A stretch of 64,000 bases of DNA from Escherichia coli (GTDB taxonomy: Bacteria; Pseudomonadota; Gammaproteobacteria; Enterobacterales; Enterobacteriaceae): the NCBI RefSeq assembly GCF_003790525.1, contig NZ_CP033635.1. One strand, 5' to 3'. Numbering within the stretch: the stretch's first letter is position 1; every line of letters starts with the position of its first letter. The translations under genes were made by a program, and so were the position numbers. The notes beneath the pieces are model-generated. The model made no database searches, was not told where the DNA came from, and saw only the letters and a program-made list of their open reading frames with translations. Positions 1-64,000 of the stretch are shown here, piece by piece.

Positions 1-1338
1 GGTCTGCCCGCACTGTGGGGGATGGTGAGTGGTGCGGTGGGCGCACTTGGCGGGGCGCTGGGTTTTCTGTTAAGTCCGGTGGGCCTTGTGGTGGCGACAC
101 TGGTCGGTGCGGCAGTGCTTATCTGGCGGCACTGGGACCAGCTGAAGGCTGTCGTGGGCGGGTTCTTGTCCGGCCTGTGGCAGGGGCTTACGCCACTGCG
201 CGAGGCTGTGGCACCACTGGGACCGCTGTTTGAGTATGTCGGGCAGACAATCGGGCGTGTGTGGCAGTGGTTCGTGGATTTGTTCGCGCCGGTAAGCACA
301 ACAAAGGATGAGCTGGACAAGTGCACGGAAGCCGGGCGTACGTTCGGGCAGAAGGTAGGGGAGTTTATCAGCAATCTGGTGACCGGTCCGGTTACGCTGC
401 TGATTGACTCATTAACCCGGGTGCTGGAAAAACTCGGGCTGATTCCGTCGGCGGTTGAGCGCGCCCGGAAAAAGGCGGAAGAACTAAAACAGAAGGAGTT
501 GCTGAACGAGAAAGCTGCCATGCTTCTGGCGGATGTTAACGTCATTAATCCGCCGAAAAAGGACGAGGATAAAAAAGACGGCGAAAAACCCAAAGGGGGG
601 CAACCACCCCTGACGGGGGAGAATACCGGCACTATGCGCCGCCTGAACAAAATCGTCGATAACACCGGTGGTCTGCTGGATGAGGCGAAACAGGCGAAAA
701 AACGCGCTGGTCCCGGCGATATTATCTTTAAAAACCTGCCGGAAGCGCTGGCCGTTCGTGGTGAGTGGAAGGAGGAACGCTTTAACCGAGCAGCTTCCCT
801 GTTACCGGGTAGTGTCAGTGAGCCACCTGTCAGACTGCCGCAGGTGCCGTCGGTCAGTGTGCCTTCGTTGCCACCGCTGCCAGCGCCACCGCCTGTCAGT
901 GTTTCGCCGCTGATATCCACCACGGCGAACGTGTCGCCGGTCGTGAAGCCGGTGGTGTCCGTGAATAATGTGCCGGTTATTCCTCCGGTCGTCCGTCCGG
1001 TACTGTCCGGTAATATTACGCCAGTGGTTCCGCCGGTGATCAAACCGGTTATGACTCACGATGTCATGCCGACGTTCTCCCCGCTAATGACACCAGTGAT
1101 GGCGGCAACATCCCGTCCGGTGGTTGAGGCTGTGCGCCAGCCCATATCCCCCGCATCGCCCCGACCGCGCCAGAGTGAGCCGGCACCATGGGGATTAACT
1201 GGCGAACTGCATATTCACCTGCATGATGTTCACACGCAAAACCCGCGCGAACTGGCAAAAATGGTGGGTGATGCCGTCCGTGCGGAAATGGAACGCCGTA
1301 TCCGCCAGACAGTCGGTAGTTTCCGTGACAGAGATTAG
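1..1338 (+). CDS. phage tail tape measure protein, C-terminal part (P2 gpT-like); 5' end outside window
   Basis: Frame is open from base 1; Pro/Val-rich C-terminal region; lies immediately upstream of a gpU-like gene as in P2 T-U; family recognised from memory, no search. Confidence 0.7.
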   Translation, partial: GLPALWGMVSGAVGALGGALGFLLSPVGLVVATLVGAAVLIWRHWDQLKAVVGGFLSGLWQGLTPLREAVAPLGPLFEYVGQTIGRVWQWFVDLFAPVSTTKDELDKCTEAGRTFGQKVGEFISNLVTGPVTLLIDSLTRVLEKLGLIPSAVERARKKAEELKQKELLNEKAAMLLADVNVINPPKKDEDKKDGEKPKGGQPPLTGENTGTMRRLNKIVDNTGGLLDEAKQAKKRAGPGDIIFKNLPEALAVRGEWKEERFNRAASLLPGSVSEPPVRLPQVPSVSVPSLPPLPAPPPVSVSPLISTTANVSPVVKPVVSVNNVPVIPPVVRPVLSGNITPVVPPVIKPVMTHDVMPTFSPLMTPVMAATSRPVVEAVRQPISPASPRPRQSEPAPWGLTGELHIHLHDVHTQNPRELAKMVGDAVRAEMERRIRQTVGSFRDRD

Positions 1339-1349
1339 GAGTACCTCTC

Positions 1350-1838
1350 ATGATGATGATTTACGGCATGTTTGTTTTTGAGTTGCGTACGCTGCCTCAT
1401 CAACAACTGCAACATAATAAAACCTGGCGCCACGTTAAAAATGAACGCATCAATCGTTCGGCCAGCTGGCAGTATATCGGGGCGGGTGACGACCAGATCA
1501 CGTTGTCCGGTGTGCTTTATCCCGAAATTACCGGCGGTGAGGTTTCCCTCAGCCTTTTAACGACGCAGGCTTACACTGGTCGCCCATGGCCGCTGATTGA
1601 CGGTGTGGGGCAGATATACGGCATGTATGTGATAACGGCTGTCCGCACAACGCGAAGCGAACTTGACCGCCACGGTAAGGCCAAAAAAATTGAGTTCACT
1701 GTCAGTCTGGAACGCTGTGATGAGGATTTGCGGGAGAGTATGGCCTCGTCGCCGGTGTCTGATATGCTTTCGGGAATGAAAGGGAAGTTAAGTTCGGTCT
1801 GGAATACCACAGTAAGCGGCGTAAATGATCTGATGTGA
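1350..1838 (+). CDS. phage tail protein U (P2 gpU-like)
   Basis: 162-aa ORF; N-terminal MMMIYGMFVFELRT... and WRHVKNERINRSASWQYIGAGDDQITLSG resemble P2 GpU family; directly follows the tape-measure gene. Confidence 0.75.
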   Translation: MMMIYGMFVFELRTLPHQQLQHNKTWRHVKNERINRSASWQYIGAGDDQITLSGVLYPEITGGEVSLSLLTTQAYTGRPWPLIDGVGQIYGMYVITAVRTTRSELDRHGKAKKIEFTVSLERCDEDLRESMASSPVSDMLSGMKGKLSSVWNTTVSGVNDLM

Positions 1839-1845
1839 AGGTAAT

Positions 1846-1865
1846 GTGCCGCATTCTTGCGGCAC
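1846..1865. terminator. 8-bp stem hairpin (GTGCCGCA-TTCT-TGCGGCAC) between convergent gpU and tail fibre assembly genes
   Basis: Perfect inverted repeat read directly in the 70-bp gap between the two convergent stop codons; no strong U-tract. Confidence 0.4.
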
Positions 1866-1908
1866 CTGCATGATGAATTATTTATGAATGCCCGTTCCTT
1901 TTCCCCGC

Positions 1909-2520
1909 TCATTCCATTTCTGGTGGTGTTTCCGGCCAGCTTATTTCAGGCTCCGTGCTGATATCCAGTGCGTTCAGCTCGTCGATATAATCCAGCACGG
2001 CATTCAGTTTTGCCGTTTCTTCTGGTGTCAGACTGCGACCTGCCCGCAACTTAAGGTTGATGAGGTCGATGGACTTCATCGCCTGATCCACCCGTTCCTT
2101 GCGTTGCTGTCTGGCAACCTCCAGCTCTTCGGCTTGCTGCCGTTCTGTATCGGTTACCCACGCCTCACCGTTCCAGGTATCCCATGGTGTGGCAGGCTGT
2201 TTTGTCGTTGTCCCTTCCGGGTAGTCACCTGGTTGGGTAATCTGGACCGGATTACCGTTCTCTGTGCTGTATACCGTCTCTCCACGATGATCGGGGACAT
2301 ACTCCCACCCGTCCAGCGTGGACGTCCGGCAAATCACGTAACCCGGCATTGCCTCTGGCGGGGCATCGGCGCATGAATGTGCCGGGGTACCCACCCCCAG
2401 GGCGAGATACTCCACAGAGGATGAGGTGTATTCCCGGGTTTCCTCATCATAGTGATATACAGTGATATCGCCTGCGAAAGTGGCGATACCGTTTTCATCC
2501 AGAACTGCAGTGTTACTCAT
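1909..2520 (-). CDS. phage tail fibre assembly protein (P2 gpG-like)
   Basis: 203-aa ORF immediately downstream of the tail fibre gene, start overlapping its stop; typical size and position. Confidence 0.75.
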   Translation of the reverse strand: MSNTAVLDENGIATFAGDITVYHYDEETREYTSSSVEYLALGVGTPAHSCADAPPEAMPGYVICRTSTLDGWEYVPDHRGETVYSTENGNPVQITQPGDYPEGTTTKQPATPWDTWNGEAWVTDTERQQAEELEVARQQRKERVDQAMKSIDLINLKLRAGRSLTPEETAKLNAVLDYIDELNALDISTEPEISWPETPPEME

Positions 2521-4754
2521 TAAACTGCCCTCACAATATAATTAAAAGCGATATTGCGCGGTCTGATCGCTATCCATCTGTCTTTTTCATTACTCACCAG
2601 CTTACCGGCTCTGGCTATTGCCCATCTGTCAACTGGTTTTGTGCCGTACAGGATGCCGTTACCGGTTCTGGGTTGATCAGGGGTTATGTTTATGATGTCG
2701 TTATCATGTGATGCAAATGAAATCCCTGCCTGAATATCTGCACCTCCCGCTACGCCGTGGTACGCCTGTATGGCGGTACAAATATATGTTGCTTCCTGTG
2801 TGGATAACAATAAGCGTCCCCTGTCAATCATTCGCAGGTCATCCCATCCACGAATAAATTCCCCGCGCAAATCTGGTAGCCTGAGGTCAGGGTAGGCCAC
2901 CGCCAGTTTTGGGTATTTTGTACGCGTGAATGCGGCACCGTTGCACTGTAACCACCCCTCAGGTGGTCTTGACGAAGGCCACGGAACGGGTACGCCAACT
3001 GGCAGCGTCGAGCCTTCTCCTAAACCAAAGTAATCAAGAATATCTTTTATGCTTTGTTTACCCATGATGACGCGGGCAACAGACGAAAAAACAGGGGCGT
3101 CTGTGATCTGAGCCCAGCGATGAGTGTGGGCTGCCGAGGCTTTGCTGTTGGCAAGGTCATACGCAGCTTTAACAGCTTTTGGTGTGGCCGCCAGCGTTTC
3201 GGAATTGCTGTTTGTGGCGCTGCTTAGCTGTACGATGCCTTTGCGTCCGGTGGTTGCATCCTGTCCTGTATACTTGCTCGTCAGCATATCGTGTAAGGCT
3301 TTAACCGCTTTGGGGGTGGCGGCCTCAGTCTCTGACTCACTGTTTGTGGCACTGCTCAGCTGTACGGTGCCTTTTGCCGTCAGCGAGGCTGATGGCACAC
3401 CTGTTATCTGATTCCACGGGTGGGTGTGGCTGGCGGGTGCTTTACCGGCTGCAAGGTCATATGCAGCCTTGACGGCTCTTGGTGTGGCCGCCAGCGTTTC
3501 GGAATTGCTGTTTGTATCGCTGCTCAGCTGTACGATGCCTTTGCGTCCAGTTGTTGCATCTGTGTTTGTCACCTCCACCCACTCTGACCATGGGCCGTTA
3601 CCGTTAAAGTTTCCGGTAACTGTCCTGATAAATTTTCGTGGCGGATCCCAGCTCGTGTATTCATGCTGGCAGAATCCCCATGCACCAACACGGATGCGTA
3701 ACTCTCCTGCCTTCTCTACAGGATAGTTTCTGTCTGTTCTCGCACCTGAGTCACTCTGCTGGTAATAATCTCCCGCGTCTTCCTTACGCCCCAGAGTGTT
3801 CAGGTCTGTTTCCCCCAGGGATGTTGTTGGCTTCACGAACGCCATGCTCAGTGCATCACTTACTGCCTTCGGTGTGGCCGCCAGTGTTTCGGAATTGCTG
3901 TTTGTGGCGCTGCTCAGCTGTACGATGCCTTTGCGTCCGGTGGTTGCATCCTGTCCTGTATACTTGCTCGTCACCATATCGTGTAAGGCTTTAACCGCTT
4001 TGGGGGTGGCCGCCTCAGTCTCTGACTCACTGTTTGTGGCACTGCTCAGCTGTACGGTGCCTTTTGCCGTCAGCGAGGCTGATGGCACACCAGTTATCTG
4101 ATTCCACGGGTGGGTGTGGCTGGCGGCTGCTTTACCGGCTGCAAGGTCATATGCAGCCTTGACGGCCTTCGGTGTGGCGGCCAGTGTTTCAGAGGTGCTG
4201 TTTGTGGCGCTGCTCAGTTGGGTGAATCCTTTTTCTGTCAGTGTCGCGTCAGGGTGGTTACGGGAACGTGCGTGTTCCGCCATTTTCTCATCAATGTAGT
4301 CCGTGGTCGGCAGAATTGTTGTTGTGTCCATGACCAGTTCCACCACGGCGTCGGAGGTGACGGTGATTACTGCACGGAATATCTGCGCCCGCCCTGAACC
4401 TTCCTCTCTGGTGGGCTTGTAACTTTCAGCGGTATTTCCTACTGCAATCATTGTACCTGTATCATCAAACACACCAATTTCACGCACCCAGAATCCGCCG
4501 GTTTCAGGAGGAATGACCAGTTCGGCGATGAGGCGGTTCGGGTTCTCCGGGTCGGTGAAGACGCGGTTGACAGACTGGCGCCAAACCTCATTGTAAAGCG
4601 ATGTCTGGTTTTTCTGCGGCTGACGAAGCTCTCCATTGCCGTCCCCTACAGCCATGTGCGTAAGGCGTACAGGTCTACCGCCAGGCGCCGTTGTTGCGGC
4701 CAGCTTTGCCAGCCCGATGTCGGTGATAAGGGTTCTGAATTTTCTCGTGCTCAT
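2520..4754 (-). CDS. phage tail fibre protein (P2 gpH-like) with multiple internal repeats
   Basis: 744-aa ORF; motif TGRKGIVQLSSATNS(N/E)SET(L/E)AATPKAVK repeated at least 6 times (phage tail fibre repeat); position between baseplate I and assembly gene. Confidence 0.85.
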   Translation of the reverse strand: MSTRKFRTLITDIGLAKLAATTAPGGRPVRLTHMAVGDGNGELRQPQKNQTSLYNEVWRQSVNRVFTDPENPNRLIAELVIPPETGGFWVREIGVFDDTGTMIAVGNTAESYKPTREEGSGRAQIFRAVITVTSDAVVELVMDTTTILPTTDYIDEKMAEHARSRNHPDATLTEKGFTQLSSATNSTSETLAATPKAVKAAYDLAAGKAAASHTHPWNQITGVPSASLTAKGTVQLSSATNSESETEAATPKAVKALHDMVTSKYTGQDATTGRKGIVQLSSATNSNSETLAATPKAVSDALSMAFVKPTTSLGETDLNTLGRKEDAGDYYQQSDSGARTDRNYPVEKAGELRIRVGAWGFCQHEYTSWDPPRKFIRTVTGNFNGNGPWSEWVEVTNTDATTGRKGIVQLSSDTNSNSETLAATPRAVKAAYDLAAGKAPASHTHPWNQITGVPSASLTAKGTVQLSSATNSESETEAATPKAVKALHDMLTSKYTGQDATTGRKGIVQLSSATNSNSETLAATPKAVKAAYDLANSKASAAHTHRWAQITDAPVFSSVARVIMGKQSIKDILDYFGLGEGSTLPVGVPVPWPSSRPPEGWLQCNGAAFTRTKYPKLAVAYPDLRLPDLRGEFIRGWDDLRMIDRGRLLLSTQEATYICTAIQAYHGVAGGADIQAGISFASHDNDIINITPDQPRTGNGILYGTKPVDRWAIARAGKLVSNEKDRWIAIRPRNIAFNYIVRAV
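3181..3480. repeat. ~300-bp direct repeat unit, copy 1, inside tail fibre gene
   Basis: Near-identical to 3871-4170 (690 bp downstream) by direct comparison of the sequence lines; partial further copies begin at 3481 and 4171. Confidence 0.8.
3871..4170. repeat. ~300-bp direct repeat unit, copy 2, inside tail fibre gene
   Basis: Near-identical to 3181-3480; only a few substitutions seen. Confidence 0.8.
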
Positions 4755-4757
4755 GGT

Positions 4758-5321
4758 TCAGTCTTCCGGGTAAATGGTGATGATGTCGCCGTCGTAACCT
4801 GCGGCAGCGGCGTAAATGGCACCGTGTATTTCCTGGATGATACTAAGCCCCACGAGGTGGCGGCTGACGGGGCGCGCATCGGCAATCAGACGCTCCATTT
4901 CTTCATGCAGCTCTTCACTTACTCCGGTTTCAAGTGTGCCAATCTCAATGGTGAAGGTCCCGGGCGAGCCGTCAAACTCCCACCATTCTGATACACGGAT
5001 GAGGTAGCCCAGTGGTTCAACGATGCGGCGGAGTGCACTGATGGTCCCTTTGTGGCGATGTATCATCCATGCGTCCCGAATCACCTGTCGCCTGGTCTCT
5101 TCCGGCCAGTTGCGGTCCCAGCTGTCAACGGAACATGCCCATGCAAGGTAGGGCAGGAGGTGAGCAGGGCAGCGGTCCGGCGACCACAGGGTGTCGGCGT
5201 CCACCGGTATGGTACTGATGCGTACTCCTGTCGCCTCTGTGGCGCGCATGAATGGCCCTGCGGACGGTGGAAGCAGTGATGTACTGTGCTGTGCGCTGTC
5301 TGTTTTTTTCCTGTCACTCAT
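4758..5321 (-). CDS. phage baseplate/tail protein I (P2 gpI-like)
   Basis: ORF 4758-5375; start placed at internal Met (MSDRKK...) next to the J stop; position between J and tail fibre as in P2. Confidence 0.7.
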   Translation of the reverse strand: MSDRKKTDSAQHSTSLLPPSAGPFMRATEATGVRISTIPVDADTLWSPDRCPAHLLPYLAWACSVDSWDRNWPEETRRQVIRDAWMIHRHKGTISALRRIVEPLGYLIRVSEWWEFDGSPGTFTIEIGTLETGVSEELHEEMERLIADARPVSRHLVGLSIIQEIHGAIYAAAAGYDGDIITIYPED

Positions 5322-6210
5322 TGCGTCCTCCTTCGCTGATGCTGAATGTGGTACATCTGGCTGCCTGAGTGTCACTGATGGTGATGTTCTGCGTGGGTTT
5401 TATGACCTCAACGCGCTGGACACCGTGAACATGCAGCGCTGCAGTGATGGCTGACAGGGCCACGTCCTGACCGATACGGCCCTGGTCTGCCAGCCATGCA
5501 CGGAAAGCGGCGTCAGCGGCCGCAAGCATGGGTTCAGACTCCGGCCCTGGATAAAAATACAGCTTCGCTTCCATTACCCAGTTCACGATGGTAGCACTCT
5601 GCACAGTCAGGCGGTCGGCAACCGGGCGCACGTTCTCGGCATTCAGGGCGGTGCGCACCGTGTTCAGTAACGCCTCACCGGCGGTGCCGTCACCGTCTGC
5701 TGACAGGATGGAGACGGTGACTGTGGCCGGTGACGGGCTGATGGCGCGCGCATCACGGACAAGACCGCTTGCGCTCCGGGCAAAATACTCATACGCGCCG
5801 GACGGTCCGGCCACACTCAGGCCGTCCCAGGCTGACTGGGCACGCAGACGCAGCGATGTGTCGCTTTCCATCACTGCTTCCGTGGTATCAGTGGCCGGAT
5901 GAATGACCAGGCGGCGGGTGTTGTTGTTGGCGGCCAGATTGTCCAGGTCACTGCCCCGGCTGTGGCTGAGCATGCAGGCGCGGGCGGCTTCATTGATGCG
6001 CTGGCGAAGCAGCATTTCACGAAAGGCCATGGCCTGGGAAATGATGTTCAATGGCTCGGATTCCAGAGTAAGGGCACGGGTGACGGCGGCGCGGTATTCT
6101 TCCGGGAAGGAGCTCACCATCATGGTTTTAATGTCTGCCAGGATGGACTCAAAATCCGGCTGCGCGATGATGGCCGGTTCCGGTAACTGTGACAGGTCAA
6201 CGGAAGGCAT
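5314..6210 (-). CDS. phage baseplate assembly protein J (P2 gpJ-like)
   Basis: 298-aa ORF (P2 J is about 300 aa); position between W and I. Confidence 0.8.
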   Translation of the reverse strand: MPSVDLSQLPEPAIIAQPDFESILADIKTMMVSSFPEEYRAAVTRALTLESEPLNIISQAMAFREMLLRQRINEAARACMLSHSRGSDLDNLAANNNTRRLVIHPATDTTEAVMESDTSLRLRAQSAWDGLSVAGPSGAYEYFARSASGLVRDARAISPSPATVTVSILSADGDGTAGEALLNTVRTALNAENVRPVADRLTVQSATIVNWVMEAKLYFYPGPESEPMLAAADAAFRAWLADQGRIGQDVALSAITAALHVHGVQRVEVIKPTQNITISDTQAARCTTFSISEGGRNE

Positions 6211-6213
6211 GAT

Positions 6214-6564
6214 TTACTCCCTCAGGGTGATACTGAATGTGATGTTCTGCATGGTTTCGGTGATGATGCCGGATAACGTCACCACGGCGCGTCCGCCAGC
6301 CCGCCAGTTCACATCGACGTTCTGCAGTGCTATACGGGGTTCATGGCGCGCCAGCGCAGTCACCGTGGCGCTCATGCACTGTAAACGCGTGGTGTCGTTC
6401 ATGGGCTCGTCGATGAGGTCCGGTAACAGGCTGCCGTATTCGCGGCGCATCACCCGGCTGCCTGGCGGTGTGGTCAGGATATCCCGCACGCTGTTTTTCA
6501 GGTGTTCGCTGTCGCTCAGCGTGCCGGTTCCCTGCGGGTTCATCCCCCTGTAAACAGCGGTCAT
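6214..6564 (-). CDS. phage baseplate protein W (gpW/gp25-like)
   Basis: ORF 6214-6729; start placed at internal Met (MTAVYRGM...) giving ~116 aa, overlapping the V stop; P2 synteny. Confidence 0.75.
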   Translation of the reverse strand: MTAVYRGMNPQGTGTLSDSEHLKNSVRDILTTPPGSRVMRREYGSLLPDLIDEPMNDTTRLQCMSATVTALARHEPRIALQNVDVNWRAGGRAVVTLSGIITETMQNITFSITLRE

Positions 6565-7142
6565 TGCGGGCCTCCCGTGGTGCCCGGGCCCGTCCTGACG
6601 CCACCGTGGGTGTGCGTATGAACGGTGATACCGTTGGATGTCAGGCTGCCGCCGCTGTGGGATATGCTGCCGCGCATCTCGCCGCCGTTCTGCACCTCCA
6701 GGGTGGCGGTGATAAGTTTGCGGGTACACACCACCTCCGACGTGTCCAGGGTGATGCGCGTGTCGGCCTGAATGCTGGCTGTTTTAATCCCCTTAACCTC
6801 CAGTGCACCGGCGTCTGCATCGTAGCGGAATACCGCACCGTCCGGTGCTGTCATGATGATTTCCTTCAGTGTGCTGCCCGGTGCCGGGATATCATCGCTC
6901 CAGAGGCTGCCGATGATTATCGCGGTTTCGGGATTACCACCGATACAGACGAACGCCACCTGTTCACCGGTGGCTGGCGGCACCCAGACACTGAACGCGC
7001 CCGCCCGCGCGGTGCTCCAGCGAAGCCAGCCTGTCTCCAGTCCGCCACTGCGCACCCGGACCTCCCAGGTCTGCGGGTTCACGTCGAAAATCACGCCGGT
7101 TCTGATGATGTTGCTGATAAGGCGCATTAATTCCGCGTTCAT
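6561..7142 (-). CDS. phage baseplate assembly protein V (spike, P2 gpV-like)
   Basis: 193-aa ORF; Gly-rich C-terminus; between S and W. Confidence 0.75.
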   Translation of the reverse strand: MNAELMRLISNIIRTGVIFDVNPQTWEVRVRSGGLETGWLRWSTARAGAFSVWVPPATGEQVAFVCIGGNPETAIIIGSLWSDDIPAPGSTLKEIIMTAPDGAVFRYDADAGALEVKGIKTASIQADTRITLDTSEVVCTRKLITATLEVQNGGEMRGSISHSGGSLTSNGITVHTHTHGGVRTGPGTTGGPQ

Positions 7143-7795
7143 GCCACAGCCCTCGCGATATTGTCCATAATGATACGCTGAATAAGTCGTTCATCTGCCG
7201 GTGTTATTCCAAGAAGTTCACGGGCCGGATAATCCGTATACATCCCTGCGGCCACCCGGTCGCGCTCCCCGAACTGGTGAACGCGGGCAATGCGTGCCGC
7301 CACGCCGCTGTAGCCCACCGTCACGCCTGATGCGTCCGCCTTCACTTTCAGATAACGGGCCGTGCGCAGCTTCGCAAACATCGGCACCGTTTTTGTGGTG
7401 TCACGGTTGATGCGGCGTGTCCTGATTTCAAGGAAACGGAGGATATCACTCCGGTAAAAGGTACGTATGCCGCTCCGGTCTTCATCCCAGCCGGTGATGG
7501 TCTGGCCGTATTTTCCTGAACCGTGATGCCAGTTTTTCAGGGTGCGGTTCTGGTTTTGCCAGATAAAGCTGATGCGCTCCTGAAGGCGTGATATACGGCG
7601 TTTACGGCGTGTCCACACCGAACCGTCCGGCGCTTTCTGGGCGCGCATCCGGCTCTGGTTCACGCGCCGCAGCTCCTTACCCACATGCGCGGCAATGCGC
7701 TTCACTGCCTGCGGGCTGGTTGCCAGCCGGATATTGACAAACATGTTACTCATTCCTTCAGCGGGAACGAGGTTACGGTATCTCAGTTTCCCCAT
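7139..7795 (-). CDS. phage virion morphogenesis / tail completion protein (P2 gpS-like); start uncertain
   Basis: ORF 218 aa, longer than P2 S; internal Met candidates near 7753; position between R and V. Confidence 0.65.
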   Translation of the reverse strand: MGKLRYRNLVPAEGMSNMFVNIRLATSPQAVKRIAAHVGKELRRVNQSRMRAQKAPDGSVWTRRKRRISRLQERISFIWQNQNRTLKNWHHGSGKYGQTITGWDEDRSGIRTFYRSDILRFLEIRTRRINRDTTKTVPMFAKLRTARYLKVKADASGVTVGYSGVAARIARVHQFGERDRVAAGMYTDYPARELLGITPADERLIQRIIMDNIARAVA

Positions 7796-7810
7796 AACAT
7801 TCTCCGCGTG

Positions 7811-8275
7811 TTATCCGGTGACAATGTTCCACGTCACATCCTCCAGAATGTGTGACCAGTCGCCGTCCTGCGGGATGCGTGATTTCGGCTCCGGTAGATG
7901 TTCTGTCATGAGGGTGCCGTCATCCCTGCGGGTGACGCGCACGCGTTCACGTAACGGCAGCTCAAACAGCACGTCCGCGCTGTCGTCGTCGTTAATGGCC
8001 GCCGTGAACTGAATATCGTTGTTGCGCTCAGGATTAAGCAGCAACTGCGGCTGGTTCTCTGCCAGCCAGACAATCAGTGGAAGCGTCAGGTTGTCCAGAT
8101 CGCCCGTGTAGTCCATCACGAACATCACCAGCCGGTAGTTGTACACGAACGTCGGCGTCTCGCCGGTGGTCTCTATCCCGCCACGTTCAATGAACACGGT
8201 GAACTTTTCCGGGTTGGCCCTGCACCACCGGCACGCTGTACTCATGTGTGTGCTCAGGGATTTACTTTTCAGCAT
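7811..8275 (-). CDS. phage tail completion protein (P2 gpR-like)
   Basis: ORF 7811-8359; start at internal Met gives ~154 aa, matching gpR size; position after the lysis cassette. Confidence 0.7.
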   Translation of the reverse strand: MLKSKSLSTHMSTACRWCRANPEKFTVFIERGGIETTGETPTFVYNYRLVMFVMDYTGDLDNLTLPLIVWLAENQPQLLLNPERNNDIQFTAAINDDDSADVLFELPLRERVRVTRRDDGTLMTEHLPEPKSRIPQDGDWSHILEDVTWNIVTG

Positions 8276-8576
8276 GCGCCTCTCCGTTCTGTCGGTTGAG
8301 TCTCCGGCGCTCCATCGCCTCAATGGCCCGTTTGTCTGCGTTGCAGGTTTCCAGTGCATCCAGGAGGCTGTCGCTCCATATCCCGATATTTCCCCAGGTG
8401 GGGTGTTCAGGGAAGGGCGGGGGCCGTGTTCCCGTCGTCAGTCCCGCCGGAATGAACCGGAAGGAGGGCGCGGGCAGTGGCGCGTTCCGTGTGTTCGCGC
8501 AGCCGGTCAGTAAAACGGTGGTCAGGAAGAGTGCCGGCGCACTCATCCGTCGCAGCAATTTCGCGAAGCTGTTCAC
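8262..8576 (-). CDS. o-spanin lipoprotein (Rz1/LysC-like)
   Basis: Signal peptide with lipobox LLTGC; Pro-rich; embedded out of frame in the 3' part of the i-spanin gene. Confidence 0.65.
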   Translation of the reverse strand: MNSFAKLLRRMSAPALFLTTVLLTGCANTRNAPLPAPSFRFIPAGLTTGTRPPPFPEHPTWGNIGIWSDSLLDALETCNADKRAIEAMERRRLNRQNGEAHAEK

Positions 8577-8814
8577 GTCTGACTTCTCCTTCCTGTGCCC
8601 TTTTCTGTCGCTGCGTCATCACCTCATGCAGTACGGCGGAGGCATCGCTGATAACGGCGGAGGACTCACGCAGCGCCCGGCTGTATTCGCCCAGCTGCTG
8701 CTCTGCGGCGTCACGTGCCTCACCGGCACGCCCCAGCCGGTATGACTGCCACATGGCCGCCGCCGTCAGGGTGGTCACCATGAGGGCAACAATCACGGCG
8801 TAAACCGGTCTCAT
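8407..8814 (-). CDS. i-spanin (Rz/LysB-like)
   Basis: N-terminal TM segment (AVIVALMVTTLTAAAMW) followed by charged helical region; immediately downstream of endolysin; overlaps the o-spanin gene. Confidence 0.65.
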   Translation of the reverse strand: MRPVYAVIVALMVTTLTAAAMWQSYRLGRAGEARDAAEQQLGEYSRALRESSAVISDASAVLHEVMTQRQKRAQEGEVRREQLREIAATDECAGTLPDHRFTDRLREHTERATARALLPVHSGGTDDGNTAPALP

Positions 8815-9356
8815 GTGCTGCCTCCCGTGTCGCGAAGACACCACTGTCTGAACTCCTCCCGGCGGTTAACCAGCCCCTGTGAGCGGCGTCCGCCACTGTT
8901 GACAAAATCGGTCAGTCTCCCGCACATCGCCACCCAGCGGTGCGCCTGTGCGTGCTTCCAGATGGTGGTGCGCTGCCGGTTGCCGCTCCTGTCCCGGTAC
9001 CACATCAGGCCGGTACAGCCGACGTTGAACGCCGCGTCGGTCATCGCCTCAAAGGCGGACTGGGGCATGGCGGCACCGCTGAAGTTCTGGTTGATACAGT
9101 TTTCCGCGTGCCGCAGGTCATTCACCCAGCGGCGGGCCACCTCCTTTTCTCCGTAAACCCGGTTCTCCACGCCCCCTGTTGAACCACATCCCACGGTCAT
9201 TACTCCTGCAATATCACGGTACGGTGTCGCCCGGCACTCTTCCCGGGTGGCGATTTTTATCTGTGCTTCCCGTGAGGTTCTCAGTTCACCGGGTGCCATG
9301 GAGACGCCCAGCGCCACAATGGCCGCCACCGCATAACGTTTTACCGGCAGTTTCAC
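8811..9356 (-). CDS. phage endolysin (lysozyme-type), possibly with N-terminal signal-anchor-release segment
   Basis: 181-aa ORF between holin and spanins; Gly/Ala-rich hydrophobic N-terminus (AVAAIVALGVSMAPG). Confidence 0.75.
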   Translation of the reverse strand: MKLPVKRYAVAAIVALGVSMAPGELRTSREAQIKIATREECRATPYRDIAGVMTVGCGSTGGVENRVYGEKEVARRWVNDLRHAENCINQNFSGAAMPQSAFEAMTDAAFNVGCTGLMWYRDRSGNRQRTTIWKHAQAHRWVAMCGRLTDFVNSGGRRSQGLVNRREEFRQWCLRDTGGST

Positions 9357-9643
9357 CGCTCTTCTCCGTCCTGTCTCACGCTGTCCAGTGCCCGTCTCTC
9401 ACCGTCGTGAAGCTCGCGGTTTTCTGAACGTGCCAGGATGCGGGCGATAAGGTCATTGCGGCGCTTCATTGCCTGCTCCGTACGCCTGCGGTGGCACCAG
9501 GCATGGATGGCGGAAAGTGACCCCAGAAGCAGCCCGGCCAGCGCAATTTTTTCGCTGATGGTCATAACACCAATGGTTGTTGCCGTCACTGACGCCCAGA
9601 AGGTGATCCAGTCACTGACGCGCTGAAAAAATCCCGTCACCAT
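9353..9643 (-). CDS. phage holin
   Basis: 96-aa protein with hydrophobic segments and charged C-terminus; directly upstream of endolysin. Confidence 0.65.
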   Translation of the reverse strand: MVTGFFQRVSDWITFWASVTATTIGVMTISEKIALAGLLLGSLSAIHAWCHRRRTEQAMKRRNDLIARILARSENRELHDGERRALDSVRQDGEER

Positions 9644-9834
9644 AGCTTTACCTTTTCGCGTTGCTGTTTCCTTTCCGGCTCCGGCATCTCCACCTCCTGT
9701 CCCGCTTCCAGAATTACCTGGCGGCAGAGCCCTGGATTGGCATCAAGTACCTGTGCGGTCACCCCCTGCGTGGTGCCGTAGTGCCGGAAACAGAGTAAAT
9801 CGACGGTATCCCCCTGGAGTGCCCTCACTTTCAT
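9637..9834 (-). CDS. phage tail protein X (P2 gpX-like, LysM-type)
   Basis: ORF 9637-9903; internal Met start (MKVRALQGDTV...) gives ~65 aa; position between L and holin. Confidence 0.65.
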   Translation of the reverse strand: MKVRALQGDTVDLLCFRHYGTTQGVTAQVLDANPGLCRQVILEAGQEVEMPEPERKQQREKVKLW

Positions 9835-10328
9835 CACACCAGCTCCGCAAAAAGACGGGGGCGACCCAGAATATCTGCCACGGACCAGCGCACATCGCGC
9901 CATAAGTCTTCCATCTGCTCATCCAGTGCGTCAGCCCGGCGGTCCCCCTTGTCGGTGGTGTCCACATCCCGCCAGCGTTCCAGAATCAGGGCGCGGGTGG
10001 CGCTGTAGACGGCGTTGCGGTAATGCCATACGTTGACGCTCTCACCGTTGATGGTGGCGGCAGGCACTTCTGCGAGGATGCTGAACCCTGCGGCAGACTG
10101 CGCCTTCTGCCACTCTTCCAGCTCCCGCGTGACGTGAGCCACGGCTCCCGTGGCAACGTGCGCCAGACGTGTGGAGGTGATGCGGCCCGGCAGGCGTACT
10201 GCAAGGCGCAGCTCCCGCAGCACAATCTCCGGCCAGAATGCCCCGGCGGTGATGGTGGCGTCGCCGTCGTCGGTGTCGGGGATATCGTCCCGTGCAGGGG
10301 CGGCTTCCGGTCTTGCGACCATGCTCAT
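9834..10328 (-). CDS. phage head completion/stabilisation protein (P2 gpL-like)
   Basis: ORF 9834-10406; start at internal Met; position after small terminase M. Confidence 0.7.
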   Translation of the reverse strand: MSMVARPEAAPARDDIPDTDDGDATITAGAFWPEIVLRELRLAVRLPGRITSTRLAHVATGAVAHVTRELEEWQKAQSAAGFSILAEVPAATINGESVNVWHYRNAVYSATRALILERWRDVDTTDKGDRRADALDEQMEDLWRDVRWSVADILGRPRLFAELV

Positions 10329-10430
10329 AAATCGCTCCTTCAGAAAAAAAGGCGGTGGGTGCCGGGTGTAAGGGGAACGGAAAACCGTAACCGGAACGCC
10401 CGGCACGCCGCCTTCTGACGGGGTCAGCCG

Positions 10431-11207
10431 TTAACCACGTTTCGCCTTCGCTTTCGCCTTCGGCGTCGTGGTCTGTTCTCTGGTTGTATCTTTCTGTGCC
10501 GCAGGCTCCTGTGCGGCAGCGGCTTCATCCTGTCCGGCCTTTTTCAGGGCCCGTGAAAGCGTGGCAATCTCACGTTTTACCCCCGCATTCGGGTTAAGGT
10601 GCATTGCCTCACGGAACAGCTTCAGACTCACCGCCATGCTGTCGGCATCGGTCAGGCCACGACGGGCAAAGGCGCATGCCTTGCACAGCTTGGCGCGGAC
10701 CTCATCGGGCATGTCCCGGTTCGCGACAATTTGCCAGAGGGTGTCCAGCGGTTCGATGTAGCCGGACAAATCGGCGTGTGCATCCGTTCCGGCCTGTGTC
10801 AGAACAGGGTTGCAGATTTCCTCGGTCAGTACCGTGGCTGCCGTACGCCCGAAGTTGTCAGGCATCGTGAGGTTGTGGCGAACCACATAATCCCCGATGC
10901 GCAGTGCAAGCGCCAGGTCGCCACAGTCCACGGCCCACACCATGAGTGTGGCTATCACCTCATCCTGCTGTCCGCCGTCGGCTTCCAGCGTGCCGTCTAT
11001 CCAGCCTGCAAAACCCGGCAGCATTTCACGCTTGAGCGCGGCCTTTGCCGCTTTTGCCTGGACGCCCTTTATGCGTTGCTGTGCCAGGCGCAGACGGTGA
11101 AGGACCTGCTCATGAGCCGTGCGGGCCACGATATCCTCGTTTTCTGCTGCCGTTCCTGCCCGTAAAGCCATCACGTGCTGGAAATGAGCCTGTGCCGGTG
11201 TCAGCAT
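10431..11207 (-). CDS. phage terminase endonuclease (small) subunit (P2 gpM-like)
   Basis: 258-aa ORF following the major capsid gene; basic Lys/Ala-rich C-terminus. Confidence 0.75.
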   Translation of the reverse strand: MLTPAQAHFQHVMALRAGTAAENEDIVARTAHEQVLHRLRLAQQRIKGVQAKAAKAALKREMLPGFAGWIDGTLEADGGQQDEVIATLMVWAVDCGDLALALRIGDYVVRHNLTMPDNFGRTAATVLTEEICNPVLTQAGTDAHADLSGYIEPLDTLWQIVANRDMPDEVRAKLCKACAFARRGLTDADSMAVSLKLFREAMHLNPNAGVKREIATLSRALKKAGQDEAAAAQEPAAQKDTTREQTTTPKAKAKAKRG

Positions 11208-11209
11208 GG

Positions 11210-12349
11210 TTAATCCTCCTCTTCCCCTGCATCCTTGTCTTCAGCCTGCGCTGACAGTGCTTTTATGCCCTCCCGGTACCAGTCCGGCGCGTCATGGTCA
11301 TATTCGGCAAAGCTGATATTCTCAATCAGTGCGCACTTACCATGGTCCTCAACCACATAGCAGTCGTTAACGGACTGATAGATGGCGATACGGTTGTATT
11401 CGGGCTCATCCTTCATGAGACGACGCATGGACCCCTTCTGCCAGTAAACCGACAGGTTGCTGAATGAGGTGATGAGCATTGACTGAGCCGGGAAAAATGG
11501 CGCAAGGTACACATCAAGGTCGCCAATGGTCCGCGTTGACACAATGAGCTGTCCGGCAAGCAGTTCGGCATTCGCATTCTGCATGCTGATACTGTTCAGG
11601 ACCGGCAGGCGCAGGGAGTTAAAGAGGTTTCGCCCCATGATGACAACGAGGTCGTCTGCGTCCTTGTGCCATTCGTCAAGCAGGGATGAGCGTGCATCCT
11701 GGACCAGTGCATCGGGATTGGCGTATCTGCCTGTGTATGCCACCGAATTGTCCATATTGCGCGCAGTCAGCATCACGTCTTTCATGACGCGTTGCGGGGC
11801 CTGGTCCCTGATATCCTGCAGCCACCCCTTATTGACGTCCTCAAGTCGCGGGTGTTTTTTTATATCCGAGACTTCCGCATGGTGCGTACCGTTAAAACCT
11901 GTCATGATGCGATCAAGTGCCACCTGTCTGGCAATCTGGCGACTCACACGCAGCTGGAAGTCAGGGTGTCCGGCCCACATGTCAAGCTGAGGGTAGGAGA
12001 TGAAGGTGTCGTAGTTCACCTGCTCGCACTCATAGCGTCGCGCTTTCATGTCCACCACATTCAGCGGGTTACGACGATTTGTACCGTCATAACTGCTGTT
12101 CGTGCGCGCAACCGGCCCGGTGGTGTCCAGGAGTACCTTTTCACCTTTCTGCTCTGTCACACCAATGCTGTTGGCTTTCTGAAGAAAATCATGGCTTTCC
12201 TTTGATGCGTTTTCAAATCTCTGCTGCACTGCCGGCTGTACCGAAAAGCGGGAGGAGAGCGCAGATATCGTGATGTTATTCATCTCCGCCTGTTGTGCCT
12301 GGTAAGCAAAAAGCTCGGCCCGCGCGGCATCGCTCATGATCAGATTCAT
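11210..12349 (-). CDS. phage major capsid protein (P2 gpN-like)
   Basis: 379-aa ORF between scaffold and terminase M. Confidence 0.8.
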   Translation of the reverse strand: MNLIMSDAARAELFAYQAQQAEMNNITISALSSRFSVQPAVQQRFENASKESHDFLQKANSIGVTEQKGEKVLLDTTGPVARTNSSYDGTNRRNPLNVVDMKARRYECEQVNYDTFISYPQLDMWAGHPDFQLRVSRQIARQVALDRIMTGFNGTHHAEVSDIKKHPRLEDVNKGWLQDIRDQAPQRVMKDVMLTARNMDNSVAYTGRYANPDALVQDARSSLLDEWHKDADDLVVIMGRNLFNSLRLPVLNSISMQNANAELLAGQLIVSTRTIGDLDVYLAPFFPAQSMLITSFSNLSVYWQKGSMRRLMKDEPEYNRIAIYQSVNDCYVVEDHGKCALIENISFAEYDHDAPDWYREGIKALSAQAEDKDAGEEED

Positions 12350-12377
12350 CGGTTATCACCTCTTGTGGTTATTTCTG

Positions 12378-13214
12378 TCAGTAGTCAGCCAGTTGTCTGG
12401 ACTGCCCGCCGGTTGCCGTAAAACGACTTTCCTGATCAGCGTCCAGTCCGCGCAGTCTGTTTTTCAGCTCTGCCAGCTCAGTGGACAGGGTGGCGATTTT
12501 CTGTCTGTCTGCCTGATGGCGCGATTCCAGTGCACTGAAGCGGTCGAGAAGGTCGGCATGCGATGAGGCTATCCCCTCAACGGCGTCATGAATGCGGGAG
12601 AACCGGGTGTCGTCAGCCCTGCGTCCTCGCCCAATCATGTTCATCACGCGGTTAAGCCACTGCGCACCTTCCTCGCTGCGGCGCTCCGTCAGTTCGATCA
12701 CTTCAGCCTCAATGGCGTCAGAGAACATCGGTGCTTCCGTCTGCTGATTATTGAAGGTCATGACCGAACGGCGCTGCTGCAGGGCGAACTGAAGACGCTC
12801 CGTGCCGATGCTTGCCGGGGTGTCTGTCATGGCAAGGCCAATAAGATACGGGGTGCCCGTAGGGGTGAAATTTCGTGCCAGCTCAATACTGGAGTAAATT
12901 TTCTTACCCCGGGAGACCAGATTTTTCATGCGGTCGGTGGGTTCGATTTCCGCATACAGCGCAGTACGACCGACCAGCGGACCTTCGGTGATTTCTTCTG
13001 TGCTCAGTGCCGTCACATCACCCATGGCGGAAAATTCACTGGACGGAACCGGTGAAAGCCAGTGCTCCACGTTCACGCGTGCGCCGTAAATCTCAGGGTT
13101 GAAGTTACTGGCCGCCGCGCGCAAATCTGCGGCACTGATTTCGCGACCGTCTGCGGTGGGACCGGAAACGGCCACGCGGAATGTTTTACGGGATGTTTTT
13201 TTCTGTTCAGGCAT
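12378..13214 (-). CDS. phage capsid scaffolding protein (P2 gpO-like)
   Basis: ORF 12378-13355; start at internal Met (MPEQKKTSRK...) gives ~279 aa; divergent from terminase gene as in P2. Confidence 0.8.
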   Translation of the reverse strand: MPEQKKTSRKTFRVAVSGPTADGREISAADLRAAASNFNPEIYGARVNVEHWLSPVPSSEFSAMGDVTALSTEEITEGPLVGRTALYAEIEPTDRMKNLVSRGKKIYSSIELARNFTPTGTPYLIGLAMTDTPASIGTERLQFALQQRRSVMTFNNQQTEAPMFSDAIEAEVIELTERRSEEGAQWLNRVMNMIGRGRRADDTRFSRIHDAVEGIASSHADLLDRFSALESRHQADRQKIATLSTELAELKNRLRGLDADQESRFTATGGQSRQLADY

Positions 13215-13285
13215 TGTCGGGCCCTCGTGATGATCGTTTGTCTCATGATGGCAAAACGGGGCAGGGACAGACAAAGTGCGTTTGT

Positions 13286-13303
13286 TGTAAGCGAATGCCG
13301 ACA
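13286..13303. promoter_or_regulatory. TGT-N12-ACA dyad in the O/P divergent late promoter region (possible Ogr-type activator site)
   Basis: TGTAAGCGAATGCCGACA read directly, ~66 bp upstream of the P start; P2 late promoters are known to carry this dyad. Confidence 0.3.
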
Positions 13304-13368
13304 ACACCGGGCATGGCAGGAGGCCTGTAAGGGGTGAGTAAACTGCCTGAATCACATGAGGGGGAGAA

Positions 13369-15120
13369 ATGATTCAGGATACATTTGTTCGCCAGCGGGC
13401 ACGCCAGCTGTACTGGCAGGGTTACCCTGTTGCGGAAATTTCCCGCCTTATGGGTATCAACCAGAACACGATCCATTCGTGGAAAAAACGCGACCAGTGG
13501 GATGAGACGCCCCCGGTTCAGCGTGTCACGCAGTCCATGGATGCGCGACTCATTCAGCTCACGGAAAAACAGAATAAAACAGGCGGGGACTTTAAGGAAA
13601 TTGATTTGCTGACCCGTCAGCTTAAAAAGCTGCATGACGGTCTGCCGGATGAGACGGCAACAGGAAAGAAAGGCCGGGCGAAAAAACACAAAAATCATTT
13701 CACGCCGGAACAGATCGCGGCGCTGCGGGAAAAAATTACCGACAGGCTGGCCGGACACCAGCGCAAATGGCTTGATGCTATCGGTGCCTGTGAGCGTGCC
13801 GGAATTACTGACAGGATGATCCTGAAATCCCGCCAGATTGGGGCGACCTGGTATTTTGCGCAGGAAGCGCTGCTGATGGCGCTGCGTGACGATGTGGCAC
13901 AACCTTACCAGCGTAACCAGATTTTTTTGTCTGCGTCTCGTCGTCAGGCGCTCCAGTTTAAAAGCATTATTCAGAAGGCTGCATCTGAAGTTGATGTGGA
14001 ACTGAAAGGGGGCGATAAAGTCATCCTCTCCAACGGTGCAGAGCTGCATTTTCTCGGCACTTCTGCGGCCACCGCGCAAGCGTACACAGGGAATCTGTAT
14101 TTTGATGAGTTTTTCTGGACGGGGCGTTTCGCAGAGCTGCGCAAGGTGGCTGCTGCTATGGCAACGCTGGATGGTTTGCGGTGTACCTATTTTTCCACGC
14201 CATCAAGTGAAACACATGAGGCGTATGCATACTGGAACGGCGATCACTGGAATGAAGGGCTTCGTACTCATAAACGTCAGCATTTTGATGTGAGCTGGAA
14301 TGCGCTTCATAACGGCCTTATCTGTCCTGACTATATCTGGCGGCAAATTGTGACGCTGGAAGATGTGGTCAGTCAGGGATGGACGTTAACCAACATTGAC
14401 AAAATCCGGCGCAATAACACTGAAGACGAGTTCCGCAATCTCTACATGTGTGAATTTGCTCGCGAAGGGGAATCGGCATTTAACCTGAATATCCTGATTG
14501 GCTGCGGTGTTGACGGATACGACGAGTGGCCGGACTGGAAGCCGTTTGCACCGCGTCCGATGGGGAACCGCCCTGTGTGGATTGGGTACGACGCCAACGG
14601 CAGTAGCGGGAACGGTGACAGCGGGGCGGTTGTCGTGGTGGTGCCGCCAGCCGTACCGGGCGGGCGTTTTCGCACCGTGGAGACGCGGCGGGTGCAGGGG
14701 CTGGAGTTTGAGGCGCAGGCGAAGGTGATTGAAGAGTTCACCTTTCGCTATAACGTTGAGCATATCGGTATTGACGTAACCGGCGGTCACGGGGATGCGG
14801 TGTATCAGATTGTGAAGCGCTTTTTTCCGGCAGCCATTCCCTACACCTTCACCCTGTCATCAAAGCGCACGCTGGTTCTGAAGATGCTGCAGCTCATGCG
14901 CGCCGGGCGGTGGGAGTACGACCGCAGCGAGCGCGAACTGGTGAGCGCCTTTAACGCGGTACGCAAAACAAAAACGCAGGCCGGATTTATCACCTACGAA
15001 ACAGATCGCGCAAGAGGCGTAAGCCATGGCGATCTTGCATGGGCCACCATGCTGGCCGTTATCAACGAACCTGTCGGCGGTGAACATGATGCCGCCCCCT
15101 TCAGTGTTACGGAGTTCTGA
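13369..15120 (+). CDS. phage terminase large (ATPase) subunit (P2 gpP-like)
   Basis: 583-aa ORF, divergent from O, followed by portal gene. Confidence 0.85.
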   Translation: MIQDTFVRQRARQLYWQGYPVAEISRLMGINQNTIHSWKKRDQWDETPPVQRVTQSMDARLIQLTEKQNKTGGDFKEIDLLTRQLKKLHDGLPDETATGKKGRAKKHKNHFTPEQIAALREKITDRLAGHQRKWLDAIGACERAGITDRMILKSRQIGATWYFAQEALLMALRDDVAQPYQRNQIFLSASRRQALQFKSIIQKAASEVDVELKGGDKVILSNGAELHFLGTSAATAQAYTGNLYFDEFFWTGRFAELRKVAAAMATLDGLRCTYFSTPSSETHEAYAYWNGDHWNEGLRTHKRQHFDVSWNALHNGLICPDYIWRQIVTLEDVVSQGWTLTNIDKIRRNNTEDEFRNLYMCEFAREGESAFNLNILIGCGVDGYDEWPDWKPFAPRPMGNRPVWIGYDANGSSGNGDSGAVVVVVPPAVPGGRFRTVETRRVQGLEFEAQAKVIEEFTFRYNVEHIGIDVTGGHGDAVYQIVKRFFPAAIPYTFTLSSKRTLVLKMLQLMRAGRWEYDRSERELVSAFNAVRKTKTQAGFITYETDRARGVSHGDLAWATMLAVINEPVGGEHDAAPFSVTEF

Positions 15121-16175
15121 TGAGCAGAAAAAATAAACAACGACGTACGAACGCCCGCGCAGCGCAGGGCAGCCTTGCGGATTCCCTGCGAAGCGACCCG
15201 ACACTGAGTGCCTTCACGTTTGAAGGACCTTACCGGCTGTCAGGGGCCGACCTGCTGGACAGCATGTACTGCGCCGACAACGGGCGGTGGTTTGAAACGC
15301 CCGTTGACTGGTACGGACTGGCACGGGCTGCCCGCCAGACGTCCTGGCACCAGTCGGCGCTCAGCTTCAAACGTAATGTGCTGCTGGGCTGCTATATTCC
15401 ACATCCTCTGCTGTCCCGCCAGGAGTTCGCCGGGGTGGCGATGGACTGGTTTGTGTTCGGTAATGCCTGTCTTGAGCTGCGGCGCAACATGCTTGGCGAA
15501 CCGCTGGCCCTGCGCCGGGCGCTGGCGAAATACATGCGACGTGGCAGCGATATGAAATCATGGTGGTATATACAGGAAGGACAGGAAGAGTACCGCTTTC
15601 GTGAGGGGACGATATGCCACCTGATGAATCCTGATATCAACCAGGAGATTTACGGGATGCCGGATTACCTGGGCGGCCTGCTGTCTGCCAGCCTGTCACA
15701 TTCCGCCGATATCTTCCGCAAGCTCTACTACGATAACGGCTCACACGCGGGCTGTATTGTCTACATCGGTGCGGCGCAGGTTGACCGTGAAAGCATGGAA
15801 AAACTGCGGGAAACACTGCAAAGCGCGCGTGGTGGCGGGGCGTTTAAAAATCTGCTCATCCACGCGGCGGGAGGTGGTAAGGATGGCGTACAGATTTTGC
15901 CGTTTCAGCAAATCACCGCAAAGGATGAGTTCATGAACGTCAAGGCTGCATCGCGTGATGATGTGCTGTCCGTGCACCGTGTACCGCCGCAGCTGATGGG
16001 GGCCATGCCGGGTGAGAAGGGGTCATTCGGGGATGTGGAGAAGGCAGCCCGTGTGTTTGCCATTAACGAACTGATGCCCGTCATGGAAGCAATGAAACAC
16101 GTCAACGACTGGCTGGGCGAAGAGGTGATCCGTTTTAACCCTTACGCACTGTTAGACACCCAGCCCATATCCTGA
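15120..16175 (+). CDS. phage portal protein (P2 gpQ-like)
   Basis: 351-aa ORF with start overlapping the P stop; P2 Q-P-O arrangement. Confidence 0.85.
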   Translation: MSRKNKQRRTNARAAQGSLADSLRSDPTLSAFTFEGPYRLSGADLLDSMYCADNGRWFETPVDWYGLARAARQTSWHQSALSFKRNVLLGCYIPHPLLSRQEFAGVAMDWFVFGNACLELRRNMLGEPLALRRALAKYMRRGSDMKSWWYIQEGQEEYRFREGTICHLMNPDINQEIYGMPDYLGGLLSASLSHSADIFRKLYYDNGSHAGCIVYIGAAQVDRESMEKLRETLQSARGGGAFKNLLIHAAGGGKDGVQILPFQQITAKDEFMNVKAASRDDVLSVHRVPPQLMGAMPGEKGSFGDVEKAARVFAINELMPVMEAMKHVNDWLGEEVIRFNPYALLDTQPIS

Positions 16176-16202
16176 CGCGCTTCGCTTGTCTGCTGCTTCG
16201 CC

Positions 16203-16225
16203 GGGGCATAAAAAATTTATGCCCC
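16203..16225. terminator. 10-bp stem hairpin between convergent portal gene and cargo gene
   Basis: GGGGCATAAA-AAA-TTTATGCCCC read directly; no flanking U-tract, so may instead be a packaging-site (cos) element. Confidence 0.4.
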
Positions 16226-16241
16226 GACTCTCCAGCTCTGC

Positions 16242-16955
16242 TTAACGAAGTGCTGATGGCGCTCGCTTTTTCAGGTGATTAGCGATGTGCTTTTTCATGT
16301 GCATAACAACATCGCCCCAGGCTTCTTCGCTGGGTTTATTGATAAATACGCGAACAGAAATATCGTCTTCCACCCGGACTCTCAGAGACACCCGTTCCGC
16401 ATCTACTGAATATAATTCAAGTGCAATAACCACGCTTACCGGGTAGCTGCTGTCAGATGACTTAACCCAGGTTCGCACGGCCATGCGGAAAATATTGTCT
16501 GGTGCAGATGCGATATTGTGGACTGAAAGAGGACTAAAATCCGCCGCTGTCTTACATGGCAAGCCTGTCTCCACGTAGCGGTGCAGGTCGCCATCATCGT
16601 CTTCCCAGTACATGGATGGAAGCCCCAGCCATTCTTCATAGAAATCAATCAGCCTTGCCGCTTCATCCCGCAAAATTTGAGCTGCCTCAGCGCGTTTTTC
16701 TTCAGCTTCACGATTGATCTGGCATAAATCATTAAAGTGGCTCATGACATTATCCTCTTTTGAGTTGATGCCTGCCGCTATTCTGACTTTGCCCGGGTTC
16801 TCCTGCAAGCTGGTTATTCCTTCAGATAATTTCACAACATCTCCAACCTTGTAGCCATCATCGCCGGGCGGATGCTTACGCAACCCCGCAACTCTGACGA
16901 CATATTCTCGCTGCCTCAGTGCGATTTTGACGGCCTTATCTTTCACCCCCATCAA
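16242..16955 (-). CDS. hypothetical protein, stand-alone cargo gene at the P2 tin/old-equivalent position; start ambiguous
   Basis: Open frame with normal codon usage; the listed first codon is TTG with ATG as codon 2 (16950-16952); an internal ATG at 16745 has a strong AAGAGGA Shine-Dalgarno; GC lower than the late genes; no family recognised. Confidence 0.55.
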   Translation of the reverse strand: MMGVKDKAVKIALRQREYVVRVAGLRKHPPGDDGYKVGDVVKLSEGITSLQENPGKVRIAAGINSKEDNVMSHFNDLCQINREAEEKRAEAAQILRDEAARLIDFYEEWLGLPSMYWEDDDGDLHRYVETGLPCKTAADFSPLSVHNIASAPDNIFRMAVRTWVKSSDSSYPVSVVIALELYSVDAERVSLRVRVEDDISVRVFINKPSEEAWGDVVMHMKKHIANHLKKRAPSALR

Positions 16956-17171
16956 ATCAAGCTTTTACGTCTTTTTTACGCTCAGCGTGAGAAATACAGC
17001 CATTCTGTTGTGTCGCTGCAACATCGTTCAGGGAATGCTATTTACCCCCTGAAACGCGGGCTGTTCCCCCGTCACCTGCGCGCAGAAAAAGGCCTTTTTT
17101 CGTGCACGCACGGATCCCCGACGGATCCAGACGCCACACGGGCCGGAAGGGCAAAAAGTCGTTCAAAAAAA

Positions 17172-17198
17172 TTGTGCAAATTTGTGCACTATTGTGCA
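17172..17198. repeat. three direct TTGTGCA repeats at exact 10-bp spacing
   Basis: attgtgcaaa / tttgtgcact / attgtgcatt read directly; immediately beside the terminator of the upstream operon. Confidence 0.6.
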
Positions 17199-17205
17199 TT
17201 GAAAT

Positions 17206-17228
17206 AAACGCCCTGGAGGAGGGCGTTT
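17206..17228 (-). terminator. rho-independent terminator after the five-gene small-protein operon
   Basis: AAACGCCCT-GGAGG-AGGGCGTTT 9-bp stem, followed on the minus strand by a U-rich run. Confidence 0.6.
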
Positions 17229-17235
17229 TGCTCAT

Positions 17236-17637
17236 CTATTTATAGCCTTGCCCCTTACTGGCCAGCGCCCTGATGGCAGGGCGTGCCAACACCATATTTT
17301 GGCAATGATGAATTGCCCGGCAAAATTCATCTCTACCCATTGGATGCTCAACTGGCAATGTAAAATACAGGTTCCATGCATCGCCTAAAAGTTGGGCTAT
17401 CTTTTGTTCTTCAGATGTCAGCAAGCGGTACTCCCCATCCTTGATGTAGTCACTTGTGCCATCGACCTGCTGTTCTGCAATGTGGAAAGCACCTATTGGT
17501 TTTGCTTCCAGCGATGCCAAAGCAATCCGTGCCAGTTTTTCCGCTTCTTCGGCTGGCAGTACAACGTTGCTACCAGGTCCGTATGTTTCGCGCCACTGCC
17601 TGATTGTCAGTAGTCGCTCTTTGGTTATAGTGGTCAT
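17236..17637 (-). CDS. hypothetical protein (133 aa)
   Basis: ORF with start overlapping the upstream stop; last gene of the operon following gene A; no family recognised. Confidence 0.5.
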   Translation of the reverse strand: MTTITKERLLTIRQWRETYGPGSNVVLPAEEAEKLARIALASLEAKPIGAFHIAEQQVDGTSDYIKDGEYRLLTSEEQKIAQLLGDAWNLYFTLPVEHPMGRDEFCRAIHHCQNMVLARPAIRALASKGQGYK

Positions 17638-17843
17638 TTGTTAATCCTCAAAACTTTATGCCCGGGCGCAAAAGCACGAGTTTTGTCTTTGCTTATTCGC
17701 CAGCCATCCTTACGCGCCTCTTTTGCACAGCCAGTCCATGACGTACCGATATATTCACCGAAGTCTGGCGTTTGATATTTACCATTTGTACACTGGCGAC
17801 AATCACAATAGAGATGCATGGTGTAACTTGCGGCAATAGCCAT
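17634..17843 (-). CDS. hypothetical small Cys-rich protein (69 aa), possible zinc ribbon
   Basis: Cys residues in a C-x-C-x2-C pattern plus a further Cys; translationally coupled to neighbours. Confidence 0.45.
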   Translation of the reverse strand: MAIAASYTMHLYCDCRQCTNGKYQTPDFGEYIGTSWTGCAKEARKDGWRISKDKTRAFAPGHKVLRINK

Positions 17844-17844
17844 A

Positions 17845-18174
17845 TCAGTCTCCTTTGATGCCAGTGTTTACAACCTGACAAGCCTCTTTGAGCACCCAGT
17901 CAACAGCGTCTTGCCATGCTCCGGTTTCGACTGGCGGATTCTCACGCTTTACCAGTTCATAGAAACGTACTGCTCTAACCAGTCCATCTGACGGTTTTGC
18001 CTGTAGTGCAGCCTGAGCTATGCGGTATACCTGGAGCATACAGGCGTCGTTGATATCCATTCCGAATGGAATATCTGATGACTGAGATTCCACATCTTCC
18101 AGCCTGGCAATTTCTTTACGTAAGAAGCCTTTCAGTTCCTGCTTCTGTTTCCTGTTCATATATTTTTCCTTCAA
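17845..18174 (-). CDS. hypothetical protein (109 aa)
   Basis: ORF in operon; start overlaps the upstream stop. Confidence 0.45.
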   Translation of the reverse strand: MKEKYMNRKQKQELKGFLRKEIARLEDVESQSSDIPFGMDINDACMLQVYRIAQAALQAKPSDGLVRAVRFYELVKRENPPVETGAWQDAVDWVLKEACQVVNTGIKGD

Positions 18175-18365
18175 AGTTCGGTTCGCTGACAGGGTTTCTC
18201 TTTACGGCAGACAATGACGCTTCCTTTGCTCGAGTCGGTGATTGTTACCGTGCCGTCATCACACTGGACAATGACAACGGTGTTGCTCTTTTTCGCTACG
18301 CAGTTCGGCGTGGCTGATTGTGCGAATGGCGCGAAAAACAGCAGAAAAAGTAATATTCTGCTCAC
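18171..18365 (-). CDS. small secreted Cys-containing protein (~64 aa), predicted GTG start
   Basis: GTG at 18363-18365 preceded by GGAGGA Shine-Dalgarno; N-terminal signal-peptide-like SRILLFLLFFAPFAQSA followed by a 4-Cys mature region; the longer ATG-initiated ORF lacks a ribosome-binding site. Confidence 0.45.
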   Translation of the reverse strand: MSRILLFLLFFAPFAQSATPNCVAKKSNTVVIVQCDDGTVTITDSSKGSVIVCRKEKPCQRTEL

Positions 18366-18793
18366 TGTTGTTTCCTCCCGTTCTGTGCTGGTCTGGCGAA
18401 TGAATTGCGTTGTGGTGAAAAGACCATTCGCGCCAGCGCGGCCTTGTGATTGACTGTGTTCAGTGTTCTGGCCAGTCCGCCGTTGTGCCTGCGTGTCCGC
18501 TCTTCGTGATATCTCTGCATGATTTTCCCGGCAGGCGTGCACGGCTCCGGTTCCTCCGGCGAACGGCGCGGACGAATGACGACAGTCCAGCTATGGCTCT
18601 CGCTGCCCGGCCGCCTGTTGAGTATGTCGGCGATGGTGGTCTCCGTGGTGCGATCGGGGCTGACTATCGTGATTTCCAGCTCGTCGCCCGGTTGTGGCCT
18701 TGTGGCAGGCCTGAACAGTGTCAGCACCGGCATACGCTGGCGCATGATGGCCTCAAACTGTGGGCGCTGCATGGTGCAGCAAAATCGCGTCAT
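18362..18793 (-). CDS. hypothetical protein (143 aa), Arg/Pro-rich
   Basis: ORF with start immediately after the gene A stop; GC-rich with alternative frames also open, so coding status is uncertain. Confidence 0.4.
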   Translation of the reverse strand: MTRFCCTMQRPQFEAIMRQRMPVLTLFRPATRPQPGDELEITIVSPDRTTETTIADILNRRPGSESHSWTVVIRPRRSPEEPEPCTPAGKIMQRYHEERTRRHNGGLARTLNTVNHKAALARMVFSPQRNSFARPAQNGRKQQ

Positions 18794-21300
18794 GCTCCCG
18801 CCTCCACTGGCTGCTCTGTGATGATGTGACGGGCTGACTCATCCCAGTACGCTGTTCCCCCGTTATCCAGACGCACACGGGCACCGTTACGCACGGAGAT
18901 GATGGCCGCGTCAGGCAACTGCACACCCAGCGCATCAAGTTCGCGGGCGATTTGCGTGTCCGTCGCGGTATCCGCAGGCACGACAATCCCCACCCTTACA
19001 GGGGTGTCAGATGCCGGTGTGGTGTCGTTTTGTCCGGTTTTTGCGCCCGACGGCTGATTTTTAATCTGATTACGCAGTTTTCTCCGATCGCCCCTGCTTA
19101 ACGTATTCAGCCAGCTTTCCAGGTTCTCTTCGGGAAGCGTCAGTCGTCCGGGGTCCTGCCTGTTTTCTGGTCCGTGATTGTCTGTTTTTTCATCCCGGGG
19201 ACAGTTATTGCCACGAGTCCAAGGGGCGACGGGGTCGCCCTGAAGGTCAAAACCCTCGCCCGTGCGGTTGTCTGGTATTGTTTCTTTTTTAACCAGTTTC
19301 CACTCGTCCGGATGGGTGCATATGGTGTACCGCTCTCCGAGCGACGGGGCGCAGATTCCGTAGATACGTTGAGGGAATTCACCGTAGTCGTTGGCTTCGT
19401 CTGCGGTTTCGTATGCGGTGCGGACCAGATACTGGTTGCGCGGAATGAGCACACCACCCTGTTTCATGATGTAGGTGGCAAAACATCCCACATCTGCGGC
19501 AGCCATAATGGCGTCAATATCGTCATGATCGAGGTGCTTCGGTGATGCCGGGTTGCGCTCCATCTGGCTTGCAAGGCGGCGGAGTTCACGCCATACCTGG
19601 CGGGGCGGAATGCCGAAAAACTGGAACTGACGGATGCGGTGAAGGCTTGCCCAGGCAATGGCGTTCTCCACGGTTTCCGCCATGGTTTTCCCGGATTCCT
19701 CATCAACGTAAGGTTTTCCGGTTTTCGGATCATTGTTGTGGAAAGCGCTGGCGTCCAGGTTCTTACCGATATAGGTTGCGATATAGCTTGCCGGTGTGCC
19801 TTTTTCCGGGTCTATCTTCTCGCATTTAAAGCGCGGTGAAATATCGTCCCCCAGTTCGTGGCGATCTGATTTAATTGCTGCTTCGCGCATAATTTCGATG
19901 ATGCGCTCTGCGTTCTCCGGGGAAGTGAATACCAGCATATGCCAGTGTGGCGTGCCGTCATGGTGTGGCTCAGCGGTTCGCACGCCGTACCAGCCCAGCC
20001 CCTCTTTTTTTATTTTTTTTCTTACGGCTGCGAAGAAGTCGTAAACCAGATAATCACTGGCATCTCGTACTGTGGCACCGTTGTATTTCGGGTTCAGGCT
20101 GCCGTTCTCGTTCACGCTGTGAAAGCGGGAAGGGGTGGTTACTGTGATGAAGAATGCGACGTCAGCCCGTAATTCGGCCACCATCTCCATCCCTCTGACG
20201 CAGACCATCATTTCATTGCGGCGGTTGCGTGGATTACCCAGGCCAGCCCAGTACACGTCCTCCAGACTCAGGCGCTCGCCGTCTTCGTTTTCAATATCCC
20301 AGCTTTTGAGAAAGTCACAGGTGCGCTGGCGCTTCTCGCGGAACTCCAGTAGTGACTCATGGCTGATATAGGGGGATTGTTTACGTGACACTCTGCCGGC
20401 GGCGCGCAGTAACTCCTCCCGCCAGAGATCGGCGACGTGGCGTAACTGGTTGTTCCACCAGGTCGCGCAGGTGATGCGCAGTACCGCACCCGGAACCCGT
20501 TCAGGGTCCGGCGGTGTGCGTCGGTTGTGCCTGATTTCGAGTTCCGGCCAGTATGGCGGGACCATGCCCAGAATTAAGGCTGTGCGTGCCACCTTCTGGT
20601 AGGCCAGCAGCCAGATAACCGGGCTGTCATTATCCTTGCCTGTCCGTTCAAGAACTTCATCACATATGCGTTCAAATTCTGCGGCGAATGCCTGGGCTGT
20701 CAGTGTGGCGATGCGCTGGATTTCGTCACGGGTGAGTTGCGGCAGTGTGAGCAGTTCTTCAAGGCGATGGCGCACGACGGTGGTTTTGAATGCCGGCGTT
20801 GCAAAGCGGTCGTTAACCCTTTCAATACGTTTCAGGCGCGCACGCAGTCCACGGCGAACGAAATTATCGGCCACGTATGCGCTGTTGTTTTTTACACCTT
20901 CACTGCGGGCACTTTGCTGTTTCCGGTTCAGTCGTGCCAGATCACGGATCAACACACTGGCAAGAAACGAGGGCAGGGTGCGAAGTTCGGCTATCGCCTC
21001 CGATACCGCCGTTGGCGGATTTTCGCGTCTGTGTCGTGCCAGCTTATCCAGCCTTATCTGCCGCTCTTCGTCCCGGTGAAGGTGTGAATTAATTTGCTTA
21101 CCTTTGTCCGTGGTTGTCAGGAAGGCCACGGTTTCTTCATCCAGCCGGGCCTCAGTGCGAATGTCTTCGGTGAGGTAGTCACGGATTGCCCGTTGTAATG
21201 CGGTTGGCTTCTGCGGTAATGCTCTGCCGAATGTCTCAGGATCAATAACCGGCAGCGGGGCGTTCCACGGGTACGCCAGGTGCGTGTGGTGATGGCTCAT
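18790..21300 (-). CDS. phage replication initiation endonuclease (P2 gpA-like, rolling-circle)
   Basis: 836-aa ORF; contains a GTPHWHMLVF HUH-type motif; position in the early operon as for P2 A. Confidence 0.8.
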   Translation of the reverse strand: MSHHHTHLAYPWNAPLPVIDPETFGRALPQKPTALQRAIRDYLTEDIRTEARLDEETVAFLTTTDKGKQINSHLHRDEERQIRLDKLARHRRENPPTAVSEAIAELRTLPSFLASVLIRDLARLNRKQQSARSEGVKNNSAYVADNFVRRGLRARLKRIERVNDRFATPAFKTTVVRHRLEELLTLPQLTRDEIQRIATLTAQAFAAEFERICDEVLERTGKDNDSPVIWLLAYQKVARTALILGMVPPYWPELEIRHNRRTPPDPERVPGAVLRITCATWWNNQLRHVADLWREELLRAAGRVSRKQSPYISHESLLEFREKRQRTCDFLKSWDIENEDGERLSLEDVYWAGLGNPRNRRNEMMVCVRGMEMVAELRADVAFFITVTTPSRFHSVNENGSLNPKYNGATVRDASDYLVYDFFAAVRKKIKKEGLGWYGVRTAEPHHDGTPHWHMLVFTSPENAERIIEIMREAAIKSDRHELGDDISPRFKCEKIDPEKGTPASYIATYIGKNLDASAFHNNDPKTGKPYVDEESGKTMAETVENAIAWASLHRIRQFQFFGIPPRQVWRELRRLASQMERNPASPKHLDHDDIDAIMAAADVGCFATYIMKQGGVLIPRNQYLVRTAYETADEANDYGEFPQRIYGICAPSLGERYTICTHPDEWKLVKKETIPDNRTGEGFDLQGDPVAPWTRGNNCPRDEKTDNHGPENRQDPGRLTLPEENLESWLNTLSRGDRRKLRNQIKNQPSGAKTGQNDTTPASDTPVRVGIVVPADTATDTQIARELDALGVQLPDAAIISVRNGARVRLDNGGTAYWDESARHIITEQPVEAGA

Positions 21301-21305
21301 TCCGC

Positions 21306-21719
21306 TTACTCCCCTGCTGTTGCCTTCTGAAATGCAGCCCGGTACAGCACAAGAAGGCGCTGGTATTCAGCGATAAAGTCTTCTGCTGTTTTAATCCCTT
21401 TCACGACCACGCTGTGGGTGGTCATTTCCAGAACGAGCACCATTTCTGACGATGACCAGCTGATAACGCTGCTGTCGCACCCGTTGATGTGGAACAGGCC
21501 CAGCTCCAGGCTGTGGTTCTGGTCTCTGACATCCACGCGGTAACGGTCGTCAACGGTGAAGGAAAAATCCCCGTATGTGGCAGCGCTGCGGGCTGCCTGT
21601 TTACAGGCGCGGCGGTAATAGTCGTGCAGGTCATTGAGACGGGAAGCGAGGCGTGGATCCACCGCCCACATCCAGTTAAAAAAATCCTGAATATCTGAAA
21701 GTCCCTTAACGCTCTTCAT
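21306..21719 (-). CDS. hypothetical protein (137 aa)
   Basis: ORF immediately upstream of gene A on the same strand. Confidence 0.5.
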   Translation of the reverse strand: MKSVKGLSDIQDFFNWMWAVDPRLASRLNDLHDYYRRACKQAARSAATYGDFSFTVDDRYRVDVRDQNHSLELGLFHINGCDSSVISWSSSEMVLVLEMTTHSVVVKGIKTAEDFIAEYQRLLVLYRAAFQKATAGE

Positions 21720-21787
21720 GAGAACCTCCGGAAACGGACGTGCGGAAGCCTCCCGCGTACGGGGGCGGGATGGCTCCGGGATGTTGA

Positions 21788-22012
21788 TTAGTGGTGGTGC
21801 TGGTTAATGAGGTCCTGCAGCTCGCGCAGGTCATCCACCAGGTAGCTGAATACAGCGGCGGAATACATGTTTGACAGTGCGTGGCTGCGCTCATGCAGCA
21901 TATTGATGTGCATGATATGCGCGACGCGGAATGCGCGGAAAAGTCTGCGGTTGATTTCAGTCTGGATGTGACGACGCGCAGCGTATGCGCGCTGTTGTTT
22001 GCGGTTTGCCAT
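21788..22012 (-). CDS. hypothetical small basic protein (74 aa) with C-terminal His run
   Basis: ORF downstream of the iteron-like non-coding region. Confidence 0.45.
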   Translation of the reverse strand: MANRKQQRAYAARRHIQTEINRRLFRAFRVAHIMHINMLHERSHALSNMYSAAVFSYLVDDLRELQDLINQHHH

Positions 22013-22332
22013 GGTGTGGCCTCTGTAGTTGCAAGTTTTGAAAACTCACCATCCAGAGGTTGCAATTCTGGGTGGCGAGACGTACAGGGTTGCAACCACC
22101 GGCAACTACAGAAACCGGCCCGACCGAAGTCGGCCCCATACGCCCCGCCATAATTCTGGCGCGAAAAAGACGTGGCGATACGGTACGCACAAAAAAACCG
22201 CTGGCGCGGTTGTGCGCTGTAGTTGTCAGCGGGGGTTGCAATCCCGGCACCCGTTTTATGAGGTGCAGCGGAAATGTAACCTGACTGATTGCGGCATGGC
22301 AAGCGGTTTTTTTGTGTGTGCATAGTGGTTAC
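22013..22332. repeat. non-coding region with iteron-like CTGTAGTTG / GGTTGCAA repeats
   Basis: GGTTGCAA-type motif at about 22027, 22059, 22089, 22235; CTGTAGTTG at about 22023 and 22218, with its reverse complement at about 22103; all read directly. Confidence 0.6.
22191..22211 (-). terminator. rho-independent terminator inside the iteron region
   Basis: Minus strand reads AACCGC-GCCA-GCGGTT followed by T7. Confidence 0.5.
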
Positions 22333-22971
22333 TCAGTCCGGTAGCAGTTCGCAAAGCACGGTGTCAGCGGCGGTATATCGTGCGTAAAGCCGGGCGAGGA
22401 CCCATCTTTTAAGGGATATCCCGGCCGTGTCCCGGATGTACTTTCTGATTTCGCTGAATGTCATCCCCTGTTCATCGCGCAGTTCAGTTACCAACTCCAC
22501 CAGGTGATCGCTGTATCTGGCTCTGTGGTGGAGTTCCCCGTATTTCCTGAACCGGTACCCTCTTTTTCTCAGGTTCAGTCCCACCGTGGATGTCGAGCGC
22601 CCCAGTTCATTCGCGAGTTCCCGGATGGTTTTTGTGTGGCGATTCCTGATGAGCGTGTTGAGTTCTTTTGTATTCAGGGGGGGTTGTTTGGTGTGGATAA
22701 CCCCCTGAGAGAGCAAAAGACGGATGCGGCTTCGTATTGCTGGCCCGGTTCTCTGAAAGTGTTTTGTCAGTTCTGGTACGGTGTGGGAGGGGTATAAACC
22801 GACCAGTAGAGCATCTTCCTGTTGTGTCCAGGCTCTGACATGCTTCGGTGGTACACCTGATACACCCATAGGTTTAAGTGCGGGCATAGTTGTTCTCCGT
22901 TGTTCTGTTTTGTGTCGGGGTAATGGTCCGGTTTTTTCGCCTTCAACCGGAAAAGAAGGGCGTGTTAGCAT
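22333..22971 (-). CDS. putative DNA-binding protein with repeated helix-turn-helix / Myb-SANT-like motifs; start uncertain
   Basis: WTQQEDALLVGLYPSHTVPELTKHFQRTGPAIRSRIRLL and two further HTH-like segments; several in-frame Met candidates. Confidence 0.5.
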   Translation of the reverse strand: MLTRPSFPVEGEKTGPLPRHKTEQRRTTMPALKPMGVSGVPPKHVRAWTQQEDALLVGLYPSHTVPELTKHFQRTGPAIRSRIRLLLSQGVIHTKQPPLNTKELNTLIRNRHTKTIRELANELGRSTSTVGLNLRKRGYRFRKYGELHHRARYSDHLVELVTELRDEQGMTFSEIRKYIRDTAGISLKRWVLARLYARYTAADTVLCELLPD

Positions 22972-23121
22972 TGATGAATCCGCCGTTCAGTGGATCTGGC
23001 GGACACTTTGTTCAACACGCCCGGGGGTAAAGATGTCTGGCTGCAAAAATTCCACGAGCCAGGTTACCCTGCACTCTGCGCTGATTAGGGGCAGAGCGAT
23101 GACGATGAGGGATAAAACACC

Positions 23122-23604
23122 ATGCAAAACAACCAACGTAAAAAATCGAGAGAACGGGATGAGGTCATGTTCCGTCTCTGGTACAGCTACTGGCTGGAGC
23201 GCATCGCGGCGGTATTCAATCGTCGCCTTGATGCGATCATCAACATTTTGATCCTTGCGGCGGGTGCGTTCATCGTAGCCGGCTGGCATTTCGGCTGGGT
23301 GCTTGGGGCAGTGGTGGTGGTTCTCGGAGCCTGTAATTTCATATGTCGTTTCGGGCAACGTGCGCAGGCGGCGAGTGAGCATGCCCATCGCTACAATGAG
23401 TTGATTACCAAAAGCGCCCTCCTCAGTACGGAAGCTCTGCTGGCACGCCTTCCAGAGCTTGAGATGCATGACTCTCCTGTCCTGGAATGCATGGAAAATG
23501 TGGCGTACAACAAAGCCTGTATGTCTCTGAATATCAGTCATCGTGAATCTCTCTCTTTCGCTGAAAAGATGATGGCTGCCATTACGATCGGTTTTTCCCG
23601 ATAA
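23122..23604 (+). CDS. predicted 2-TM inner-membrane protein (160 aa), opposite strand to the surrounding early operon
   Basis: GAGGG about 11 bp upstream of ATG; basic N-terminus, two adjacent hydrophobic helices (ILILAAGAFIVAGW and WVLGAVVVVLGACNFI), helical C-terminus; preferred over the overlapping His/Arg-rich antisense ORF. Confidence 0.55.
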   Translation: MQNNQRKKSRERDEVMFRLWYSYWLERIAAVFNRRLDAIINILILAAGAFIVAGWHFGWVLGAVVVVLGACNFICRFGQRAQAASEHAHRYNELITKSALLSTEALLARLPELEMHDSPVLECMENVAYNKACMSLNISHRESLSFAEKMMAAITIGFSR

Positions 23605-23643
23605 GTGCCCTGCGTGTGTCATCTGACGCTCGCCATGTTCCCG

Positions 23644-23892
23644 TCAGTCGTTCGGGTTTATGACGTAATCCACGACGTTTTCCACGCGGCGGCGTAATTC
23701 CCTGTGTATCTGGCCTGGTGTTGCTGGTTCGCCCGGTTGCCCCAGGCCTGCCACAAAATCGTCGATTTCACTCATAAGCAGGTTGCGCATTACGGCGATA
23801 TGGTGACGCGCCTCTTTGCCTGGTCTGCGTGCGTTGGTATCGTGTTTGCTGCTCATGTTCTTACCTCGCTTATTATCTCGAGTTCGCGCCAT
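23644..23892 (-). CDS. hypothetical small basic protein; start possibly at 23856
   Basis: ORF in early operon; an internal ATG overlaps the upstream stop. Confidence 0.4.
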   Translation of the reverse strand: MARTRDNKRGKNMSSKHDTNARRPGKEARHHIAVMRNLLMSEIDDFVAGLGQPGEPATPGQIHRELRRRVENVVDYVINPND

Positions 23893-24062
23893 GACTCTGT
23901 CAGGACGGTTATCTGTGACCCGTCCGTCAGGTGGACGTAAATCAGTTCGTCACCTGCCGGGCATCGGGTGGTGGTGGCGATGACACTGCTTTCCACTTCG
24001 TATTCCATCCCGGATGTATCGGTAAAAAGCGTTTTATTGCGTCTTCTCAGAATTGCAGTCAT
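23853..24062 (-). CDS. hypothetical protein (69 aa)
   Basis: ORF in early operon. Confidence 0.4.
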   Translation of the reverse strand: MTAILRRRNKTLFTDTSGMEYEVESSVIATTTRCPAGDELIYVHLTDGSQITVLTESWRELEIISEVRT

Positions 24063-24072
24063 GGTGTGGCCC

Positions 24073-24366
24073 TCAGTGTATTCGTGATGACGTGCCAGCC
24101 TCAGTGCTCTGAAGCTGACGTCTGAGGTTTTTCAGCTCCTGAGCCAGCCTGATGTTTTCTTCCCGGAACTCAGAAAGCGCCTGCACGGCAAGGGCGATGG
24201 CTATCGCTTCTGTCTGGTGCATCATGGCTAATAATATTTCTTCCGGATGTTCCATTAATTCACGGCTTAGTTTGTTTTTTTTCTTAATTAATTTGTTTGT
24301 GCCTTCGATTATTTTGTTGACCTGTTCACTGTTATCAATGATTCGGTTTTTTTTATTATTAAGCAT
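24073..24366 (-). CDS. hypothetical protein (97 aa), Lys-rich N-terminus, predicted coiled coil
   Basis: AT-rich ORF; heptad-like helical sequence. Confidence 0.45.
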   Translation of the reverse strand: MLNNKKNRIIDNSEQVNKIIEGTNKLIKKKNKLSRELMEHPEEILLAMMHQTEAIAIALAVQALSEFREENIRLAQELKNLRRQLQSTEAGTSSRIH

Positions 24367-24446
24367 TCCTGATTTCTCCTTTTTGAGCGGGTCAACCCCT
24401 CCGCGTGAGCGGATGTTTCTGGTTGTTTCTGGTGTTAAACGCCTGT

Positions 24447-24572
24447 TTATTTACGGCGCTTATCGCCAGTAAATAACGATTCAATGGTGTTAATGCTGTT
24501 AATTACCCGCATAATCCCCACAGCGCAAATAATGGCAAGGATAAGAATTAACCATGACATAAATACGCTCAT
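24447..24572 (-). CDS. unlisted small hydrophobic peptide (41 aa, MSVFMSWLILILAIICAVGIMRVINSINTIESLFTGDKRRK)
   Basis: My own reverse-complement translation; ATG overlaps the TGA of the upstream 80-aa gene in an ATGA arrangement; single predicted TM helix. Confidence 0.3.
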   Translation of the reverse strand: MSVFMSWLILILAIICAVGIMRVINSINTIESLFTGDKRRK

Positions 24573-24811
24573 GCTTCCTCCTGAATTACAAAGGGGGTTA
24601 TTACGTTTCCTTCAGACAGGTCTTTATTAATGGCCTGTAATTCCGTCAGAGCTTCATTATCTCCGGAACCAAAGGCGCAACAGGTCAGGCCCTTGATTGC
24701 TGTAGTCAGTGCTGCAAGTGAAACAGCGTCACCGTTAGTGCCACGGCTTGTAAGTCCGTAATGGTAATTCTGAAGCGCGTCGTTAATGAGTTCTTTATAG
24801 GCTCTTTTCAT
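24569..24811 (-). CDS. hypothetical protein (80 aa)
   Basis: ORF in early operon. Confidence 0.4.
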   Translation of the reverse strand: MKRAYKELINDALQNYHYGLTSRGTNGDAVSLAALTTAIKGLTCCAFGSGDNEALTELQAINKDLSEGNVITPFVIQEEA

Positions 24812-24849
24812 CTTGCTGCCTCTTCTGTCTTATTAAGACTCCTTTTGCC

Positions 24850-25158
24850 TTAGTAGTCGGTATGCTGAAAGCTGCGCCCCTCGATTAAGCGGTCGGCAGT
24901 TCGCAAGGCTTCGTGCAGTGTGAAATCCTGTCCGAACTGATTGTCGCCGCTGCTCAGTGCAAAAATGCGGTTTCCGGTAAACGGATTGCGGTGGCATCTG
25001 TGGATCACGAGTCCGGCCTGCTCAATCAGCCAGGTGTGTTGACCAGTCTGTTTTACAGCATGACCGCCCGGCGTTGCGTGTGTTTCGCGCAGGCTCCAGC
25101 GGTTATTGCTGCGTGGTGCACTGTTGCGGAAATGTGGCTGTGAATAATGTTTTCGCAT
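24850..25158 (-). CDS. hypothetical protein (102 aa)
   Basis: ORF preceded by a strong AGGAG Shine-Dalgarno; follows a 280-bp AT-rich gap. Confidence 0.5.
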   Translation of the reverse strand: MRKHYSQPHFRNSAPRSNNRWSLRETHATPGGHAVKQTGQHTWLIEQAGLVIHRCHRNPFTGNRIFALSSGDNQFGQDFTLHEALRTADRLIEGRSFQHTDY

Positions 25159-25440
25159 TATTTATCTCCTGCGCTTATTTTTCCTTCTATGCAATCTTTC
25201 ATGAATAACAAATACTCATTGGCTTCCTCTTCCGTTTTTAATATTCTCTCCAGATAGAAATTCTGAAAGTGTATATAGACTTATGCTCCTACCTTTGTTG
25301 TGGCTATTATGTCTTTTGCTTTAAAGTGCAATGCGTCACTACTTCTGGAGGTTAATCTTTGTCTTGGTTTCATGTTGTTGTCTTCCTTTACTTGAATACT
25401 ATTGCGGAAATATAGCTACGAATGATTACGTTGTGTGCCT

Positions 25441-25647
25441 CTACCTGATGAGCCAGATGACAAACGCTGTAAGTCCCGCGCCAACAACTATTGGAAAAAG
25501 CCCTTTAGAATAAGCTGCGACGTAATGAACGTTGAGGACAATAAAACGTTCTTTTTGTCCTGTTAGCTTGCCAAGCAGATAAATCACTACTACGCCTAAT
25601 TCCAGGAATATAATGTTCAAAACGGCATTGATGATATTGCTGGTCAT
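25441..25647 (-). CDS. small membrane protein (68 aa, two predicted TM helices)
   Basis: Highly hydrophobic AT-rich ORF directly after the first early gene; weak ribosome-binding site. Confidence 0.4.
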   Translation of the reverse strand: MTSNIINAVLNIIFLELGVVVIYLLGKLTGQKERFIVLNVHYVAAYSKGLFPIVVGAGLTAFVIWLIR

Positions 25648-25655
25648 TTTCGTGT

Positions 25656-26177
25656 TTAGCCGGGCTGGTTGTTTTTGAGTTGCTCCAGTTTTGAAACTCT
25701 GGGGGAGTAAACCTGCTTACCTTTAACGGTCTGGCAGTCCTCCTTGTTTGCCGGTGAAAACTTTCTTTTCTTGCGGTCGTACGTCCAGTAGCTTTTCCAG
25801 TTGTGCCACTCTGGCGGTTCGCACTCCAGTAGTTCGTCGGCTAGTTCGTCCCAGGCTTTGGCGTTAAACCACCATGTACCGTCTGACTTTTCATCTTCGG
25901 GATTTGAGCGCGTTTTGTGACCCGGCATCTGCCCGCGCTGAATGGCGGCGCGTAGCGCAGATTTTGTTACCCCCAGATAGGCAGCCCCTTTTTCCAGTGA
26001 CACAAGTCCTGCGACTGGGCCGTCCAGTCGTAGGGTTGCGCCCTTTTTGTAGGACGGTCTGGTTTTGGTTTCCAGGTGTTCGTTGTCGTTGGCAGCTTCA
26101 ATGAATTCATTGTCCGCGCCATCATCCTGAACCGGTTGAGCGCCAGATAACTCTTTGTCGGCAATAATCTCCCGCAT
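25656..26177 (-). CDS. first early-operon protein, Cox/Apl-like helix-turn-helix protein with acidic N-terminal and basic C-terminal extensions
   Basis: Divergent from the repressor gene; HTH-like LEKGAAYLGVTKSALRAAIQRG; at 173 aa it is larger than P2 Cox. Confidence 0.45.
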   Translation of the reverse strand: MREIIADKELSGAQPVQDDGADNEFIEAANDNEHLETKTRPSYKKGATLRLDGPVAGLVSLEKGAAYLGVTKSALRAAIQRGQMPGHKTRSNPEDEKSDGTWWFNAKAWDELADELLECEPPEWHNWKSYWTYDRKKRKFSPANKEDCQTVKGKQVYSPRVSKLEQLKNNQPG

Positions 26178-26213
26178 TTGTTATCCTCTTGCATTGGTGC
26201 GCTTGTTGCGCCT

Positions 26214-26259
26214 TTTGATGATTTTTGATGACTTGTAAAGATAATCGTACGGTTATCTT
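26214..26259. promoter_or_regulatory. immunity switch region: two direct TTTGATGA repeats 10 bp apart plus a 22-bp near-perfect palindrome
   Basis: Direct repeats at 26214-26221 and 26224-26231; palindrome AAGATAAT-CGTACG-GTTATCTT at 26238-26259; lies between divergent repressor and cox-like genes; P2 C is known to bind direct repeats. Confidence 0.5.
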
Positions 26260-26280
26260 TTGTAGGAGATTAATCCCCAA

Positions 26281-26622
26281 ATGAGTATCTTGTCAATAGA
26301 CTATGCGAAAAAGTTGCGTTTGATACGCAAGACGGAAGGGCTAACTCAAAAGCAATTTGCTGATATTACAGGGTTATCTCTGGCAACTGTCAGGAATTAT
26401 GAGTCAGGGCAAAAGATCGCCAGAGCAAAGATTGTTGAGGCCGTCCTTCAAGTGGATCGGTTTGAAAAATATATGTTCTGGCTAATCAAAGATAAGACGC
26501 TACCTGTTGCCGGTCAGATCGCCCCGGCTCTCTCTCTTGATGGCTCCACGCAGTCGGAGGACGATCAGGTTTCAACCCGCAATACCCAAAAATCACCCCA
26601 ATCAGGCCGCAATGCTGGCTGA
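26281..26622 (+). CDS. phage immunity repressor, P2 C-type (XRE-family HTH)
   Basis: HTH LTQKQFADITGLSLATVRNYESGQ; C-terminal GQIAPAL segment resembling P2 C as I recall it; upstream of and co-oriented with integrase. Confidence 0.75.
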   Translation: MSILSIDYAKKLRLIRKTEGLTQKQFADITGLSLATVRNYESGQKIARAKIVEAVLQVDRFEKYMFWLIKDKTLPVAGQIAPALSLDGSTQSEDDQVSTRNTQKSPQSGRNAG

Positions 26623-26682
26623 CGCTGTATATTGAACGGGCGGCGTTCAGTAAGCAGGGGTTAACAGGTTTATCCGTCGGAG

Positions 26683-27687
26683 GTGCTGATCATGTCGATT
26701 AAGCAACTCAAAGACGGACGTTATCAGGTTGATGTAAGGCCTCAGGGGGCGGGAGGAAGGCGGATTCGTAAGATTTTCACCCTGAAATCAAAGGCGCAGG
26801 AATTCGAAAGATACGTTCTTCAGAATTTCCACAATAACCCGTGGCAGGCAAGGCCCGCCGATCAACGGCGGTTATCAGAACTGATTGAGGTGTGGTGGAT
26901 GCTTGATGGTCGTAATCAGGCATATGGTGATACCTACAGAACCAGACTGGAGAAGGTGATACGTGAAATGGGGGACCCGCGCGCCAGCCAGATGACACGA
27001 AAATTCGTGATTGAGTATCGCTCGGATAAGTTGCAGGCGGGACTGATGCCGTCCAGTATCAATCGCGACCTGTGCGCCTTATCTGCGATGTTTTCGTTGT
27101 TAATTGACGCGGAGGTTTATCATAACGAAAACCCTGTGCGCGGAATACGTAAACTCAAGGTTCAGAATACAGAAATGGCCTTTCTTTCAGATGACGAGAT
27201 TGATCGCCTTCTGAAACGGCTTGAGGGTGATGCACGACGCATTGCCATTCTGTGCCTTTCGACCGGGGCCAGATGGAAAGAGGCGTCAACGCTTCGCGGG
27301 GAACACATCGTGGGTAACAGGGTGACGTTCTTTAACACAAAGAACGGGAAATCGCGCTCGGTTCCTGTAGCTGATTCCGTTGTGCCGTTAATTAAAACCC
27401 GCCGGACCGGCCTGTTATATCAGGTTGATTATCTCAGTTTCAGGGAGATCCTTCAGGAGGTGAAGCCCGACTTACCCAAAGGGCAGGCCACGCATGTCAT
27501 GCGGCACACGTTCGCCACGCATTTCATGATGAACGGCGGGAACATCGTCACGTTGCAGAGGATCCTGGGTCACGCCACGATTCAGCAAACGATGACGTAT
27601 GCGCATTTTTCACCGGACTTTTTACAGGATGCGATCAGCTTTAATCCGCTGGCTGAAAGTGTCCATAAACTGTCCATCGACCAGTAA
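26683..27687 (+). CDS. int: tyrosine integrase (P2 Int-like)
   Basis: 334-aa ORF; C-terminal HxxRHT and Y motifs (ATHVMRHTFATH ... MTYAHF); terminal position in the prophage. Confidence 0.85.
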   Translation: MLIMSIKQLKDGRYQVDVRPQGAGGRRIRKIFTLKSKAQEFERYVLQNFHNNPWQARPADQRRLSELIEVWWMLDGRNQAYGDTYRTRLEKVIREMGDPRASQMTRKFVIEYRSDKLQAGLMPSSINRDLCALSAMFSLLIDAEVYHNENPVRGIRKLKVQNTEMAFLSDDEIDRLLKRLEGDARRIAILCLSTGARWKEASTLRGEHIVGNRVTFFNTKNGKSRSVPVADSVVPLIKTRRTGLLYQVDYLSFREILQEVKPDLPKGQATHVMRHTFATHFMMNGGNIVTLQRILGHATIQQTMTYAHFSPDFLQDAISFNPLAESVHKLSIDQ

Positions 27688-27799
27688 TTATTTGTGATAA
27701 TTTGCTCCCCTTGTTTTTGTTTACTTATTGAAAAATAAGGAAATCAGCAAGAGGAGTAAGTACCGTTAAATCTCCTGCGGGCGCTTTTTTTGTCTCCCT
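27688..27799. other. putative prophage-chromosome junction (att region); core not identified
   Basis: Non-coding stretch between the int stop and the dmsA FNR site; the other prophage end is outside the window. Confidence 0.3.
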
Positions 27800-27813
27800 T
27801 TGATACCGAACAA
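27800..27813 (+). promoter_or_regulatory. FNR binding site of the dmsA promoter
   Basis: TTGAT-ACCG-AACAA read directly, matching the FNR consensus TTGAT-N4-ATCAA; dmsABC is FNR-activated. Confidence 0.5.
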
Positions 27814-27983
27814 TAATTACTCCTCACTTACACGTAATACTACTTTCGAGTGAAAATCTACCTATCTCTTTGATTTTCAAATTATTCGATATATACAAGC
27901 CTATATAGCGACCTGCTATAGAAATAATTACACAATACGGTTTGTTACTGGAATCAATCGTGAGCAAGCTTGAGTGAGCCATT

Positions 27984-30428
27984 ATGAAAACGAAAATCCC
28001 TGATGCGGTATTGGCTGCTGAGGTGAGTCGCCGTGGTTTGGTAAAAACGACAGCGATCGGCGGCCTGGCAATGGCCAGCAGCGCATTAACATTACCTTTT
28101 AGTCGGATTGCGCACGCTGTTGATAGTGCCCTTCCGGCAAAGTCAGACGAAAAGGTAATCTGGAGCGCCTGTACAGTTAACTGTGGTAGCCGCTGCCCGC
28201 TACGTATGCACGTTGTGGACGGTGAAATTAAATATGTTGAAACGGATAATACCGGCGATGACAACTATGACGGCCTGCACCAGGTGCGCGCCTGTCTGCG
28301 TGGGCGTTCCATGCGTCGCCGTGTCTACAATCCGGACCGCCTGAAATATCCGATGAAACGAGTCGGGGCGCGCGGTGAAGGCAAATTCGAGCGCATTAGC
28401 TGGGAAGAAGCCTACGACATCATCGCGACCAATATGCAGCGCCTGATCAAAGAGTACGGCAACGAGTCTATCTATCTGAACTATGGTACCGGTACGCTGG
28501 GCGGCACCATGACCCGCTCCTGGCCGCCGGGAAATACCCTGGTCGCTCGCCTGATGAACTGCTGCGGCGGTTATCTGAACCATTACGGTGACTACTCTTC
28601 CGCGCAAATTGCGGAAGGTTTGAACTATACCTACGGCGGCTGGGCAGATGGTAACAGCCCGTCGGATATCGAAAACAGTAAACTGGTAGTGCTGTTTGGT
28701 AATAACCCTGGCGAAACGCGAATGAGTGGCGGTGGGGTGACTTACTATCTTGAACAGGCGCGCCAGAAATCTAATGCTCGCATGATCATCATCGATCCGC
28801 GCTATACCGACACCGGTGCCGGGCGCGAAGATGAGTGGATCCCTATTCGTCCGGGAACAGATGCCGCACTGGTTAACGGTCTGGCGTATGTCATGATCAC
28901 CGAAAACCTGGTGGATCAGGCATTCCTCGATAAATATTGCGTTGGCTACGACGAGAAAACACTGCCAGCCAGTGCGCCGAAAAATGGTCACTATAAAGCT
29001 TATATTCTGGGTGAAGGGCCAGATGGCGTGGCTAAAACGCCGGAATGGGCCTCGCAAATCACTGGTGTTCCGGCAGACAAAATCATCAAATTGGCTCGTG
29101 AAATCGGTAGTACCAAACCGGCGTTTATCAGCCAGGGATGGGGCCCGCAGCGTCACGCTAACGGTGAAATCGCAACCCGTGCTATCTCGATGCTGGCGAT
29201 TCTGACCGGTAACGTTGGTATTAACGGAGGCAACAGCGGCGCGCGTGAAGGTTCATACAGCTTACCGTTTGTCCGTATGCCGACCCTCGAAAACCCGATC
29301 CAGACCAGCATTTCGATGTTTATGTGGACCGATGCCATTGAACGTGGCCCGGAAATGACAGCGCTGCGTGATGGTGTGCGCGGGAAAGATAAGCTGGATG
29401 TGCCGATCAAAATGATCTGGAACTATGCCGGTAACTGCCTGATTAATCAGCATTCTGAAATCAACCGTACCCATGAAATCCTTCAGGATGATAAGAAGTG
29501 CGAGCTGATTGTGGTTATCGACTGCCACATGACCTCATCGGCGAAATATGCTGACATCCTGCTGCCTGACTGCACCGCTTCAGAACAGATGGACTTTGCA
29601 CTGGATGCATCCTGCGGGAATATGTCTTACGTGATTTTCAACGATCAGGTGATTAAACCGCGCTTTGAATGTAAGACCATCTATGAAATGACCAGCGAAC
29701 TGGCAAAACGTCTTGGCGTTGAGCAACAATTTACTGAGGGCCGTACCCAGGAAGAGTGGATGCGGCATCTGTATGCCCAGTCGCGGGAAGCGATTCCTGA
29801 ACTGCCAACGTTTGAAGAGTTCCGTAAGCAGGGGATCTTTAAAAAGCGCGACCCACAAGGGCATCACGTTGCTTATAAAGCTTTCCGTGAAGATCCGCAG
29901 GCAAATCCACTGACCACGCCATCGGGGAAAATTGAGATTTATTCGCAGGCGCTGGCTGACATTGCCGCGACCTGGGAATTGCCAGAAGGTGATGTGATCG
30001 ATCCACTGCCGATCTACACGCCGGGCTTTGAAAGTTATCAGGATCCGCTGAACAAACAGTATCCGCTGCAGCTTACGGGTTTCCACTATAAATCTCGCGT
30101 TCACTCAACTTACGGCAACGTTGATGTGCTGAAAGCAGCTTGCCGTCAGGAAATGTGGATCAACCCGCTTGATGCGCAAAAACGCGGTATCAACAACGGC
30201 GATAAAGTCAGGATCTTTAACGATCGTGGTGAGGTTCATATTGAGGCGAAAGTGACGCCACGAATGATGCCGGGTGTGGTCGCACTGGGTGAAGGTGCCT
30301 GGTATGACCCGGATACAAAACGTGTCGATAAGGGCGGTTGTATCAACGTACTGACCACTCAACGTCCGTCTCCTCTCGCTAAGGGGAATCCGTCACATAC
30401 AAACCTTGTTCAGGTTGAAAAGGTGTAA
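27984..30428 (+). CDS. dmsA: anaerobic DMSO reductase catalytic subunit A
   Basis: 814 aa; Tat-type signal (SRRGLVKTTAIGGLAMA), molybdopterin oxidoreductase; conserved dmsABC order. Confidence 0.95.
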   Translation: MKTKIPDAVLAAEVSRRGLVKTTAIGGLAMASSALTLPFSRIAHAVDSALPAKSDEKVIWSACTVNCGSRCPLRMHVVDGEIKYVETDNTGDDNYDGLHQVRACLRGRSMRRRVYNPDRLKYPMKRVGARGEGKFERISWEEAYDIIATNMQRLIKEYGNESIYLNYGTGTLGGTMTRSWPPGNTLVARLMNCCGGYLNHYGDYSSAQIAEGLNYTYGGWADGNSPSDIENSKLVVLFGNNPGETRMSGGGVTYYLEQARQKSNARMIIIDPRYTDTGAGREDEWIPIRPGTDAALVNGLAYVMITENLVDQAFLDKYCVGYDEKTLPASAPKNGHYKAYILGEGPDGVAKTPEWASQITGVPADKIIKLAREIGSTKPAFISQGWGPQRHANGEIATRAISMLAILTGNVGINGGNSGAREGSYSLPFVRMPTLENPIQTSISMFMWTDAIERGPEMTALRDGVRGKDKLDVPIKMIWNYAGNCLINQHSEINRTHEILQDDKKCELIVVIDCHMTSSAKYADILLPDCTASEQMDFALDASCGNMSYVIFNDQVIKPRFECKTIYEMTSELAKRLGVEQQFTEGRTQEEWMRHLYAQSREAIPELPTFEEFRKQGIFKKRDPQGHHVAYKAFREDPQANPLTTPSGKIEIYSQALADIAATWELPEGDVIDPLPIYTPGFESYQDPLNKQYPLQLTGFHYKSRVHSTYGNVDVLKAACRQEMWINPLDAQKRGINNGDKVRIFNDRGEVHIEAKVTPRMMPGVVALGEGAWYDPDTKRVDKGGCINVLTTQRPSPLAKGNPSHTNLVQVEKV

Positions 30429-30438
30429 GGAGTAACCG

Positions 30439-31056
30439 ATGACAACCCAGTATGGATTTTTTATTGATTCCAGCCGTTGCACCGGTTGCAAAACCTGCGA
30501 GCTGGCCTGTAAAGACTACAAAGATTTGACGCCAGAAGTCAGTTTCCGCCGCATTTATGAATATGCTGGCGGCGACTGGCAGGAAGATAACGGTGTCTGG
30601 CACCAGAACGTGTTTGCCTACTATCTGTCGATTTCATGTAACCACTGCGAAGATCCGGCTTGTACTAAAGTCTGCCCGAGCGGTGCGATGCATAAACGTG
30701 AAGATGGTTTTGTTGTGGTCGATGAAGATGTGTGCATTGGCTGCCGCTACTGCCATATGGCTTGCCCGTATGGCGCACCGCAATATAACGAAACGAAAGG
30801 CCGTATGACCAAATGCGATGGTTGTTATGACCGTGTTGCGGAGGGGAAAAAGCCGATCTGTGTTGAATCTTGCCCGCTGCGGGCGCTGGATTTCGGCCCT
30901 ATCGACGAGCTGCGTAAAAAACATGGCGATCTGGCGGCCGTTGCGCCGTTGCCGCGAGCTCACTTTACCAAACCGAATATTGTGATCAAACCCAATGCCA
31001 ACAGCCGCCCGACCGGGGATACCACTGGCTATCTGGCAAACCCGAAGGAGGTGTGA
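30439..31056 (+). CDS. dmsB: DMSO reductase iron-sulfur subunit B
   Basis: 205 aa with four Cys-x2-Cys-x2-Cys-x3-Cys-Pro ferredoxin motifs. Confidence 0.95.
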   Translation: MTTQYGFFIDSSRCTGCKTCELACKDYKDLTPEVSFRRIYEYAGGDWQEDNGVWHQNVFAYYLSISCNHCEDPACTKVCPSGAMHKREDGFVVVDEDVCIGCRYCHMACPYGAPQYNETKGRMTKCDGCYDRVAEGKKPICVESCPLRALDFGPIDELRKKHGDLAAVAPLPRAHFTKPNIVIKPNANSRPTGDTTGYLANPKEV

Positions 31057-31057
31057 G

Positions 31058-31921
31058 ATGGGAAGTGGATGGCATGAATGGCCGCTGATGATCTTCACGG
31101 TCTTCGGGCAATGTGTAGCGGGTGGTTTTATCGTTCTGGCTTTGGCGCTGCTCAAAGGCGACCTGCGAGCAGAAGCCCAGCAGCGTGTTATTGCCTGCAT
31201 GTTTGGTTTATGGGTGCTGATGGGCATTGGCTTTATCGCCTCTATGCTTCATCTTGGTTCACCGATGCGCGCCTTTAACTCGCTCAACCGGGTAGGGGCT
31301 TCAGCACTCAGTAACGAAATCGCCAGCGGTTCGATCTTTTTTGCTGTTGGTGGCATCGGCTGGTTACTGGCAATGCTGAAAAAGCTGTCACCGGCATTGC
31401 GTACGCTGTGGCTGGTGGTGACGATGGTTCTTGGCGTCATCTTTGTCTGGATGATGGTGCGTGTCTATAACAGCATCGATACCGTACCTACCTGGTACAG
31501 CATCTGGACGCCGATGGGCTTCTTCCTGACGATGTTTATGGGCGGCCCGTTACTGGGTTACCTGTTGTTGAGTCTGGCTGGCGTCGATGGCTGGGCGATG
31601 CGTCTGCTGCCAGCAATTTCTGTACTGGCACTGGTAGTGAGTGGCGTGATGTCAGTGATGCAGGGCGCAGAGCTGGCGACTATTCATAGTTCTGTGCAGC
31701 AGGCCGCAGCGCTGGTGCCGGACTATGGTGCGCTGATGTCCTGGCGGATCGTGCTTTTGGCCGTTGCCCTGTGCTTGTGGATTGCACCACAGCTAAAAGG
31801 TTATCAGCCTGCGGTTCCGCTACTTTCTGTATCATTCATTCTGCTTCTGGCAGGGGAATTAATCGGTCGCGGCGTATTCTATGGTTTGCATATGACCGTG
31901 GGGATGACCGTCGCAAGCTAA
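31058..31921 (+). CDS. dmsC: DMSO reductase membrane anchor subunit C
   Basis: ORF 30995-31921; start placed at MGSGWHEWPLMIF (287 aa); polytopic membrane protein. Confidence 0.9.
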   Translation: MGSGWHEWPLMIFTVFGQCVAGGFIVLALALLKGDLRAEAQQRVIACMFGLWVLMGIGFIASMLHLGSPMRAFNSLNRVGASALSNEIASGSIFFAVGGIGWLLAMLKKLSPALRTLWLVVTMVLGVIFVWMMVRVYNSIDTVPTWYSIWTPMGFFLTMFMGGPLLGYLLLSLAGVDGWAMRLLPAISVLALVVSGVMSVMQGAELATIHSSVQQAAALVPDYGALMSWRIVLLAVALCLWIAPQLKGYQPAVPLLSVSFILLLAGELIGRGVFYGLHMTVGMTVAS

Positions 31922-31956
31922 TCAGTAACAACCGGGGTTTCGGCCCCGGTTCTCTT

Positions 31957-32583
31957 TTATTTCTGCTTCGTTAACGTGTCATAACTGGTCATCAAATTAC
32001 GATAATCAGGAATGTGGTTAGAGAACAACGTCGCCAGTCCTTCAATATCATTACGCCAGTCACGGTGCAGCTCGCAAGCCACGCCGAACCATGTCATCAA
32101 TTGCGCACCTGCTTGCGACATGCGATCCCATGCCGAATGCCGGGTAATTTCATTAAAGGTCCCTGAGGCGTCAGTCACGACAAAGACGTCAAACCCTTCT
32201 TCAATGGCTGAAAGCGCCGGGAATGCCACGCAAACTTCAGTTACCACACCGGCAATAATTAACTGTTTTTTACCTGTCGCTTTGACTGCTTTTACAAAAT
32301 CTTCGTTATCCCAGGCGTTAATATTTCCCGGGCGAGCAATGTAAGGTGCATCGGGGAATTGTGCTTTCAGTTCTGGAACTAATGGACCGTTAGGACCGGT
32401 TTCAAAACTGGTGGTAAGAATAGTTGGTAAGTTAAAATACTTAGCCAGGTCACCCAGCGCCAGCACGTTATTTTTAAACTTATCGGGTTCGATATCCCGT
32501 ACAAGGGAAAGTAAACCAGCCTGGTGATCAACAAGCAAAACGGCAGCATCATTTTTATCAAGACGAACATACGGTTTGGTCAT
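31957..32583 (-). CDS. ycaC: isochorismatase-family hydrolase YcaC
   Basis: 208-aa ORF recognised as YcaC; conserved position. Confidence 0.9.
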   Translation of the reverse strand: MTKPYVRLDKNDAAVLLVDHQAGLLSLVRDIEPDKFKNNVLALGDLAKYFNLPTILTTSFETGPNGPLVPELKAQFPDAPYIARPGNINAWDNEDFVKAVKATGKKQLIIAGVVTEVCVAFPALSAIEEGFDVFVVTDASGTFNEITRHSAWDRMSQAGAQLMTWFGVACELHRDWRNDIEGLATLFSNHIPDYRNLMTSYDTLTKQK

Positions 32584-32897
32584 CCTCTTCTCCTTTCGAG
32601 AGTCAGTGGTACGTCTGAAATCGGTCAGACGCGATGCATTGCTCTGAAAGCATAGACGGGAAATATGAGTTTGCTGTGACCATGAAATTTTTCGACTGAA
32701 CGAAGCGTATGAAATTTGTGTTAGATCAATAAAAACAATCAGATGAGATTAATCGTCTCTCCAGCATTAGCGTTATGAATGAGTAATATAAATCGATAAT
32801 ACCTCAGCTGCGATATGCGCGTATTTTCACCCATTGACAATGTTTTTGGCGGTGGCATGATGCGCATGAAATTTGAACTTCCTCACGGTTTTAATTC

Positions 32898-34046
32898 ATG
32901 TCCACGTATACCCGGCCTGTCATGCTTTTGCTGTCTGGCCTGCTTTTGTTGACTCTGGCGATTGCGGTGTTAAATACACTCGTGCCGCTTTGGCTCGCCC
33001 AGGAACACATGTCCACATGGCAGGTAGGCGTTGTCAGCTCATCCTATTTTACCGGCAACCTGGTCGGTACATTGCTGACAGGGTATGTCATTAAGCGCAT
33101 TGGCTTTAACCGCAGCTATTATCTGGCCTCCTTCATTTTTGCCGCTGGCTGTGCCGGCCTTGGCCTGATGATTGGATTCTGGAGCTGGTTGGCTTGGCGT
33201 TTTGTCGCCGGCGTCGGCTGTGCCATGATTTGGGTGGTTGTTGAGAGCGCGCTGATGTGCAGTGGGACGTCACGTAACCGTGGGCGTTTGCTTGCTGCGT
33301 ATATGATGGTTTATTACGTGGGAACGTTTTTAGGCCAGTTACTGGTCAGCAAAGTTTCAACCGAGCTGATGTCCGTATTGCCGTGGGTTACAGGTTTGAC
33401 GTTGGCAGGGATCTTACCGCTGTTGTTTACGCGTGTGCTGAATCAGCAGGCTGAAAACCATGATTCGACGTCAATTACGTCAATGCTAAAACTCCGTCAG
33501 GCGCGGCTTGGCGTGAATGGCTGCATTATCTCAGGAATCGTTCTGGGATCTCTATATGGCCTGATGCCGCTGTACCTCAATCACAAAGGGGTGAGCAATG
33601 CCAGCATTGGTTTCTGGATGGCGGTACTGGTCAGTGCGGGTATCCTTGGACAATGGCCGATTGGACGTCTGGCGGATAAGTTTGGTCGACTGCTGGTGTT
33701 GCGTGTTCAGGTCTTTGTCGTCATTCTCGGCAGTATCGCGATGCTTAGCCAGGCGGCGATGGCCCCAGCGTTATTCATCCTCGGTGCCGCTGGCTTTACG
33801 CTATATCCGGTGGCGATGGCATGGGCTTGCGAGAAAGTTGAACATCATCAACTGGTGGCGATGAACCAGGCCTTACTGTTGAGCTATACCGTGGGAAGTC
33901 TGCTTGGCCCGTCATTTACTGCCATGCTAATGCAGAATTTCTCCGATAATTTATTGTTTATCATGATCGCCAGCGTATCGTTTATCTATTTGCTGATGCT
34001 GCTTCGCAACGCCGGTCATACGCCGAAACCCGTTGCTCACGTGTAA
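32898..34046 (+). CDS. ycaD: MFS transporter YcaD
   Basis: 382-aa polytopic membrane protein; conserved position. Confidence 0.9.
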
Positions 34047-34255
34047 ATGAATTAACGCAGAGTGTGAACTTACTGTTTCACACTCTGTTTTTTTGTTTCT
34101 TCTATCTGACTTGCTTTTTTCAAAATTTTATTCGTTTCAAAATAAAATGTGCAGCAGGTTATAATTTTGCATTTCGCTATTTCCGCACTTCTTATTTGCC
34201 GCGCATAATCCCTCGTTTTACAGATGCCCCTTTACTTTTGGCGAAGGATTTGTCT

Positions 34256-35686
34256 ATGGCTGGGAATGTTCAGGAAAAACAGCTGCGATGGTACAACATT
34301 GCGCTGATGTCTTTTATCACTGTCTGGGGTTTTGGCAACGTTGTTAATAACTACGCCAACCAGGGGCTGGTGGTTGTTTTTTCATGGGTGTTTATCTTTG
34401 CGCTCTATTTCACACCTTATGCGCTAATTGTTGGTCAGTTAGGCTCGACCTTCAAAGATGGGAAGGGCGGGGTCAGTACCTGGATTAAACACACGATGGG
34501 ACCCGGACTGGCTTACCTCGCCGCGTGGACCTACTGGGTAGTGCATATTCCCTATCTGGCACAAAAACCCCAGGCAATACTGATTGCGCTCGGTTGGGCG
34601 ATGAAAGGCGACGGTTCGTTAATCAAAGAATATTCAGTCGTAGCGTTACAGGGGTTAACGCTGGTGCTGTTTATCTTCTTTATGTGGGTTGCTTCACGCG
34701 GTATGAAATCGCTGAAAATCGTCGGTTCTGTGGCAGGGATTGCGATGTTTGTTATGTCGCTCCTGTATGTGGCGATGGCGGTAACCGCGCCTGCGATTAC
34801 TGAAGTGCATATTGCGACCACAAACATTACCTGGGAAACGTTCATTCCTCATATCGACTTTACCTACATCACCACTATTTCAATGCTGGTTTTCGCGGTT
34901 GGCGGAGCAGAGAAGATTTCTCCTTACGTTAATCAAACGCGCAACCCAGGAAAAGAATTTCCAAAAGGGATGTTATGCCTGGCGGTGATGGTTGCGGTTT
35001 GTGCCATTCTGGGCTCGCTGGCGATGGGGATGATGTTTGATTCGCGTAATATCCCGGATGACTTAATGACTAACGGTCAGTATTACGCCTTTCAGAAACT
35101 GGGCGAGTATTACAACATGGGTAATACTTTAATGGTGATTTACGCCATTGCGAATACCCTGGGACAAGTAGCTGCGCTGGTATTCTCGATTGATGCGCCG
35201 CTTAAAGTACTATTAGGCGATGCTGATAGCAAATATATTCCAGCCAGTTTATGTCGTACCAACGCTTCTGGTACGCCCGTTAATGGCTATTTTCTGACCC
35301 TGGTGCTGGTGGCGATCCTGATTATGCTGCCGACGCTGGGTATCGGCGATATGAATAATCTCTACAAGTGGTTGCTGAATCTTAACTCGGTGGTGATGCC
35401 ACTACGTTATCTGTGGGTATTTGTTGCATTTATTGCAGTCGTTCGTCTGGCGCAGAAATATAAACCAGAGTATGTCTTTATTCGTAACAGGCCGCTGGCG
35501 ATGACTGTCGGGATCTGGTGTTTTACCTTTACCGCTTTTGCCTGCCTGACAGGGATCTTCCCGAAAATGGAAGCCTTCACTGCAGAGTGGACCTTCCAGT
35601 TAGCGCTGAATGTTGCAACGCCGTTTGTCCTGGTTGGACTGGGGCTGATATTCCCGCTGCTGGCGCGTAAAGCGAATAGTAAATAA
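34256..35686 (+). CDS. ycaM: APC-family amino acid transporter YcaM
   Basis: ORF 34064-35686; start placed at MAGNVQEKQL (476 aa). Confidence 0.85.
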   Translation: MAGNVQEKQLRWYNIALMSFITVWGFGNVVNNYANQGLVVVFSWVFIFALYFTPYALIVGQLGSTFKDGKGGVSTWIKHTMGPGLAYLAAWTYWVVHIPYLAQKPQAILIALGWAMKGDGSLIKEYSVVALQGLTLVLFIFFMWVASRGMKSLKIVGSVAGIAMFVMSLLYVAMAVTAPAITEVHIATTNITWETFIPHIDFTYITTISMLVFAVGGAEKISPYVNQTRNPGKEFPKGMLCLAVMVAVCAILGSLAMGMMFDSRNIPDDLMTNGQYYAFQKLGEYYNMGNTLMVIYAIANTLGQVAALVFSIDAPLKVLLGDADSKYIPASLCRTNASGTPVNGYFLTLVLVAILIMLPTLGIGDMNNLYKWLLNLNSVVMPLRYLWVFVAFIAVVRLAQKYKPEYVFIRNRPLAMTVGIWCFTFTAFACLTGIFPKMEAFTAEWTFQLALNVATPFVLVGLGLIFPLLARKANSK

Positions 35687-35852
35687 TTATTGTGGTCGGT
35701 GACGCTGACTCTGGCAGATCTGACCCGTTTTTACATAATCGAGAAATGCGCGCAAGCCGCAGGACATATACTGGCGGTTTGGGTAATACATTTGGAAGCT
35801 GTGCTGTAAGGGCGCTAGAAATAGAGCCCTGAATTATTTATGCAGCACGGAA

Positions 35853-35883
35853 TAAAAAAGCGGCAACTCAATAAAGTTGCCGC
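35853..35883 (-). terminator. pflA rho-independent terminator
   Basis: GCGGCAACT-caataa-AGTTGCCGC stem with a U-run on the minus strand, just downstream of the pflA stop. Confidence 0.6.
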
Positions 35884-35895
35884 TTTACGGGGAAA

Positions 35896-36636
35896 TTAGA
35901 ACATTACCTTATGACCGTACTGCTCAAGAATGCTTTTCACGCGTTCCATGGTCTCTTTCTTCGGTGGTTTAACACCATCAAGTTTGTATTCTTCACCCAT
36001 CGCCACCCATTTGTGTTTGCCCAGCTCGTGGTAGGGGAGAAGCTCGATTTTCTCAACGTTGCCCATATCACGGGTAAATTCACCGAGGCGATGCGCTGAA
36101 TCGTCATCGTCAGACCAGCCAGGGACAACAACGTAGCGGATCCACACCTTAACATCTTTGTTCGCCAGATATTTAGCGAACTCCAGTGTACGGTGGTTAG
36201 ATACGCCAACCAGATTCTGGTGAATTTCGTCGTTCATCTGTTTGAGATCGAGCATTACCAGGTCGGTTACTTCCAGCAGTTCATCAATCACCGGATCGTA
36301 ACGACGAACAAAACCGTTGGTATCCAGACAGGTATGAATGCCTTCTTTTTTGCAGGCGCGGAACCAGTCACGAACAAACTCAGCTTGCAGGATTGCTTCA
36401 CCGCCGGATGCGGTAACGCCGCCGCCGGAAGCGTTCATAAAGTGGCGATAGGTCACCACTTCCTTCATCAAATCTTCAACGGTAACTTCTTTACCGCCAT
36501 GCGTGTCCCAGGTGTCGCGGTTATGACAATACAGGCAGCGCATCAGGCAGCCCTGGAAAAAGGTGATAAAGCGAATACCCGGGCCGTCTACGGTTCCACA
36601 GGATTCAAAGGAGTGAATGCGACCAATAACTGACAT
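35896..36636 (-). CDS. pflA: pyruvate formate-lyase activating enzyme (radical SAM)
   Basis: ORF 35896-36663; start at [20 protein letters not shown] (246 aa); CxxxCxxC motif. Confidence 0.95.
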
Positions 36637-36827
36637 TGCGGTGTTTCTCCAGATGTGGCCCATCTGAGGCCGTGTTGGTGCGCAGCTCGAAGGCTACGTC
36701 GAGTCTGTTTTGGCAGTCACCTTAAAGTATAGATAGCTGACAAAAAAGGCTCTCGTGCTAAAAAAGGCCCCACTTTCGTGGAGCCTTTATTGTACGCTTT
36801 TTACTGTACGATTTCAGTCAAATCTAA

Positions 36828-39110
36828 TTACATAGATTGAGTGAAGGTACGAGTAATAACGTCCTGCTGCTGTTCTTTAGTCAGCGAGTTGAAACGTACT
36901 GCGTAGCCAGATACACGGATGGTCAGCTGCGGATATTTTTCCGGGTTTTCCATCGCGTCGAGCAGCATTTCACGGTTCATCACGTTAACGTTCAGGTGCT
37001 GACCACCTTCGATGGACGCTTCGTGGTGGAAGTAACCATCCATCAGACCAGCCAGGTTGGTCTTACGAACTTCGTCGTCTTTACCCAGTGCGTTCGGAAC
37101 GATAGAGAAGGTGTAGGAGATACCATCTTTAGCGTAAGCAAACGGCAGTTTAGCAACGGAAGTCAGAGAGGCTACTGCACCTTTCTGGTCACGACCGTGC
37201 ATCGGGTTAGCACCCGGCCCGAACGGCGCGCCAGCACGACGACCGTCTGGGGTGTTACCAGTTTTCTTACCATACACAACGTTAGAAGTGATGGTCAGAA
37301 CAGACTGAGTCGGGATAGCGTCACGGTAGGTGTGCAGTTTCTGAATTTTCTTCATGAAACGTTCTACCAGGTCAACAGCCAGGTCATCTACACGCGGATC
37401 GTTGTTACCAAACTGCGGGTATTCGCCTTCGATTTCGAAGTCGATAGCCAGACCGTCTTCGTCACGAATCGGTTTAACTTTCGCATATTTGATTGCAGAC
37501 AGGGAGTCAGCAGCAACGGACAGACCAGCGATACCACACGCCATGGTGCGGATAACGTCACGGTCGTGCAGCGCCATCAGAGAGGCTTCGTAGCTGTACT
37601 TGTCGTGCATGTAGTGGATGATGTTCAGTGCAGTGATGTACTGTTTAGCCAGCCAGTCCATGAAGTGATCCATGCGCTCCATCACTTCATCGTAGTTCAG
37701 GAGATCGCCTTTGATCGGTTCAGACTTCGGACCAACCTGCATTTTCAGTTTTTCGTCAACGCCGCCGTTGATTGCGTACAGCATGGTTTTCGCCAGGTTT
37801 GCACGCGCACCGAAGAACTGCATTTGTTTACCAACGATCATCGGGCTTACGCAGCAAGCGATAGCGTAGTCATCGTTGTTGAAGTCCGGACGCATCAGGT
37901 CATCGTTCTCATACTGCAGAGAAGAGGTGTCGATGGACACTTTAGCAGCGAATTTCTTGAAGTTCAGCGGCAGTTTTTCGGACCACAGAATGGTCATGTT
38001 CGGTTCCGGAGACGGACCCATGGTGTACAGGGTGTTCAGGAAACGGAAGCTGTTTTTGGTAACCAGGGTACGACCGTCGAGGCCCATACCACCGATAGAT
38101 TCGGTTGCCCAGATTGGGTCGCCAGAGAACAGTTCATCGTATTCCGGAGTACGCAGGAAGCGAACCATACGCAGTTTCATGACCAGGTGGTCAACCATTT
38201 CCTGCGCTTCTTGTTCGGTGATCTTGCCAGCTTTCAGGTCACGTTCGATGTACACATCCAGGAAGGTGGAGGTACGACCGAAGGACATTGCAGCACCGTT
38301 CTGAGACTTAACAGCAGCCAGGTAGCCGAAGTAAGTCCACTGGATAGCTTCCTGAGCGTTGGTAGCCGGACCAGAGATGTCGTAGCCGTATTTCGCAGCC
38401 ATTTCTTTCATCTGACCCAGAGCGCGGTGCTGTTCAGCGATTTCTTCGCGCAGACGGATAGTCTGTTCCAGGTTTACGCCGTTTTCCAGATCAGCCTGCA
38501 GAGAGGTGAACTGAGCGTATTTGTCTTTCATCAGGTAGTCGATACCGTACAGCGCAACGCGACGGTAGTCACCGATGATACGACCACGGCCATAAGCATC
38601 TGGCAGACCGGTCAGAACACCGGATTTACGGCAACGCAGGATGTCCGGAGTGTAAACGTCGAACACGCCCTGGTTGTGAGTTTTACGGTATTCAGTGAAG
38701 ATTTTTTTGATCATCGGGTCCAGTTCGCGGTTGTACGCTTTGCAGGAACCTTCGATCATTTTGATACCACCGAACGGGATAAGAGCACGTTTCAGCGGAG
38801 CTTCAGTCTGCAGACCAACAACTTTTTCCAACGCTTTGTTGATGTAGCCAGCGTCGTGAGAGGTGATGGTGGAAGCAACAGCGGTGTCAAAGTCAACTGG
38901 CGCGTGAGTGCGGTTTTCCAGTTTAACGCCTTCCATTACTTTGTCCCACAGGGTGGTGGTCGCTTCAGTAGCGCCAGCCAGGAAGGACTCGTCACCCTCG
39001 TACGGAGTGTAGTTTTTCTGAATGAAGTCACGGACGTTTACTTCATTCTGCCAGTCACCTTTGGTAAAACCTTCCCAGGCTGTGGCTAACTTTTCATTAA
39101 GCTCGGACAT
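36828..39110 (-). CDS. pflB: pyruvate formate-lyase (formate C-acetyltransferase 1)
   Basis: 760 aa; C-terminal glycyl-radical motif RVSGYAV. Confidence 0.97.
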
Positions 39111-39164
39111 GTAACACCTACCTTCTTAAGTGGATTTTTTATTTACTGCGTACTTCGACAACCA

Positions 39165-40022
39165 TTAATGGTGATCGTTTTCACGCAGGTAAATGACCCA
39201 GTATGTCAACCCAACCAACAAACCACCGCCGATAATATTACCGATCGTAACCGGAATCAGGTTATCAGTGATGAAGTTCATCACGGTCAGGTGAGAAAAA
39301 TTTTCCGGTGCAGAACCGACAGCGGTCCAGAATTCCGGAGATGCGAAGTCGCGGATTACAATACCCATCGGGATCATAAACATGTTTGCGATACTGTGCT
39401 CAAAACCGCTGGCAACAAACATCGCGACCGGCAGCACCATAATGAACGCTTTATCCATCAGGCTGCGGCCAGAATAACTCATCCATACTGCCAGACATAC
39501 CATCAGGTTTGCCAGGATACCAAGGCAGACGGCCTCAATAAAAGTATGGTGCACTTTGTGGTCGGCGGTTTGTAGGACGTTTAGTCCCCATTGACCATTC
39601 GCGGTCATATACTCGCCGGAAAGCCACATTAAAAGTACAAACAGCAGTGCGCCGACCAGGTTGCCAAAATAGACATTTAGCCAGTTTTTCGCCAACTGAC
39701 CCCAGGTGATGCGCCCACTCGCCTTAGCAACAACAATCAACACTGTGGAAGTAAAGAGATCGGCTCCGCAGACAACACAAAGAATCAGCCCCAGAGAGAA
39801 GCAAATGCCGCCAACCAGTTTTGCCATGCCGAAGGGCATTGTTCCTGTGCCAGTGGTTGCTGTGATATAGAAGACGAATGCGATTGAGATGAAAACACCG
39901 GCGGTAATCGCCAGATAGAAAGTCTTAAGCGGATGTTTCGTTGCTTTATAGACACCTGCCTCTTCGGCCACTTTGGCCATTGCTGCAGGAAGTAAAAGAT
40001 CAAAAGGGTTGTCAGCTTTCAC
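39165..40022 (-). CDS. focA: formate channel FocA (GTG start)
   Basis: Protein from VKADNPFDLL onward matches FocA (285 aa); GTG verified at 40020-40022 on the complement; the longer ORF extends into the AT-rich promoter. Confidence 0.9.
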   Translation of the reverse strand: MKADNPFDLLLPAAMAKVAEEAGVYKATKHPLKTFYLAITAGVFISIAFVFYITATTGTGTMPFGMAKLVGGICFSLGLILCVVCGADLFTSTVLIVVAKASGRITWGQLAKNWLNVYFGNLVGALLFVLLMWLSGEYMTANGQWGLNVLQTADHKVHHTFIEAVCLGILANLMVCLAVWMSYSGRSLMDKAFIMVLPVAMFVASGFEHSIANMFMIPMGIVIRDFASPEFWTAVGSAPENFSHLTVMNFITDNLIPVTIGNIIGGGLLVGLTYWVIYLRENDHH

Positions 40023-40082
40023 ACTAACTCTCTCTTTATTAAGTCGGCGACGAGATACTAACAAAGCATTATAGATGAGAAA

Positions 40083-40096
40083 TTGATATAGATCAT
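40083..40096. promoter_or_regulatory. FNR-like site in the focA-pflB promoter region
   Basis: TTGAT-ATAG-ATCAT read directly; focA-pflB is known to be FNR-activated. Confidence 0.35.
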
Positions 40097-40397
40097 ATCT
40101 CGCCTGGCTTATAGGCCCGTAACTCGCATGGTTTTTATGCAAATACGGAGTAAATATTTGATTATCCAAATAAAAATAAATTTTAAAAATTAACAAATGA
40201 GTTGAATTTTTTCCGCATCCTCCGCTAAAACAGTTAATTAAAAGGGAGCACCAGGCGAATAAAGTAACAATATCGATCGTATTTATTAAATACAAATTAC
40301 CGATACTTAACTTTATAATTACAATTATTTTATTAATGCAAATATATGTAAAGCGGGGCATTAAAAAAACGCCCCGTAATATAACTCAGATGAATCA

Positions 40398-40424
40398 AAT
40401 AGCCTACATTGCGTAGGCTATTTG
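40398..40424. terminator. 11-bp stem hairpin downstream of ycaO (bidirectional terminator candidate)
   Basis: AAATAGCCTAC-attgc-GTAGGCTATTT read directly, adjacent to the ycaO stop. Confidence 0.5.
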
Positions 40425-40427
40425 ATT

Positions 40428-42188
40428 TTATTTTGCCCAGAATGCCGCTTTGGCGCGCTGCAGCTTTTCGTAGGCTTTCAGCAACGATTGATGTGCAGCA
40501 AACGCGTGCAGATCGCTATCTACTGGTTGCAAGCCATAAAACGCCGCTTCGCCGCTCATTGCCGCACTGGCGGCTTCCACGGCGTCTGCGCCATACATAC
40601 GAACGAAGGCATTCAGATATTGCAGCGGTTGGCGGTCTTCTTCCTGTGCCAGTAATAACAACGTTTGCAGACAGCGATAATAGTTGGCGCGTTCCGGACT
40701 GAACACTGATGAGTTAAATTCCATCGTCCATTCAGTCCAGACCAGAGCCTGTTCCAGATCGCCACCAGCCAGCGCCAGCATGGCTTTTAATTCACCGATA
40801 CGCAGGGTGTACCAACCGTTATCCGGTCCGGTCGCCAGACCCAGTAGTTCACGTACGCGAGTAAAGTCATCAAAACCTTCTTCATCCAGTTGCTCGATGA
40901 GGTTCAGGTAATCTTCTTTTTCCCACACACTGCCTGGTAGCGAGAGAATGGTTTCACGTAAATGGCTACCCATACTGTTATTCGCTAACCACAGATCTTC
41001 AGCCGGATAAATATCGGACATGCCAGGCACGATAATACGGCAAGCATAAACGCCCAGATGCTCGTAATCGGCAATATAAACTTCTTTATCTTCTTTGTTG
41101 AAGATAGCCATCAGCGTAGCAAACTCTTCTTCCGTAGTGCCGGAGAAATTCCAGTCCACAAACGGATAATCGGCATCCTGCTTGAACAGGTCCCAGGAGA
41201 TTAAACCGCTGGAATCGATAAAGTGCGTTTCGAGGTTGGTATGTTCAGCAACTTCTTCATCATCGAAGGTTGGCGGAGTAAACACATCCAAATCTTTCAG
41301 GCCACGACCTTGCAGCAGCTCGGTCACGGTACGTTCCAGTGCTACGCCAAAATCAGGATGCGCACCGAAAGAGGCAAAGCAGGTGCCGTTAGCAGGATTA
41401 AACAGAACCACGCAAATCACCGGATACTGGCCGCCAAGCGAACCATCATAAGCAAAGATTGGGAAACCTTCTGCTTCCAGTGTTTCGATCGCTTCAACCA
41501 CCGCTGGGTAACGCGCCAGCACGTCTGCCGGGATTTCCGGCAAGCTGATGCTTTCAGCAATAATGCGGTTTTTCACGTAGCGTTCGAAAACTTCGGACAA
41601 TCCCTGAACGCGTGCTTCGTTACGGGTATTGCCAGCAGACATACCGTTAGAAACGTACAAGTTACCAATGATATTCATCGGAATATAAATGGTCTGGTTG
41701 TCGGACTGGCGCGTAAACGGTAGACCACAAATACCACGATCTTCGTTACCGGATTGCAGGTCAATCAGCATACTACCGGTCAGTTCATTCTCCGGATCGT
41801 AAAATGCGCGCAGACGGTCATCGAGCAGCCCTTCTGGTACATCGTCATTTTCGGTCAGTGGGAACCATTTTTCGTTGGGATAATGCACGAATGGGCCGTT
41901 GGCGATGGTTTCGCCCAGCCAGAAGTCCGCAAAAAAGTAGTTGGTTGAGAGACGCTCGAAATATTCACCGAGTGCAGAAGCCAGCGCCGCTTTTTTGGTT
42001 GCGCCTTTACCGTTGGTAAAACACAGTGCGCACTCTTTGTCGCGAATATGTACAGACCAGACGTTAGGCACGGGATTCAGCCAGGAGGCCTCTTCAATCT
42101 GAAAGCCGAGGTCTGAAAGTTTTTGCTGGAAGCGAGCGATGGAATCTTCCAGTGCGGCATCTTTGCCGGGGATAAATGTTTGCGTCAT
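40428..42188 (-). CDS. ycaO: YcaO-domain protein (ribosomal protein S12 methylthiolation accessory factor)
   Basis: ORF 40428-42221; start at MTQTFIPGKDAALEDS (586 aa). Confidence 0.9.
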   Translation of the reverse strand: MTQTFIPGKDAALEDSIARFQQKLSDLGFQIEEASWLNPVPNVWSVHIRDKECALCFTNGKGATKKAALASALGEYFERLSTNYFFADFWLGETIANGPFVHYPNEKWFPLTENDDVPEGLLDDRLRAFYDPENELTGSMLIDLQSGNEDRGICGLPFTRQSDNQTIYIPMNIIGNLYVSNGMSAGNTRNEARVQGLSEVFERYVKNRIIAESISLPEIPADVLARYPAVVEAIETLEAEGFPIFAYDGSLGGQYPVICVVLFNPANGTCFASFGAHPDFGVALERTVTELLQGRGLKDLDVFTPPTFDDEEVAEHTNLETHFIDSSGLISWDLFKQDADYPFVDWNFSGTTEEEFATLMAIFNKEDKEVYIADYEHLGVYACRIIVPGMSDIYPAEDLWLANNSMGSHLRETILSLPGSVWEKEDYLNLIEQLDEEGFDDFTRVRELLGLATGPDNGWYTLRIGELKAMLALAGGDLEQALVWTEWTMEFNSSVFSPERANYYRCLQTLLLLAQEEDRQPLQYLNAFVRMYGADAVEAASAAMSGEAAFYGLQPVDSDLHAFAAHQSLLKAYEKLQRAKAAFWAK

Positions 42189-42317
42189 GAAAATCACTTT
42201 AGTCGTACGGAAAGCGCGCAATAATACGGGTTTTATCTCAAAGGCGCTATCACCGCCGCCATGCCGATGAACTGTTGACTATGCTTTTAGTGGATAAACC
42301 ACGATAAGAGCATAAAA

Positions 42318-43010
42318 ATGAAGGCGTTCGATCTCCACCGTATGGCATTTGATAAAGTGCCTTTTGATTTCCTTGGCGAAGTGGCACTACGTAGTCTTTA
42401 TACCTTTGTACTGGTTTTTTTGTTCCTCAAAATGACCGGAAGACGCGGTGTGCGGCAGATGTCGCTTTTTGAAGTGTTAATCATTCTGACGCTGGGATCA
42501 GCGGCGGGAGATGTGGCGTTTTATGATGATGTGCCGATGGTCCCGGTACTTATCGTCTTTATCACTCTGGCGTTGTTATACCGCCTGGTAATGTGGTTGA
42601 TGGCGCACAGTGAAAAACTGGAAGATCTTCTGGAAGGCAAGCCGGTTGTCATTATTGAAGATGGCGAGCTGGCCTGGTCAAAACTCAACAACTCCAACAT
42701 GACGGAATTTGAGTTCTTTATGGAGCTACGATTGCGCGGTGTGGAACAGCTGGGGCAGGTACGTCTGGCGATTCTCGAAACCAACGGGCAAATCAGTGTT
42801 TATTTCTTTGAAGATGACAAGGTGAAACCGGGCTTACTTATTTTACCCAGTGACTGTACTCAGCGTTACAAAGTGGTGCCGGAGTCGGCGGACTATGCCT
42901 GCATCCGTTGCAGTGAAATCATTCATATGAACGCGGGGGAAAAACAATTATGTCCGCGCTGTGCAAATCCAGAATGGACGAAGGCAAGTCGGGCAAAACG
43001 GGTGACGTGA
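42318..43010 (+). CDS. ycaP: DUF421-family membrane protein YcaP
   Basis: 230-aa ORF; conserved position. Confidence 0.85.
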   Translation: MKAFDLHRMAFDKVPFDFLGEVALRSLYTFVLVFLFLKMTGRRGVRQMSLFEVLIILTLGSAAGDVAFYDDVPMVPVLIVFITLALLYRLVMWLMAHSEKLEDLLEGKPVVIIEDGELAWSKLNNSNMTEFEFFMELRLRGVEQLGQVRLAILETNGQISVYFFEDDKVKPGLLILPSDCTQRYKVVPESADYACIRCSEIIHMNAGEKQLCPRCANPEWTKASRAKRVT

Positions 43011-43056
43011 CAGTAAAAACATCGGCTTTTTGCTAATAATCCGAGAGATTCTTTTG

Positions 43057-43072
43057 TGTGATGCAAGCCACA
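43057..43072. promoter_or_regulatory. CRP-like site upstream of serC
   Basis: TGTGA-tgcaag-CCACA, one mismatch to the CRP consensus TGTGA-N6-TCACA; serC-aroA is reported to be CRP/Lrp-regulated. Confidence 0.3.
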
Positions 43073-43208
43073 TTTTTGCCCTCAACGGTTTTACTCATTG
43101 CGATGTGTGTCACTGAATGATAAAACCGATAGCCACAGGAATAATGTATTACCTGTGGTCGCAATCGATTGACCGCGGGTTAATAGCAACGCAACGTGGT
43201 GAGGGGAA

Positions 43209-44297
43209 ATGGCTCAAATCTTCAATTTTAGTTCTGGTCCGGCAATGCTACCGGCAGAGGTGCTTAAACAGGCTCAACAGGAACTGCGCGACTGGAACGG
43301 TCTTGGTACGTCGGTGATGGAAGTGAGTCACCGGGGCAAAGAGTTCATTCAGGTTGCAGAGGAAGCCGAGAAGGATTTTCGCGATCTTCTTAATGTCCCC
43401 TCCAACTACAAGGTATTGTTCTGCCATGGCGGCGGTCGCGGTCAGTTTGCTGCTGTTCCGTTGAATATTCTCGGTGATAAAACCACTGCAGATTATGTTG
43501 ATGCCGGTTACTGGGCGGCAAGTGCCATTAAAGAAGCGAAAAAATACTGCACGCCTAATGTCTTTGACGCCAAAGTGACTGTTGATGGTCTGCGCGCGGT
43601 TAAGCCAATGCGCGAATGGCAACTCTCTGATAATGCTGCTTATATGCATTATTGCCCGAATGAAACCATCGACGGTATCGCCATCGACGAAACGCCAGAC
43701 TTCGGCAAAGATGTGGTGGTCGCCGCCGACTTCTCTTCAACCATTCTTTCCCGTCCGATTGACGTCAGCCGTTATGGCGTGATTTACGCTGGCGCGCAGA
43801 AAAATATCGGCCCGGCAGGCCTGACAATCGTCATCGTTCGTGAAGATTTGCTGGGCAAAGCGAATATCGCGTGTCCGTCGATTCTGGATTATTCCATCCT
43901 CAACGATAACGGCTCCATGTTTAACACGCCGCCGACATTTGCCTGGTATCTGTCTGGTCTGGTCTTTAAATGGCTGAAAGCGAACGGCGGTGTAGCTGAA
44001 ATGGATAAAATCAATCAGCAAAAAGCAGAACTGCTGTATGGGGTGATTGATAACAGCGATTTCTACCGCAATGACGTGGCGAAAGCTAACCGTTCGCGGA
44101 TGAACGTGCCGTTCCAGTTGGCGGACAGTGCGCTTGACAAATTGTTCCTTGAAGAGTCTTTTGCTGCTGGCCTTCATGCGCTGAAAGGTCACCGTGTGGT
44201 CGGCGGAATGCGTGCGTCTATTTATAACGCCATGCCACTGGAAGGCGTTAAAGCGCTGACAGACTTCATGGTTGAGTTCGAACGCCGTCACGGCTAA
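43209..44297 (+). CDS. serC: phosphoserine aminotransferase
   Basis: 362 aa, [15 protein letters not shown] start. Confidence 0.97.
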
Positions 44298-44367
44298 TGT
44301 CGAAATTTTGCTTAATCCCCACAGCCAGCCTGTGGGGTTTTTATTTCTGTTGTAGAGAGTTGAGTTC

Positions 44368-45651
44368 ATGGAATCCCTGACGTTACAACCCATCGCCCGT
44401 GTCGATGGCACTATTAATCTGCCCGGTTCCAAGAGCGTTTCTAACCGCGCTTTATTGCTGGCGGCATTAGCACATGGCAAAACAGTATTAACCAATCTGC
44501 TGGATAGCGATGATGTTCGCTATATGCTTAATGCGTTAAAGGCATTAGGGGTAAGCTATACGCTTTCAGCCGATCGTACGCGTTGCGAAATCATCGGTAA
44601 CGGCGGTCCATTACACGCAAAAAGCGCCCTGGAGTTGTTCCTCGGTAACGCCGGAACGGCAATGCGTCCGCTGGCGGCAGCTCTTTGTCTGGGTAGCAAT
44701 GATATTGTGCTGACCGGTGAACCGCGTATGAAAGAACGCCCCATTGGTCATCTGGTGGATGCGCTGCGCCTGGGCGGGGCGAAGATCACTTACCTGGAAC
44801 AAGAAAATTATCCACCATTGCGTTTACAGGGCGGCTTTACTGGCGGCAACGTTGACGTTGATGGCTCCGTTTCCAGCCAGTTCCTCACCGCACTGTTAAT
44901 GACTGCGCCTCTTGCACCGGAAGATACGGTGATTCGTATTAAAGGCGATCTGGTCTCTAAACCTTATATCGACATCACACTCAATCTGATGAAGACGTTT
45001 GGTGTTGAAATTGAAAATCAGCACTATCAACAATTTGTCGTTAAAGGCGGGCAGTCTTATCAGTCTCCGGGTACTTATTTGGTCGAAGGCGATGCATCTT
45101 CGGCTTCTTACTTCCTGGCAGCAGCAGCAATCAAAGGCGGCACTGTAAAAGTGACCGGCATTGGACGCAACAGTATGCAGGGTGATATTCGCTTTGCTGA
45201 TGTGCTGGAAAAAATGGGTGCGACCATTTGCTGGGGCGATGATTATATTTCCTGCACGCGTGGTGAACTGAACGCCATTGATATGGATATGAACCATATT
45301 CCCGATGCGGCGATGACCATTGCCACCGCGGCGTTATTTGCAAAAGGCAACACCACGCTGCGCAATATCTATAACTGGCGTGTTAAAGAGACCGATCGCC
45401 TGTTTGCGATGGCAACAGAACTGCGTAAAGTCGGTGCGGAAGTCGAAGAGGGGCACGATTTTATTCGCATTACGCCACCGGAAAAACTGAAATTTGCTGA
45501 GATCGCCACTTATAATGATCACCGGATGGCGATGTGTTTCTCGCTGGTCGCATTATCAGATACGGCAGTGACGATTCTTGATCCCAAATGCACGGCCAAA
45601 ACATTTCCGGATTATTTCGAGCAGCTGGCGCGGATTAGCCAGGCAGCCTGA
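44368..45651 (+). CDS. aroA: 3-phosphoshikimate 1-carboxyvinyltransferase (EPSP synthase)
   Basis: 427 aa, [23 protein letters not shown] start. Confidence 0.97.
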
Positions 45652-45710
45652 ATGAACAACGTGCAATAAATAGCCAAATCTTTCTTTATCAAAACGTCGG
45701 CACATTGCCG

Positions 45711-47136
45711 TAATGCCGATCAGTTAAGGATCAGTTGACCGATCCAGTGGCTGTGTAAGAATCCGGAAACGCTCACTTGTTTCCGGATTTTTTTATGCAC
45801 ATTGGACAGGCTCTTGATCTGGTATCCCGTTACGATTCTCTGCGTAACCCACTGACTTCTCTGGGGGATTACCTCGACCCCGAACTCATCTCTCGTTGCC
45901 TTGCCGAATCAGGTACTGTAACGCTACGCAAGCGCCGTCTTCCCCTCGAAATGATGGTCTGGTGTATTGTTGGCATGGCGCTTGAGCGTAAAGAACCTCT
46001 TCACCAGATTGTGAATCGCCTGGACATCATGCTGCCGGGCAATCGCCCCTTCGTTGCCCCCAGTGCCGTTATTCAGGTCCGCCAGCGCCTGGGAAGTGAG
46101 GCTGTCCGCCGCGTGTTCACGAAAACAGCGCAGCTCTGGCATAACGCCACGCCGCATCCGCACTGGTGCGGCCTGACCCTGCTGGCCATCGATGGTGTGT
46201 TCTGGCGCACACCGGATACACCAGAGAACGATGCAGCCTTCCCCCGCCAGACACATGCCGGGAACCCGGCGCTCTACCCGCAGGTCAAAATGGTCTGCCA
46301 GATGGAACTGACCAGCCATCTGCTGACGGCTGCAGCCTTCGGCACGATGAAGAACAGCGAAAATGAGCTTGCTGAGCAACTTATAGAACAAACCGGCGAT
46401 AACACTCTGACGTTAATGGATAAAGGTTATTACTCACTGGGACTGTTAAATGCCTGGAGCCTGGCGGGAGAACACCGCCACTGGATGATACCTATCAGAA
46501 AGGGAGCGCAATATGAAGAGAGCAGAAAACTGGGTAAAGGCGATCATCTGGTGAAGCTGAAAACCAGCCCGCAGGCACGAAAAAAGTGGCCGGGACTGGG
46601 AAATGAAGTGACAGCCCGCCTGCTGACCGTGACGCGCAAAGGAAAAGTCTGCCATCTGCTGACGTCGATGACGGACGCCATGCGCTTCCCCGGAGGAGAA
46701 ATGGCGGATCTGTACAGTCATCGCTGGGAAATCGAACTGGGATACAGGGAGATAAAACAGACGATGCAACTGAGCAGGCTGACGCTGAGAAGTAAAAAAC
46801 CGGAGCTTGTGGAGCAAGAGCTGTGGGGTGTCTTACTGGCTTATAATCTGGTGAGATATCAGATGATTAAAATGGCGGAATATCTGAAAGGTTACTGGCC
46901 GAATCAACTGAGTTTCTCAGAATCATGTGGAATGGTGATGAGAATGCTGATGACATTGCAGGGCGCTTCACCGGGACGTATACCGGAGCTGATGCGCGAT
47001 CTTGCAAGTATGGGACAACTTGTGAAATTACCGACAAGAAGGGAAAGGGCCTTCCCGAGAGTGGTAAAGGAGAGGCCCTGGAAATACCCCACAGCCCCGA
47101 AAAAGAGCCAGTCAGTTGCTTAACTGACTGGCATTA
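45711..47136 (+). mobile_element. IS4 insertion sequence, complete (1426 bp) with 13-bp target-site duplication
   Basis: Terminal inverted repeats TAATGCCGATCAGTTAAG and reverse complement of CTTAACTGACTGGCATTA; flanking direct repeat CGGCACATTGCCG at 45698-45710 and 47137-47149. Confidence 0.85.
45795..47123 (+). CDS. IS4 transposase
   Basis: ORF 45777-47123; start at [15 protein letters not shown] (442 aa); DDE transposase. Confidence 0.85.
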
Positions 47137-47258
47137 CGGCACATTGCCGGCGTTTTTTTTCGGACCTTGTGAGTCATTTTGATTAATGGTAGCGTCGTTT
47201 GTCAATGTAAGTTATTGATACATAATATTTATATATGATTAATCAACGGATGATTCAC

Positions 47259-48023
47259 ATGAAGAATACTAAATTACTGCTGGCGATTGCGGCCTCTGCA
47301 GCTTTACTGACAGGGTGTCAGAATACCCACGGTATTGATACCAATATGGCTATCAGCTCAGGTTTAAATGCCTATAAAGCAGCAACGTTAAGCGATGCTG
47401 ATGCAAAAGCGATTGCCAATCAGGGCTGTGCCGAAATGGACAGCGGCAATCAAGTCGCAAGTAAATCCAGCAAGTACGGTAAACGTCTGGCAAAAATCGC
47501 CAAAGCATTGGGTAACAATATTAATGGCACGCCGGTCAACTATAAGGTTTATATGACCAGCGACGTCAACGCATGGGCGATGGCGAACGGCTGTGTTCGT
47601 GTCTACAGTGGCCTGATGGACATGATGAACGACAACGAAATTGAAGGCGTTCTGGGTCATGAACTGGGCCACGTCGCGTTGGGTCACTCGCTGGCTGAAA
47701 TGAAAGCTTCTTATGCGATCGTTGCCGCACGTGATGCGATTTCCGCTACCAGCGGTGTGGCTTCCCAGCTTTCTCGCTCACAATTAGGTGATATCGCAGA
47801 AGGCGCTATCAATGCGAAATACTCCCGCGATAAAGAGTCCGAAGCAGATGATTTCTCCTTTGATCTGTTGAAGAAACGTGGCATCAGCACCCAGGGGCTG
47901 GTTGGCAGCTTTGAAAAATTGGCCAGCCTGGATGGCGGTCGCACCCAGTCCATGTTTGACTCTCACCCACCATCAACAGAGCGTGCGCAACACATCCGTG
48001 ATCGTATCGCCTCTGGTAAGTAA
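47259..48023 (+). CDS. ycaL: M48-family metalloprotease lipoprotein YcaL
   Basis: Start at MKNTKLLLAIAASAALLTGC (lipobox); HELGH zinc motif. Confidence 0.9.
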   Translation: MKNTKLLLAIAASAALLTGCQNTHGIDTNMAISSGLNAYKAATLSDADAKAIANQGCAEMDSGNQVASKSSKYGKRLAKIAKALGNNINGTPVNYKVYMTSDVNAWAMANGCVRVYSGLMDMMNDNEIEGVLGHELGHVALGHSLAEMKASYAIVAARDAISATSGVASQLSRSQLGDIAEGAINAKYSRDKESEADDFSFDLLKKRGISTQGLVGSFEKLASLDGGRTQSMFDSHPPSTERAQHIRDRIASGK

Positions 48024-48195
48024 ATCATTGTCATCTTTCGGGCTGGTCTTCTGCCAGCCCGCTATAATTGCGCAATAAATCCCCATCTGAATACAGACAA
48101 AACTGGTTTTTGCACACAACGTTAACGATTTGTGGCGTCGGCGCGTATAATGCGCGCGGTTATGTTAACGGTACGCCTGTTTTAAGGAGATAAAG

Positions 48196-48879
48196 ATGAC
48201 GGCAATTGCCCCGGTTATTACCATTGATGGCCCAAGCGGTGCAGGGAAAGGCACCTTGTGTAAGGCTATGGCGGAAGCGTTGCAATGGCATCTGCTGGAC
48301 TCGGGTGCAATTTATCGCGTACTGGCACTGGCGGCATTACATCACCATGTTGATGTTGCATCGGAAGATGCGCTGGTGCCGCTGGCATCCCATCTGGATG
48401 TACGTTTTGTGTCGACCAATGGCAATCTGGAAGTGATCCTCGAAGGGGAAGATGTCAGCGGCGAAATTCGTACTCAGGAAGTGGCGAATGCTGCCTCACA
48501 AGTCGCGGCATTCCCACGCGTTCGTGAAGCATTATTGCGTCGCCAACGCGCGTTTCGCGAATTACCAGGCCTGATTGCCGATGGCCGCGACATGGGAACG
48601 GTGGTATTCCCTGATGCGCCAGTGAAAATTTTCCTTGACGCCTCCTCGGAAGAACGTGCGCATCGCCGCATGCTACAGTTGCAGGAGAAGGGCTTTAGTG
48701 TTAACTTTGAGCGCCTTTTGGCCGAGATCAAAGAACGCGACGACCGCGATCGTAACCGAGCGGTAGCGCCACTGGTTCCGGCAGCCGATGCTTTAGTGTT
48801 GGATTCCACCACCTTAAGCATTGAGCAAGTGATTGAAAAAGCGCTACAATACGCGCGCCAGAAATTGGCTCTCGCATAA
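48196..48879 (+). CDS. cmk: cytidylate kinase
   Basis: 227 aa; P-loop GPSGAGKGT. Confidence 0.95.
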
Positions 48880-48989
48880 GCGACCGAATTTGCAGTACCC
48901 CCGTTGCAATGGAATGACAGCGGGTATGTTAAACAACCCCATCCGGCATGGAGCTAGGTGGACGTTAAATATAAACCTGAAGATTAAAC

Positions 48990-50663
48990 ATGACTGAATC
49001 TTTTGCTCAACTCTTTGAAGAGTCCTTAAAAGAAATCGAAACCCGCCCGGGTTCTATCGTTCGTGGCGTTGTTGTTGCTATCGACAAAGACGTAGTACTG
49101 GTTGACGCTGGTCTGAAATCTGAGTCCGCCATCCCGGCTGAGCAGTTCAAAAACGCCCAGGGCGAGCTGGAAATCCAGGTAGGTGACGAAGTTGACGTTG
49201 CTCTGGACGCAGTAGAAGACGGCTTCGGTGAAACTCTGCTGTCCCGTGAGAAAGCTAAACGTCACGAAGCCTGGATCACGCTGGAAAAAGCTTACGAAGA
49301 TGCTGAAACTGTTACCGGTGTTATCAACGGCAAAGTTAAGGGCGGCTTCACTGTTGAGCTGAACGGTATTCGTGCGTTCCTGCCAGGTTCTCTGGTAGAC
49401 GTTCGTCCGGTGCGTGACACTCTGCACCTGGAAGGCAAAGAGCTTGAATTCAAAGTAATCAAGCTGGATCAGAAGCGCAACAACGTTGTTGTTTCTCGTC
49501 GTGCCGTTATCGAATCCGAAAACAGCGCAGAGCGCGATCAGCTGCTGGAAAACCTGCAGGAAGGCATGGAAGTTAAAGGTATCGTTAAGAACCTCACTGA
49601 CTACGGTGCATTCGTTGATCTGGGCGGCGTTGACGGCCTGCTGCACATCACTGATATGGCCTGGAAACGCGTTAAGCATCCGAGCGAAATCGTCAACGTG
49701 GGCGACGAAATCACTGTTAAAGTGCTGAAGTTCGACCGCGAACGTACCCGTGTATCCCTGGGCCTGAAACAGCTGGGCGAAGATCCGTGGGTAGCTATCG
49801 CTAAACGTTATCCGGAAGGTACCAAACTGACTGGTCGCGTGACCAACCTGACCGACTACGGCTGCTTCGTTGAAATCGAAGAAGGCGTTGAAGGCCTGGT
49901 ACACGTTTCCGAAATGGATTGGACCAACAAAAACATCCACCCGTCCAAAGTTGTTAACGTTGGCGATGTAGTGGAAGTTATGGTTCTGGATATCGACGAA
50001 GAACGTCGTCGTATCTCCCTGGGTCTGAAACAGTGCAAAGCTAACCCGTGGCAGCAGTTCGCGGAAACCCACAACAAGGGTGACCGTGTTGAAGGTAAAA
50101 TCAAGTCTATCACTGACTTCGGTATCTTCATCGGCCTGGACGGCGGCATCGACGGCCTGGTTCACCTGTCTGACATCTCCTGGAACGTTGCAGGCGAAGA
50201 AGCAGTTCGTGAATACAAAAAAGGCGACGAAATCGCTGCAGTTGTTCTGCAGGTTGACGCAGAACGTGAACGTATCTCCCTGGGCGTTAAACAGCTCGCA
50301 GAAGATCCGTTCAACAACTGGGTTGCTCTGAACAAGAAAGGCGCTATCGTAACCGGTAAAGTAACTGCAGTTGACGCTAAAGGCGCAACCGTAGAACTGG
50401 CTGACGGCGTTGAAGGTTACCTGCGTGCTTCTGAAGCATCCCGTGACCGCGTTGAAGACGCTACCCTGGTTCTGAGCGTTGGCGACGAAGTTGAAGCTAA
50501 ATTCACCGGCGTTGATCGTAAAAACCGCGCAATCAGCCTGTCTGTTCGTGCGAAAGACGAAGCTGACGAGAAAGATGCAATCGCAACTGTTAACAAACAG
50601 GAAGATGCAAACTTCTCCAACAACGCAATGGCTGAAGCTTTCAAAGCAGCTAAAGGCGAGTAA
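48990..50663 (+). CDS. rpsA: 30S ribosomal protein S1
   Basis: 557 aa with six S1 repeats. Confidence 0.97.
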
Positions 50664-50822
50664 TTCTCTGACTCTTCGGGATTTTTATTCCGAAGTTTGT
50701 TGAGTTTACTTGACAGATTGCAGGTTTCGTCCTGTAATCAAGCACTAAGGGCGGCTACGGCCGCCCTTAATCAATGCAGCAACAGCAGCCGCTTAATTTG
50801 CCTTTAAGGAACCGGAGGAATC

Positions 50823-51107
50823 ATGACCAAGTCAGAATTGATAGAAAGACTTGCCACCCAGCAATCGCACATTCCCGCCAAGACGGTTGAAGATGCAGTA
50901 AAAGAGATGCTGGAGCATATGGCCTCGACTCTTGCGCAGGGCGAGCGTATTGAAATCCGCGGTTTCGGCAGTTTCTCTTTGCACTACCGCGCACCACGTA
51001 CCGGACGTAATCCGAAGACTGGCGATAAAGTAGAACTGGAAGGAAAATACGTTCCTCACTTTAAACCAGGTAAAGAACTGCGCGATCGCGCCAATATTTA
51101 CGGTTAA
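50823..51107 (+). CDS. ihfB: integration host factor beta subunit
   Basis: 94 aa, [11 protein letters not shown] start. Confidence 0.97.
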
Positions 51108-51133
51108 GTTTTTACTCAAACTTGAACGCGAGA

Positions 51134-51157
51134 AAAGCACCTGTCGGGTGCTTTTTT
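51134..51157 (+). terminator. ihfB rho-independent terminator
   Basis: AAAGCACC-tgtcg-GGTGCTTT followed by a T-run. Confidence 0.7.
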
Positions 51158-51312
51158 CATTTCTCTAATCTGGAACTGGAAGCTGCCTCGCAGAGTTTTG
51201 AGCAGTTTTCACCCTATCGTTAAATTCTTCTGAACGTGCCTCGGGGAACGCAAAACACCCACCAGACAACCGTTCAACAAAGTTGCACACTTTCTATAAA
51301 CAGGGAGGGTGC

Positions 51313-53577
51313 ATGAAAATAACGACAGTCGGCGTATGCATAATTTGCGGAATTTTTCCGTTGCTGATTTTGCCCCAATTGCCAGGGACAGTAACCCTTG
51401 CGTTTCTGACTCTCTTCGCCTGTGTACTGGCATTTATCCCTGTTAAAACCGTCCGTTATATCGCGCTGACGTTGCTGTTTTTCGTTTGGGGCATATTAGC
51501 AGCAAAGCAAATTTTGTGGGCAGGAGAAACCTTAACTGGCGCGACGCAGGATGCAATAGTTGAGATCACTGCTACTGACGGCATGACCACTCATTACGGT
51601 CAAATCACTCATCTACAAAGTCGACGTATATTCCCTGCGCCAGGCCTCGTACTGTATGGCGAATATCTTCCGCAAGCGGTTTGTGCCGGACAAGTATGGT
51701 CAATGAAACTCAAAGTTCGTGCAGTTCATGGTCAACTTAATGATGGCGGCTTTGATAGCCAGCGTTATGCCATTGCCCAGCATCAACCGCTCACCGGCCG
51801 TTTTCTGCAGGCAAGTGTCATTGAACCGAATTGTAGCCTGCGTGCACAGTATCTGGCGTCATTACAAACAACGCTGCAACCCTATCCGTGGAATGCGGTT
51901 ATTCTTGGTTTAGGTATGGGGGAACGGTTATCCGTTCCCAAAGAAATCAAAAATATCATGCGCGATACTGGAACGGCGCATTTAATGGCGATATCGGGAT
52001 TGCATATCGCTTTTGCGGCGTTGCTGGCTGCCGGACTCATTCGCGGTGGGCAAGTTTTTCTGCCTGGGCGCTGGATCCACTGGCAAATGCCATTAATTGG
52101 CGGAATCTGCTGTGCTGCTTTTTATGCCTGGCTGACTGGGATGCAACCTCCTGCATTGCGTACCGTGGTGGCGCTTGCTACGTGGGGAATGCTTAAGTTA
52201 AGTGGGCGACAATGGAGTGGCTGGGATGTATGGATATGTTGTCTGGCGGCAATTTTGCTGATGGATCCTGTTGCCATTCTCTCGCAAAGTTTATGGCTCT
52301 CTGCCGCTGCGGTCGCGGCACTGATTTTTTGGTATCAGTGGTTTCCCGGTCCTGAGTGGCAACTGCCGCCGGTATTGCGTGCACTTGTTTCCCTCATCCA
52401 TCTGCAACTGGGAATCACACTCCTGCTTATGCCCGTGCAAATCGTCATATTTCATGGCATTAGTCTGACCTCGTTTATTGCAAATCTATTTGCAATTCCC
52501 CTGGTGACATTTATCACGGTTCCGTTGATCCTCGCCGCTATGGTTGTGCATTTAAGCGGGCCGTTAATCCTGGAAGAGGGATTATGGTTTCTTGCCGACC
52601 GGTCTTTGGCTTTACTTTTCTGGGGGTTAAAGAGTTTGCCGGAAGGGTGGATCAACATTGCTGAACGTTGGCAATGGCTATCATTTTCCCCATGGTTCTT
52701 ACTGGTGGTATGGCGATTAAACGCCTGGCGAACGTTGCCAGCAATGTGTGTGGCTGGAGGCTTGCTGATGTGCTGGCCGCTGTGGCAAAAACCTCGACCT
52801 GACGAGTGGCAAGTGTACATGCTTGATGTCGGGCAAGGGCTGGCAATGGTGATAGCCAGAAACGGCAAAGCGATTCTCTATGACACGGGACTGGCCTGGC
52901 CTGAAGGGGATAGTGGGCAACAACTGATTATCCCCTGGCTCCACTGGCATAATCTTGAACCGGAAGGCGTTATTCTGAGTCATGAACATCTGGATCACCG
53001 GGGAGGGCTGGACTCAATATTGCATACATGGCCGATGTTATGGATCAGAAGTCCGTTAAACTGGGAACACCATCAGCCCTGTGTGCGTGGCGAAGCGTGG
53101 CAATGGCAAGGATTGCGTTTCAGCGTGCACTGGCCTTTACAAGCTAGCAACGATAAAGGAAATAACCATTCCTGTGTGGTTAAGGTTGATGACGGGACGA
53201 ATAGCATTCTTCTAACCGGTGATATTGAAGCCCCCGCTGAACAAAAGATGCTAAGCCGTTACTGGCAGCAAGTGCAGGCAACATTGCTTCAGGTACCTCA
53301 CCATGGCAGTAATACCTCATCATCGTTGCCATTAATTCAGCGAGTGAATGGAAAAGTGGCACTCGCATCGGCATCGCGCTATAACGCATGGCGACTGCCC
53401 TCAAGCAAAGTTAAACATCGCTATCAACAACAGGGTTATAAGTGGCTTGATACTCCACATCAGGGTCAAATAACGGTCGATTTTTCAGCGCAAGGCTGGC
53501 GGATTAGCAGCCTCAGAGAGCAAATTTTACCTCGTTGGTATCATCAGTGGTTTGGCGTGCCAGTGGATAACGGGTAG
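51313..53577 (+). CDS. ycaI: ComEC-family inner membrane protein YcaI
   Basis: ORF 51283-53577; start at MKITTVGVC (754 aa); metallo-beta-lactamase-like C-terminus. Confidence 0.85.
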   Translation: MKITTVGVCIICGIFPLLILPQLPGTVTLAFLTLFACVLAFIPVKTVRYIALTLLFFVWGILAAKQILWAGETLTGATQDAIVEITATDGMTTHYGQITHLQSRRIFPAPGLVLYGEYLPQAVCAGQVWSMKLKVRAVHGQLNDGGFDSQRYAIAQHQPLTGRFLQASVIEPNCSLRAQYLASLQTTLQPYPWNAVILGLGMGERLSVPKEIKNIMRDTGTAHLMAISGLHIAFAALLAAGLIRGGQVFLPGRWIHWQMPLIGGICCAAFYAWLTGMQPPALRTVVALATWGMLKLSGRQWSGWDVWICCLAAILLMDPVAILSQSLWLSAAAVAALIFWYQWFPGPEWQLPPVLRALVSLIHLQLGITLLLMPVQIVIFHGISLTSFIANLFAIPLVTFITVPLILAAMVVHLSGPLILEEGLWFLADRSLALLFWGLKSLPEGWINIAERWQWLSFSPWFLLVVWRLNAWRTLPAMCVAGGLLMCWPLWQKPRPDEWQVYMLDVGQGLAMVIARNGKAILYDTGLAWPEGDSGQQLIIPWLHWHNLEPEGVILSHEHLDHRGGLDSILHTWPMLWIRSPLNWEHHQPCVRGEAWQWQGLRFSVHWPLQASNDKGNNHSCVVKVDDGTNSILLTGDIEAPAEQKMLSRYWQQVQATLLQVPHHGSNTSSSLPLIQRVNGKVALASASRYNAWRLPSSKVKHRYQQQGYKWLDTPHQGQITVDFSAQGWRISSLREQILPRWYHQWFGVPVDNG

Positions 53578-53613
53578 AATATGCGGCTATTTCAACAAAT
53601 GCTGGTTTTTTGA

Positions 53614-55362
53614 ATGCATAACGACAAAGATCTCTCTACGTGGCAGACGTTCCGCCGACTGTGGCCAACCATTGCGCCTTTTAAAGCGGGTCTGATCGTG
53701 GCGGGCGTAGCGTTAATCCTCAACGCAGCCAGCGATACCTTCATGTTATCGCTCCTTAAGCCACTTCTTGATGATGGCTTTGGTAAAACAGATCGCTCCG
53801 TGCTGGTGTGGATGCCGCTGGTGGTGATCGGGCTGATGATTTTGCGTGGTATCACCAGCTATGTCTCCAGCTACTGTATCTCCTGGGTATCAGGAAAGGT
53901 GGTAATGACCATGCGTCGCCGCCTGTTTGGTCACATGATGGGAATGCCGGTTTCATTCTTTGACAAACAGTCAACGGGTACGCTGTTGTCACGTATCACC
54001 TACGATTCCGAACAGGTTGCTTCTTCCTCTTCCGGCGCACTGATTACTGTTGTGCGTGAAGGTGCGTCGATCATCGGCCTGTTCATCATGATGTTCTATT
54101 ACAGTTGGCAACTGTCGATCATTTTGATTGTGCTGGCACCGATTGTTTCGATTGCGATTCGCGTTGTATCGAAGCGTTTTCGCAATATCAGTAAAAACAT
54201 GCAGAACACCATGGGGCAGGTGACCACCAGCGCCGAACAAATGCTGAAAGGCCATAAAGAAGTATTGATTTTCGGTGGTCAGGAAGTGGAAACGAAACGC
54301 TTCGATAAAGTCAGCAACCGAATGCGTCTTCAGGGGATGAAAATGGTTTCAGCCTCTTCCATCTCTGATCCGATCATTCAGCTGATCGCCTCTTTGGCGC
54401 TGGCGTTTGTTCTGTATGCGGCAAGCTTCCCAAGTGTCATGGATAGCCTGACTGCCGGTACGATTACCGTTGTTTTCTCTTCAATGATTGCACTTATGCG
54501 TCCGCTGAAATCGCTGACCAACGTTAACGCCCAGTTCCAGCGCGGTATGGCGGCTTGTCAGACGCTGTTTACCATTCTGGACAGTGAGCAGGAGAAAGAC
54601 GAAGGTAAGCGCGTGATCGAGCGTGCGACTGGCGACGTGGAATTCCGCAATGTCACCTTTACTTATCCGGGACGTGACGTACCCGCATTGCGTAACATCA
54701 ACCTGAAAATTCCGGCAGGGAAGACGGTTGCTCTAGTTGGACGCTCTGGTTCAGGTAAATCAACCATCGCCAGCCTGATCACGCGTTTTTACGATATTGA
54801 TGAAGGCGAAATCCTGATGGATGGTCACGATCTGCGCGAGTATACCCTGGCGTCGTTACGTAACCAGGTTGCTCTGGTGTCGCAGAATGTCCATCTGTTT
54901 AACGATACGGTTGCCAACAACATTGCTTACGCACGGACTGAACAGTACAGCCGTGAGCAAATTGAAGAAGCGGCGCGTATGGCCTACGCCATGGACTTCA
55001 TCAATAAGATGGATAACGGTCTCGATACAGTGATTGGTGAAAACGGCGTGCTGCTCTCTGGCGGTCAGCGTCAGCGTATTGCTATCGCTCGAGCCTTGTT
55101 GCGTGATAGCCCGATTCTGATTCTGGACGAAGCTACCTCGGCGTTGGATACCGAATCCGAACGTGCGATTCAGGCGGCACTGGATGAGTTGCAGAAAAAC
55201 CGTACCTCTCTGGTGATTGCCCACCGCTTGTCTACCATTGAAAAGGCAGACGAAATCGTGGTCGTCGAGGATGGTGTCATTGTGGAACGCGGTACGCATA
55301 ACGATTTGCTTGAGCACCGTGGCGTTTACGCGCAACTTCACAAAATGCAGTTTGGCCAATGA
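53614..55362 (+). CDS. msbA: lipid A ABC exporter MsbA
   Basis: 582 aa; Walker [10 protein letters not shown] and ABC signature LSGGQRQR. Confidence 0.97.
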
Positions 55363-56345
55363 TCGAAAAAATCTGGTCTGGTGAATCCCCTTTGTGGCGG
55401 CTATTGCTGCCACTCTCCTGGTTGTATGGCCTGGTGAGTGGCGCGATCCGTCTTTGCTATAAACTAAAACTGAAGCGCGCCTGGCGTGCCCCCGTACCGG
55501 TTGTCGTGGTTGGTAATCTCACCGCAGGCGGCAACGGAAAAACCCCGGTCGTTGTCTGGCTGGTGGAACAGTTGCAACAGCGCGGTATTTGCGTGGGGGT
55601 CGTATCGCGGGGATATGGTGGTAAGGCTGAATCTTATCCGCTGTTATTGTCGGCAGATACCACCACAGCACAGGCGGGTGATGAACCTGTGTTGATTTAT
55701 CAACGCACTGATGCGCCTGTTGCGGTTTCTCCCGTGCGTTCTGATGCGATAAAAGCCATTCTGGCGCAACACCCTGATGTGCAGATCATCGTAACCGACG
55801 ACGGTTTACAGCATTACCGTCTGGCGCGTGATGTGGAAATTGTCGTTATTGATGGTGTGCGTCGCTTTGGCAATGGCTGGTGGTTGCCGGCGGGGCCAAT
55901 GCGTGAGCGAGCGGGGCGCTTAAAGTCGGTTGATGCGGTAATCGTCAACGGTGGTGTCCCCCGCAGCGGTGAAATCCCCATGCATCTGCTGCCGGGTCAG
56001 GCGGTGAATTTACGTACCGGTACGCGTTGTGACGTTGCTCAGCTTGAACATGTGGTGGCGATGGCAGGGATTGGTCATCCGCCGCGCTTTTTTGCCACGC
56101 TGAAGATGTGTGGCGTACAACCGGAAAAATGTGTACCGCTGGCCGATCATCAGTCTTTGAATCATGCGGATGTCAGCGCGTTGGTCAGCGCCGGGCAAAC
56201 GCTGGTAATGACAGAAAAAGATGCGGTGAAATGCCGGGCCTTTGCAGAAGAAAATTGGTGGTATTTGCCTGTAGACGCACAGCTTTCAGGTGATGAACCA
56301 GCGAAACTGCTTGCGCAACTAACCTCGCTGGCTTCTGGCAACTAG
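55359..56345 (+). CDS. lpxK: tetraacyldisaccharide 4'-kinase
   Basis: 328 aa; start overlaps the msbA stop. Confidence 0.95.
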
Positions 56346-56381
56346 TTACGCCGCGGCAGCGTTCGATTGATGGAGTCATGA

Positions 56382-57614
56382 ATGTCGCTGCCGCACCTCT
56401 CTCTTGCTGATGCGCGTAATCTTCACCTCGCCGCGCAAGGCCTGTTAAACAAACCCCGCCGTCGAGCGTCGTTGGAGGATATTCCGGCAACGATCTCCCG
56501 CATGTCCTTGCTGCAAATCGATACCATCAATATTGTTGCCCGTAGCCCATATCTGGTGCTTTTCAGTCGTCTGGGAAATTATCCTGCCCAGTGGCTGGAT
56601 GAGTCTCTGGCGCGTGGCGAATTAATGGAATACTGGGCGCATGAAGCCTGCTTTATGCCACGTAGCGATTTTCGTCTTATTCGCCACCGCATGCTGGCAC
56701 CTGAAAAAATGGGCTGGAAATACAAAGACGCCTGGATGCAGGAACATGAGGTGGAAATTGCACAGTTAATTCAGCATATTCATGATAAGGGGCCGGTACG
56801 TTCAGCCGATTTTGAGCATCCTCGTAAAGGGGCAAGCGGCTGGTGGGAGTGGAAGCCGCATAAACGACATCTGGAAGGTTTATTTACTGCCGGAAAGGTG
56901 ATGGTGATTGAACGGCGCAACTTCCAGCGCGTTTATGATTTAACCCACCGTGTCATGCCTGACTGGGATGATGAGCGCGATCTCGTTTCGCAAACAGAAG
57001 CAGAAATCATCATGCTGGATAACAGTGCGCGTAGCCTGGGCATATTCCGCGAACAGTGGCTGGCAGATTACTATCGGCTGAAACGTCCGGCACTGGCGGC
57101 TTGGCGCGAAGCGAGGGCTGAACTGCAGCAAATCATTGCTGTGCATGTTGAAAAATTGGGCAATCTTTGGTTGCATGCTGATTTGCTGCCGCTACTCGAG
57201 CGTGCGCTGGCCGGAAAGCTCACTGCAACGCACAGCGCGGTACTTTCGCCTTTTGATCCTGTTGTCTGGGATCGCAAACGCGCAGAGCAGCTTTTTGATT
57301 TTAGCTACCGGCTGGAGTGCTATACCCCTGCGCCGAAACGCCAGTATGGCTATTTTGTTCTGCCGTTATTACATCGTGGGCAATTAGTTGGGCGAATGGA
57401 TGCCAAAATGCATCGCCAGACAGGCATCCTTGAAGTTATCTCTCTGTGGTTACAGGAAGGCATTAAACCAACGACAACGCTGCAAAAAGGGTTACGTCAG
57501 GCGATTACTGATTTCGCTAACTGGCAGCAGGCAACGCGGGTGACATTAGGACGCTGCCCGCAAGGCCTCTTTACTGATTGCCGCACCGGCTGGGAAATAG
57601 ACCCCGTCGCATAA
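56382..57614 (+). CDS. ycaQ: winged-helix DNA glycosylase-like protein YcaQ
   Basis: 410-aa ORF; conserved position. Confidence 0.85.
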   Translation: MSLPHLSLADARNLHLAAQGLLNKPRRRASLEDIPATISRMSLLQIDTINIVARSPYLVLFSRLGNYPAQWLDESLARGELMEYWAHEACFMPRSDFRLIRHRMLAPEKMGWKYKDAWMQEHEVEIAQLIQHIHDKGPVRSADFEHPRKGASGWWEWKPHKRHLEGLFTAGKVMVIERRNFQRVYDLTHRVMPDWDDERDLVSQTEAEIIMLDNSARSLGIFREQWLADYYRLKRPALAAWREARAELQQIIAVHVEKLGNLWLHADLLPLLERALAGKLTATHSAVLSPFDPVVWDRKRAEQLFDFSYRLECYTPAPKRQYGYFVLPLLHRGQLVGRMDAKMHRQTGILEVISLWLQEGIKPTTTLQKGLRQAITDFANWQQATRVTLGRCPQGLFTDCRTGWEIDPVA

Positions 57615-57665
57615 ATGATTATGATAAGATTTATGCATTCATAACCCGATCCATCTGGAGGAACT

Positions 57666-58591
<926 letters not shown>

Positions 58592-58744
58592 TTTCACTTC
58601 ACGACACTCCAGCCAATTTTGGGAGGAGTGTCGTACCGTTACGATTTTCCTCAATTTTTCTTTTCAACAATTGATCTCATTCAGGTGACATCTTTTATAT
58701 TGGCGCTCATTATGAAAGCAGTAGCTTTTATGAGGGTAATCTGA

Positions 58745-59638
58745 ATGGAACAGCTGCGTGCCGAATTAAGCCATTTACTGGGCGAAAAACTCAGTCGTAT
58801 TGAGTGCGTCAATGAAAAAGCGGATACGGCGTTGTGGGCTTTGTATGACAGCCAGGGAAACCCAATGCCGTTAATGGCAAGAAGCTTTAGTACGCCCGGA
58901 AAAGCCCGACAACTGGCATGGAAAACCACCATGCTGGCAAGAAGTGGGACTGTCCGTATGCCGACTATTTATGGTGTGATGACGCATGAAGAACACCCCG
59001 GCCCCGATGTCCTGCTACTGGAGCGGATGCGTGGTGTTTCGGTGGAGGCACCAGCCCGAACACCAGAACGCTGGGAACAACTCAAAGATCAAATCGTTGA
59101 AGCCTTACTGGCCTGGCACCGTCAGGACAGTCGCGGTTGCGTCGGCGCGGTCGACAATACTCAGGAAAATTTCTGGCCCTCATGGTACCGGCAACATGTT
59201 GAAGTGCTATGGACCACGCTCAATCAGTTCAATAACACCGGTCTGACGATGCAGGATAAGCGGATCCTGTTTCGCACTCGCGAATGTCTCCCGGCATTAT
59301 TTGAAGGCTTTAACGACAATTGTGTACTGATTCACGGTAACTTCTGTTTACGCAGCATGCTGAAAGATTCGCGCAGCGATCAGTTACTGGCGATGGTCGG
59401 ACCGGGACTAATGCTTTGGGCACCGCGAGAATACGAACTGTTCCGACTAATGGATAATTCTCTGGCGGAAGATTTGCTCTGGAGTTATCTGCAACGCGCG
59501 CCAGTGGCGGAGTCGTTCATCTGGCGGCGTTGGTTGTATGTGTTATGGGATGAAGTTGCGCAACTGGTCAACACCGGACGATTTAGTCGGCGTAACTTCG
59601 ATCTGGCATCAAAATCACTCTTGCCGTGGCTCGCCTGA
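58745..59638 (+). CDS. ycbJ: kinase-like protein YcbJ
   Basis: 297-aa ORF; conserved position. Confidence 0.85.
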   Translation: MEQLRAELSHLLGEKLSRIECVNEKADTALWALYDSQGNPMPLMARSFSTPGKARQLAWKTTMLARSGTVRMPTIYGVMTHEEHPGPDVLLLERMRGVSVEAPARTPERWEQLKDQIVEALLAWHRQDSRGCVGAVDNTQENFWPSWYRQHVEVLWTTLNQFNNTGLTMQDKRILFRTRECLPALFEGFNDNCVLIHGNFCLRSMLKDSRSDQLLAMVGPGLMLWAPREYELFRLMDNSLAEDLLWSYLQRAPVAESFIWRRWLYVLWDEVAQLVNTGRFSRRNFDLASKSLLPWLA

Positions 59639-60394
59639 CGAACCTTTCAGCCATTGCCAGATCCGGCCAAGCGTTTCATAGCCAACGCGGTCGCTATGCA
59701 TCAACCAAACCGGAGAAGGGATTGCCCGTTCCCACGGATTAAGCGGCGAGTCGATGGCCAACTGATTCGCCGGGGCTGGTAGCGGATTTAACCCTTCCTG
59801 CTGAAAAAAGATCATCGCCCGCGGCAGATGTGATGCGGAGGTCACCAGCAGGAAAGGGGCGTCACCAATCGCCTGTTTCACTGCCGCAGCTTCTTCTTCG
59901 GTATCTTTTGGCAAATCCAGGGTGATAATTTGCTCGCGCGGTACGCCCAGCGATTGCGCAACTCTGGCACCTACTTCCGCTGTACTCACCGTATTGGTTT
60001 TTGCTACGCCTCCCGTGAAGATCAGTTTTGATCCCGGATTTTCGCGCCATAAGCGAATACCTTCATTCAGGCGTGGCAGACTGTTATTGATTAAATTCGA
60101 ACTCGGTGCCCACTGTGGGTTCCAGGTATAACCGCCTCCGAGCACCACGATATAGTCCACTTTTTGCGAATTATTCCATGTCGGATAGGTGCTTTCGATG
60201 GGACGCAGCAGGCGGTCGGCTACCGGTTGCAAACTCAATAACAAGAGCGCCAGCCACCCAATGCTAATAAAAATCTTCCCGGTTTTTTGAAAACGGCTAA
60301 ACCACAGCAGCGCCAGGCCAGCGCCAATAATCAACAACATCAGCGGAAGTGGCAGCAACATATTGCCAATCACTTTTTTCAGTGTAAAAAGCAT
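59615..60394 (-). CDS. elyC: envelope biogenesis factor ElyC (YcbC, DUF218)
   Basis: 259-aa ORF convergent with ycbJ, 3' ends overlapping. Confidence 0.85.
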   Translation of the reverse strand: MLFTLKKVIGNMLLPLPLMLLIIGAGLALLWFSRFQKTGKIFISIGWLALLLLSLQPVADRLLRPIESTYPTWNNSQKVDYIVVLGGGYTWNPQWAPSSNLINNSLPRLNEGIRLWRENPGSKLIFTGGVAKTNTVSTAEVGARVAQSLGVPREQIITLDLPKDTEEEAAAVKQAIGDAPFLLVTSASHLPRAMIFFQQEGLNPLPAPANQLAIDSPLNPWERAIPSPVWLMHSDRVGYETLGRIWQWLKGSSGEPRQE

Positions 60395-60529
60395 CCTTTC
60401 TGGTTCCTTTTTTAACCATATAGCAAGGGATCGCCAGCGATATTACACCAGACGGGTTCATTCTCGCCGTGGCTGTGACAAAATAGCGTCTTTATCAGAA
60501 AACGTCTTAGCCAACCGGTGGAGAAAGCA

Positions 60530-61315
60530 ATGCAGGATCGCAATTTTGATGATATTGCGGAAAAGTTTTCCCGTAACATTTACGGCACCACCAAAGGGCA
60601 GCTTCGACAGGCTATTCTGTGGCAGGATCTCGATCGCGTGCTGGCGGAAATGGGCCCGCAAAAACTGCGTGTGCTGGATGCTGGCGGTGGAGAAGGGCAG
60701 ACCGCAATCAAAATGGCTGAGCGCGGGCATCAGGTCATTTTATGCGATCTTTCTGCGCAGATGATCGACCGCGCAAAACAGGCGGCAGAAGCAAAAGGTG
60801 TGAGCGACAACATGCAATTTATACATTGCGCCGCTCAGGATGTTGCTTCGCATTTGGAAACGCCCGTTGATCTGATATTGTTCCATGCGGTGCTCGAGTG
60901 GGTGGCCGATCCCCGCAGCGTATTACAGACCCTGTGGTCAGTGTTGCGTCCAGGCGGCGTGTTGTCGTTAATGTTCTACAATGCGCACGGCTTGCTGATG
61001 CATAACATGGTCGCCGGGAATTTTGATTACGTGCAGGCGGGAATGCCGAAAAAGAAAAAACGGACGCTTTCGCCAGATTATCCACGCGACCCGGCGCAGG
61101 TTTATCTGTGGCTGGAAGAAGCTGGTTGGCAAATTATGGGTAAGACAGGCGTTCGTGTGTTTCATGATTATCTGCGCGAGAAGCACCAGCAGCGCGACTG
61201 CTATGAAGCATTACTTGAATTAGAAACGCGTTATTGCCGTCAGGAACCGTATATTACCCTGGGGCGTTATATTCATGTCACCGCGCGCAAACCGCAGAGC
61301 AAGGATAAAGTATGA
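60530..61315 (+). CDS. cmoM: SAM-dependent tRNA methyltransferase CmoM (SmtA)
   Basis: ORF 60518-61315; start at [13 protein letters not shown]; methyltransferase motif LDAGGGEG. Confidence 0.9.
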
Positions 61316-62634
61316 GTGAATTTTCCCAGACAGTCCCCGAACTGGTTGCCTGGGCCAGAAAAAATGACTTCTCCATCTCGCTGCCGGTAGACCGACTCTC
61401 TTTTCTGCTGGCGGTTGCCACGCTGAACGGCGAGCGTCTGGATGGTGAGATGAGTGAAGGCGAGCTGGTGGATGCATTCCGCCATGTGAGTGATGCGTTT
61501 GAGCAAACCAGCGAAACCATCGGCGTGCGTGCCAACAACGCGATCAACGACATGGTGCGTCAACGTCTGCTGAACCGCTTTACCAGCGAGCAGGCGGAAG
61601 GGAACGCAATTTACCGTCTGACGCCGCTCGGCATCGGCATTACTGACTATTACATCCGTCAGCGCGAGTTTTCTACGCTGCGCCTTTCTATGCAGTTGTC
61701 GATTGTGGCGGGTGAGCTCAAACGCGCGGCAGATGCCGCCGAAGAGGGCGGTGATGAATTTCACTGGCACCGTAATGTTTATGCGCCACTGAAATATTCG
61801 GTAGCAGAAATTTTCGACAGTATCGACCTGACGCAACGTCTGATGGACGAACAGCAGCAGCAGGTGAAGGACGATATCGCCCAGTTGCTGAACAAAGACT
61901 GGCGGGCGGCGATCTCCAGCTGTGAATTGTTGCTTTCGGAAACTTCCGGAACGCTGCGTGAATTGCAGGATACGCTGGAAGCGGCAGGCGACAAATTGCA
62001 GGCTAATCTGTTGCGCATTCAGGATGCGACGATGACCCATGACGATCTGCATTTTGTCGATCGTCTGGTGTTCGATCTGCAGAGCAAACTTGACCGTATT
62101 ATCAGTTGGGGCCAGCAATCCATCGACTTGTGGATTGGCTACGACCGCCACGTACACAAATTTATCCGTACCGCAATCGATATGGATAAAAACCGCGTCT
62201 TTGCTCAGCGGTTACGTCAGTCGGTACAAACCTATTTTGATGAGCCGTGGGCGCTAACTTATGCCAATGCCGATCGTCTGCTGGATATGCGTGACGAAGA
62301 GATGGCACTGCGCGATGAAGAAGTGACTGGGGAACTTCCTGAGGATCTGGAGTACGAAGAGTTTAACGAGATCCGCGAACAGCTGGCGGCGATCATTGAA
62401 GAACAACTTGCCGTGTACAAAACCAGACAAGTGCCGCTGGATCTTGGTCTGGTGGTACGCGAATATCTGTCACAGTATCCGCGTGCACGTCACTTTGACG
62501 TTGCGCGCATTGTTATTGATCAGGCGGTACGTCTTGGCGTAGCGCAAGCAGATTTCACCGGACTGCCAGCGAAATGGCAGCCGATTAATGATTACGGAGC
62601 CAAGGTACAGGCGCATGTCATCGACAAATATTGA
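61312..62634 (+). CDS. mukF: condensin kleisin subunit MukF
   Basis: 440 aa; start overlaps the cmoM stop. Confidence 0.95.
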
Positions 62635-63319
62635 ACAAGTGATGCCGGTTAAGCTGGCGCAGGCGCTGGCGAATCCGTTATTTCCGGCGCTGGATAGCGC
62701 CTTACGTTCAGGCCGCCATATTGGCCTCGACGAACTGGATAATCATGCATTCCTGATGGATTTTCAGGAATATCTGGAAGAGTTTTACGCGCGTTATAAC
62801 GTTGAGCTTATTCGCGCACCGGAAGGGTTCTTCTATTTACGCCCACGTTCCACCACTCTTATCCCGCGTTCCGTCTTGTCGGAACTGGATATGATGGTCG
62901 GGAAAATCCTCTGTTATCTCTATCTCAGCCCGGAACGGCTGGCGAACGAGGGGATTTTCACCCAGCAGGAACTGTACGACGAACTGCTCACCCTGGCCGA
63001 TGAAGCGAAACTGCTGAAACTGGTGAACAACCGTTCAACCGGTTCAGACGTTGACCGCCAGAAGTTGCAGGAGAAAGTACGTTCTTCGCTCAACCGTCTG
63101 CGTCGTTTGGGTATGGTGTGGTTTATGGGCCACGACAGCAGCAAGTTCCGCATTACCGAATCGGTGTTCCGCTTCGGAGCCGATGTGCGTGCTGGCGACG
63201 ATCCCCGTGAAGCACAGCGTCGCCTGATTCGTGATGGCGAAGCAATGCCGATTGAAAATCATCTGCAACTCAACGATGAAACCGAAGAGAATCAGCCAGA
63301 TAGCGGAGAGGAAGAATAA
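62615..63319 (+). CDS. mukE: condensin subunit MukE (start ambiguous; ORF opens at 62588)
   Basis: [21 protein letters not shown] recognised as MukE N-terminus. Confidence 0.9.
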
Positions 63320-64000
63320 TGATTGAACGCGGTAAATTTCGCTCACTGACGCTGATTAACTGGAACGGCTTTTTTGCCCGAACTTTTGACCTTGACGAGC
63401 TGGTCACGACGCTTTCTGGCGGTAACGGGGCGGGTAAATCCACCACCATGGCGGCGTTCGTTACGGCGCTGATCCCCGACCTGACCCTGCTGCATTTCCG
63501 TAACACCACGGAAGCCGGGGCCACCAGCGGTTCGCGCGATAAAGGTCTGCACGGTAAGCTGAAAGCGGGTGTCTGTTATTCGATGCTCGACACCATTAAC
63601 TCGCGCCACCAGCGCGTGGTGGTCGGTGTGCGTCTGCAACAGGTTGCCGGACGCGATCGTAAAGTGGATATCAAACCGTTTGCCATTCAGGGTTTACCGA
63701 TGTCGGTGCAGCCGACACAACTGGTGACCGAAACCCTGAGCGAACGTCAGGCGCGCGTGCTGCCGCTTAACGAGCTGAAAGACAAGCTCGAGGCGATGGA
63801 AGGCGTGCAGTTTAAACAGTTCAACTCCATTACCGATTACCACTCGCTGATGTTCGATCTGGGCATCATCGCGCGTCGTCTGCGCTCAGCGTCTGACCGT
63901 AGTAAATTCTATCGTCTGATCGAAGCTTCGCTGTACGGCGGGATCTCCAGCGCCATTACGCGCTCTCTGCGCGACTACCTGTTGCCGGAAAACAGCGGCG
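63319..64000 (+). CDS. mukB: condensin SMC-like ATPase MukB, N-terminal part (3' end outside window)
   Basis: [19 protein letters not shown]; Walker [10 protein letters not shown]; runs to the window edge. Confidence 0.95.

What the first reader, a model, noticed from the sequence alone, without database searches (positions are those of the whole stretch)
1..2520. Tape-measure/gpU block is convergent with the tail-fibre genes, breaking canonical P2 synteny
From O through G the gene order matches P2 exactly, all on the minus strand. In P2 the genes G, Z/fun, FI, FII, E, T, U, D follow co-directionally. Here T(C-terminus)-U lie on the plus strand and end only 70 bp from the 3' end of G, with a hairpin between them and no D gene after U. 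This implies an inversion of the sheath/tube/tape-measure block, or a junction with a second tail-module fragment, located exactly at the Z/fun hotspot position. It may indicate a rearranged, possibly defective, prophage.
Basis: partly seen in the sequence, partly recalled or inferred. Interest (0 to 1): 0.5.

Follow-up and report, generated by a model that had tools for sequence, protein, structure and literature searches.

The report
Native P88-type P2-like prophage tail order
The tape-measure and gpU genes do face the tail-fibre genes, but this is the normal gene order of a known group of working P2-related phages (P88 and relatives), so it is an ordinary, apparently intact E. coli prophage.

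Summary
The T C-terminus (1-1338, +) and gpU (1350-1838, +) end 70 bp from the 3' end of the tail-fibre assembly gene G (1909-2520, -). A perfect 8-bp hairpin lies in the gap, and no D gene follows U.

The "rearranged, possibly defective" reading does not hold.
- The window is an E. coli chromosome. The same junction occurs in 26 complete genomes.
- Left of the window the prophage continues as E', E, FII, FI (+), then a divergent D and ogr (-). Every tail gene is single-copy and T is an intact 1103-aa ORF.
- Five ICTV genera of Peduoviridae share this order: Xuanwuvirus P88, Gemsvirus, Reipivirus, Novemvirus and Senquatrovirus. P88, phiSM and SEN4 form plaques.
- In a census of phage records, about 49 of 514 have U and D split. 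In the sampled rows these were the records closest to this one. P2-type adjacency holds in 395.

So the FI-U block is inverted relative to P2, but this is an old feature of the whole clade. The 159-167 bp D|FI spacer keeps a P2-type activator dyad placed as in P2's shared pO/pP site, which suggests one Ogr box drives both directions.

The parts
1..1338 (+). C-terminal 445 codons of tape-measure gene T. The ORF begins 1973 bp left of the window; the full protein is 1103 aa.
   Evidence: a continuous ORF in the TUM1886 locus, L002 18027-21338; aligns end to end with the P88 tape measure (935 aa, 55% identity, two insertions). PhageMin_Tail, E 2.6e-52.
1350..1838 (+). gpU homologue (tail protein), last gene of the inverted FI-U operon
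   Evidence: PF06995 Phage_P2_GpU, E 2.8e-41; about 80% aa identity to gpU of P88 and other Xuanwuvirus/Gemsvirus phages.
1839..1908 (.). 70-bp convergent intergenic gap between the U stop and the G stop. It is empty of cargo.
   Evidence: Relatives carry different content at the same junction: 155 bp (phiT5282H), 204 bp (SEN4), an invertase plus alternative-fibre cassette (P88, 500465-2), or DUF262 plus a hypothetical gene (ST16-OXA48phi5.4).
1847..1866 (.). Perfect 8-bp GC-rich hairpin with a 4-nt loop, 9 nt after the U stop. Candidate operon-end stem-loop, but not a canonical intrinsic terminator.
   Evidence: plus strand -20.7 kcal/mol, z = -2.63; the terminator scan reports nothing here, because no T-run follows on either strand. 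P88 and phiT5282H have non-homologous GC hairpins right after U; the P88 one is flanked by A- and T-runs; no Rfam match.
1909..2520 (-). Tail-fibre assembly gene (G equivalent), last gene of the V-G operon
   Evidence: Caudo_TAP, E 4.5e-27. RefSeq calls it 'tail fiber assembly protein'.
2520..4754 (-). Tail-fibre gene H (744 aa) with an internal 690-bp duplication
   Evidence: Phage_tail_fib N-terminus, six Phage_fiber_2 repeats, Collar domain; 3163-3462 and 3853-4152 are 96% identical.
4758..7142 (-). Baseplate genes I (4758-5321), J (5314-6210), W (6214-6564) and V (6561-7142), co-directional with H and G
   Evidence: Tail_P2_I, Baseplate_J, GPW_gp25, and Phage_base_V with Phage_spike. RefSeq coordinates.
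27774..27788 (.). Probable attR core, CCTGCGGGCGCTTTT, between int and dmsA. The matching copy lies just after serS, outside the window.
   Evidence: this is the only shared word of at least 14 nt between the two flanks; my estimate of the chance expectation is about 0.001; int lies next to dmsA and serS lies at the other end, giving a prophage of about 37.4 kb.

Best explanation
The region is the convergent end-to-end meeting of two late tail operons of an intact, P88-type P2-like prophage (family Peduoviridae), integrated between serS and dmsA in E. coli.

In this clade the FI-FII-E-E'-T-U operon is inverted relative to P2. Its last gene, U, therefore faces the last gene of the V-W-J-I-H-G operon. 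D and ogr kept their orientation, so D now lies upstream of FI and divergent from it.

Shown:
- gene identities
- single-copy status of every tail gene
- an intact T ORF
- collinearity with P88
- the same order in five genera
- viability of phages that have this order

Inferred:
- One Ogr-type activator dyad (TGT-N12-ACA) in the 159-167 bp D|FI spacer serves two divergent late promoters, as the single annotated site does for pP/pO in P2. D therefore gained its own late promoter.
- The GC hairpin after U marks the end of the FI-U transcript.
- The G|U junction is the clade's variable cargo site, occupying the position that Z/fun holds in P2. It is empty in this prophage.
For: - Gene identities: (Pfam GpU, Caudo_TAP, PhageMin_Tail, Phage_GPD, sheath, tube, Ogr_Delta).
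- Left context. The order in the TUM1886 locus is ogr(-), D(-), FI(+), FII, E, E', T, U(+), G(-), H(-) and so on. That locus differs from the window at 7 of 22,600 bases.
- Same order in other phages: P88, 500465-2, ST16-OXA48phi5.4, phiT5282H, SEN4. The P2 control is co-directional with U-D adjacent.
- Collinearity: blastn against P88 gives about 70-75% identity from ogr to U and from mid-H onward.
- Census with a fused U+D query: 514 phage records matched. In 395, U and D are contiguous. About 49 records have two separate places. Every two-place row in the 60-row sample shows 60% or more identity to this D, and every contiguous row shows under 52%.
- The junction is 97-100% identical over the full 2.6-kb query in 26 complete E. 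coli genomes.
- No second copy of any tail gene and no invertase in 84 kb.
- T is an intact 1103-aa ORF.
- Viability: P88 is induced by mitomycin C, forms plaques, has a burst size of about 65 and shows a head and tail by electron microscopy (PMC5285337). phiSM forms plaques (PMC6456863). SEN4/5 forms plaques and has myovirus morphology by electron microscopy (PMC5261728).
- Promoter: a conserved TTGTTG plus a TGT-N12-ACA-like dyad occurs in all six D|FI spacers. Its centre lies 70-77 bp from the D ATG and 81-89 bp from the FI ATG. The P2 pF box centre is 83 bp from the FI ATG. P2 annotates one box for the divergent pO/pP pair, 55-56 bp from each transcription start. In the 42.6-kb locus, 2 of the 7 exact dyads fall in the two divergent late spacers.
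Against: - No transcription start sites or expression data exist for this clade, so the bidirectional promoter is inferred from sequence and spacing only.
- The dyad is exact in only two of the six spacers; the other four have one mismatch.
- The hairpin lacks a T-run on both strands and fails the terminator scan, so its role as a terminator is uncertain.
- Nobody has shown that this particular prophage is inducible.
- RefSeq flags T as a pseudogene in several genomes. I attribute this to partial homology-based annotation, because the ORF has no stop or frameshift.
Confidence: 0.93

Rival explanations
1. A recent inversion or other rearrangement produced a defective prophage remnant.
For: The order differs from P2. 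RefSeq labels T 'incomplete; missing C-terminus' in TUM1886 and CM2.
Against: - Plaque-forming phages of five genera have the same order.
- The T ORF is continuous and aligns end to end with the P88 tape measure.
- All P2-type morphogenesis genes, ogr, int, C-like, cox and the replication endonuclease are annotated as intact.
- A candidate att core of 15 bp flanks a 37.4-kb element.
Confidence: 0.03
2. The junction joins two different tail modules, for example tandem or nested prophages, or a tailocin fragment abutting a P2-like prophage.
For: The convergent orientation and a very short gap could suggest a recombination joint.
Against: - tblastn finds D, FI, FII, E, T, U, ogr, G and H each exactly once in the 20 kb to the left plus the 64-kb window.
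- Both sides of the junction are collinear with a single phage genome, P88.
Confidence: 0.02
3. The junction is an assembly artefact at 1800-1950.
For: None beyond the unusual orientation.
Against: The 2.6-kb query spanning the junction is matched in full at 97-100% identity in 26 complete-level E. coli genomes. They come from different countries, hosts and chromosome sizes. Related junctions occur in independently sequenced phages.
Confidence: 0.01

Closest known systems
Escherichia phage P88 (Xuanwuvirus, Peduoviridae; NC_026014) and Gemsvirus 500465-2
   Same: - Identical order and orientation of R S V W J I H G | U T E' E FII FI | D.
- gpU about 80% aa identity; T 55% aa identity.
- About 70-75% nucleotide identity along the tail genes.
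- Same size of D|FI spacer with the same TTGTTG dyad.
- A hok-like locus beyond D/ogr.
   Different: - P88 and 500465-2 carry a DNA invertase and an alternative, inverted fibre-tip plus assembly cassette between G and U. This prophage has only 70 bp there and no invertase.
- T is 168 aa longer here.
- The lysis enzyme is a lysozyme here, against an M15 peptidase in P88.
Senquatrovirus SEN4 and Novemvirus phiT5282H
   Same: Same split order, with an 'empty' convergent G|U gap (204 bp and 155 bp) as in this window, and a divergent D next to FI.
   Different: More distant in sequence: gpU of phiT5282H is 68% identical, and the SEN4 match to the D portion of the query is 60%. Hosts are Salmonella and Enterobacter.
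Phage P2 / 186 (Peduovirus, Eganvirus): canonical synteny
   Same: - Same set of late genes.
- Same V-G operon.
- Same E/E' chaperone pair, T, U, D and ogr.
- Same type of activator dyad upstream of FI at the same distance, 83 bp against 85.5 bp from the ATG.
   Different: - In P2, FI-FII-E-T-U-D is one operon co-directional with V-G, and U is directly followed by D.
- Z/fun sits between G and FI.
- Here FI-U is inverted and D is separated from it.

Membership tests
P88-type clade of Peduoviridae (Xuanwuvirus, Gemsvirus, Reipivirus, Novemvirus, Senquatrovirus) | P2-family late genes present (GpU, GPD, sheath, tube, tape measure, V/W/J/I baseplate, Ogr/Delta) | tested here: met
   Pfam hits, all above the gathering cut-offs
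P88-type clade of Peduoviridae (Xuanwuvirus, Gemsvirus, Reipivirus, Novemvirus, Senquatrovirus) | Gene order: H, G, then U-T-E'-E-FII-FI on the opposite strand, then D and ogr on the H/G strand | tested here: met
   for the locus; for the reference phages
P88-type clade of Peduoviridae (Xuanwuvirus, Gemsvirus, Reipivirus, Novemvirus, Senquatrovirus) | Closest protein relatives are members of the clade | tested here: met
   Best gpU hits are P88-type phages at about 80%. In the sample, all D matches at 60% or more are split-order phages.
Genus Xuanwuvirus specifically | Whole-genome nucleotide similarity of about 70% or more to P88 (ICTV genus criterion, from my own knowledge) | tested here: inconclusive
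   Aligned tail and head segments are 70-75% identical, with unaligned stretches in the T C-terminus, the fibre and the lysis genes. The early region was not compared. Overall similarity is probably below the genus threshold.
Canonical P2/186 synteny | F operon co-directional with the V-G operon, and U immediately followed by D | tested here: not met
   U faces G. D lies about 5.8 kb from U on the other strand. P2 control.
Invertible tail-fibre segment (Gin/Cin/Hin-type serine-invertase switch) | Serine invertase gene and an inverted alternative fibre-tip cassette at the G|U junction | tested here: not met
   tblastn with the P88 invertase finds nothing in 84 kb. The gap is 70 bp. No inverted repeats of 20 bp or more in 1-5000.
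Ogr/Delta-dependent P2 late promoter | TGT-N12-ACA dyad centred about 55 bp upstream of the transcription start | tested here: met
   An exact dyad, TGTCGCTGTCAGGAGACA, lies in the D|FI spacer outside the window. It is 85.5 bp from the FI ATG (83 bp in P2 pF) and 76.5 bp from the D ATG. The motif is conserved in six phages. Only sequence and spacing were tested.
Ogr/Delta-dependent P2 late promoter | Activator-dependent transcription start mapped experimentally | not testable with these tools
   Needs 5'-RACE or RNA-seq after induction
Intrinsic (rho-independent) terminator | GC-rich stem-loop immediately followed by a U-run | tested here: not met
   The stem is present at 1847-1866, but no T-run follows on either strand and the scan finds no site in the gap.

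The most novel reading that the evidence does not exclude
The inversion that defines the P88-type clade rewired P2 late transcription. One Ogr box in a spacer of fixed length (159-167 bp) now drives FI-U in one direction and D (perhaps with ogr) in the other, giving five late units instead of four. The new convergent G|U joint took over from the Z/fun site as the place where cargo is inserted (invertase/fibre cassettes, DUF262 genes). In the full-text searches run here I found no paper that comments on this architecture.
Probability: 0.5. Interest if true: 0.25.

Novelty: already known. Interest (0 to 1): 0.08.

Why it matters
It matters little beyond correct annotation.
- Convergent T-U/G-H orientation is not a sign of a broken P2-like prophage. 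It marks the P88-type clade, which makes up roughly a tenth of the deposited phage records that match gpU/gpD.
- D should be looked for upstream of FI.
- RefSeq 'pseudogene' labels on the long tape-measure gene in these prophages are probably annotation artefacts.
- The shared-activator-site model for D and FI is a small, testable point about how P2-type late regulation tolerates inversion of an operon.

Tried and rejected
- Megablast of 1-2600 against the phage collection found only the G gene. The protein search was needed to find relatives.
- The terminator scan found no canonical terminator in the gap. An Rfam search of 1-3000 found nothing. I therefore do not call the hairpin a terminator.
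- Tandem Repeats Finder found nothing in 1-5000. The Pro/Val-rich T repeats are too diverged at the DNA level.
- I looked for an invertase or crossover-site remnants that would mark a deleted P88-type invertible segment. There is no invertase homologue and no inverted repeat of 20 bp or more.
- Literature searches for an explicit description of the inversion found none ('Peduoviridae' with 'synteny', 'tail sheath' and 'inver'; and the words invert, inversion, opposite, orientation, rearrang or synteny in the P88, phiSM and SEN4 papers; not every word was tried in every paper).
- The second-tail-module and assembly-artefact readings are rejected.

Full report
**1. What is in the sequence**

- A frame-1 ORF runs from the window edge to 1338 on the plus strand.
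- gpU follows at 1350-1838 (PF06995, E 2.8e-41).
- On the minus strand lie a tail-fibre assembly gene (1909-2520, Caudo_TAP), a 744-aa fibre gene H (2520-4754), and then I, J, W and V.
- The gap between the two stop codons is 1839-1908, which is 70 bp.
- The gap holds a perfect hairpin, GTGCCGCA-TTCT-TGCGGCAC, at 1847-1866. The plus strand of 1836-1912 folds at -20.7 kcal/mol, z = -2.6.
- No D gene follows U.

**2. Where the window comes from and what lies to its left**

Megablast places the window in E. coli chromosomes. The 2.6-kb query spanning the junction is matched in full at 97-100% identity in 26 complete genomes, from chickens and humans in several countries. This rules out an assembly artefact.

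The TUM1886 locus differs from the window at 7 of 22,600 bases. Its gene order runs:
- serS, then a roughly 2.5-kb unannotated stretch
- hok, a hypothetical gene, ogr(-), D(-)
- FI sheath(+), FII tube(+), E, E', T, U(+)
- G(-), H(-), I, J, W, V, S, R, the lysis genes, X, L, M, N, O(-)
- P(+), Q(+), then the replication and early genes
- cox, a C-like repressor and int, next to dmsA

Pfam confirms D (Phage_GPD), sheath, tube, tape measure and Ogr_Delta. A 15-bp direct repeat, CCTGCGGGCGCTTTT, lies just after serS and again at window 27774-27788. It bounds an element of about 37.4 kb.

**3. Is anything broken or duplicated?**

No.
- T is a continuous ORF of 1103 aa. It aligns from Met1 to the last residue with the 935-aa tape measure of phage P88. 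The 'incomplete, missing C-terminus' flag in RefSeq therefore appears to be a by-product of homology-based annotation, not a lesion.
- tblastn finds D, FI, FII, E, T, U, ogr, G and H each exactly once in the 20 kb to the left plus the whole 64-kb window. There is no second tail module.

**4. The order is native to an established lineage**

The best gpU relatives are Escherichia phage P88 and its allies, at about 80% aa identity.

The annotated P88 genome reads V W J I H G (+), then an invertible cassette and invertase, then U T E' E FII FI (-), then D (+). This is the same architecture as here.

blastn shows collinearity with P88 at about 70-75% identity, from ogr through U and from mid-H onward.

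The same order is annotated in four more genera:
- Gemsvirus 500465-2
- Reipivirus ST16-OXA48phi5.4
- Novemvirus phiT5282H
- Senquatrovirus SEN4

P2 itself shows the co-directional FI-FII-E-T-U-D operon, with Z/fun between G and FI.

To count the two arrangements I ran tblastn with a fused U+D query against the phage collection. A P2-type genome then gives one joined place; a split genome gives two.
- 514 records matched.
- In 395, one place covers at least 80% of the query (U and D adjacent).
- About 49 records have two places.
- In the 60-row spread sample, every two-place row shows 60% or more identity to this D. Every joined row shows under 52%. The joined rows include Pseudomonas, Burkholderia, Ralstonia, Vibrio and Mannheimia phages.

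The simplest reading is that the P2 order is ancestral and one inversion occurred at the base of an enterobacterial clade.

**5. Phages with this order work**

- P88 was induced with mitomycin C. It forms plaques, has a burst size of about 65, and shows a head and tail by electron microscopy (PMC5285337).
- phiSM of Citrobacter rodentium is 76.8% identical to P88. It forms plaques and lysogenises K-12 (PMC6456863).
- SEN4/5 forms plaques and has myovirus morphology (PMC5261728).

None of these papers contains the inversion-related words I searched for, and a wider full-text search found nothing.

**6. How it probably works (inference)**

The inversion separated D from its operon. In all six genomes compared, the D|FI spacer is 159-167 bp long. 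It contains a conserved TTGTTG and a TGT-N12-ACA-type dyad.
- The dyad is exact in this prophage and in SEN4, and has one mismatch in the other four.
- Its centre lies 70-77 bp from the D start codon and 81-89 bp from the FI start codon.

The P2 record gives two precedents.
- The pF activator site is centred 83 bp from the FI ATG.
- A single activator site is annotated for the divergent pP and pO promoters, 55-56 bp from each transcription start.

In the 42.6-kb locus only seven exact dyads occur, which is no more than chance for the locus as a whole. However, two of them fall in the two short divergent late spacers, D|FI and O|P. I therefore propose that one Ogr box drives FI-U in one direction and D in the other.

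At the other end of the operon, the hairpin after U is a candidate transcript end.
- P88 has a GC hairpin flanked by A- and T-runs immediately after U, and phiT5282H has a GC hairpin there too.
- The hairpin in this window has no T-run on either side and fails the terminator scan.
- Its function therefore remains uncertain.

**7. The junction as a variable site**

The content between G and U differs among relatives:
- empty in this window (70 bp)
- 155 bp in phiT5282H
- 204 bp in SEN4
- an invertase plus an inverted alternative fibre-tip and assembly cassette in P88 and 500465-2
- DUF262 plus a hypothetical gene in ST16-OXA48phi5.4

In this prophage it carries nothing.

**8. Verdict**

It is refuted in its main implication, that the prophage is rearranged, defective or a junction artefact.

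The feature is already represented in annotated public phage genomes. This prophage is a further member of that clade without the invertase cassette. Interest is low.

Noticed in passing
window 1-1338; loci L010 and L011: The tape-measure length varies among near-identical E. coli prophages: 1103 aa here, about 1180 aa in strain CM2 and 1238 aa in Br_112_kylling, against 935 aa in P88. CM2 has a 77-aa duplication of the Pro/Val-rich C-terminal module. The T frame is open to its stop across the part of the gene fetched for CM2, and the full ORF is open in Br_112_kylling, yet RefSeq flags T as a pseudogene in both.
   Followed up: partly
window 3101-4250: The tail-fibre gene H contains an internal 690-bp duplication (3163-3462 and 3853-4152, 96% identical). 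Within it, 160-nt units repeat at 300/390-bp spacing. These correspond to the six Phage_fiber_2 repeats.
   Followed up: partly
L002 10356-13100 (outside the window, 7-9.6 kb to its left): The prophage end between serS and ogr is about 2.5 kb with no annotated genes. It contains a second, diverged copy of the hok-type region (10842-11220, 77% identical to the P88 hok region) and 230-520-bp direct repeats (11283-11991 against 12133-12655).
   Followed up: partly
window 27774-27788 and L002 10385-10399: A 15-bp direct repeat, CCTGCGGGCGCTTTT, flanks the prophage. It is the probable att core, placing integration between serS and dmsA.
   Followed up: partly
L003 10612-12515 (Klebsiella phage ST16-OXA48phi5.4): At the G|U junction this relative carries a DUF262-domain gene plus a hypothetical gene. 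This may be an anti-phage cargo at the position equivalent to Z/fun. I did not scan it against the defence libraries.
   Followed up: no
L003 18638 and L004 6578: The annotated sheath (FI) start codons of ST16-OXA48phi5.4 and phiT5282H appear over-extended, by 126 and 45 nt. The conserved MSETRFHG start lies downstream, and using it restores a D|FI spacer of about 160 bp.
   Followed up: yes

What the first reader, a model, noticed from the sequence alone, without database searches (positions are those of the whole stretch)
3181..4170. Near-identical ~300-bp direct repeats inside the tail fibre gene
Two ~300-bp units (3181-3480 and 3871-4170) are almost identical at the DNA level, with further partial copies at 3481 and 4171. 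They encode the reiterated GIVQLSSATNS..AATPKAV fibre motif. Repeats this similar are substrates for RecA-mediated deletion or expansion that could change fibre length, and they can cause assembly collapse. The small plus-strand ORFs in the ORF track here are antisense echoes of the same repeats.
Basis: seen in the sequence. Interest (0 to 1): 0.4.

Follow-up and report, generated by a model that had tools for sequence, protein, structure and literature searches.

The report
Recombining repeat modules in tail fibre
Two nearly identical ~350-bp stretches inside the tail-fibre gene of a P2-type E. coli prophage are in-frame copies of a shaft building block on either side of a knob domain; related prophages show the copies exchanging sequence and changing in number, which is the ordinary, known way phage fibres evolve.

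Summary
Window 3178-3527 and 3868-4217 are direct repeats 690 bp apart, 333/350 identical (95%).

Both copies lie in the 744-aa tail fibre gene H (2520-4754, minus strand) of a P2-family E. coli prophage. The protein is modular: N-terminal anchor, A (56 aa), B (44 aa), K (130 aa), A, B, T, then a collar/tip domain. A, B, K and T each start with a Pfam Phage_fiber_2 motif. K also carries a pyocin-type knob. Each DNA repeat covers most of one A module, all of B and the start of the next motif.

The recombination reading is supported by comparison with relatives:
- The two copies co-vary within alleles, including at synonymous sites, which indicates gene conversion.
- Ten module orders (626-856 aa) occur in otherwise near-identical fibres, four of them (including the window's) seen in complete genomes.
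- Three exactly predicted 690-bp in-frame deletion proteins (514 aa) exist on 12 public contigs. All 12 are draft assemblies, so assembly collapse is not excluded.
- None of 6 tested 974-aa duplication proteins was found.
- All 22 complete genomes with this allele have the full 2235 bp, so it is not hypervariable.

DGR, invertible-segment and simple-repeat switches were tested and rejected. This is a known kind of feature and of low interest.

The parts
2520..4754 (-). Tail fibre gene (P2 gpH-type), 744 aa
   Evidence: ORF; Pfam PF12571 + 6x PF03406 + PF07484; PHROG tail-fibre families; RefSeq WP_103856004.1 'tail fiber protein' in the identical TUM1886 prophage
4230..4754 (-). N-terminal baseplate-attachment domain, aa 1-175
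   Evidence: Phage_tail_fib PF12571, aa 4-151, E 1.2e-49
3868..4217 (-). DNA repeat copy 1 (gene-proximal; coding nt 538-887, aa 180-296). It covers most of module A1, all of B1 and the first 21 aa of the K motif.
   Evidence: 333/350 identical to 3178-3527; the 17 differences are listed
3178..3527 (-). DNA repeat copy 2 (gene-distal; coding nt 1228-1577, aa 410-526). It covers most of module A2, all of B2 and the first 21 aa of the T motif.
4062..4229 (-). Module A1 (aa 176-231): Phage_fiber_2 motif plus an HxH-containing linker (SHTHPW)
   Evidence: motif parse; Pfam hit at aa 171-210
3930..4061 (-). Module B1 (aa 232-275): Phage_fiber_2 motif plus short linker
   Evidence: 98% DNA identity to B2
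3540..3929 (-). Module K (aa 276-405): Phage_fiber_2 motif followed by a pyocin-type knob domain (aa ~310-400, window ~3555-3827). This is the unique spacer between the two DNA repeats.
   Evidence: no Pfam family; 264 representative homologues; profile hit to R2/R1 pyocin fibre knobs 6CT8/6CL6/6CL5, E 4.5e-6 to 5e-4; AF2 pLDDT 88.7; Foldseek top hit 6CL6, prob 1.0, TMq 0.58
3372..3539 (-). Module A2 (aa 406-461)
   Evidence: 100% DNA identity to the second, pre-knob A module of alleles L002-L004
3240..3371 (-). Module B2 (aa 462-505)
3072..3239 (-). Terminal module T (aa 506-561): last Phage_fiber_2 motif plus HxH linker. It resembles the single motif in phage Mu fibre gpS.
   Evidence: Pfam hit at aa 501-542; PDB 5YVQ/8JU3, E 1.5e-8
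2520..3071 (-). C-terminal collar and tip (aa 562-744), the presumed receptor-binding end
   Evidence: Collar PF07484, aa 587-634; match to the T4 gp37 tip 2XGF, E 3.6e-12
1909..2520 (-). Tail fibre assembly chaperone (gpG-type), immediately downstream
   Evidence: phrog_105, E 2.3e-87; RefSeq annotation
3124..4397 (+). Antisense shadow ORFs (3124-3411, 3424-3726, 3638-3994, 3796-4101, 4110-4397), not genes
   Evidence: ORF ends and starts are offset by exactly 690; 80/82 aa identical; they hit only unknown-function PHROGs

Best explanation
The two near-identical stretches are in-frame copies of an 'A-B' shaft cassette (100 aa, two Phage_fiber_2 units) in the tail fibre gene of a P2-family E. 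coli prophage. They sit on either side of a 130-aa module that carries a pyocin-type knob. The protein reads: N-anchor, A, B, K(knob), A, B, T, collar/tip.

All modules are multiples of 3 nt (168, 132, 390) and start with the same ~23-aa motif. Homologous exchange between any two of them therefore stays in frame.

Shown here:
- The two copies exchange sequence non-reciprocally (gene conversion). This keeps them 95-100% alike and makes them co-vary within alleles.
- Otherwise near-identical fibres differ by whole modules.

Inferred:
- The exchanges are made by host homologous recombination (RecA-dependent, or RecA-independent slipped misalignment), within one prophage or between co-resident prophages.
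- Adding or removing modules changes shaft length, the number of HxH metal sites and whether the knob is present, and so changes fibre reach or secondary binding. Receptor specificity stays with the C-terminal tip.

This is slow evolutionary tinkering, not a fast programmed switch.
For: Anatomy.

Gene conversion at protein level. Among 73 alleles of 744 aa, changes at the five sites where the copies differ go to the residue of the other copy: A210P in most alleles, V261L and L491V (opposite directions) on many backgrounds, and K196R, T187N, A183D and P440A. P0097 has all five copy-1 sites converted. That is 102 paralogue-directed against 24 other changes inside the repeats, or 34 against 24 when the inherited A210P is left out by my tally.

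Gene conversion at DNA level. Alleles L014-L023 have copy 1 carrying copy-2 states at sites 628-781, including synonymous sites 663 and 744. This gives 251 nt of exact identity between copies, against 80 nt in the window. L015, L017, L018 and L019 carry state 1 at site 663 in both copies, which is concerted evolution.

Module polymorphism. There are nine module orders among the top 120 homologues with the same N- and C-termini, plus a knob-less A-B-A-A-T allele. Complete genomes carry four of the ten orders: the window's own A-B-K-A-B-T, A-B-A-A-T, A-A-B-K-A-T and A-A-B-K-A-A-T. Length steps are 12, 44 and 56 aa, the module sizes or their difference. The window's post-knob A module is 100% identical in DNA to the pre-knob second A module of L002-L004.

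Deletion products. Three of 9 distinct predicted 690-bp in-frame deletion chimeras exist exactly (P0121, P0272, P0273) on 12 contigs. Their junctions fall in at least 3 intervals, and they sit on several flanking haplotypes shared with full-length contigs.

Knob.

Literature. Buth et al. 2018 (PMC6116203) state that repeating structure lets fibre length be adjusted by motif duplication, that HxH motifs bind iron in trimeric fibres, and that knobs bind saccharide. [quoted passage not shown]
Against: All 12 deletion-bearing contigs come from draft assemblies: MEGAHIT-named (k141) metagenome contigs, metagenome scaffolds, a Logan contig and fragmented NCBI drafts. Common parental alleles have 251 nt of exact identity between copies, which assemblers can collapse. 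That several junctions and haplotypes occur within one project fits artefact as well as biology.

None of the 6 distinct 974-aa duplication proteins looked up was found.

All 22 complete genomes with this allele carry the full 2235 bp, so any length change is rare.

The role of RecA, the physical length change and any phenotype are untested. Module shuffling could come mainly from exchange with other prophages' fibre genes rather than from within the gene: 587 genomes carry ~81%-identical Phage_fiber_2 DNA.
Confidence: 0.8

Rival explanations
1. A static structural duplication. The A-B cassette was duplicated once around the knob and is kept by selection on fibre structure. The DNA similarity only reflects how recent the duplication is, and the copies do not interact.
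For: All 22 complete genomes with this allele have the same 2235-bp gene. The 744-aa form dominates (at least 69 clusters, one of them on 444 contigs). In the window allele, 9 of the 17 differences between copies are synonymous, as simple divergence would give.
Against: The copies co-vary within alleles, including at synonymous sites, and conversions run in both directions (V261L and L491V) on several backgrounds. Module order differs among near-identical alleles.
Confidence: 0.1
2. The variation comes mainly from exchange between prophages. Modules are swapped between fibre genes of co-resident or superinfecting phages that share Phage_fiber_2 DNA, not by exchange within the gene.
For: 587 of 5426 complete E. 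coli genomes carry ~81%-identical matches to the repeat region (query 473-1652) in other tail fibre genes. Some genomes appear to hold both a 744-aa and an 812-aa allele: P0012, P0017 and P0011 have longest-contig lengths equal to records that also carry the 744-aa gene or protein. The window's A2 module is identical to the A module at a different position in L002-L004.
Against: Homogenisation of the two copies within a single allele (a 251-nt exact run, and the same state at site 663 in both copies) needs exchange between the two copies of the same gene lineage. This rival adds to the best explanation rather than replacing it.
Confidence: 0.35
3. The 514-aa 'deletion alleles' are purely assembly collapse of the repeat in short-read data and say nothing about biology.
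For: All 12 contigs are draft assemblies, 5 of them from one MEGAHIT-named series. Exact identity between copies reaches 251 nt in common alleles, longer than the k = 141 indicated by the k141 contig names. Junctions and flanking haplotypes differ from sample to sample, and the deletion contig L010 shares its haplotype with the full-length contig L015 from the same project. No deletion allele occurs in complete genomes.
Against: The same project naming series (VALL22-1 scaffolds) also yields the full-length gene (L015), as do many other short-read metagenome assemblies. From my understanding of how Logan contigs are built (short k-mers, no repeat resolution), such a contig should break at repeat branches rather than bridge them, so a Logan contig spanning the whole gene (L013) hints at a real single-copy template. 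That step is inference from my own knowledge of the method. Some junction intervals are only 30-59 nt of identity.
Confidence: 0.5
4. A programmed diversification system acts here: a diversity-generating retroelement, an invertible fibre segment, or slipped-strand phase variation.
For: Tail fibre genes are the classic targets of such systems.
Against: Differences between the copies are not adenine-specific. No reverse transcriptase or invertase is annotated anywhere in the prophage. There is only one weak inverted repeat (27 nt, 70% complementary, arms 2.3 kb apart). Tandem Repeats Finder finds no tandem repeat array of any period, and the repeat finder reports none either (it leaves out runs of 1-3-bp units). 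The repeats lie in the shaft, not the receptor-binding tip.
Confidence: 0.01

Closest known systems
Phage P2 tail fibre gpH and the mosaic tail fibres of P2, Mu, P1 and lambda Stf (Sandmeier 1994, PMID 8065255; Pfam Phage_fiber_2, PF03406)
   Same: It has the same N-terminal PF12571 anchor, sits in the same I-H-G gene neighbourhood (tail protein I, fibre, assembly chaperone) of a prophage annotated with P2-family genes, and needs a gpG-type chaperone. It has the same repeated ~40-aa motif, which is also present once in Mu gpS (PDB 5YVQ) and in lambda Stf (PMC3368898). The theme is the same: motifs are reused and rearranged by recombination.
   Different: This allele family has six motifs in two near-identical 350-bp cassettes around a knob. 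No isolated phage in the phage collection carries this gene; only two partial ~82% hits were found. The concerted evolution of the two cassettes is documented here from population data and is not taken from the literature.
R1/R2 pyocin receptor-binding fibres of Pseudomonas aeruginosa (PDB 6CL5, 6CL6, 6CT8; Buth et al. 2018, PMC6116203)
   Same: Both are fibres of P2-like contractile tails, with rod or shaft repeats, knob domains, HxH motifs and evolution by motif or domain duplication. The K module matches the pyocin knob by profile (E 4.5e-6) and by fold (Foldseek prob 1.0, TMq 0.58).
   Different: There is one knob in mid-shaft rather than two tandem knobs. The tip is a collar/gp37-like domain, not a lectin-like beta-sandwich. 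Sequence identity to the pyocin knob is only ~21%. Metal binding by the HxH motifs is inferred here, not shown.
Concerted evolution of intragenic repeats by gene conversion and unequal crossing-over (a general phenomenon, e.g. repeat-containing bacterial surface proteins)
   Same: The copies are more alike within an allele than orthologous copies are between alleles. Conversion runs in both directions. Copy number varies in whole-module steps, in frame.
   Different: The repeats here are interspersed (separated by 340 bp of unique knob sequence), not tandem, and there are only two long copies. The observed stability is high (22 of 22 complete genomes are identical in length).

Membership tests
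P2-type tail fibre (gpH-like) | N-terminal Phage_tail_fib (PF12571) baseplate-attachment domain | tested here: met
   aa 4-151, E 1.2e-49
P2-type tail fibre (gpH-like) | Gene lies between tail protein I and a tail fibre assembly chaperone in a P2-family morphogenesis cluster | tested here: met
   RefSeq annotation of the identical prophage; PHROG 48 upstream and PHROG 105 downstream; Pfam Tail_P2_I and Caudo_TAP in related contigs
P2-type tail fibre (gpH-like) | Forms a trimeric fibre on the virion that binds the host surface | not testable with these tools
   Would need virion proteomics, EM or adsorption assays
Phage_fiber_2 (PF03406) repeat proteins | Multiple significant matches to the ~42-aa repeat profile | tested here: met
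   Six hits, E 1.6e-19 to 1.6e-14
Pyocin-type knob domain | Sequence-profile and fold similarity to Knob1/Knob2 of R-type pyocin fibres | tested here: met
   hmmsearch of alignment A1 against the PDB: 6CT8 E 4.5e-6, 6CL6 7.2e-5, 6CL5 5.1e-4. AF2 model pLDDT 88.7. Foldseek: 6CL6 prob 1.00, TMq 0.58, rmsd 3.6. The model is a monomer; the trimer was not modelled.
Intragenic repeats under concerted evolution (gene conversion) | Paralogous copies co-vary within alleles; variants at sites that differ between copies switch to the other copy's state, including at synonymous sites | tested here: met
Repeat-mediated deletion or expansion locus | Products with exactly one repeat-plus-spacer unit lost or gained, with junctions inside the repeat | tested here: inconclusive
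   Three predicted deletion proteins were found on 12 contigs, all of them draft assemblies. None of 6 tested duplication proteins was found, and none occurs in complete genomes.
Diversity-generating retroelement target (VR/TR pair) | Adenine-specific mismatches between repeats and a nearby reverse transcriptase | tested here: not met
   The mismatches are mixed substitutions. No RT is annotated in the prophage.
Invertible tail-fibre segment (Mu G / P1 C / e14 P type) | Inverted repeats flanking alternative fibre 3' ends, plus a Gin/Cin/Pin invertase | tested here: not met
   The repeats are direct. There is only one weak 27-nt inverted pair. No invertase is annotated.
Simple-sequence contingency locus | Short tandem repeat tract subject to slipped-strand mispairing | tested here: not met
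   Tandem Repeats Finder returns 0 arrays in 1-9000

The most novel reading that the evidence does not exclude
The A-B/knob cassette arrangement could work as a moderately frequent recombinational switch. During prophage induction or replication, a sizeable minority of genomes would lose the 690-bp unit (or gain one), so that a single lysogen releases a mix of long knob-bearing and short knob-less fibres. That would be a bet-hedging host-range or adsorption device. The recurrent 514-aa alleles in metagenomes would then be real, independently arising products.
Probability: 0.08. Interest if true: 0.5.

Novelty: already known. Interest (0 to 1): 0.2.

Why it matters
This has modest, mainly practical importance.

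(1) For annotation and assembly. This fibre gene contains up to 251 nt of exact internal identity, so short-read assemblies can report a 514-aa knob-less fibre that may not exist. Fibre length or domain content taken from draft assemblies of this prophage family should not be trusted without long reads.

(2) For phage biology and engineering. The allele series is a natural set of shaft-length and knob-presence variants: ten module orders from 626 to 856 aa on the same anchor and tip, plus the possible 514-aa form. It could be used to test how shaft length, HxH sites and a mid-shaft knob affect adsorption in P2-like phages and tailocins.

(3) It is a clean small example of concerted evolution inside a viral structural gene.

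None of this changes current understanding. Repeated motifs and recombination in tail fibre genes have been described since the 1990s.

Tried and rejected
- Tandem Repeats Finder: no arrays, because the repeats are interspersed.
- Phage collection search: no isolated phage carries this gene; only two partial ~82% hits.
- DGR: rejected.
- Invertible segment or shufflon: rejected.
- Antisense ORFs as real genes: rejected. They are 690-bp echoes and hit only unknown-function PHROGs.
- Direct phmmer of the knob region against the PDB: no significant hit. The hit appeared only with a profile.
- Pfam on the knob: no family.
- Exact look-up of 974-aa duplication products: 6 distinct sequences, none found.
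- Six of the 9 distinct deletion chimeras looked up were also absent. Most were built on the window's minority A210 state or on crossovers in the short upstream intervals.
- Flank-SNP analysis, to decide whether the deletion alleles form one inherited lineage: they do not. They sit on several haplotypes. This fits recurrence but cannot separate biology from mis-assembly.
- Two literature searches failed on a term-length rule.
- The P88/pro147 paper (PMC5285337) places host-range determinants in the C-terminal region and says nothing about shaft repeats.
Full report
OBSERVATION. The repeat is real. The repeat finder reports a 300-nt direct repeat at 3163-3462 and 3853-4152, 96% identical and 690 bp apart. 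It also reports a four-copy family of 160-nt units with spacings 300, 390 and 300. The chance probability of 333/350 matches is about 1e-174. The 'partial copies at 3481 and 4171' are the next motif units, seen at offset 300. Tandem Repeats Finder finds nothing because the copies are interspersed. The plus-strand ORFs are shadows of the repeats: 3124-3411 and 3796-4101 end exactly 690 bp apart and are 80/82 identical.

WHAT IT IS. The repeats lie in a 744-aa ORF on the minus strand (2520-4754). Pfam finds an N-terminal Phage_tail_fib domain (aa 4-151, E 1e-49), six Phage_fiber_2 repeats (starting at aa 171, 227, 271, 401, 457 and 501) and a Collar domain (aa 587-634). PHROGs gives tail-fibre families, with a tail fibre assembly protein immediately downstream. 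The window is E. coli. The gene is 100% identical to one in strain TUM1886, where it sits in a complete P2-family prophage with the usual capsid, terminase, baseplate, tail and ogr genes. The C-terminus resembles the T4 gp37 tip (2XGF, E 4e-12), and the last motif resembles the one in Mu fibre gpS (5YVQ).

MODULES. Parsing on the motif G-x-[VTI]-Q-L-S-S-...-A-A-T-P-[KR]-A-V gives three module sizes:
- A, 56 aa: motif plus a linker containing S-H-T-H-P-W.
- B, 44 aa.
- K, 130 aa.
The window protein reads N-anchor, A, B, K, A, B, T, collar/tip. Since A+B is 300 nt and A+B+K is 690 nt, this explains every spacing seen. Each DNA repeat covers aa 180-296 or aa 410-526: most of an A module, all of B and the first 21 aa of the next motif.

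THE SPACER IS A KNOB. The K region has no Pfam family and no direct PDB sequence hit. It has 264 representative homologues at E <= 1e-3, some with many copies per protein. A 44-sequence profile hits the knob domains of the R2 and R1 pyocin fibres (6CT8 E 4.5e-6, 6CL6, 6CL5). An AlphaFold model is confident (pLDDT 88.7), and its best structural match is the R2 pyocin fibre (6CL6, Foldseek probability 1.0, TMq 0.58). Buth et al. 2018 (PMC6116203) describe such knobs as trimeric beta-sheet domains implicated in saccharide binding. They also describe HxH motifs as iron sites in trimeric fibres, and repeating shaft elements as a way to adjust fibre length by duplication.

DO THE REPEATS RECOMBINE? 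Three lines of comparative evidence bear on this.

(1) Gene conversion. Among 73 public 744-aa alleles, changes at the five positions where the copies differ go overwhelmingly to the residue of the other copy. These are A210P (most alleles; the window's A210 is the minority state), V261L and L491V (opposite directions, on several backgrounds), K196R, T187N, A183D and P440A. One allele (P0097) has all five copy-1 positions converted. The count is 102 paralogue-directed against 24 other changes within the repeats. At DNA level, alleles L014-L023 carry copy-2 states in copy 1 at sites 628, 663, 744 and 781, two of which are synonymous. This gives 251 nt of exact identity between copies, against 80 nt in the window. 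Four alleles carry the alternative state at site 663 in both copies. That is concerted evolution.

(2) Module polymorphism. Fibres with the same anchor and tip show these module orders:
- A-B-K-A-B-T (744 aa)
- A-B-K-A-A-T and A-A-B-K-A-T (756 aa)
- A-A-B-K-A-B-T and A-B-K-A-B-A-T (800 aa)
- A-A-B-K-A-A-T, A-A-B-A-K-A-T and A-B-K-A-A-A-T (812 aa)
- A-B-K-A-B-A-A-T (856 aa)
- a knob-less A-B-A-A-T (626 aa)
Four of these orders, including the window's own, were seen in complete genomes. The window's post-knob A module is 100% identical in DNA to the pre-knob second A module of L002-L004, so modules move between positions.

(3) Predicted deletion products. I built the in-frame proteins expected from a crossover between the two repeats and looked them up by exact sequence. 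Three exist, all 514 aa: P0121 (equal to the common allele P0030 minus 230 aa), P0272 and P0273. Together they are on 12 contigs. Their DNA junctions fall in at least three intervals, and they sit on several flanking haplotypes, some shared with full-length contigs. None of the six 974-aa duplication products tested was found.

CAVEAT. All 12 deletion contigs are draft assemblies: MEGAHIT-named (k141) contigs, metagenome scaffolds, fragmented NCBI drafts and a Logan contig. With up to 251 nt of exact identity between copies, collapse is a serious alternative, and the diversity of junctions within one project fits it. Against collapse, the same naming series (VALL22-1 scaffolds) also gave the full-length gene (L015). 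In addition, a Logan contig should not bridge a branching repeat, though that point rests on my own understanding of the method. I rate real against artefact at about even. All 22 complete genomes with this allele are full length, so the locus is stable on that scale.

REJECTED ALTERNATIVES.
- DGR: the mismatches are not adenine-specific and there is no reverse transcriptase.
- Invertible segment: there are no flanking inverted repeats and no invertase.
- Simple-repeat phase variation: no tandem array.
- Coding antisense ORFs: they are echoes only.

MECHANISM. Shown: in-frame modular repeats, sequence exchange between the two copies, and whole-module variation among relatives. Inferred: the exchanges are made by host homologous recombination or slipped misalignment, possibly also between co-resident prophages, since 587 genomes carry ~81%-identical repeat DNA in other fibre genes. 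Also inferred: module changes alter shaft length, the number of HxH sites and knob presence, while receptor specificity stays in the C-terminal tip, as found for P2-like phage P88 (PMC5285337).

COMPARISON AND NOVELTY. This is a P2 gpH-type fibre with Phage_fiber_2 repeats and a pyocin-type knob. Motif reuse and rearrangement in tail fibres is long known (Sandmeier 1994, PMID 8065255, cited in PMC8986868; Buth 2018). The gene is already annotated in RefSeq. The feature is ordinary, and its main practical value is as a warning about draft-assembly fibre lengths. Interest is 0.2.

Noticed in passing
window 2520-4754 (protein clusters P0030, P0032, P0040, P0057, P0059, P0069, P0073, P0076, P0077): Several public records (NCBI, UniRef) name this tail fibre protein 'short-chain fatty acid transporter'. 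Given the Pfam and PHROG results, this is an evident propagated misannotation.
   Followed up: no
window 3124-3411, 3424-3726 and 3796-4101 (+): The antisense shadow ORFs of the Phage_fiber_2 repeats match PHROG families of unknown function (phrog_26766, E 1.7e-15; phrog_24241, E 1.7e-10). These families are probably built from spurious antisense gene calls in other phage genomes.
   Followed up: partly
window 1-1338 (+), and L006 24533-26728: The window starts inside the tail tape measure gene. In the near-identical TUM1886 prophage (99.95% over the 12 kb compared), RefSeq marks this gene as a pseudogene 'missing C-terminus'. Related contigs L016 and L020 have split or shortened ORFs there instead of the intact 1103-aa gene of L009 and L014. 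The prophage may be tail-defective in some strains.
   Followed up: no
E. coli genomes NZ_CP135671 (TUM9803), NZ_CP127316 (Ch1) and a 4,762,195-bp genome: Some genomes seem to hold both a 744-aa and an 812-aa allele of this fibre. Proteins P0012, P0017 and P0011 have longest-contig lengths equal to records that also carry the window-type gene, and those records have up to 14 matching places. Such strains would carry two related P2-like prophages whose fibre genes could recombine.
   Followed up: no
window 3540-3929 (K module): The pyocin-type knob domain has no Pfam family, although it has 264 representative clusters at E <= 1e-3 and occurs up to 13 times in one protein (P0154).
   Followed up: partly
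window 4127 (coding nt 628, aa 210): The window's allele has Ala at aa 210 and only 80 nt of exact identity between copies. It is the minority and least homogenised form. Most public alleles have Pro210 in both copies, and some have 251 nt of exact identity.
   Followed up: yes
L005 (NZ_CP158311, strain CS5L) 3001-5706: A related prophage with near-identical baseplate genes carries a 901-aa fibre with about ten A/B-type modules, no knob and a different C-terminal tip. This shows that tip replacement occurs as well as shaft-module variation.
   Followed up: no

What the first reader, a model, noticed from the sequence alone, without database searches (positions are those of the whole stretch)
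8262..9643. Lysis cassette: possible SAR-type endolysin with overlapping spanin pair and no lysA-like gene
The endolysin N-terminus is a Gly/Ala-rich weakly hydrophobic segment, compatible with a signal-anchor-release endolysin exported without holin lesions. The o-spanin lipoprotein gene is embedded out of frame in the i-spanin gene, and no gene occupies the P2 lysA position. These are known arrangements but refine the annotation.
Basis: inference. Interest (0 to 1): 0.25.

Follow-up and report, generated by a model that had tools for sequence, protein, structure and literature searches.

The report
Prophage lysis genes with membrane-tethered lysozyme

Summary
Window 8262-9643 (minus strand) is a real lysis cassette in a P2-like (Peduoviridae) prophage of E. 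coli. It encodes a holin (9353-9643), an endolysin (8811-9356), an i-spanin (8407-8814) and an o-spanin (8262-8576). It lies between tail genes X and R.

The endolysin is a GH24 lysozyme (E39-x8-D48-x5-T54). Its closest solved relative is P1 Lyz, the prototype SAR endolysin, and the match runs through the N-terminal segment. That segment (K2,K6,R7 then Y8-G23, 50% Gly/Ala/Ser) fits a SAR anchor. Its only AXA-like cleavage site is followed by a nearly invariant Pro.

No lysA-like gene exists: the endolysin stop and the i-spanin start share ATGA. P2 Y, K, lysA, lysB and lysC find nothing in the window by tblastn.

One correction: the o-spanin gene is overlapped, not embedded. It runs 145 nt past the i-spanin stop.

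Additions:
- The holin has two TMDs and is remotely related to the phage 21 pinholin family.
- RefSeq starts the lysozyme at M20, deleting the SAR segment.
- This endolysin belongs to a clade nested in the P1 Lyz family that has lost the SAR Cys and the catalytic Cys (now Asp) and gained Cys57.

The arrangement is already described in the literature. SAR behaviour is inferred, not shown.

The parts
9353..9643 (-). Holin, 96 aa, class II (two TMDs: W12-I29 and I33-W49; basic C-terminal tail). Probable pinholin.
   Evidence: PHROG 1350 'holin' 7e-23 and PHROG 20 'holin' 4.7e-6. Phage 21 S hits PHROG 20 at 1e-32 and P2 Y hits PHROG 175. Weak Pfam hit to the HP1 holin family, 8e-4, below cutoff. 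TMD1 is 53% Gly/Ala/Ser/Thr. G37 and G41 (GxxxG) are invariant in 9 homologues. The ATG overlaps the X stop; the TGA overlaps the endolysin GTG (GTGA).
8811..9356 (-). Endolysin, 181 aa, GH24 lysozyme of the P1 Lyz family with an N-terminal SAR-type segment.
   Evidence: Pfam PF00959 1.4e-21. PDB 1XJT (P1 Lyz) 7e-36. AF2 model against 1XJT: TM 0.89. GTG start with a GGAG 8 nt upstream.
9288..9335 (-). Codons for Y8-G23, the uncharged, weakly hydrophobic segment (YAVAAIVALGVSMAPG). It is preceded by K2, K6 and R7 and followed by E24.
   Evidence: 8 of 16 residues are Ala/Gly/Ser; KD15 maximum 1.91, against 2.24 for the i-spanin TMD. L16 and P22 are at least 90% conserved. S19-M20-A21 is followed by P22 at +1; Pro at +1 blocks signal peptidase I (PMC8385771).
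9186..9242 (-). Catalytic region: E39 (9240-9242), C41 (9234-9236), D48 (9213-9215), T54 (9195-9197), C57 (9186-9188).
   Evidence: E-x8-D-x5-T read from the sequence. The Y8/C41/D48/C57 combination against C8/C41/C48/[ILM]57 is shown.
8407..8814 (-). i-spanin, 135 aa: N-terminal TMD (V4-W22), periplasmic domain, one Cys.
   Evidence: PHROG 214 'Rz-like spanin' 1.3e-25. The ATG has a GGGAGG upstream and overlaps the endolysin stop as ATGA. PGAP calls the same start.
8262..8576 (-). o-spanin, 104-aa precursor: signal peptide MNSFAKLLRRMSAPALFLTTVLLTG, lipobox Cys26 with Ala at +2, Pro-rich mature part with one further Cys. It lies in the +1 frame of the i-spanin gene and is overlapped, not embedded.
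   Evidence: Pfam LysC PF23793 4.6e-13. PHROG 456 at 9e-17, aligned from residue 2; P2 LysC is also in PHROG 456. The GTG has an AAGGAG upstream. It extends 145 nt past the i-spanin stop.
9637..9834 (-). Tail gene X (context: upstream boundary of the cassette).
   Evidence: Pfam Phage_tail_X 4e-20. 48% identity to P2 X. PGAP start.
7811..8275 (-). Tail completion gene R (context: downstream boundary). Its start overlaps the o-spanin end by 14 nt.
   Evidence: Pfam P2_Phage_GpR 3.7e-38. 36% identity to P2 R.

Best explanation
This is the late-operon lysis cassette of a P2-like prophage of E. coli. The P2 holin, endolysin and antiholin set (Y-K-lysA) has been replaced by an unrelated pair: a two-TMD holin of the phage 21/HP1 type and a SAR endolysin of the P1 Lyz family. 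A LysB/LysC-type overlapped two-component spanin is kept.

Proposed mechanism; every step is inferred from homology.
1. The endolysin is exported by Sec. It stays tethered to the inner membrane, inactive, by its uncleaved, weakly hydrophobic N-terminal segment.
2. The holin accumulates, then triggers and depolarises the membrane. It probably does this through small pinholes formed by TMD2, which carries an invariant GxxxG.
3. The SAR segment leaves the bilayer and packs against the catalytic domain, as in active P1 Lyz. The lysozyme (E39/D48/T54) then degrades the murein.
4. The i-spanin/o-spanin complex disrupts the outer membrane.

No antiholin is recognisable: there is no lysA and no dual-start motif.

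Unlike P1 Lyz, this enzyme cannot use the Cys13/Cys44/Cys51 thiol switch. It has Tyr in place of the SAR Cys and Asp in place of the catalytic Cys. Its control should therefore be non-covalent, by tethering and refolding as in R21. The retained C41 is probably paired with the newly acquired C57.
For: Gene identities.

SAR reading:
- P1 Lyz is the best solved homologue, and the alignment enters the SAR segment.
- The AF2 model matches active P1 Lyz (1XJT) at TM 0.89 and rmsd 2.0 over 178 columns, against 0.58 for the inactive form. The N-terminal helix has pLDDT 97.
- The N-terminal segment is conserved in 42 homologues from many enterobacterial genera. In 28 of them it carries the Cys that P1 Lyz needs for activation, so it must be retained in the mature protein.
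- P22 at +1 of the only AXA-like site is at least 90% conserved. Pro at +1 blocks cleavage (PMC8385771).

Holin:
- PHROG 1350 and PHROG 20; phage 21 S is also in PHROG 20, while P2 Y is in PHROG 175.
- G37 and G41 are invariant.
- SAR endolysin genes typically sit in one operon with their pinholin (PMC9025707).

Cassette swap: P2 X and R match the window, but P2 Y, K, lysA, lysB and lysC give no tblastn hit.

Same layout elsewhere: Enterobacter phage phiT5282H, including an unannotated overlapped o-spanin, and Klebsiella phage KP12 (PMC9902359).

Thiol-switch loss: 15 of 43 family members are Y8/C41/D48/C57, 28 of 43 are C8/C41/C48/[ILM]57, and there are no intermediates. The former group is monophyletic and nested in the latter.
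Against: No experiment and no dedicated signal-peptide or TM predictor was available.

The hydrophobic stretch is short: 14-16 residues, against about 20 in P1 Lyz and R21. It has an n-h-c layout with Ser-Met-Ala at -3 to -1, so it looks like a Sec signal peptide apart from the +1 Pro. T4 RI is a precedent for a 'SAR domain' that turned out to be cleavable (PMC8385771).

Pinholin status rests on remote family membership (E = 5e-6) and on motifs. SAR endolysins can also work with large-hole holins, as P1 Lyz does with LydA and LydC.

The C41-C57 disulfide could not be checked, because model coordinates are not returned. A rough estimate of beta-hairpin register leaves the distance uncertain.

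The three-site co-variation within the close family is one inherited event, not many.
Confidence: 0.75

Rival explanations
1. The N-terminal segment is a cleavable Sec signal peptide. The lysozyme would be secreted as a soluble periplasmic enzyme and held in check by the energised membrane, like Lys44 of phage fOg44. There would be no signal-anchor-release step.
For: The hydrophobic core is short (Y8-A21). The layout is a classic n-h-c with S19-M20-A21 at -3 to -1. The Y8 clade no longer needs the segment for a thiol switch. T4 RI was long misread as SAR and is in fact cleaved (PMC8385771).
Against: Pro at +1 is at least 90% conserved and blocks signal peptidase I. Sister sequences at 65-70% identity keep the same motif together with a functionally required Cys inside the segment. 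AF2 packs residues 10-20 into the fold at pLDDT 97, matching full-length active P1 Lyz.
Confidence: 0.12
2. The gene starts at the internal ATG (M20), as RefSeq annotates. It would then encode a canonical cytoplasmic endolysin that needs holin lesions to reach the wall.
For: PGAP calls the CDS from M20, giving 162 aa. ATG is a stronger start codon than GTG.
Against: Residue 20 is Leu, Ile or Phe in most of the 42 homologues, so it is not a conserved start. The 19 codons upstream are conserved as protein. The GTG has a GGAG 8 nt upstream and overlaps the holin stop as GTGA, whereas the M20 ATG has no clear Shine-Dalgarno and would leave a 53-nt gap. Other pipelines call the 181-aa form: P0001, with 139 member sequences.
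Confidence: 0.03
3. The endolysin is SAR-type, but the 96-aa holin forms large, non-specific holes rather than pinholes. Lysis timing and endolysin release would then follow the P1 LydA/Lyz pattern.
For: P1 Lyz works with the canonical holins LydA and LydC as well as a pinholin (PMC9025707). N4 gp61 is complemented by either hole type. The PHROG 20 match is weak (5e-6), and PHROG families mix functional types.
Against: The protein has two TMDs. TMD1 is rich in Thr, Ser, Ala and Gly, and TMD2 carries an invariant GxxxG. It is adjacent to and translationally coupled with a SAR endolysin. No soluble endolysin is encoded in the cassette.
Confidence: 0.25

Closest known systems
Phage P1 Lyz (prototype SAR endolysin; PDB 1XJT/1XJU)
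   Same: Same GH24 fold and family: 42% identity, E = 7e-36, AF2 model TM 0.89 to the active form. Both have an N-terminal basic and then weakly hydrophobic segment followed by an [LV]RT motif. Four other Cys are conserved: C87, C114, C145 and C173.
   Different: It lacks the SAR-domain Cys (Tyr8) and the catalytic Cys51 equivalent (Asp48), so the disulfide-isomerisation switch is impossible. It gains Cys57. Its hydrophobic segment is about 5 residues shorter. The roles of the P1 Cys residues are from my own knowledge of Xu et al. 2005, which was not readable here.
Phage 21 S21 pinholin / R21 SAR endolysin system
   Same: Both combine a two-TMD holin with a SAR lysozyme that has an E-x8-D-x5-T triad and no Cys in the SAR segment. 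The holin shares PHROG 20 with S21. The likely mode of control is the same: non-covalent, by tethering and refolding (summarises the mechanism classes).
   Different: The endolysin is only distantly related to R21 (E = 1e-4, TM 0.67). The holin has no dual-start antiholin. The phage 21 spanins are embedded; these are overlapped.
Phage P2 lysis cassette Y-K-lysA-lysB-lysC
   Same: Same genomic slot between X and R. Same overlapped +1-frame spanin architecture. The o-spanin is in the same PHROG (456) and Pfam (LysC) family, and the i-spanin is weakly linked through PHROG 214.
   Different: The holin is unrelated (P2 Y is a PHROG 175 holin). The endolysin is not detectably similar to P2 K by tblastn or PHROG family; K resembles lambda R by my recollection of the two sequences, which was not tested here. 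There is no lysA. None of the five P2 lysis proteins gives a tblastn hit.
Enterobacter phage phiT5282H (Peduoviridae, Novemvirus) and Klebsiella phage KP12 cassettes
   Same: phiT5282H has the same gene order X-holin-endolysin-i-spanin/o-spanin-R and no lysA. Identities to the window are holin 52%, endolysin 68% and R 63%. KP12 is published as a P2-type cassette with a P1-Lyz-like SAR endolysin and overlapped spanins (PMC9902359).
   Different: The phiT5282H endolysin keeps the P1-type Cys set (C8, C41, C48). Its i-spanin is only 24% identical. There is no DNA-level match to any phage record.

Membership tests
SAR (signal-anchor-release) endolysin | Muralytic catalytic domain with an intact active site | tested here: met
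   PF00959 at 1.4e-21. E39-x8-D48-x5-T54; E39 and T54 are invariant in 43 sequences.
SAR (signal-anchor-release) endolysin | N-terminal basic residues followed by a weakly hydrophobic TMD rich in Gly/Ala/Ser/Thr (the criterion used for Mu gp22, PMC9239132) | tested here: met
   K2, K6 and R7 precede Y8-G23, where 8 of 16 residues are Ala/Gly/Ser. KD15 is 1.91, lower than the i-spanin TMD at 2.24. Caveat: the stretch is only 14-16 residues.
SAR (signal-anchor-release) endolysin | The signal sequence is not cleaved by signal peptidase I | tested here: inconclusive
   The only AXA-like site (SMA) is followed by the conserved P22, and Pro at +1 blocks cleavage. AF2 packs the helix into the fold. 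No SignalP run and no experiment.
SAR (signal-anchor-release) endolysin | Sec-dependent export, inactive membrane-tethered form, release on depolarisation or by a pinholin (the 'definitive test' in PMC9239132) | not testable with these tools
   Needs fractionation, energy-poison and complementation assays.
P1 Lyz-type thiol-switch endolysin | A Cys in the SAR segment plus a catalytic Cys at E+9 and a Cys at E+2 (Cys13/Cys51/Cys44 in P1; own knowledge of Xu et al. 2005) | tested here: not met
   Tyr8 and Asp48 are present and only C41 (E+2) is kept. 28 of 43 relatives have all three. The protein is a homologue of the family, but this mechanism is excluded.
Two-component spanin, overlapped architecture | The i-spanin has an N-terminal TMD. 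The o-spanin has a lipobox and an outer-membrane sorting signal. The o-spanin gene starts inside the i-spanin gene in another frame and ends beyond it (PMC6139136). | tested here: met
   TMD V4-W22. Lipobox LLTG-C26 with Ala at +2. +1 frame; 170 nt shared and 145 nt beyond the i-spanin stop. PHROG 214 and 456, Pfam LysC.
Two-component spanin, embedded architecture (lambda Rz/Rz1) | The o-spanin gene lies wholly within the i-spanin gene | tested here: not met
   The o-spanin ends at 8262 and the i-spanin ends at 8407.
Pinholin (S21-like) | Two TMDs, a weakly hydrophobic TMD1 able to leave the membrane, and small-xxx-small motifs in TMD2 | tested here: met
   TMD1 (I13-I29) is 53% Gly/Ala/Ser/Thr. 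TMD2 has G37xxxG41xxxA45, with G37 and G41 invariant. These are sequence-level features only.
Pinholin (S21-like) | Homology to a proven pinholin | tested here: inconclusive
   Both the window holin (4.7e-6) and S21 (1.1e-32) hit PHROG 20. The best family for the window holin is PHROG 1350, which has no characterised member.
Pinholin (S21-like) | Forms nanometre-scale holes that depolarise the membrane but do not pass a soluble endolysin | not testable with these tools
   Needs complementation with lambda R or a similar assay.
P2 LysA-type antiholin | A multi-TMD protein encoded between the endolysin and lysB | tested here: not met
   The ATGA junction leaves no room for one. P2 LysA (PHROG 162) has a best tblastn E of 2 in the window.

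The most novel reading that the evidence does not exclude
The endolysin documents an evolutionary change of control mechanism inside one protein family. A clade nested among P1-Lyz-type thiol-switch enzymes has discarded the SAR Cys and the catalytic Cys (now Asp). It has also acquired Cys57, which pairs with the retained Cys41. The enzyme has thus moved from covalent (disulfide-isomerisation) control to non-covalent, R21-like control. The same combination (exported, no N-terminal Cys, Cys at E+2, Asp at E+9, Cys at T+3) appears in at least three separate lineages. Among the top 150 representatives examined, no exported GH24 enzyme has an unpartnered E+2 Cys, apart from fragmentary or N-terminally truncated entries (P0061, P0102). 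This suggests a general rule and convergent evolution.
Probability: 0.45. Interest if true: 0.4.

Novelty: new member of a known kind. Interest (0 to 1): 0.25.

Why it matters
The main value is in annotation. In RefSeq E. coli genomes carrying this prophage (28 of 5426 complete genomes):
- the lysozyme is started at M20, which removes the membrane segment that determines how lysis works;
- the holin and the i-spanin are 'hypothetical';
- the lysC start is wrong;
- holin homologues are named 'phage tail protein'.

Correct calls change the predicted lysis pathway from holin-endolysin to (pin)holin-SAR endolysin.

A secondary point concerns the endolysin clade. It offers a natural matched pair, at 65-70% identity, of thiol-switch and switch-free SAR lysozymes. 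Such a pair could be used to ask what the disulfide switch contributes to lysis timing and safety.

Tried and rejected
- Megablast of 7800-10000 against 50,697 phage records found no match. The prophage is known only from bacterial genomes at DNA level.
P2 K, Y, lysA, lysB and lysC give no tblastn hit, and K falls in different PHROG families.
- I looked for an antiholin. There is no lysA and no conserved dual-start motif in the holin. No TM-containing minus-strand ORF is nested in the cassette.
- The promoter/terminator scan of 6500-13500 showed nothing above shuffle expectation that bears on the cassette.
- A position-independent hydrophobicity sum (scale values from memory) ranked the N-terminal segment as marginal. 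It is too crude to separate a SAR segment from a signal peptide.
- I tried to read Kuty et al. 2010, Xu et al. 2004 and Sun et al. 2009 for the published classification of SAR endolysins. None is held, so I cannot say whether the Y/D/C subtype has been described.
- I tried to find a lysozyme coordinate file on the compute machine to measure the E+2 to T+3 distance. The search timed out, and AF2 coordinates are not returned.
- Pfam and PADLOC scans of the unannotated prophage ORFs near the portal gene found nothing.
Full report
**What is there.** All genes in 6.5-12.4 kb of the window are on the minus strand. They follow the P2 late-operon order: capsid N (11210-12349), M, L, X (9637-9834), four lysis genes, then R (7811-8275), S, V and so on. 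The finding's coordinates, 8262-9643, run exactly from the o-spanin stop to the holin start.

The four genes are tightly coupled:
- The X stop lies inside holin codons 2-3.
- The holin TGA overlaps the endolysin GTG (GTGA), with a GGAG 8 nt upstream.
- The endolysin TGA overlaps the i-spanin ATG (ATGA), with a GGGAGG upstream.
- The o-spanin GTG, preceded by AAGGAG, lies inside the i-spanin gene.
- The R start overlaps the o-spanin end by 14 nt.

Family searches identify each gene:

| Gene | Best family hits |
|---|---|
| Holin | PHROG 1350 holin, 7e-23 |
| Endolysin | Pfam Phage_lysozyme 1.4e-21; PHROG 7 endolysin 9e-48 |
| i-spanin | PHROG 214 Rz-like spanin, 1.3e-25 |
| o-spanin | Pfam LysC 4.6e-13; PHROG 456 at 9e-17 |

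This is far beyond chance.

**Source.** The 1.5-kb cassette is 100% identical to chromosomal prophages of E. coli. 28 of 5426 complete genomes have it, 25 of them nearly identical. Window 1-18700 is 99.87% identical to strain 135. The rest of the prophage is present: replication gene A, cox and integrase at 26683-27687, next to dmsA. No phage record matches at DNA level. The closest phage by protein is Enterobacter phage phiT5282H (Peduoviridae, Novemvirus), with endolysin 68%, holin 52% and R 63% identity.

**The endolysin.** The 181-aa product begins MKLPVKR-YAVAAIVALGVSMAPG-ELRT. It carries the lysozyme triad E39-x8-D48-x5-T54.
- Its best solved relative is P1 Lyz, the first SAR endolysin (1XJT, E = 7e-36). 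The alignment starts at residue 12, inside the N-terminal segment.
- An AF2 model built on 43 sequences is confident (pLDDT 91.7; residues 11-20 at 97). It matches 'active form of P1 Lyz' at TM 0.89 and rmsd 2.0 Å over 178 columns, against 0.58 for the 'secreted inactive form'. The N-terminal helix is therefore predicted to be part of the released, folded enzyme. That is expected of a SAR segment and not of a cleaved signal peptide.
- The composition fits the usual criterion (compare Mu gp22 in PMC9239132). Three basic residues are followed by 16 uncharged residues, half of them Ala, Gly or Ser. The segment is less hydrophobic than the i-spanin TMD next door.

**Signal peptide or SAR?** This is the serious rival. 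The hydrophobic core is short (14-16 residues) and is followed by Ser-Met-Ala, a plausible -3/-1 pair. T4 RI shows that a 'SAR domain' can turn out to be cleavable (PMC8385771). Three points argue against cleavage.
- The residue after that site is Pro22, at least 90% conserved in the family. Pro at +1 blocks signal peptidase I.
- 28 of 43 family members, some 65-70% identical and carrying the same motif, have a Cys inside the segment at the position P1 Lyz uses for activation. The segment must therefore persist in their mature proteins.
- The AF2 model packs the helix into the fold.

I put the rival at about 0.12.

**Start codon.** RefSeq starts this gene at M20 (MAPGELR..., 162 aa). The call is not credible.
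- Position 20 is Leu, Ile or Phe in most homologues, so it is not a conserved start.
- The upstream 19 codons are conserved as protein.
- The GTG has a Shine-Dalgarno and the stop/start overlap typical of this operon, whereas the ATG at M20 has neither.

Kongari et al. note that misidentified starts are a general problem for lysis proteins (PMC6139136).

**Holin.** The 96-aa protein has two hydrophobic segments (W12-I29 and I33-W49), joined by an invariant Ser-Glu-Lys, and a basic tail.
- TMD1 is 53% Thr/Ser/Ala/Gly.
- TMD2 carries G37xxxG41xxxA45, with both Gly invariant in nine homologues.
- It hits PHROG 20 (4.7e-6), the family that phage 21 S hits at 1e-32. P2 Y belongs to PHROG 175.
- It has no dual-start motif.

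A pinholin is therefore the best guess, at about 0.55-0.6. SAR endolysins also work with large-hole holins (P1 LydA/LydC; N4), so this is not settled. NCBI names some homologues 'phage tail protein'.

**Spanins.** The i-spanin (135 aa from the ATG) has an N-terminal TMD and one periplasmic Cys. The o-spanin precursor (104 aa from the GTG) has a basic n-region, the lipobox LLTG-C26, Ala at +2 (outer-membrane sorting), a Pro-rich mature part and one further Cys.

The o-spanin gene is in the +1 frame. It shares 170 nt with the i-spanin gene and runs 145 nt past its stop. By the definitions in PMC6139136 this is 'overlapped', the P2 type and the commonest of the three (228 of 528 systems). It is not 'embedded'. 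PGAP starts lysC at Leu18, which leaves a 7-residue signal. phiT5282H has the same overlapped o-spanin, unannotated (L001:3721-4089).

**No lysA.** The ATGA junction leaves no space for such a gene. No nested minus-strand ORF has a membrane segment. P2 LysA (PHROG 162) finds nothing in the window.

More broadly, P2 X and R match the window (48% and 36% identity), but none of P2 Y, K, lysA, lysB or lysC gives a tblastn hit. Only the spanins are linked to P2's through shared profile families. So the slot is conserved, the holin, endolysin and antiholin have been replaced, and the spanins have diverged beyond BLAST.

**An addition: the enzyme is in the P1 Lyz family but cannot use its switch.** In P1 Lyz, a SAR-domain Cys (C13) attacks a C44-C51 disulfide after release and frees the catalytic C51. 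This is from my own knowledge of Xu et al. 2005; the classes of mechanism are summarised in PMC4777826.

Among 43 aligned family members, 28 have all three Cys; these include P1 Lyz and phiT5282H. The other 15, including the window, have Tyr at the SAR position, Asp at the catalytic position, the E+2 Cys retained (C41) and a new Cys at T+3 (C57). There are no intermediates. With those columns and the N-terminus masked, the 15 form one clade nested in the thiol-switch family. This is one inherited event, but it has been maintained down to about 70% identity.

Among 50%-identity representatives, the same combination recurs in lineages only 34-36% identical to the query (P0071 with P0089, and P0135). 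Every exported enzyme with an E+2 Cys also has a potential partner: a SAR Cys or the T+3 Cys. The exceptions are the fragmentary P0061, the N-terminally truncated P0102, which still carries Cys at E+9, and P0063, which has Cys at E+5.

I infer a C41-C57 disulfide and non-covalent, R21-like control. I could not measure the distance, and I could not read Kuty et al. 2010 to see whether this subtype has been described.

**Comparison with the known, and verdict.** A P2-type cassette with a P1-Lyz-like SAR endolysin, a small holin and overlapped spanins is already published for Klebsiella phage KP12 (PMC9902359). It is also present in Novemvirus. The finding is correct apart from the word 'embedded', and it is ordinary. 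It is useful mainly as an annotation correction. The endolysin's loss of the thiol switch is a modest new point. Interest 0.25.

Noticed in passing
window 8811-9356 and 8262-8576 (RefSeq NZ_CP080260 = L003:9612-10100 and 9063-9326): PGAP starts the lysozyme at M20, deleting the N-terminal membrane segment, and starts lysC at Leu18, leaving a 7-residue signal. The holin and i-spanin are annotated 'hypothetical protein'.
   Followed up: yes
window 9353-9643; proteins P0202, P0203, P0207, P0209: Homologues of the holin are named 'phage tail protein' by NCBI and have no Pfam domain. This is probably a name propagated from the neighbouring gene X.
   Followed up: partly
window 9186-9335 (endolysin residues 8, 41, 48, 57): Three sites co-vary perfectly across 43 homologues: Y8/D48/C57 against C8/C48/[ILM]57, with C41 invariant. 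The window's type is a derived clade within the P1 Lyz thiol-switch family. The same pattern recurs in distant lineages.
   Followed up: yes
L001:3721-4089 (+) in Enterobacter phage phiT5282H (MG589387): This is an unannotated overlapped o-spanin gene (lipobox ...SVTAC). Its C-terminal half resembles the window's o-spanin. GenBank lists only a 30-aa ORF there.
   Followed up: partly
window 16242-16955 (-), and small ORFs at 17.2-18.8 kb: A 237-aa ORF lies directly beside the portal gene, followed by a stretch of short ORFs before replication gene A. None has a Pfam or PADLOC hit. From my own knowledge, P2-like phages often carry variable cargo or defence genes at this position.
   Followed up: partly
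window 3101-4217, inside the tail-fibre gene 2520-4754 (-): The gene carries internal direct repeats of about 357 bp (3172-3527 and 3862-4217) at about 95% identity. These were seen as off-diagonal BLAST hits against the strain 135 prophage.
   Followed up: no
window 22-1838 (+) versus 1909-4754 (-): The tape-measure and tail genes are on the plus strand and converge on the tail-fibre genes. In P2 these modules are co-linear. In E. coli strain 135 the tape-measure gene is annotated as pseudogene fragments, so the prophage may be tail-defective in some hosts.
   Followed up: no

What the first reader, a model, noticed from the sequence alone, without database searches (positions are those of the whole stretch)
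13215..13368. Divergent late promoter region with a TGT-N12-ACA dyad but no activator gene in the window
A dyad matching the Ogr/Delta-type activator site lies upstream of the terminase gene. The ogr-like activator, expected beyond D at the far prophage end, is not in this window. Together with the inverted tail block, this raises the question of whether late gene activation is intact.
Basis: partly seen in the sequence, partly recalled or inferred. Interest (0 to 1): 0.25.

Follow-up and report, generated by a model that had tools for sequence, protein, structure and literature searches.

The report
Ordinary P2-type shared late-promoter dyad
The gap between the head-scaffold gene and the terminase gene of a P2-like prophage holds one perfect inverted repeat that is very probably the binding site of the phage's Ogr-type late activator for both diverging promoters. 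The activator gene is simply cut off by the window edge, so this is an ordinary, apparently intact arrangement.

Summary
The 154-bp gap (13215-13368) between gpO (12378-13214, -) and terminase gpP (13369-15120, +) contains TGT-N12-ACA at 13286-13303. It is in fact a perfect 6-bp-arm dyad, TGTTGT-N12-ACAACA (13283-13306). The bare motif is not enriched (14 found, 16 expected). The perfect 24-mer is expected only 0.003-0.02 times per 64 kb. Its ACAACA half is invariant and fixed in position in 35 of the 36 distinct upstream sequences examined (P2 is the exception). Its geometry copies P2, where one annotated activator site lies 55.5 bp from both the pP and pO start sites. No ogr gene is in the window. 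The window starts inside the tape-measure gene, so the prophage's far end is missing. In the near-identical copies located in complete E. coli genomes (26 at 99% or more), an intact Ogr/Delta zinc-finger gene follows D, about 5.6-5.9 kb left of window position 1. The "inverted tail block" is the normal gene order of this lineage (Xuanwuvirus, P88-like; P88 is a plaque-forming phage). It has its own perfect TGTTGT-N12-ACAACA dyad between D and FI. Nothing suggests that late activation is broken. Verdict: an ordinary member of a known promoter class, of low interest.

The parts
13283..13306 (.). Perfect dyad TGTTGT-N12-ACAACA (core TGT-N12-ACA at 13286-13303, centre 13294.5). Proposed single binding site for the Ogr-family activator, shared by both diverging late promoters.
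   Evidence: sequence and rarity. (conserved position; ACAACA half invariant in all relatives except P2). (same geometry as the site annotated in the P2 record).
13339..13344 (+). Predicted -10 hexamer TAAACT of the pP-like promoter. The inferred start site is near 13350, 55.5 bp from the dyad centre, giving a leader of about 19 nt to the gpP ATG.
   Evidence: Anchored comparison with P2 pP: TAGCCT sits at the same offset and the annotated start site is 55.5 bp from the centre. The hexamer is conserved as TAAnCT/TAATCT in relatives. The start site is inferred, not measured.
13244..13253 (-). Invariant block TGCCATCATG, read as an extended -10 (TGc CATCAT, hexamer 13245-13250) of the pO-like promoter. 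The inferred start site is near 13239, giving a leader of about 25 nt to the gpO ATG.
   Evidence: The block is invariant across all 13 diverged sequences aligned. Its offset from the dyad fits a -55/-56 geometry. The start site is inferred.
13215..13368 (.). The whole 154-bp divergent gpO/gpP intergenic control region. It has no sigma-70-type -35/-10 promoter match, as expected for activator-dependent promoters.
   Evidence: 0 promoter-like sites in 13100-13500. for the boundaries.
12378..13214 (-). gpO capsid scaffold/protease gene, the first gene of the leftward late operon (O N M L X holin lysozyme lysB/C R S V W J I H G, running down to 1909).
   Evidence: Annotation of near-identical prophages and the blast hits.
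13369..16175 (+). gpP terminase large subunit (13369-15120) and gpQ portal (15120-16175), the rightward late operon.
22..1838 (+). Last 438 codons of the tape-measure gene T (22-1338; the open frame continues upstream of window position 1) and gene U (1350-1838). This is the window's share of the FI-FII-E-T-U block, which is inverted relative to P2. Its promoter, D and ogr all lie left of the window.
   Evidence: window position = L004 position - 12000; T is one open frame of 1103 aa in L004.

Best explanation
The region is the bidirectional late control region of a P88-like (Xuanwuvirus) P2-family prophage inserted between serS and dmsA of E. coli. One symmetric site, TGTTGT-N12-ACAACA, centred at 13294.5, is bound by the prophage's Ogr-family zinc-finger activator. 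From about 55 bp upstream of each start site, the bound activator recruits RNA polymerase to two weak promoters that lack a -35 element. These fire outwards: pP-like (-10 TAAACT, start near 13350, terminase and portal) and pO-like (extended -10 TGcCATCAT, start near 13239, scaffold, capsid, small terminase, lysis, baseplate and tail fibres). The activator gene is not missing from the phage. It follows gene D about 5.6-5.9 kb to the left of the window's first base. D, ogr and the inverted FI-U tail block are served by a second, identical dyad between D and FI. What is shown: the sequence, its rarity, its conservation, its P2-like geometry, the presence of ogr in near-identical prophages, and the lineage-wide gene order. 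What is inferred: binding by Ogr, the start sites, and the presence of ogr in this particular genome.
For: (1) The perfect 12/12 dyad is expected 0.003-0.02 times per 64 kb and is found exactly in the gpO/gpP gap. (2) The P2 GenBank record annotates ONE 'activator binding site; pO, pP promoters' at 3057-3087, with start sites at 3016 (-) and 3127 (+). That puts the centre, 3071.5, 55.5 bp from both. The window's -10-like hexamers sit at the same offsets. (3) The P-proximal half-site TGTTGT and the N12 spacing are identical to P2. P2's own sites are weaker: TGTTGT-N12-CCATCC at pP/pO, and no annotated P2 site is a perfect TGT-N12-ACA. (4) Among 36 distinct upstream sequences (34 unique IMG/VR relatives, one group of which includes the window, plus P88 and P2), the best dyad match lies 80.5-85.5 bp from the gpO ATG in every one except the most diverged relative (L084) and P2. 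In the alignment the ACAACAA half and the two -10 blocks are invariant or nearly invariant in all aligned relatives, including L084, while the flanking DNA diverges. (5) There is no constitutive sigma-70 promoter match in the gap. (6) A second perfect TGTTGT-N12-ACAACA lies between the diverging D and FI genes of the near-identical prophage. Its ACAACA half keeps its position in nearly all of the 80 related loci. (7) An 83-aa protein matching Pfam Ogr_Delta (E 4.9e-14; 42% identical to P2 Ogr, E 7e-15) follows D in all 30 complete E. coli genomes that hold this ogr-D-FI stretch, 26 of them at 99% identity or more. (8) P88 has the same gene order and an unannotated ogr (71% identical), is mitomycin-inducible and forms plaques (PMC5285337).
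Against: No transcription start site, binding assay or expression data exist for this prophage, so the -55 geometry rests on -10 predictions. The best-matching complete genome (TUM1886) still differs from the window by 7 SNPs in the prophage. The source genome itself was therefore not seen, and ogr there is inferred. The bare TGT-N12-ACA motif is not enriched. No separate pV-type site was found upstream of V, so the operon structure differs from P2 in ways not resolved here.
Confidence: 0.85

Rival explanations
1. The prophage is defective in late activation. Either ogr has been lost or damaged in this particular genome, or the inversion of the tail block uncoupled tail genes from Ogr control.
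For: ogr cannot be seen in the window. PGAP flags the tape-measure gene as a pseudogene in two near-identical prophages. The exact source genome is not in the collection.
Against: All 30 complete E. coli genomes holding this ogr-D-FI stretch carry an annotated ogr after D, 26 of them at 99% identity or more. The tape-measure frame is open for 1103 aa, so the pseudogene flag does not reflect a frameshift or stop. The inversion is lineage-wide: 80 of 80 loci, plus P88 and phage 520873. It has its own perfect dyad. P88 has this order and is viable. All late ORFs in the window are open at the lengths annotated for the near-identical prophages.
Confidence: 0.05
2. The dyad is functional but works differently from P2. 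It might be bound by another protein, or it might serve only one of the two promoters, or it might act at a different distance (for example -45).
For: The conserved block TGCCATCATG resembles P2's TGCCGACATG, which in P2 overlaps the pO start site. If the two are homologous, the pO-like start would lie about 45 bp from the dyad rather than 55. In P88-like relatives the P-proximal half is degenerate (TGTTCT or GGGTCT) while the O-proximal ACAACA is invariant. This hints at unequal use of the two halves.
Against: Read as an extended -10 (TGnCATCAT), the same block gives -55/-56, matching P2. The P side matches P2 within 1 nt. The same dyad recurs at the other late control region of the same phage, which also encodes an Ogr-family protein. 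The E. coli CRP consensus (TGTGA-N6-TCACA, i.e. N10 between TGT and ACA; from established knowledge) does not fit the N12 spacing.
Confidence: 0.07
3. The dyad is a chance inverted repeat with no regulatory role.
For: TGT-N12-ACA occurs 14 times in the window against 16 expected. One other copy, inside gene R at 8107-8124, is not conserved.
Against: The perfect 6-bp-arm version is expected about 0.003-0.02 times per 64 kb. It sits in the one gap where P2 has its site. It is conserved in position across relatives. It is duplicated at the D/FI gap.
Confidence: 0.03

Closest known systems
Bacteriophage P2 pP/pO divergent late promoters with their single shared Ogr binding site (P2 record NC_001895, features at 3016, 3057-3087 and 3127)
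   Same: It lies between the same two genes (terminase P and scaffold O, diverging). There is one dyad with N12 spacing and an identical P-proximal half, TGTTGT. The centre is about 55.5 bp from -10-defined start points on both sides. There is no -35 element. An Ogr-family activator is encoded after gene D.
   Different: The window's site is a perfect palindrome (12/12), whereas P2's is TGTTGT-N12-CCATCC (9/12). The gap is 154 bp against 173 bp, with a shorter O leader (about 25 nt against 40 nt). Outside the half-site and the -10 elements, the sequences are essentially unalignable.
P2 pF and pV late promoters; the Ogr/Delta activator family (P2 Ogr; by established knowledge also 186 B, P4 delta, PSP3 Pag, phiR73 delta and Serratia NucC)
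   Same: The same class of activator-dependent promoter. The cognate protein matches Pfam Ogr_Delta and keeps the four zinc-binding cysteines.
   Different: This lineage's protein is 83-87 aa with CX2C-X24-CX4C, against 72 aa and X22 in P2, and has a different C-terminal tail. No pV-type promoter gap exists, because S and V overlap. The pF-type dyad is shared with a diverging D gene, whereas in P2 D is the last gene of the F operon.
Escherichia phage P88 and other Xuanwuvirus members (Peduoviridae)
   Same: The gene order is the same, including the inverted FI-FII-E-T-U block and D followed by ogr. Dyads occupy the same two gaps, and there is a cos-adjacent TGT-N12-ACA.
   Different: Nucleotide identity is only about 78%. 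P88's dyads are imperfect (11/12 and 10/12). This prophage lacks P88's invertase and alternative tail-fibre segment. It also carries an extra ~583 bp that turns a 42-aa ORF into a 236-aa orphan gene next to cos.

Membership tests
P2-family Ogr/Delta-dependent late promoter | Region of dyad symmetry TGT-N12-ACA upstream of the promoter | tested here: met
   13286-13303, extended to perfect TGTTGT-N12-ACAACA. It is closer to the idealised consensus than any of the sites annotated in the P2 record.
P2-family Ogr/Delta-dependent late promoter | Dyad centred about 55 bp upstream of the transcription start | tested here: inconclusive
   No start site is known here. The -10-like hexamers (TAAACT at 13339-13344; CATCAT at 13245-13250 on the - strand) sit at the offsets seen in P2, whose annotated start sites are 55.5 bp from the site centre. 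Start-site mapping is needed.
P2-family Ogr/Delta-dependent late promoter | Weak core promoter without a recognisable -35 element (activator-dependent) | tested here: met
   0 sigma-70-type promoter matches in 13100-13500.
P2-family Ogr/Delta-dependent late promoter | Position at the head of morphogenetic operons (P-Q and O-N-M-L...) | tested here: met
   The site lies in the gap between gpO and gpP and is homologous in position to the P2 site.
P2-family Ogr/Delta-dependent late promoter | Cognate Ogr/Delta zinc-finger activator encoded by the same element | tested here: inconclusive
   It is absent from the window. It is present after D in all 30 complete E. coli genomes that hold this ogr-D-FI stretch, 26 of them at 99% identity or more (Pfam PF04606, E 4.9e-14). 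The window's own genome left of position 1 could not be read.
P2-family Ogr/Delta-dependent late promoter | Transcription requires the activator and its contact with the RNA polymerase alpha subunit | not testable with these tools
   This requires genetics or in vitro transcription.
Xuanwuvirus (P88-like) prophage | P2-type late gene set with the FI-FII-E-T-U block inverted and D-ogr transcribed divergently from FI | tested here: met
   FI is divergent from D in 80 of 80 related loci. Nucleotide identity to the named members is about 78%, so species-level membership was not assessed.
CRP (cAMP receptor protein) binding site | TGTGA-N6-TCACA, i.e. 10 bp between the TGT and ACA triplets | tested here: not met
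   The spacing here is 12 bp and the flanking bases are TGTTGT/ACAACA. The CRP consensus is from established knowledge.

The most novel reading that the evidence does not exclude
In this lineage the whole late programme may run from just two bidirectional Ogr-dependent control regions (O<->P and D<->FI), each with one shared palindrome and with no pV-type promoter. A third TGT-N12-ACA conserved across the lineage lies next to cos (17006-17023). It could make a small accessory gene a late, Ogr-controlled gene. That gene is 42 aa in P88 and is extended here to an orphan 236-aa protein with no Pfam or PADLOC match. It would be a late-expressed cargo gene at a variable hotspot.
Probability: 0.25. 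Interest if true: 0.3.

Novelty: new member of a known kind. Interest (0 to 1): 0.1.

Why it matters
It matters little beyond annotation. It shows that this widespread E. coli prophage type uses the classical P2 late switch and looks regulatorily intact. DNA similar to this 601-bp stretch (mostly 60-80% identical, P88-like) is present in 770 of 5426 complete E. coli genomes. The exact variant is present in about 25. The analysis also corrects two traps. An activator that is 'missing' from a window may be missing only because of where the window was cut. A gene-block inversion relative to the type phage need not be damage. The one mildly useful point is that a symmetric activator site allows an inverted block to gain a bidirectional promoter at no cost. 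This may explain how the FI-U inversion was tolerated.

Tried and rejected
(1) The bare TGT-N12-ACA count as evidence was rejected because it is not enriched. (2) The MAFFT alignment with P2 inserts a 16-nt gap inside the dyad. I treated this as an alignment artefact and used dyad-anchored comparison instead. (3) Homology of TGCCATCATG with P2's TGCCGACATG would imply a -45 geometry. I kept this only as a minor rival. (4) An internal pV-type site: the only candidate, 8107-8124 inside R, is not conserved in P88, and no match of 10/12 or better lies near S or V. (5) The 9-nt inverted repeat around the gpP start codon (13346-13354 / 13370-13378) as a translational hairpin: folding is not better than shuffles (z -1.04), and the left arm would be half outside the predicted transcript. 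(6) The tape-measure 'pseudogene' flagged by PGAP: the frame is open for 1103 aa. (7) Identifying the exact source genome: the best match (TUM1886) has 7 SNPs in the prophage and a more divergent flank, so the source is not in the collection. (8) A sigma-70 promoter for ogr: the scan found none upstream. By eye there are two TAAAAT hexamers about 34-40 nt before the ATG, at a position like that of the -10 signal annotated in the P2 record. This was not tested. (9) Primary papers on Ogr/Delta binding (for example PMC177091) are not held. I used the P2 GenBank features and a secondary citation (PMC3931495) instead. (10) P88 gp53 as an ogr candidate was rejected: it has no Ogr_Delta match. The real P88 ogr is unannotated at 34476-34724.

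Full report
WHAT IS THERE. The window is E. coli chromosome carrying a P2-like prophage that ends with int at 26683-27687, just before dmsA (27984). The finding's coordinates are exact. The scaffold gene gpO runs 12378-13214 on the minus strand. The large terminase gene gpP starts at 13369 on the plus strand and is followed by portal gpQ. The 154 bp between them are non-coding. TGT-N12-ACA is at 13286-13303. It is actually a perfect palindrome with 6-bp arms, TGTTGT-N12-ACAACA, at 13283-13306.

IS IT MORE THAN CHANCE? The three-base motif alone is not: 14 copies in the window against 15.99 +/- 3.17 in shuffles. The perfect 12-position version is expected 0.003 times (analytic) to 0.02 times (Markov simulation) per 64 kb, and it occurs once in the window. 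I compared 36 distinct upstream sequences: 34 unique IMG/VR relatives of gpO (one group of which includes the window), plus P88 and P2. The best dyad match lies 80.5-85.5 bp from the gpO ATG in all except the most diverged relative (L084) and P2, whose site lies 95.5 bp away. The P88-like majority reads TGTTCT-N12-ACAACA (11/12). In an alignment of 13 diverged representatives, the ACAACAA half-site and the block TGCCATCATG are invariant, and the block GTAAnCT..CCTG is nearly invariant. The DNA between them drifts. This is a phylogenetic footprint.

The P2 GenBank record annotates a single 'activator binding site; pO, pP promoters' at 3057-3087. The P-operon start is at 3016 (-) and the O-operon start at 3127 (+). 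The P2 site reads TGTTGT-N12-CCATCC, with its centre at 3071.5, which is 55.5 bp from both starts. In the window, anchoring on the dyad puts TAAACT (13339-13344) within 1 nt of the offset of P2's pP -10 hexamer TAGCCT. This predicts a start near 13350. On the other side, the invariant TGcCATCAT (an extended -10 on the minus strand, hexamer 13245-13250) predicts a start near 13239. The P-proximal half-site and the N12 spacing are identical to P2. None of the sites annotated in the P2 record is a perfect TGT-N12-ACA: pF is TGT-N12-CCA and pV has an 11-bp spacer. The window's site is therefore closer to the idealised consensus (quoted in PMC3931495) than P2's own. No sigma-70 -35/-10 pair is found in the gap, as expected for activator-dependent promoters. 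The start sites and the binding itself remain inferences.

THE 'MISSING' ACTIVATOR. No Ogr homologue is in the window. The best tblastn E-value is 0.26, and no six-frame CxxC...C(2-4)C match falls in an Ogr-like position (the two matches are in dmsB and on the strand opposite the tail-fibre gene H). However, the window begins inside the tape-measure gene. Near-identical prophages, also inserted between serS and dmsA, occur in about 25 complete E. coli genomes. In strain 135 and in TUM1886 (7 SNPs from the window across the prophage) the order to the left is FI-FII-E-E'-T (plus strand), then D and an 'ogr/Delta-like zinc finger family protein' on the minus strand. The ogr gene lies at L004 6114-6365, which is 5.6-5.9 kb left of window position 1. 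The protein is 83 aa, matches Pfam Ogr_Delta (E 4.9e-14) and is 42% identical to P2 Ogr (E 7e-15). Its cysteine spacing is CX2C-X24-CX4C. All 30 genomes holding this ogr-D-FI stretch annotate the gene, 26 of them at 99% identity or more. I could not read the source genome itself.

THE 'INVERTED TAIL BLOCK'. Phage P88 (Xuanwuvirus) is the closest named relative, at about 78% nucleotide identity. It has the same layout: H and G on one strand, FI-FII-E-T-U on the other, and D diverging from FI. It has an unannotated ogr 71% identical to this one directly after D. P88 is mitomycin-inducible, forms plaques and has a burst size of about 65 (PMC5285337). In all 80 IMG/VR loci related through gpD, FI diverges from D. 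The D/FI gap of the near-identical prophage carries a second perfect TGTTGT-N12-ACAACA (L002 13870-13893; L004 7565-7588). It lies 76.5 bp from the D ATG and 85.5 bp from the FI ATG. Its ACAACA half keeps its position in nearly all of the 80 loci. The inverted block therefore has its own bidirectional, Ogr-type control region. A symmetric site works in both directions, which plausibly made the inversion harmless. That last step is inference. The tape-measure gene, flagged as a pseudogene by PGAP, is one open frame of 1103 aa. I see no sign that late activation is impaired.

DIFFERENCES FROM P2. Genes S and V overlap, so there is no pV-type gap and no good dyad there. O to G may be a single 11.3-kb operon. 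In about half of the relatives no ogr lies within 700 bp after D, and AT-rich cargo sits there instead. In phage 520873 a cargo gene separates D from ogr by 990 bp. The D-ogr junction therefore appears to be a variable spot. In this prophage ogr follows D directly.

VERDICT. This is a genuine, conserved, P2-type shared activator site in an apparently intact prophage. It is a new member of a known kind and of low interest. The most novel reading left open is a third TGT-N12-ACA conserved across the lineage next to cos (17006-17023), upstream of an orphan 236-aa gene. This could be an additional late promoter, but the whole cos region is conserved, so conservation alone does not show function.

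Noticed in passing
window 17006-17023 (with the gene at 16242-16952, - strand): A second non-coding TGT-N12-ACA in the prophage (TGTTGTGTCGCTGCAACA). It lies 62.5 bp upstream of the ATG of an orphan 236-aa gene with no Pfam or PADLOC match, and about 40 bp from the probable cos site. The TGT..ACA triplets are kept in about 70 of 76 relatives, but the whole cos region is conserved. In P88 only a 42-aa ORF (gp22) corresponds to the first ~45 aa; the window has ~583 bp extra (16239-16821). It is possibly a fifth Ogr-type promoter driving a cargo gene.
   Followed up: partly
window 17170-17200: Three direct repeats of TTGTGCA spaced 10-11 bp apart, just beyond the probable cos site. Immediately after them, related phages diverge completely. 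This marks the boundary of a variable-cargo hotspot, and the repeats may be a terminase or other protein binding array.
   Followed up: no
window 22068-22155 (-), 22191-22266 (-) and 27759-27893 (-): Rfam matches above the gathering score: C4 antisense RNA (80 bits) and isrK (60 bits) side by side in the prophage early region, between a DNA-binding-protein gene and small ORFs. This suggests a P1/P7-type C4-controlled antirepressor module. STnc130 sRNA (127 bits) lies between int and dmsA.
   Followed up: no
window 13346-13354 / 13370-13378: A perfect 9-nt inverted repeat (CCTGAATCA / TGATTCAGG) brackets the Shine-Dalgarno sequence and start codon of gpP. RNA folding is not better than shuffles (z -1.04), and the left arm straddles the predicted start site.
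   Followed up: yes
L004 10027-13338 (window ..-1338): PGAP marks the tape-measure gene as an incomplete pseudogene in strains TUM1886 and 135, yet it is one open frame of 1103 aa. Its middle part does not match P88's 935-aa protein.
   Followed up: partly
L176 1740-2450 and 38 other loci; L245 (phage 520873) 35487-37286: In about half of the related phages ogr does not directly follow D. AT-rich cargo, with a reverse-strand gene in L176 and a 132-aa hypothetical in phage 520873, is inserted between D and ogr. The D-ogr junction looks like a cargo hotspot.
   Followed up: partly
window 6561-7795: Genes S (7139-7753) and V (6561-7142) overlap. No pV-type intergenic promoter or dyad exists, unlike in P2. 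The only nearby TGT-N12-ACA (8107-8124, inside R) is not conserved in P88.
   Followed up: yes
L001 (P88, NC_026014) 34476-34724 (+): P88's RefSeq annotation lacks its ogr gene. An open frame 71% identical to this prophage's Ogr homologue lies directly after D (tblastn E 1e-39).
   Followed up: yes
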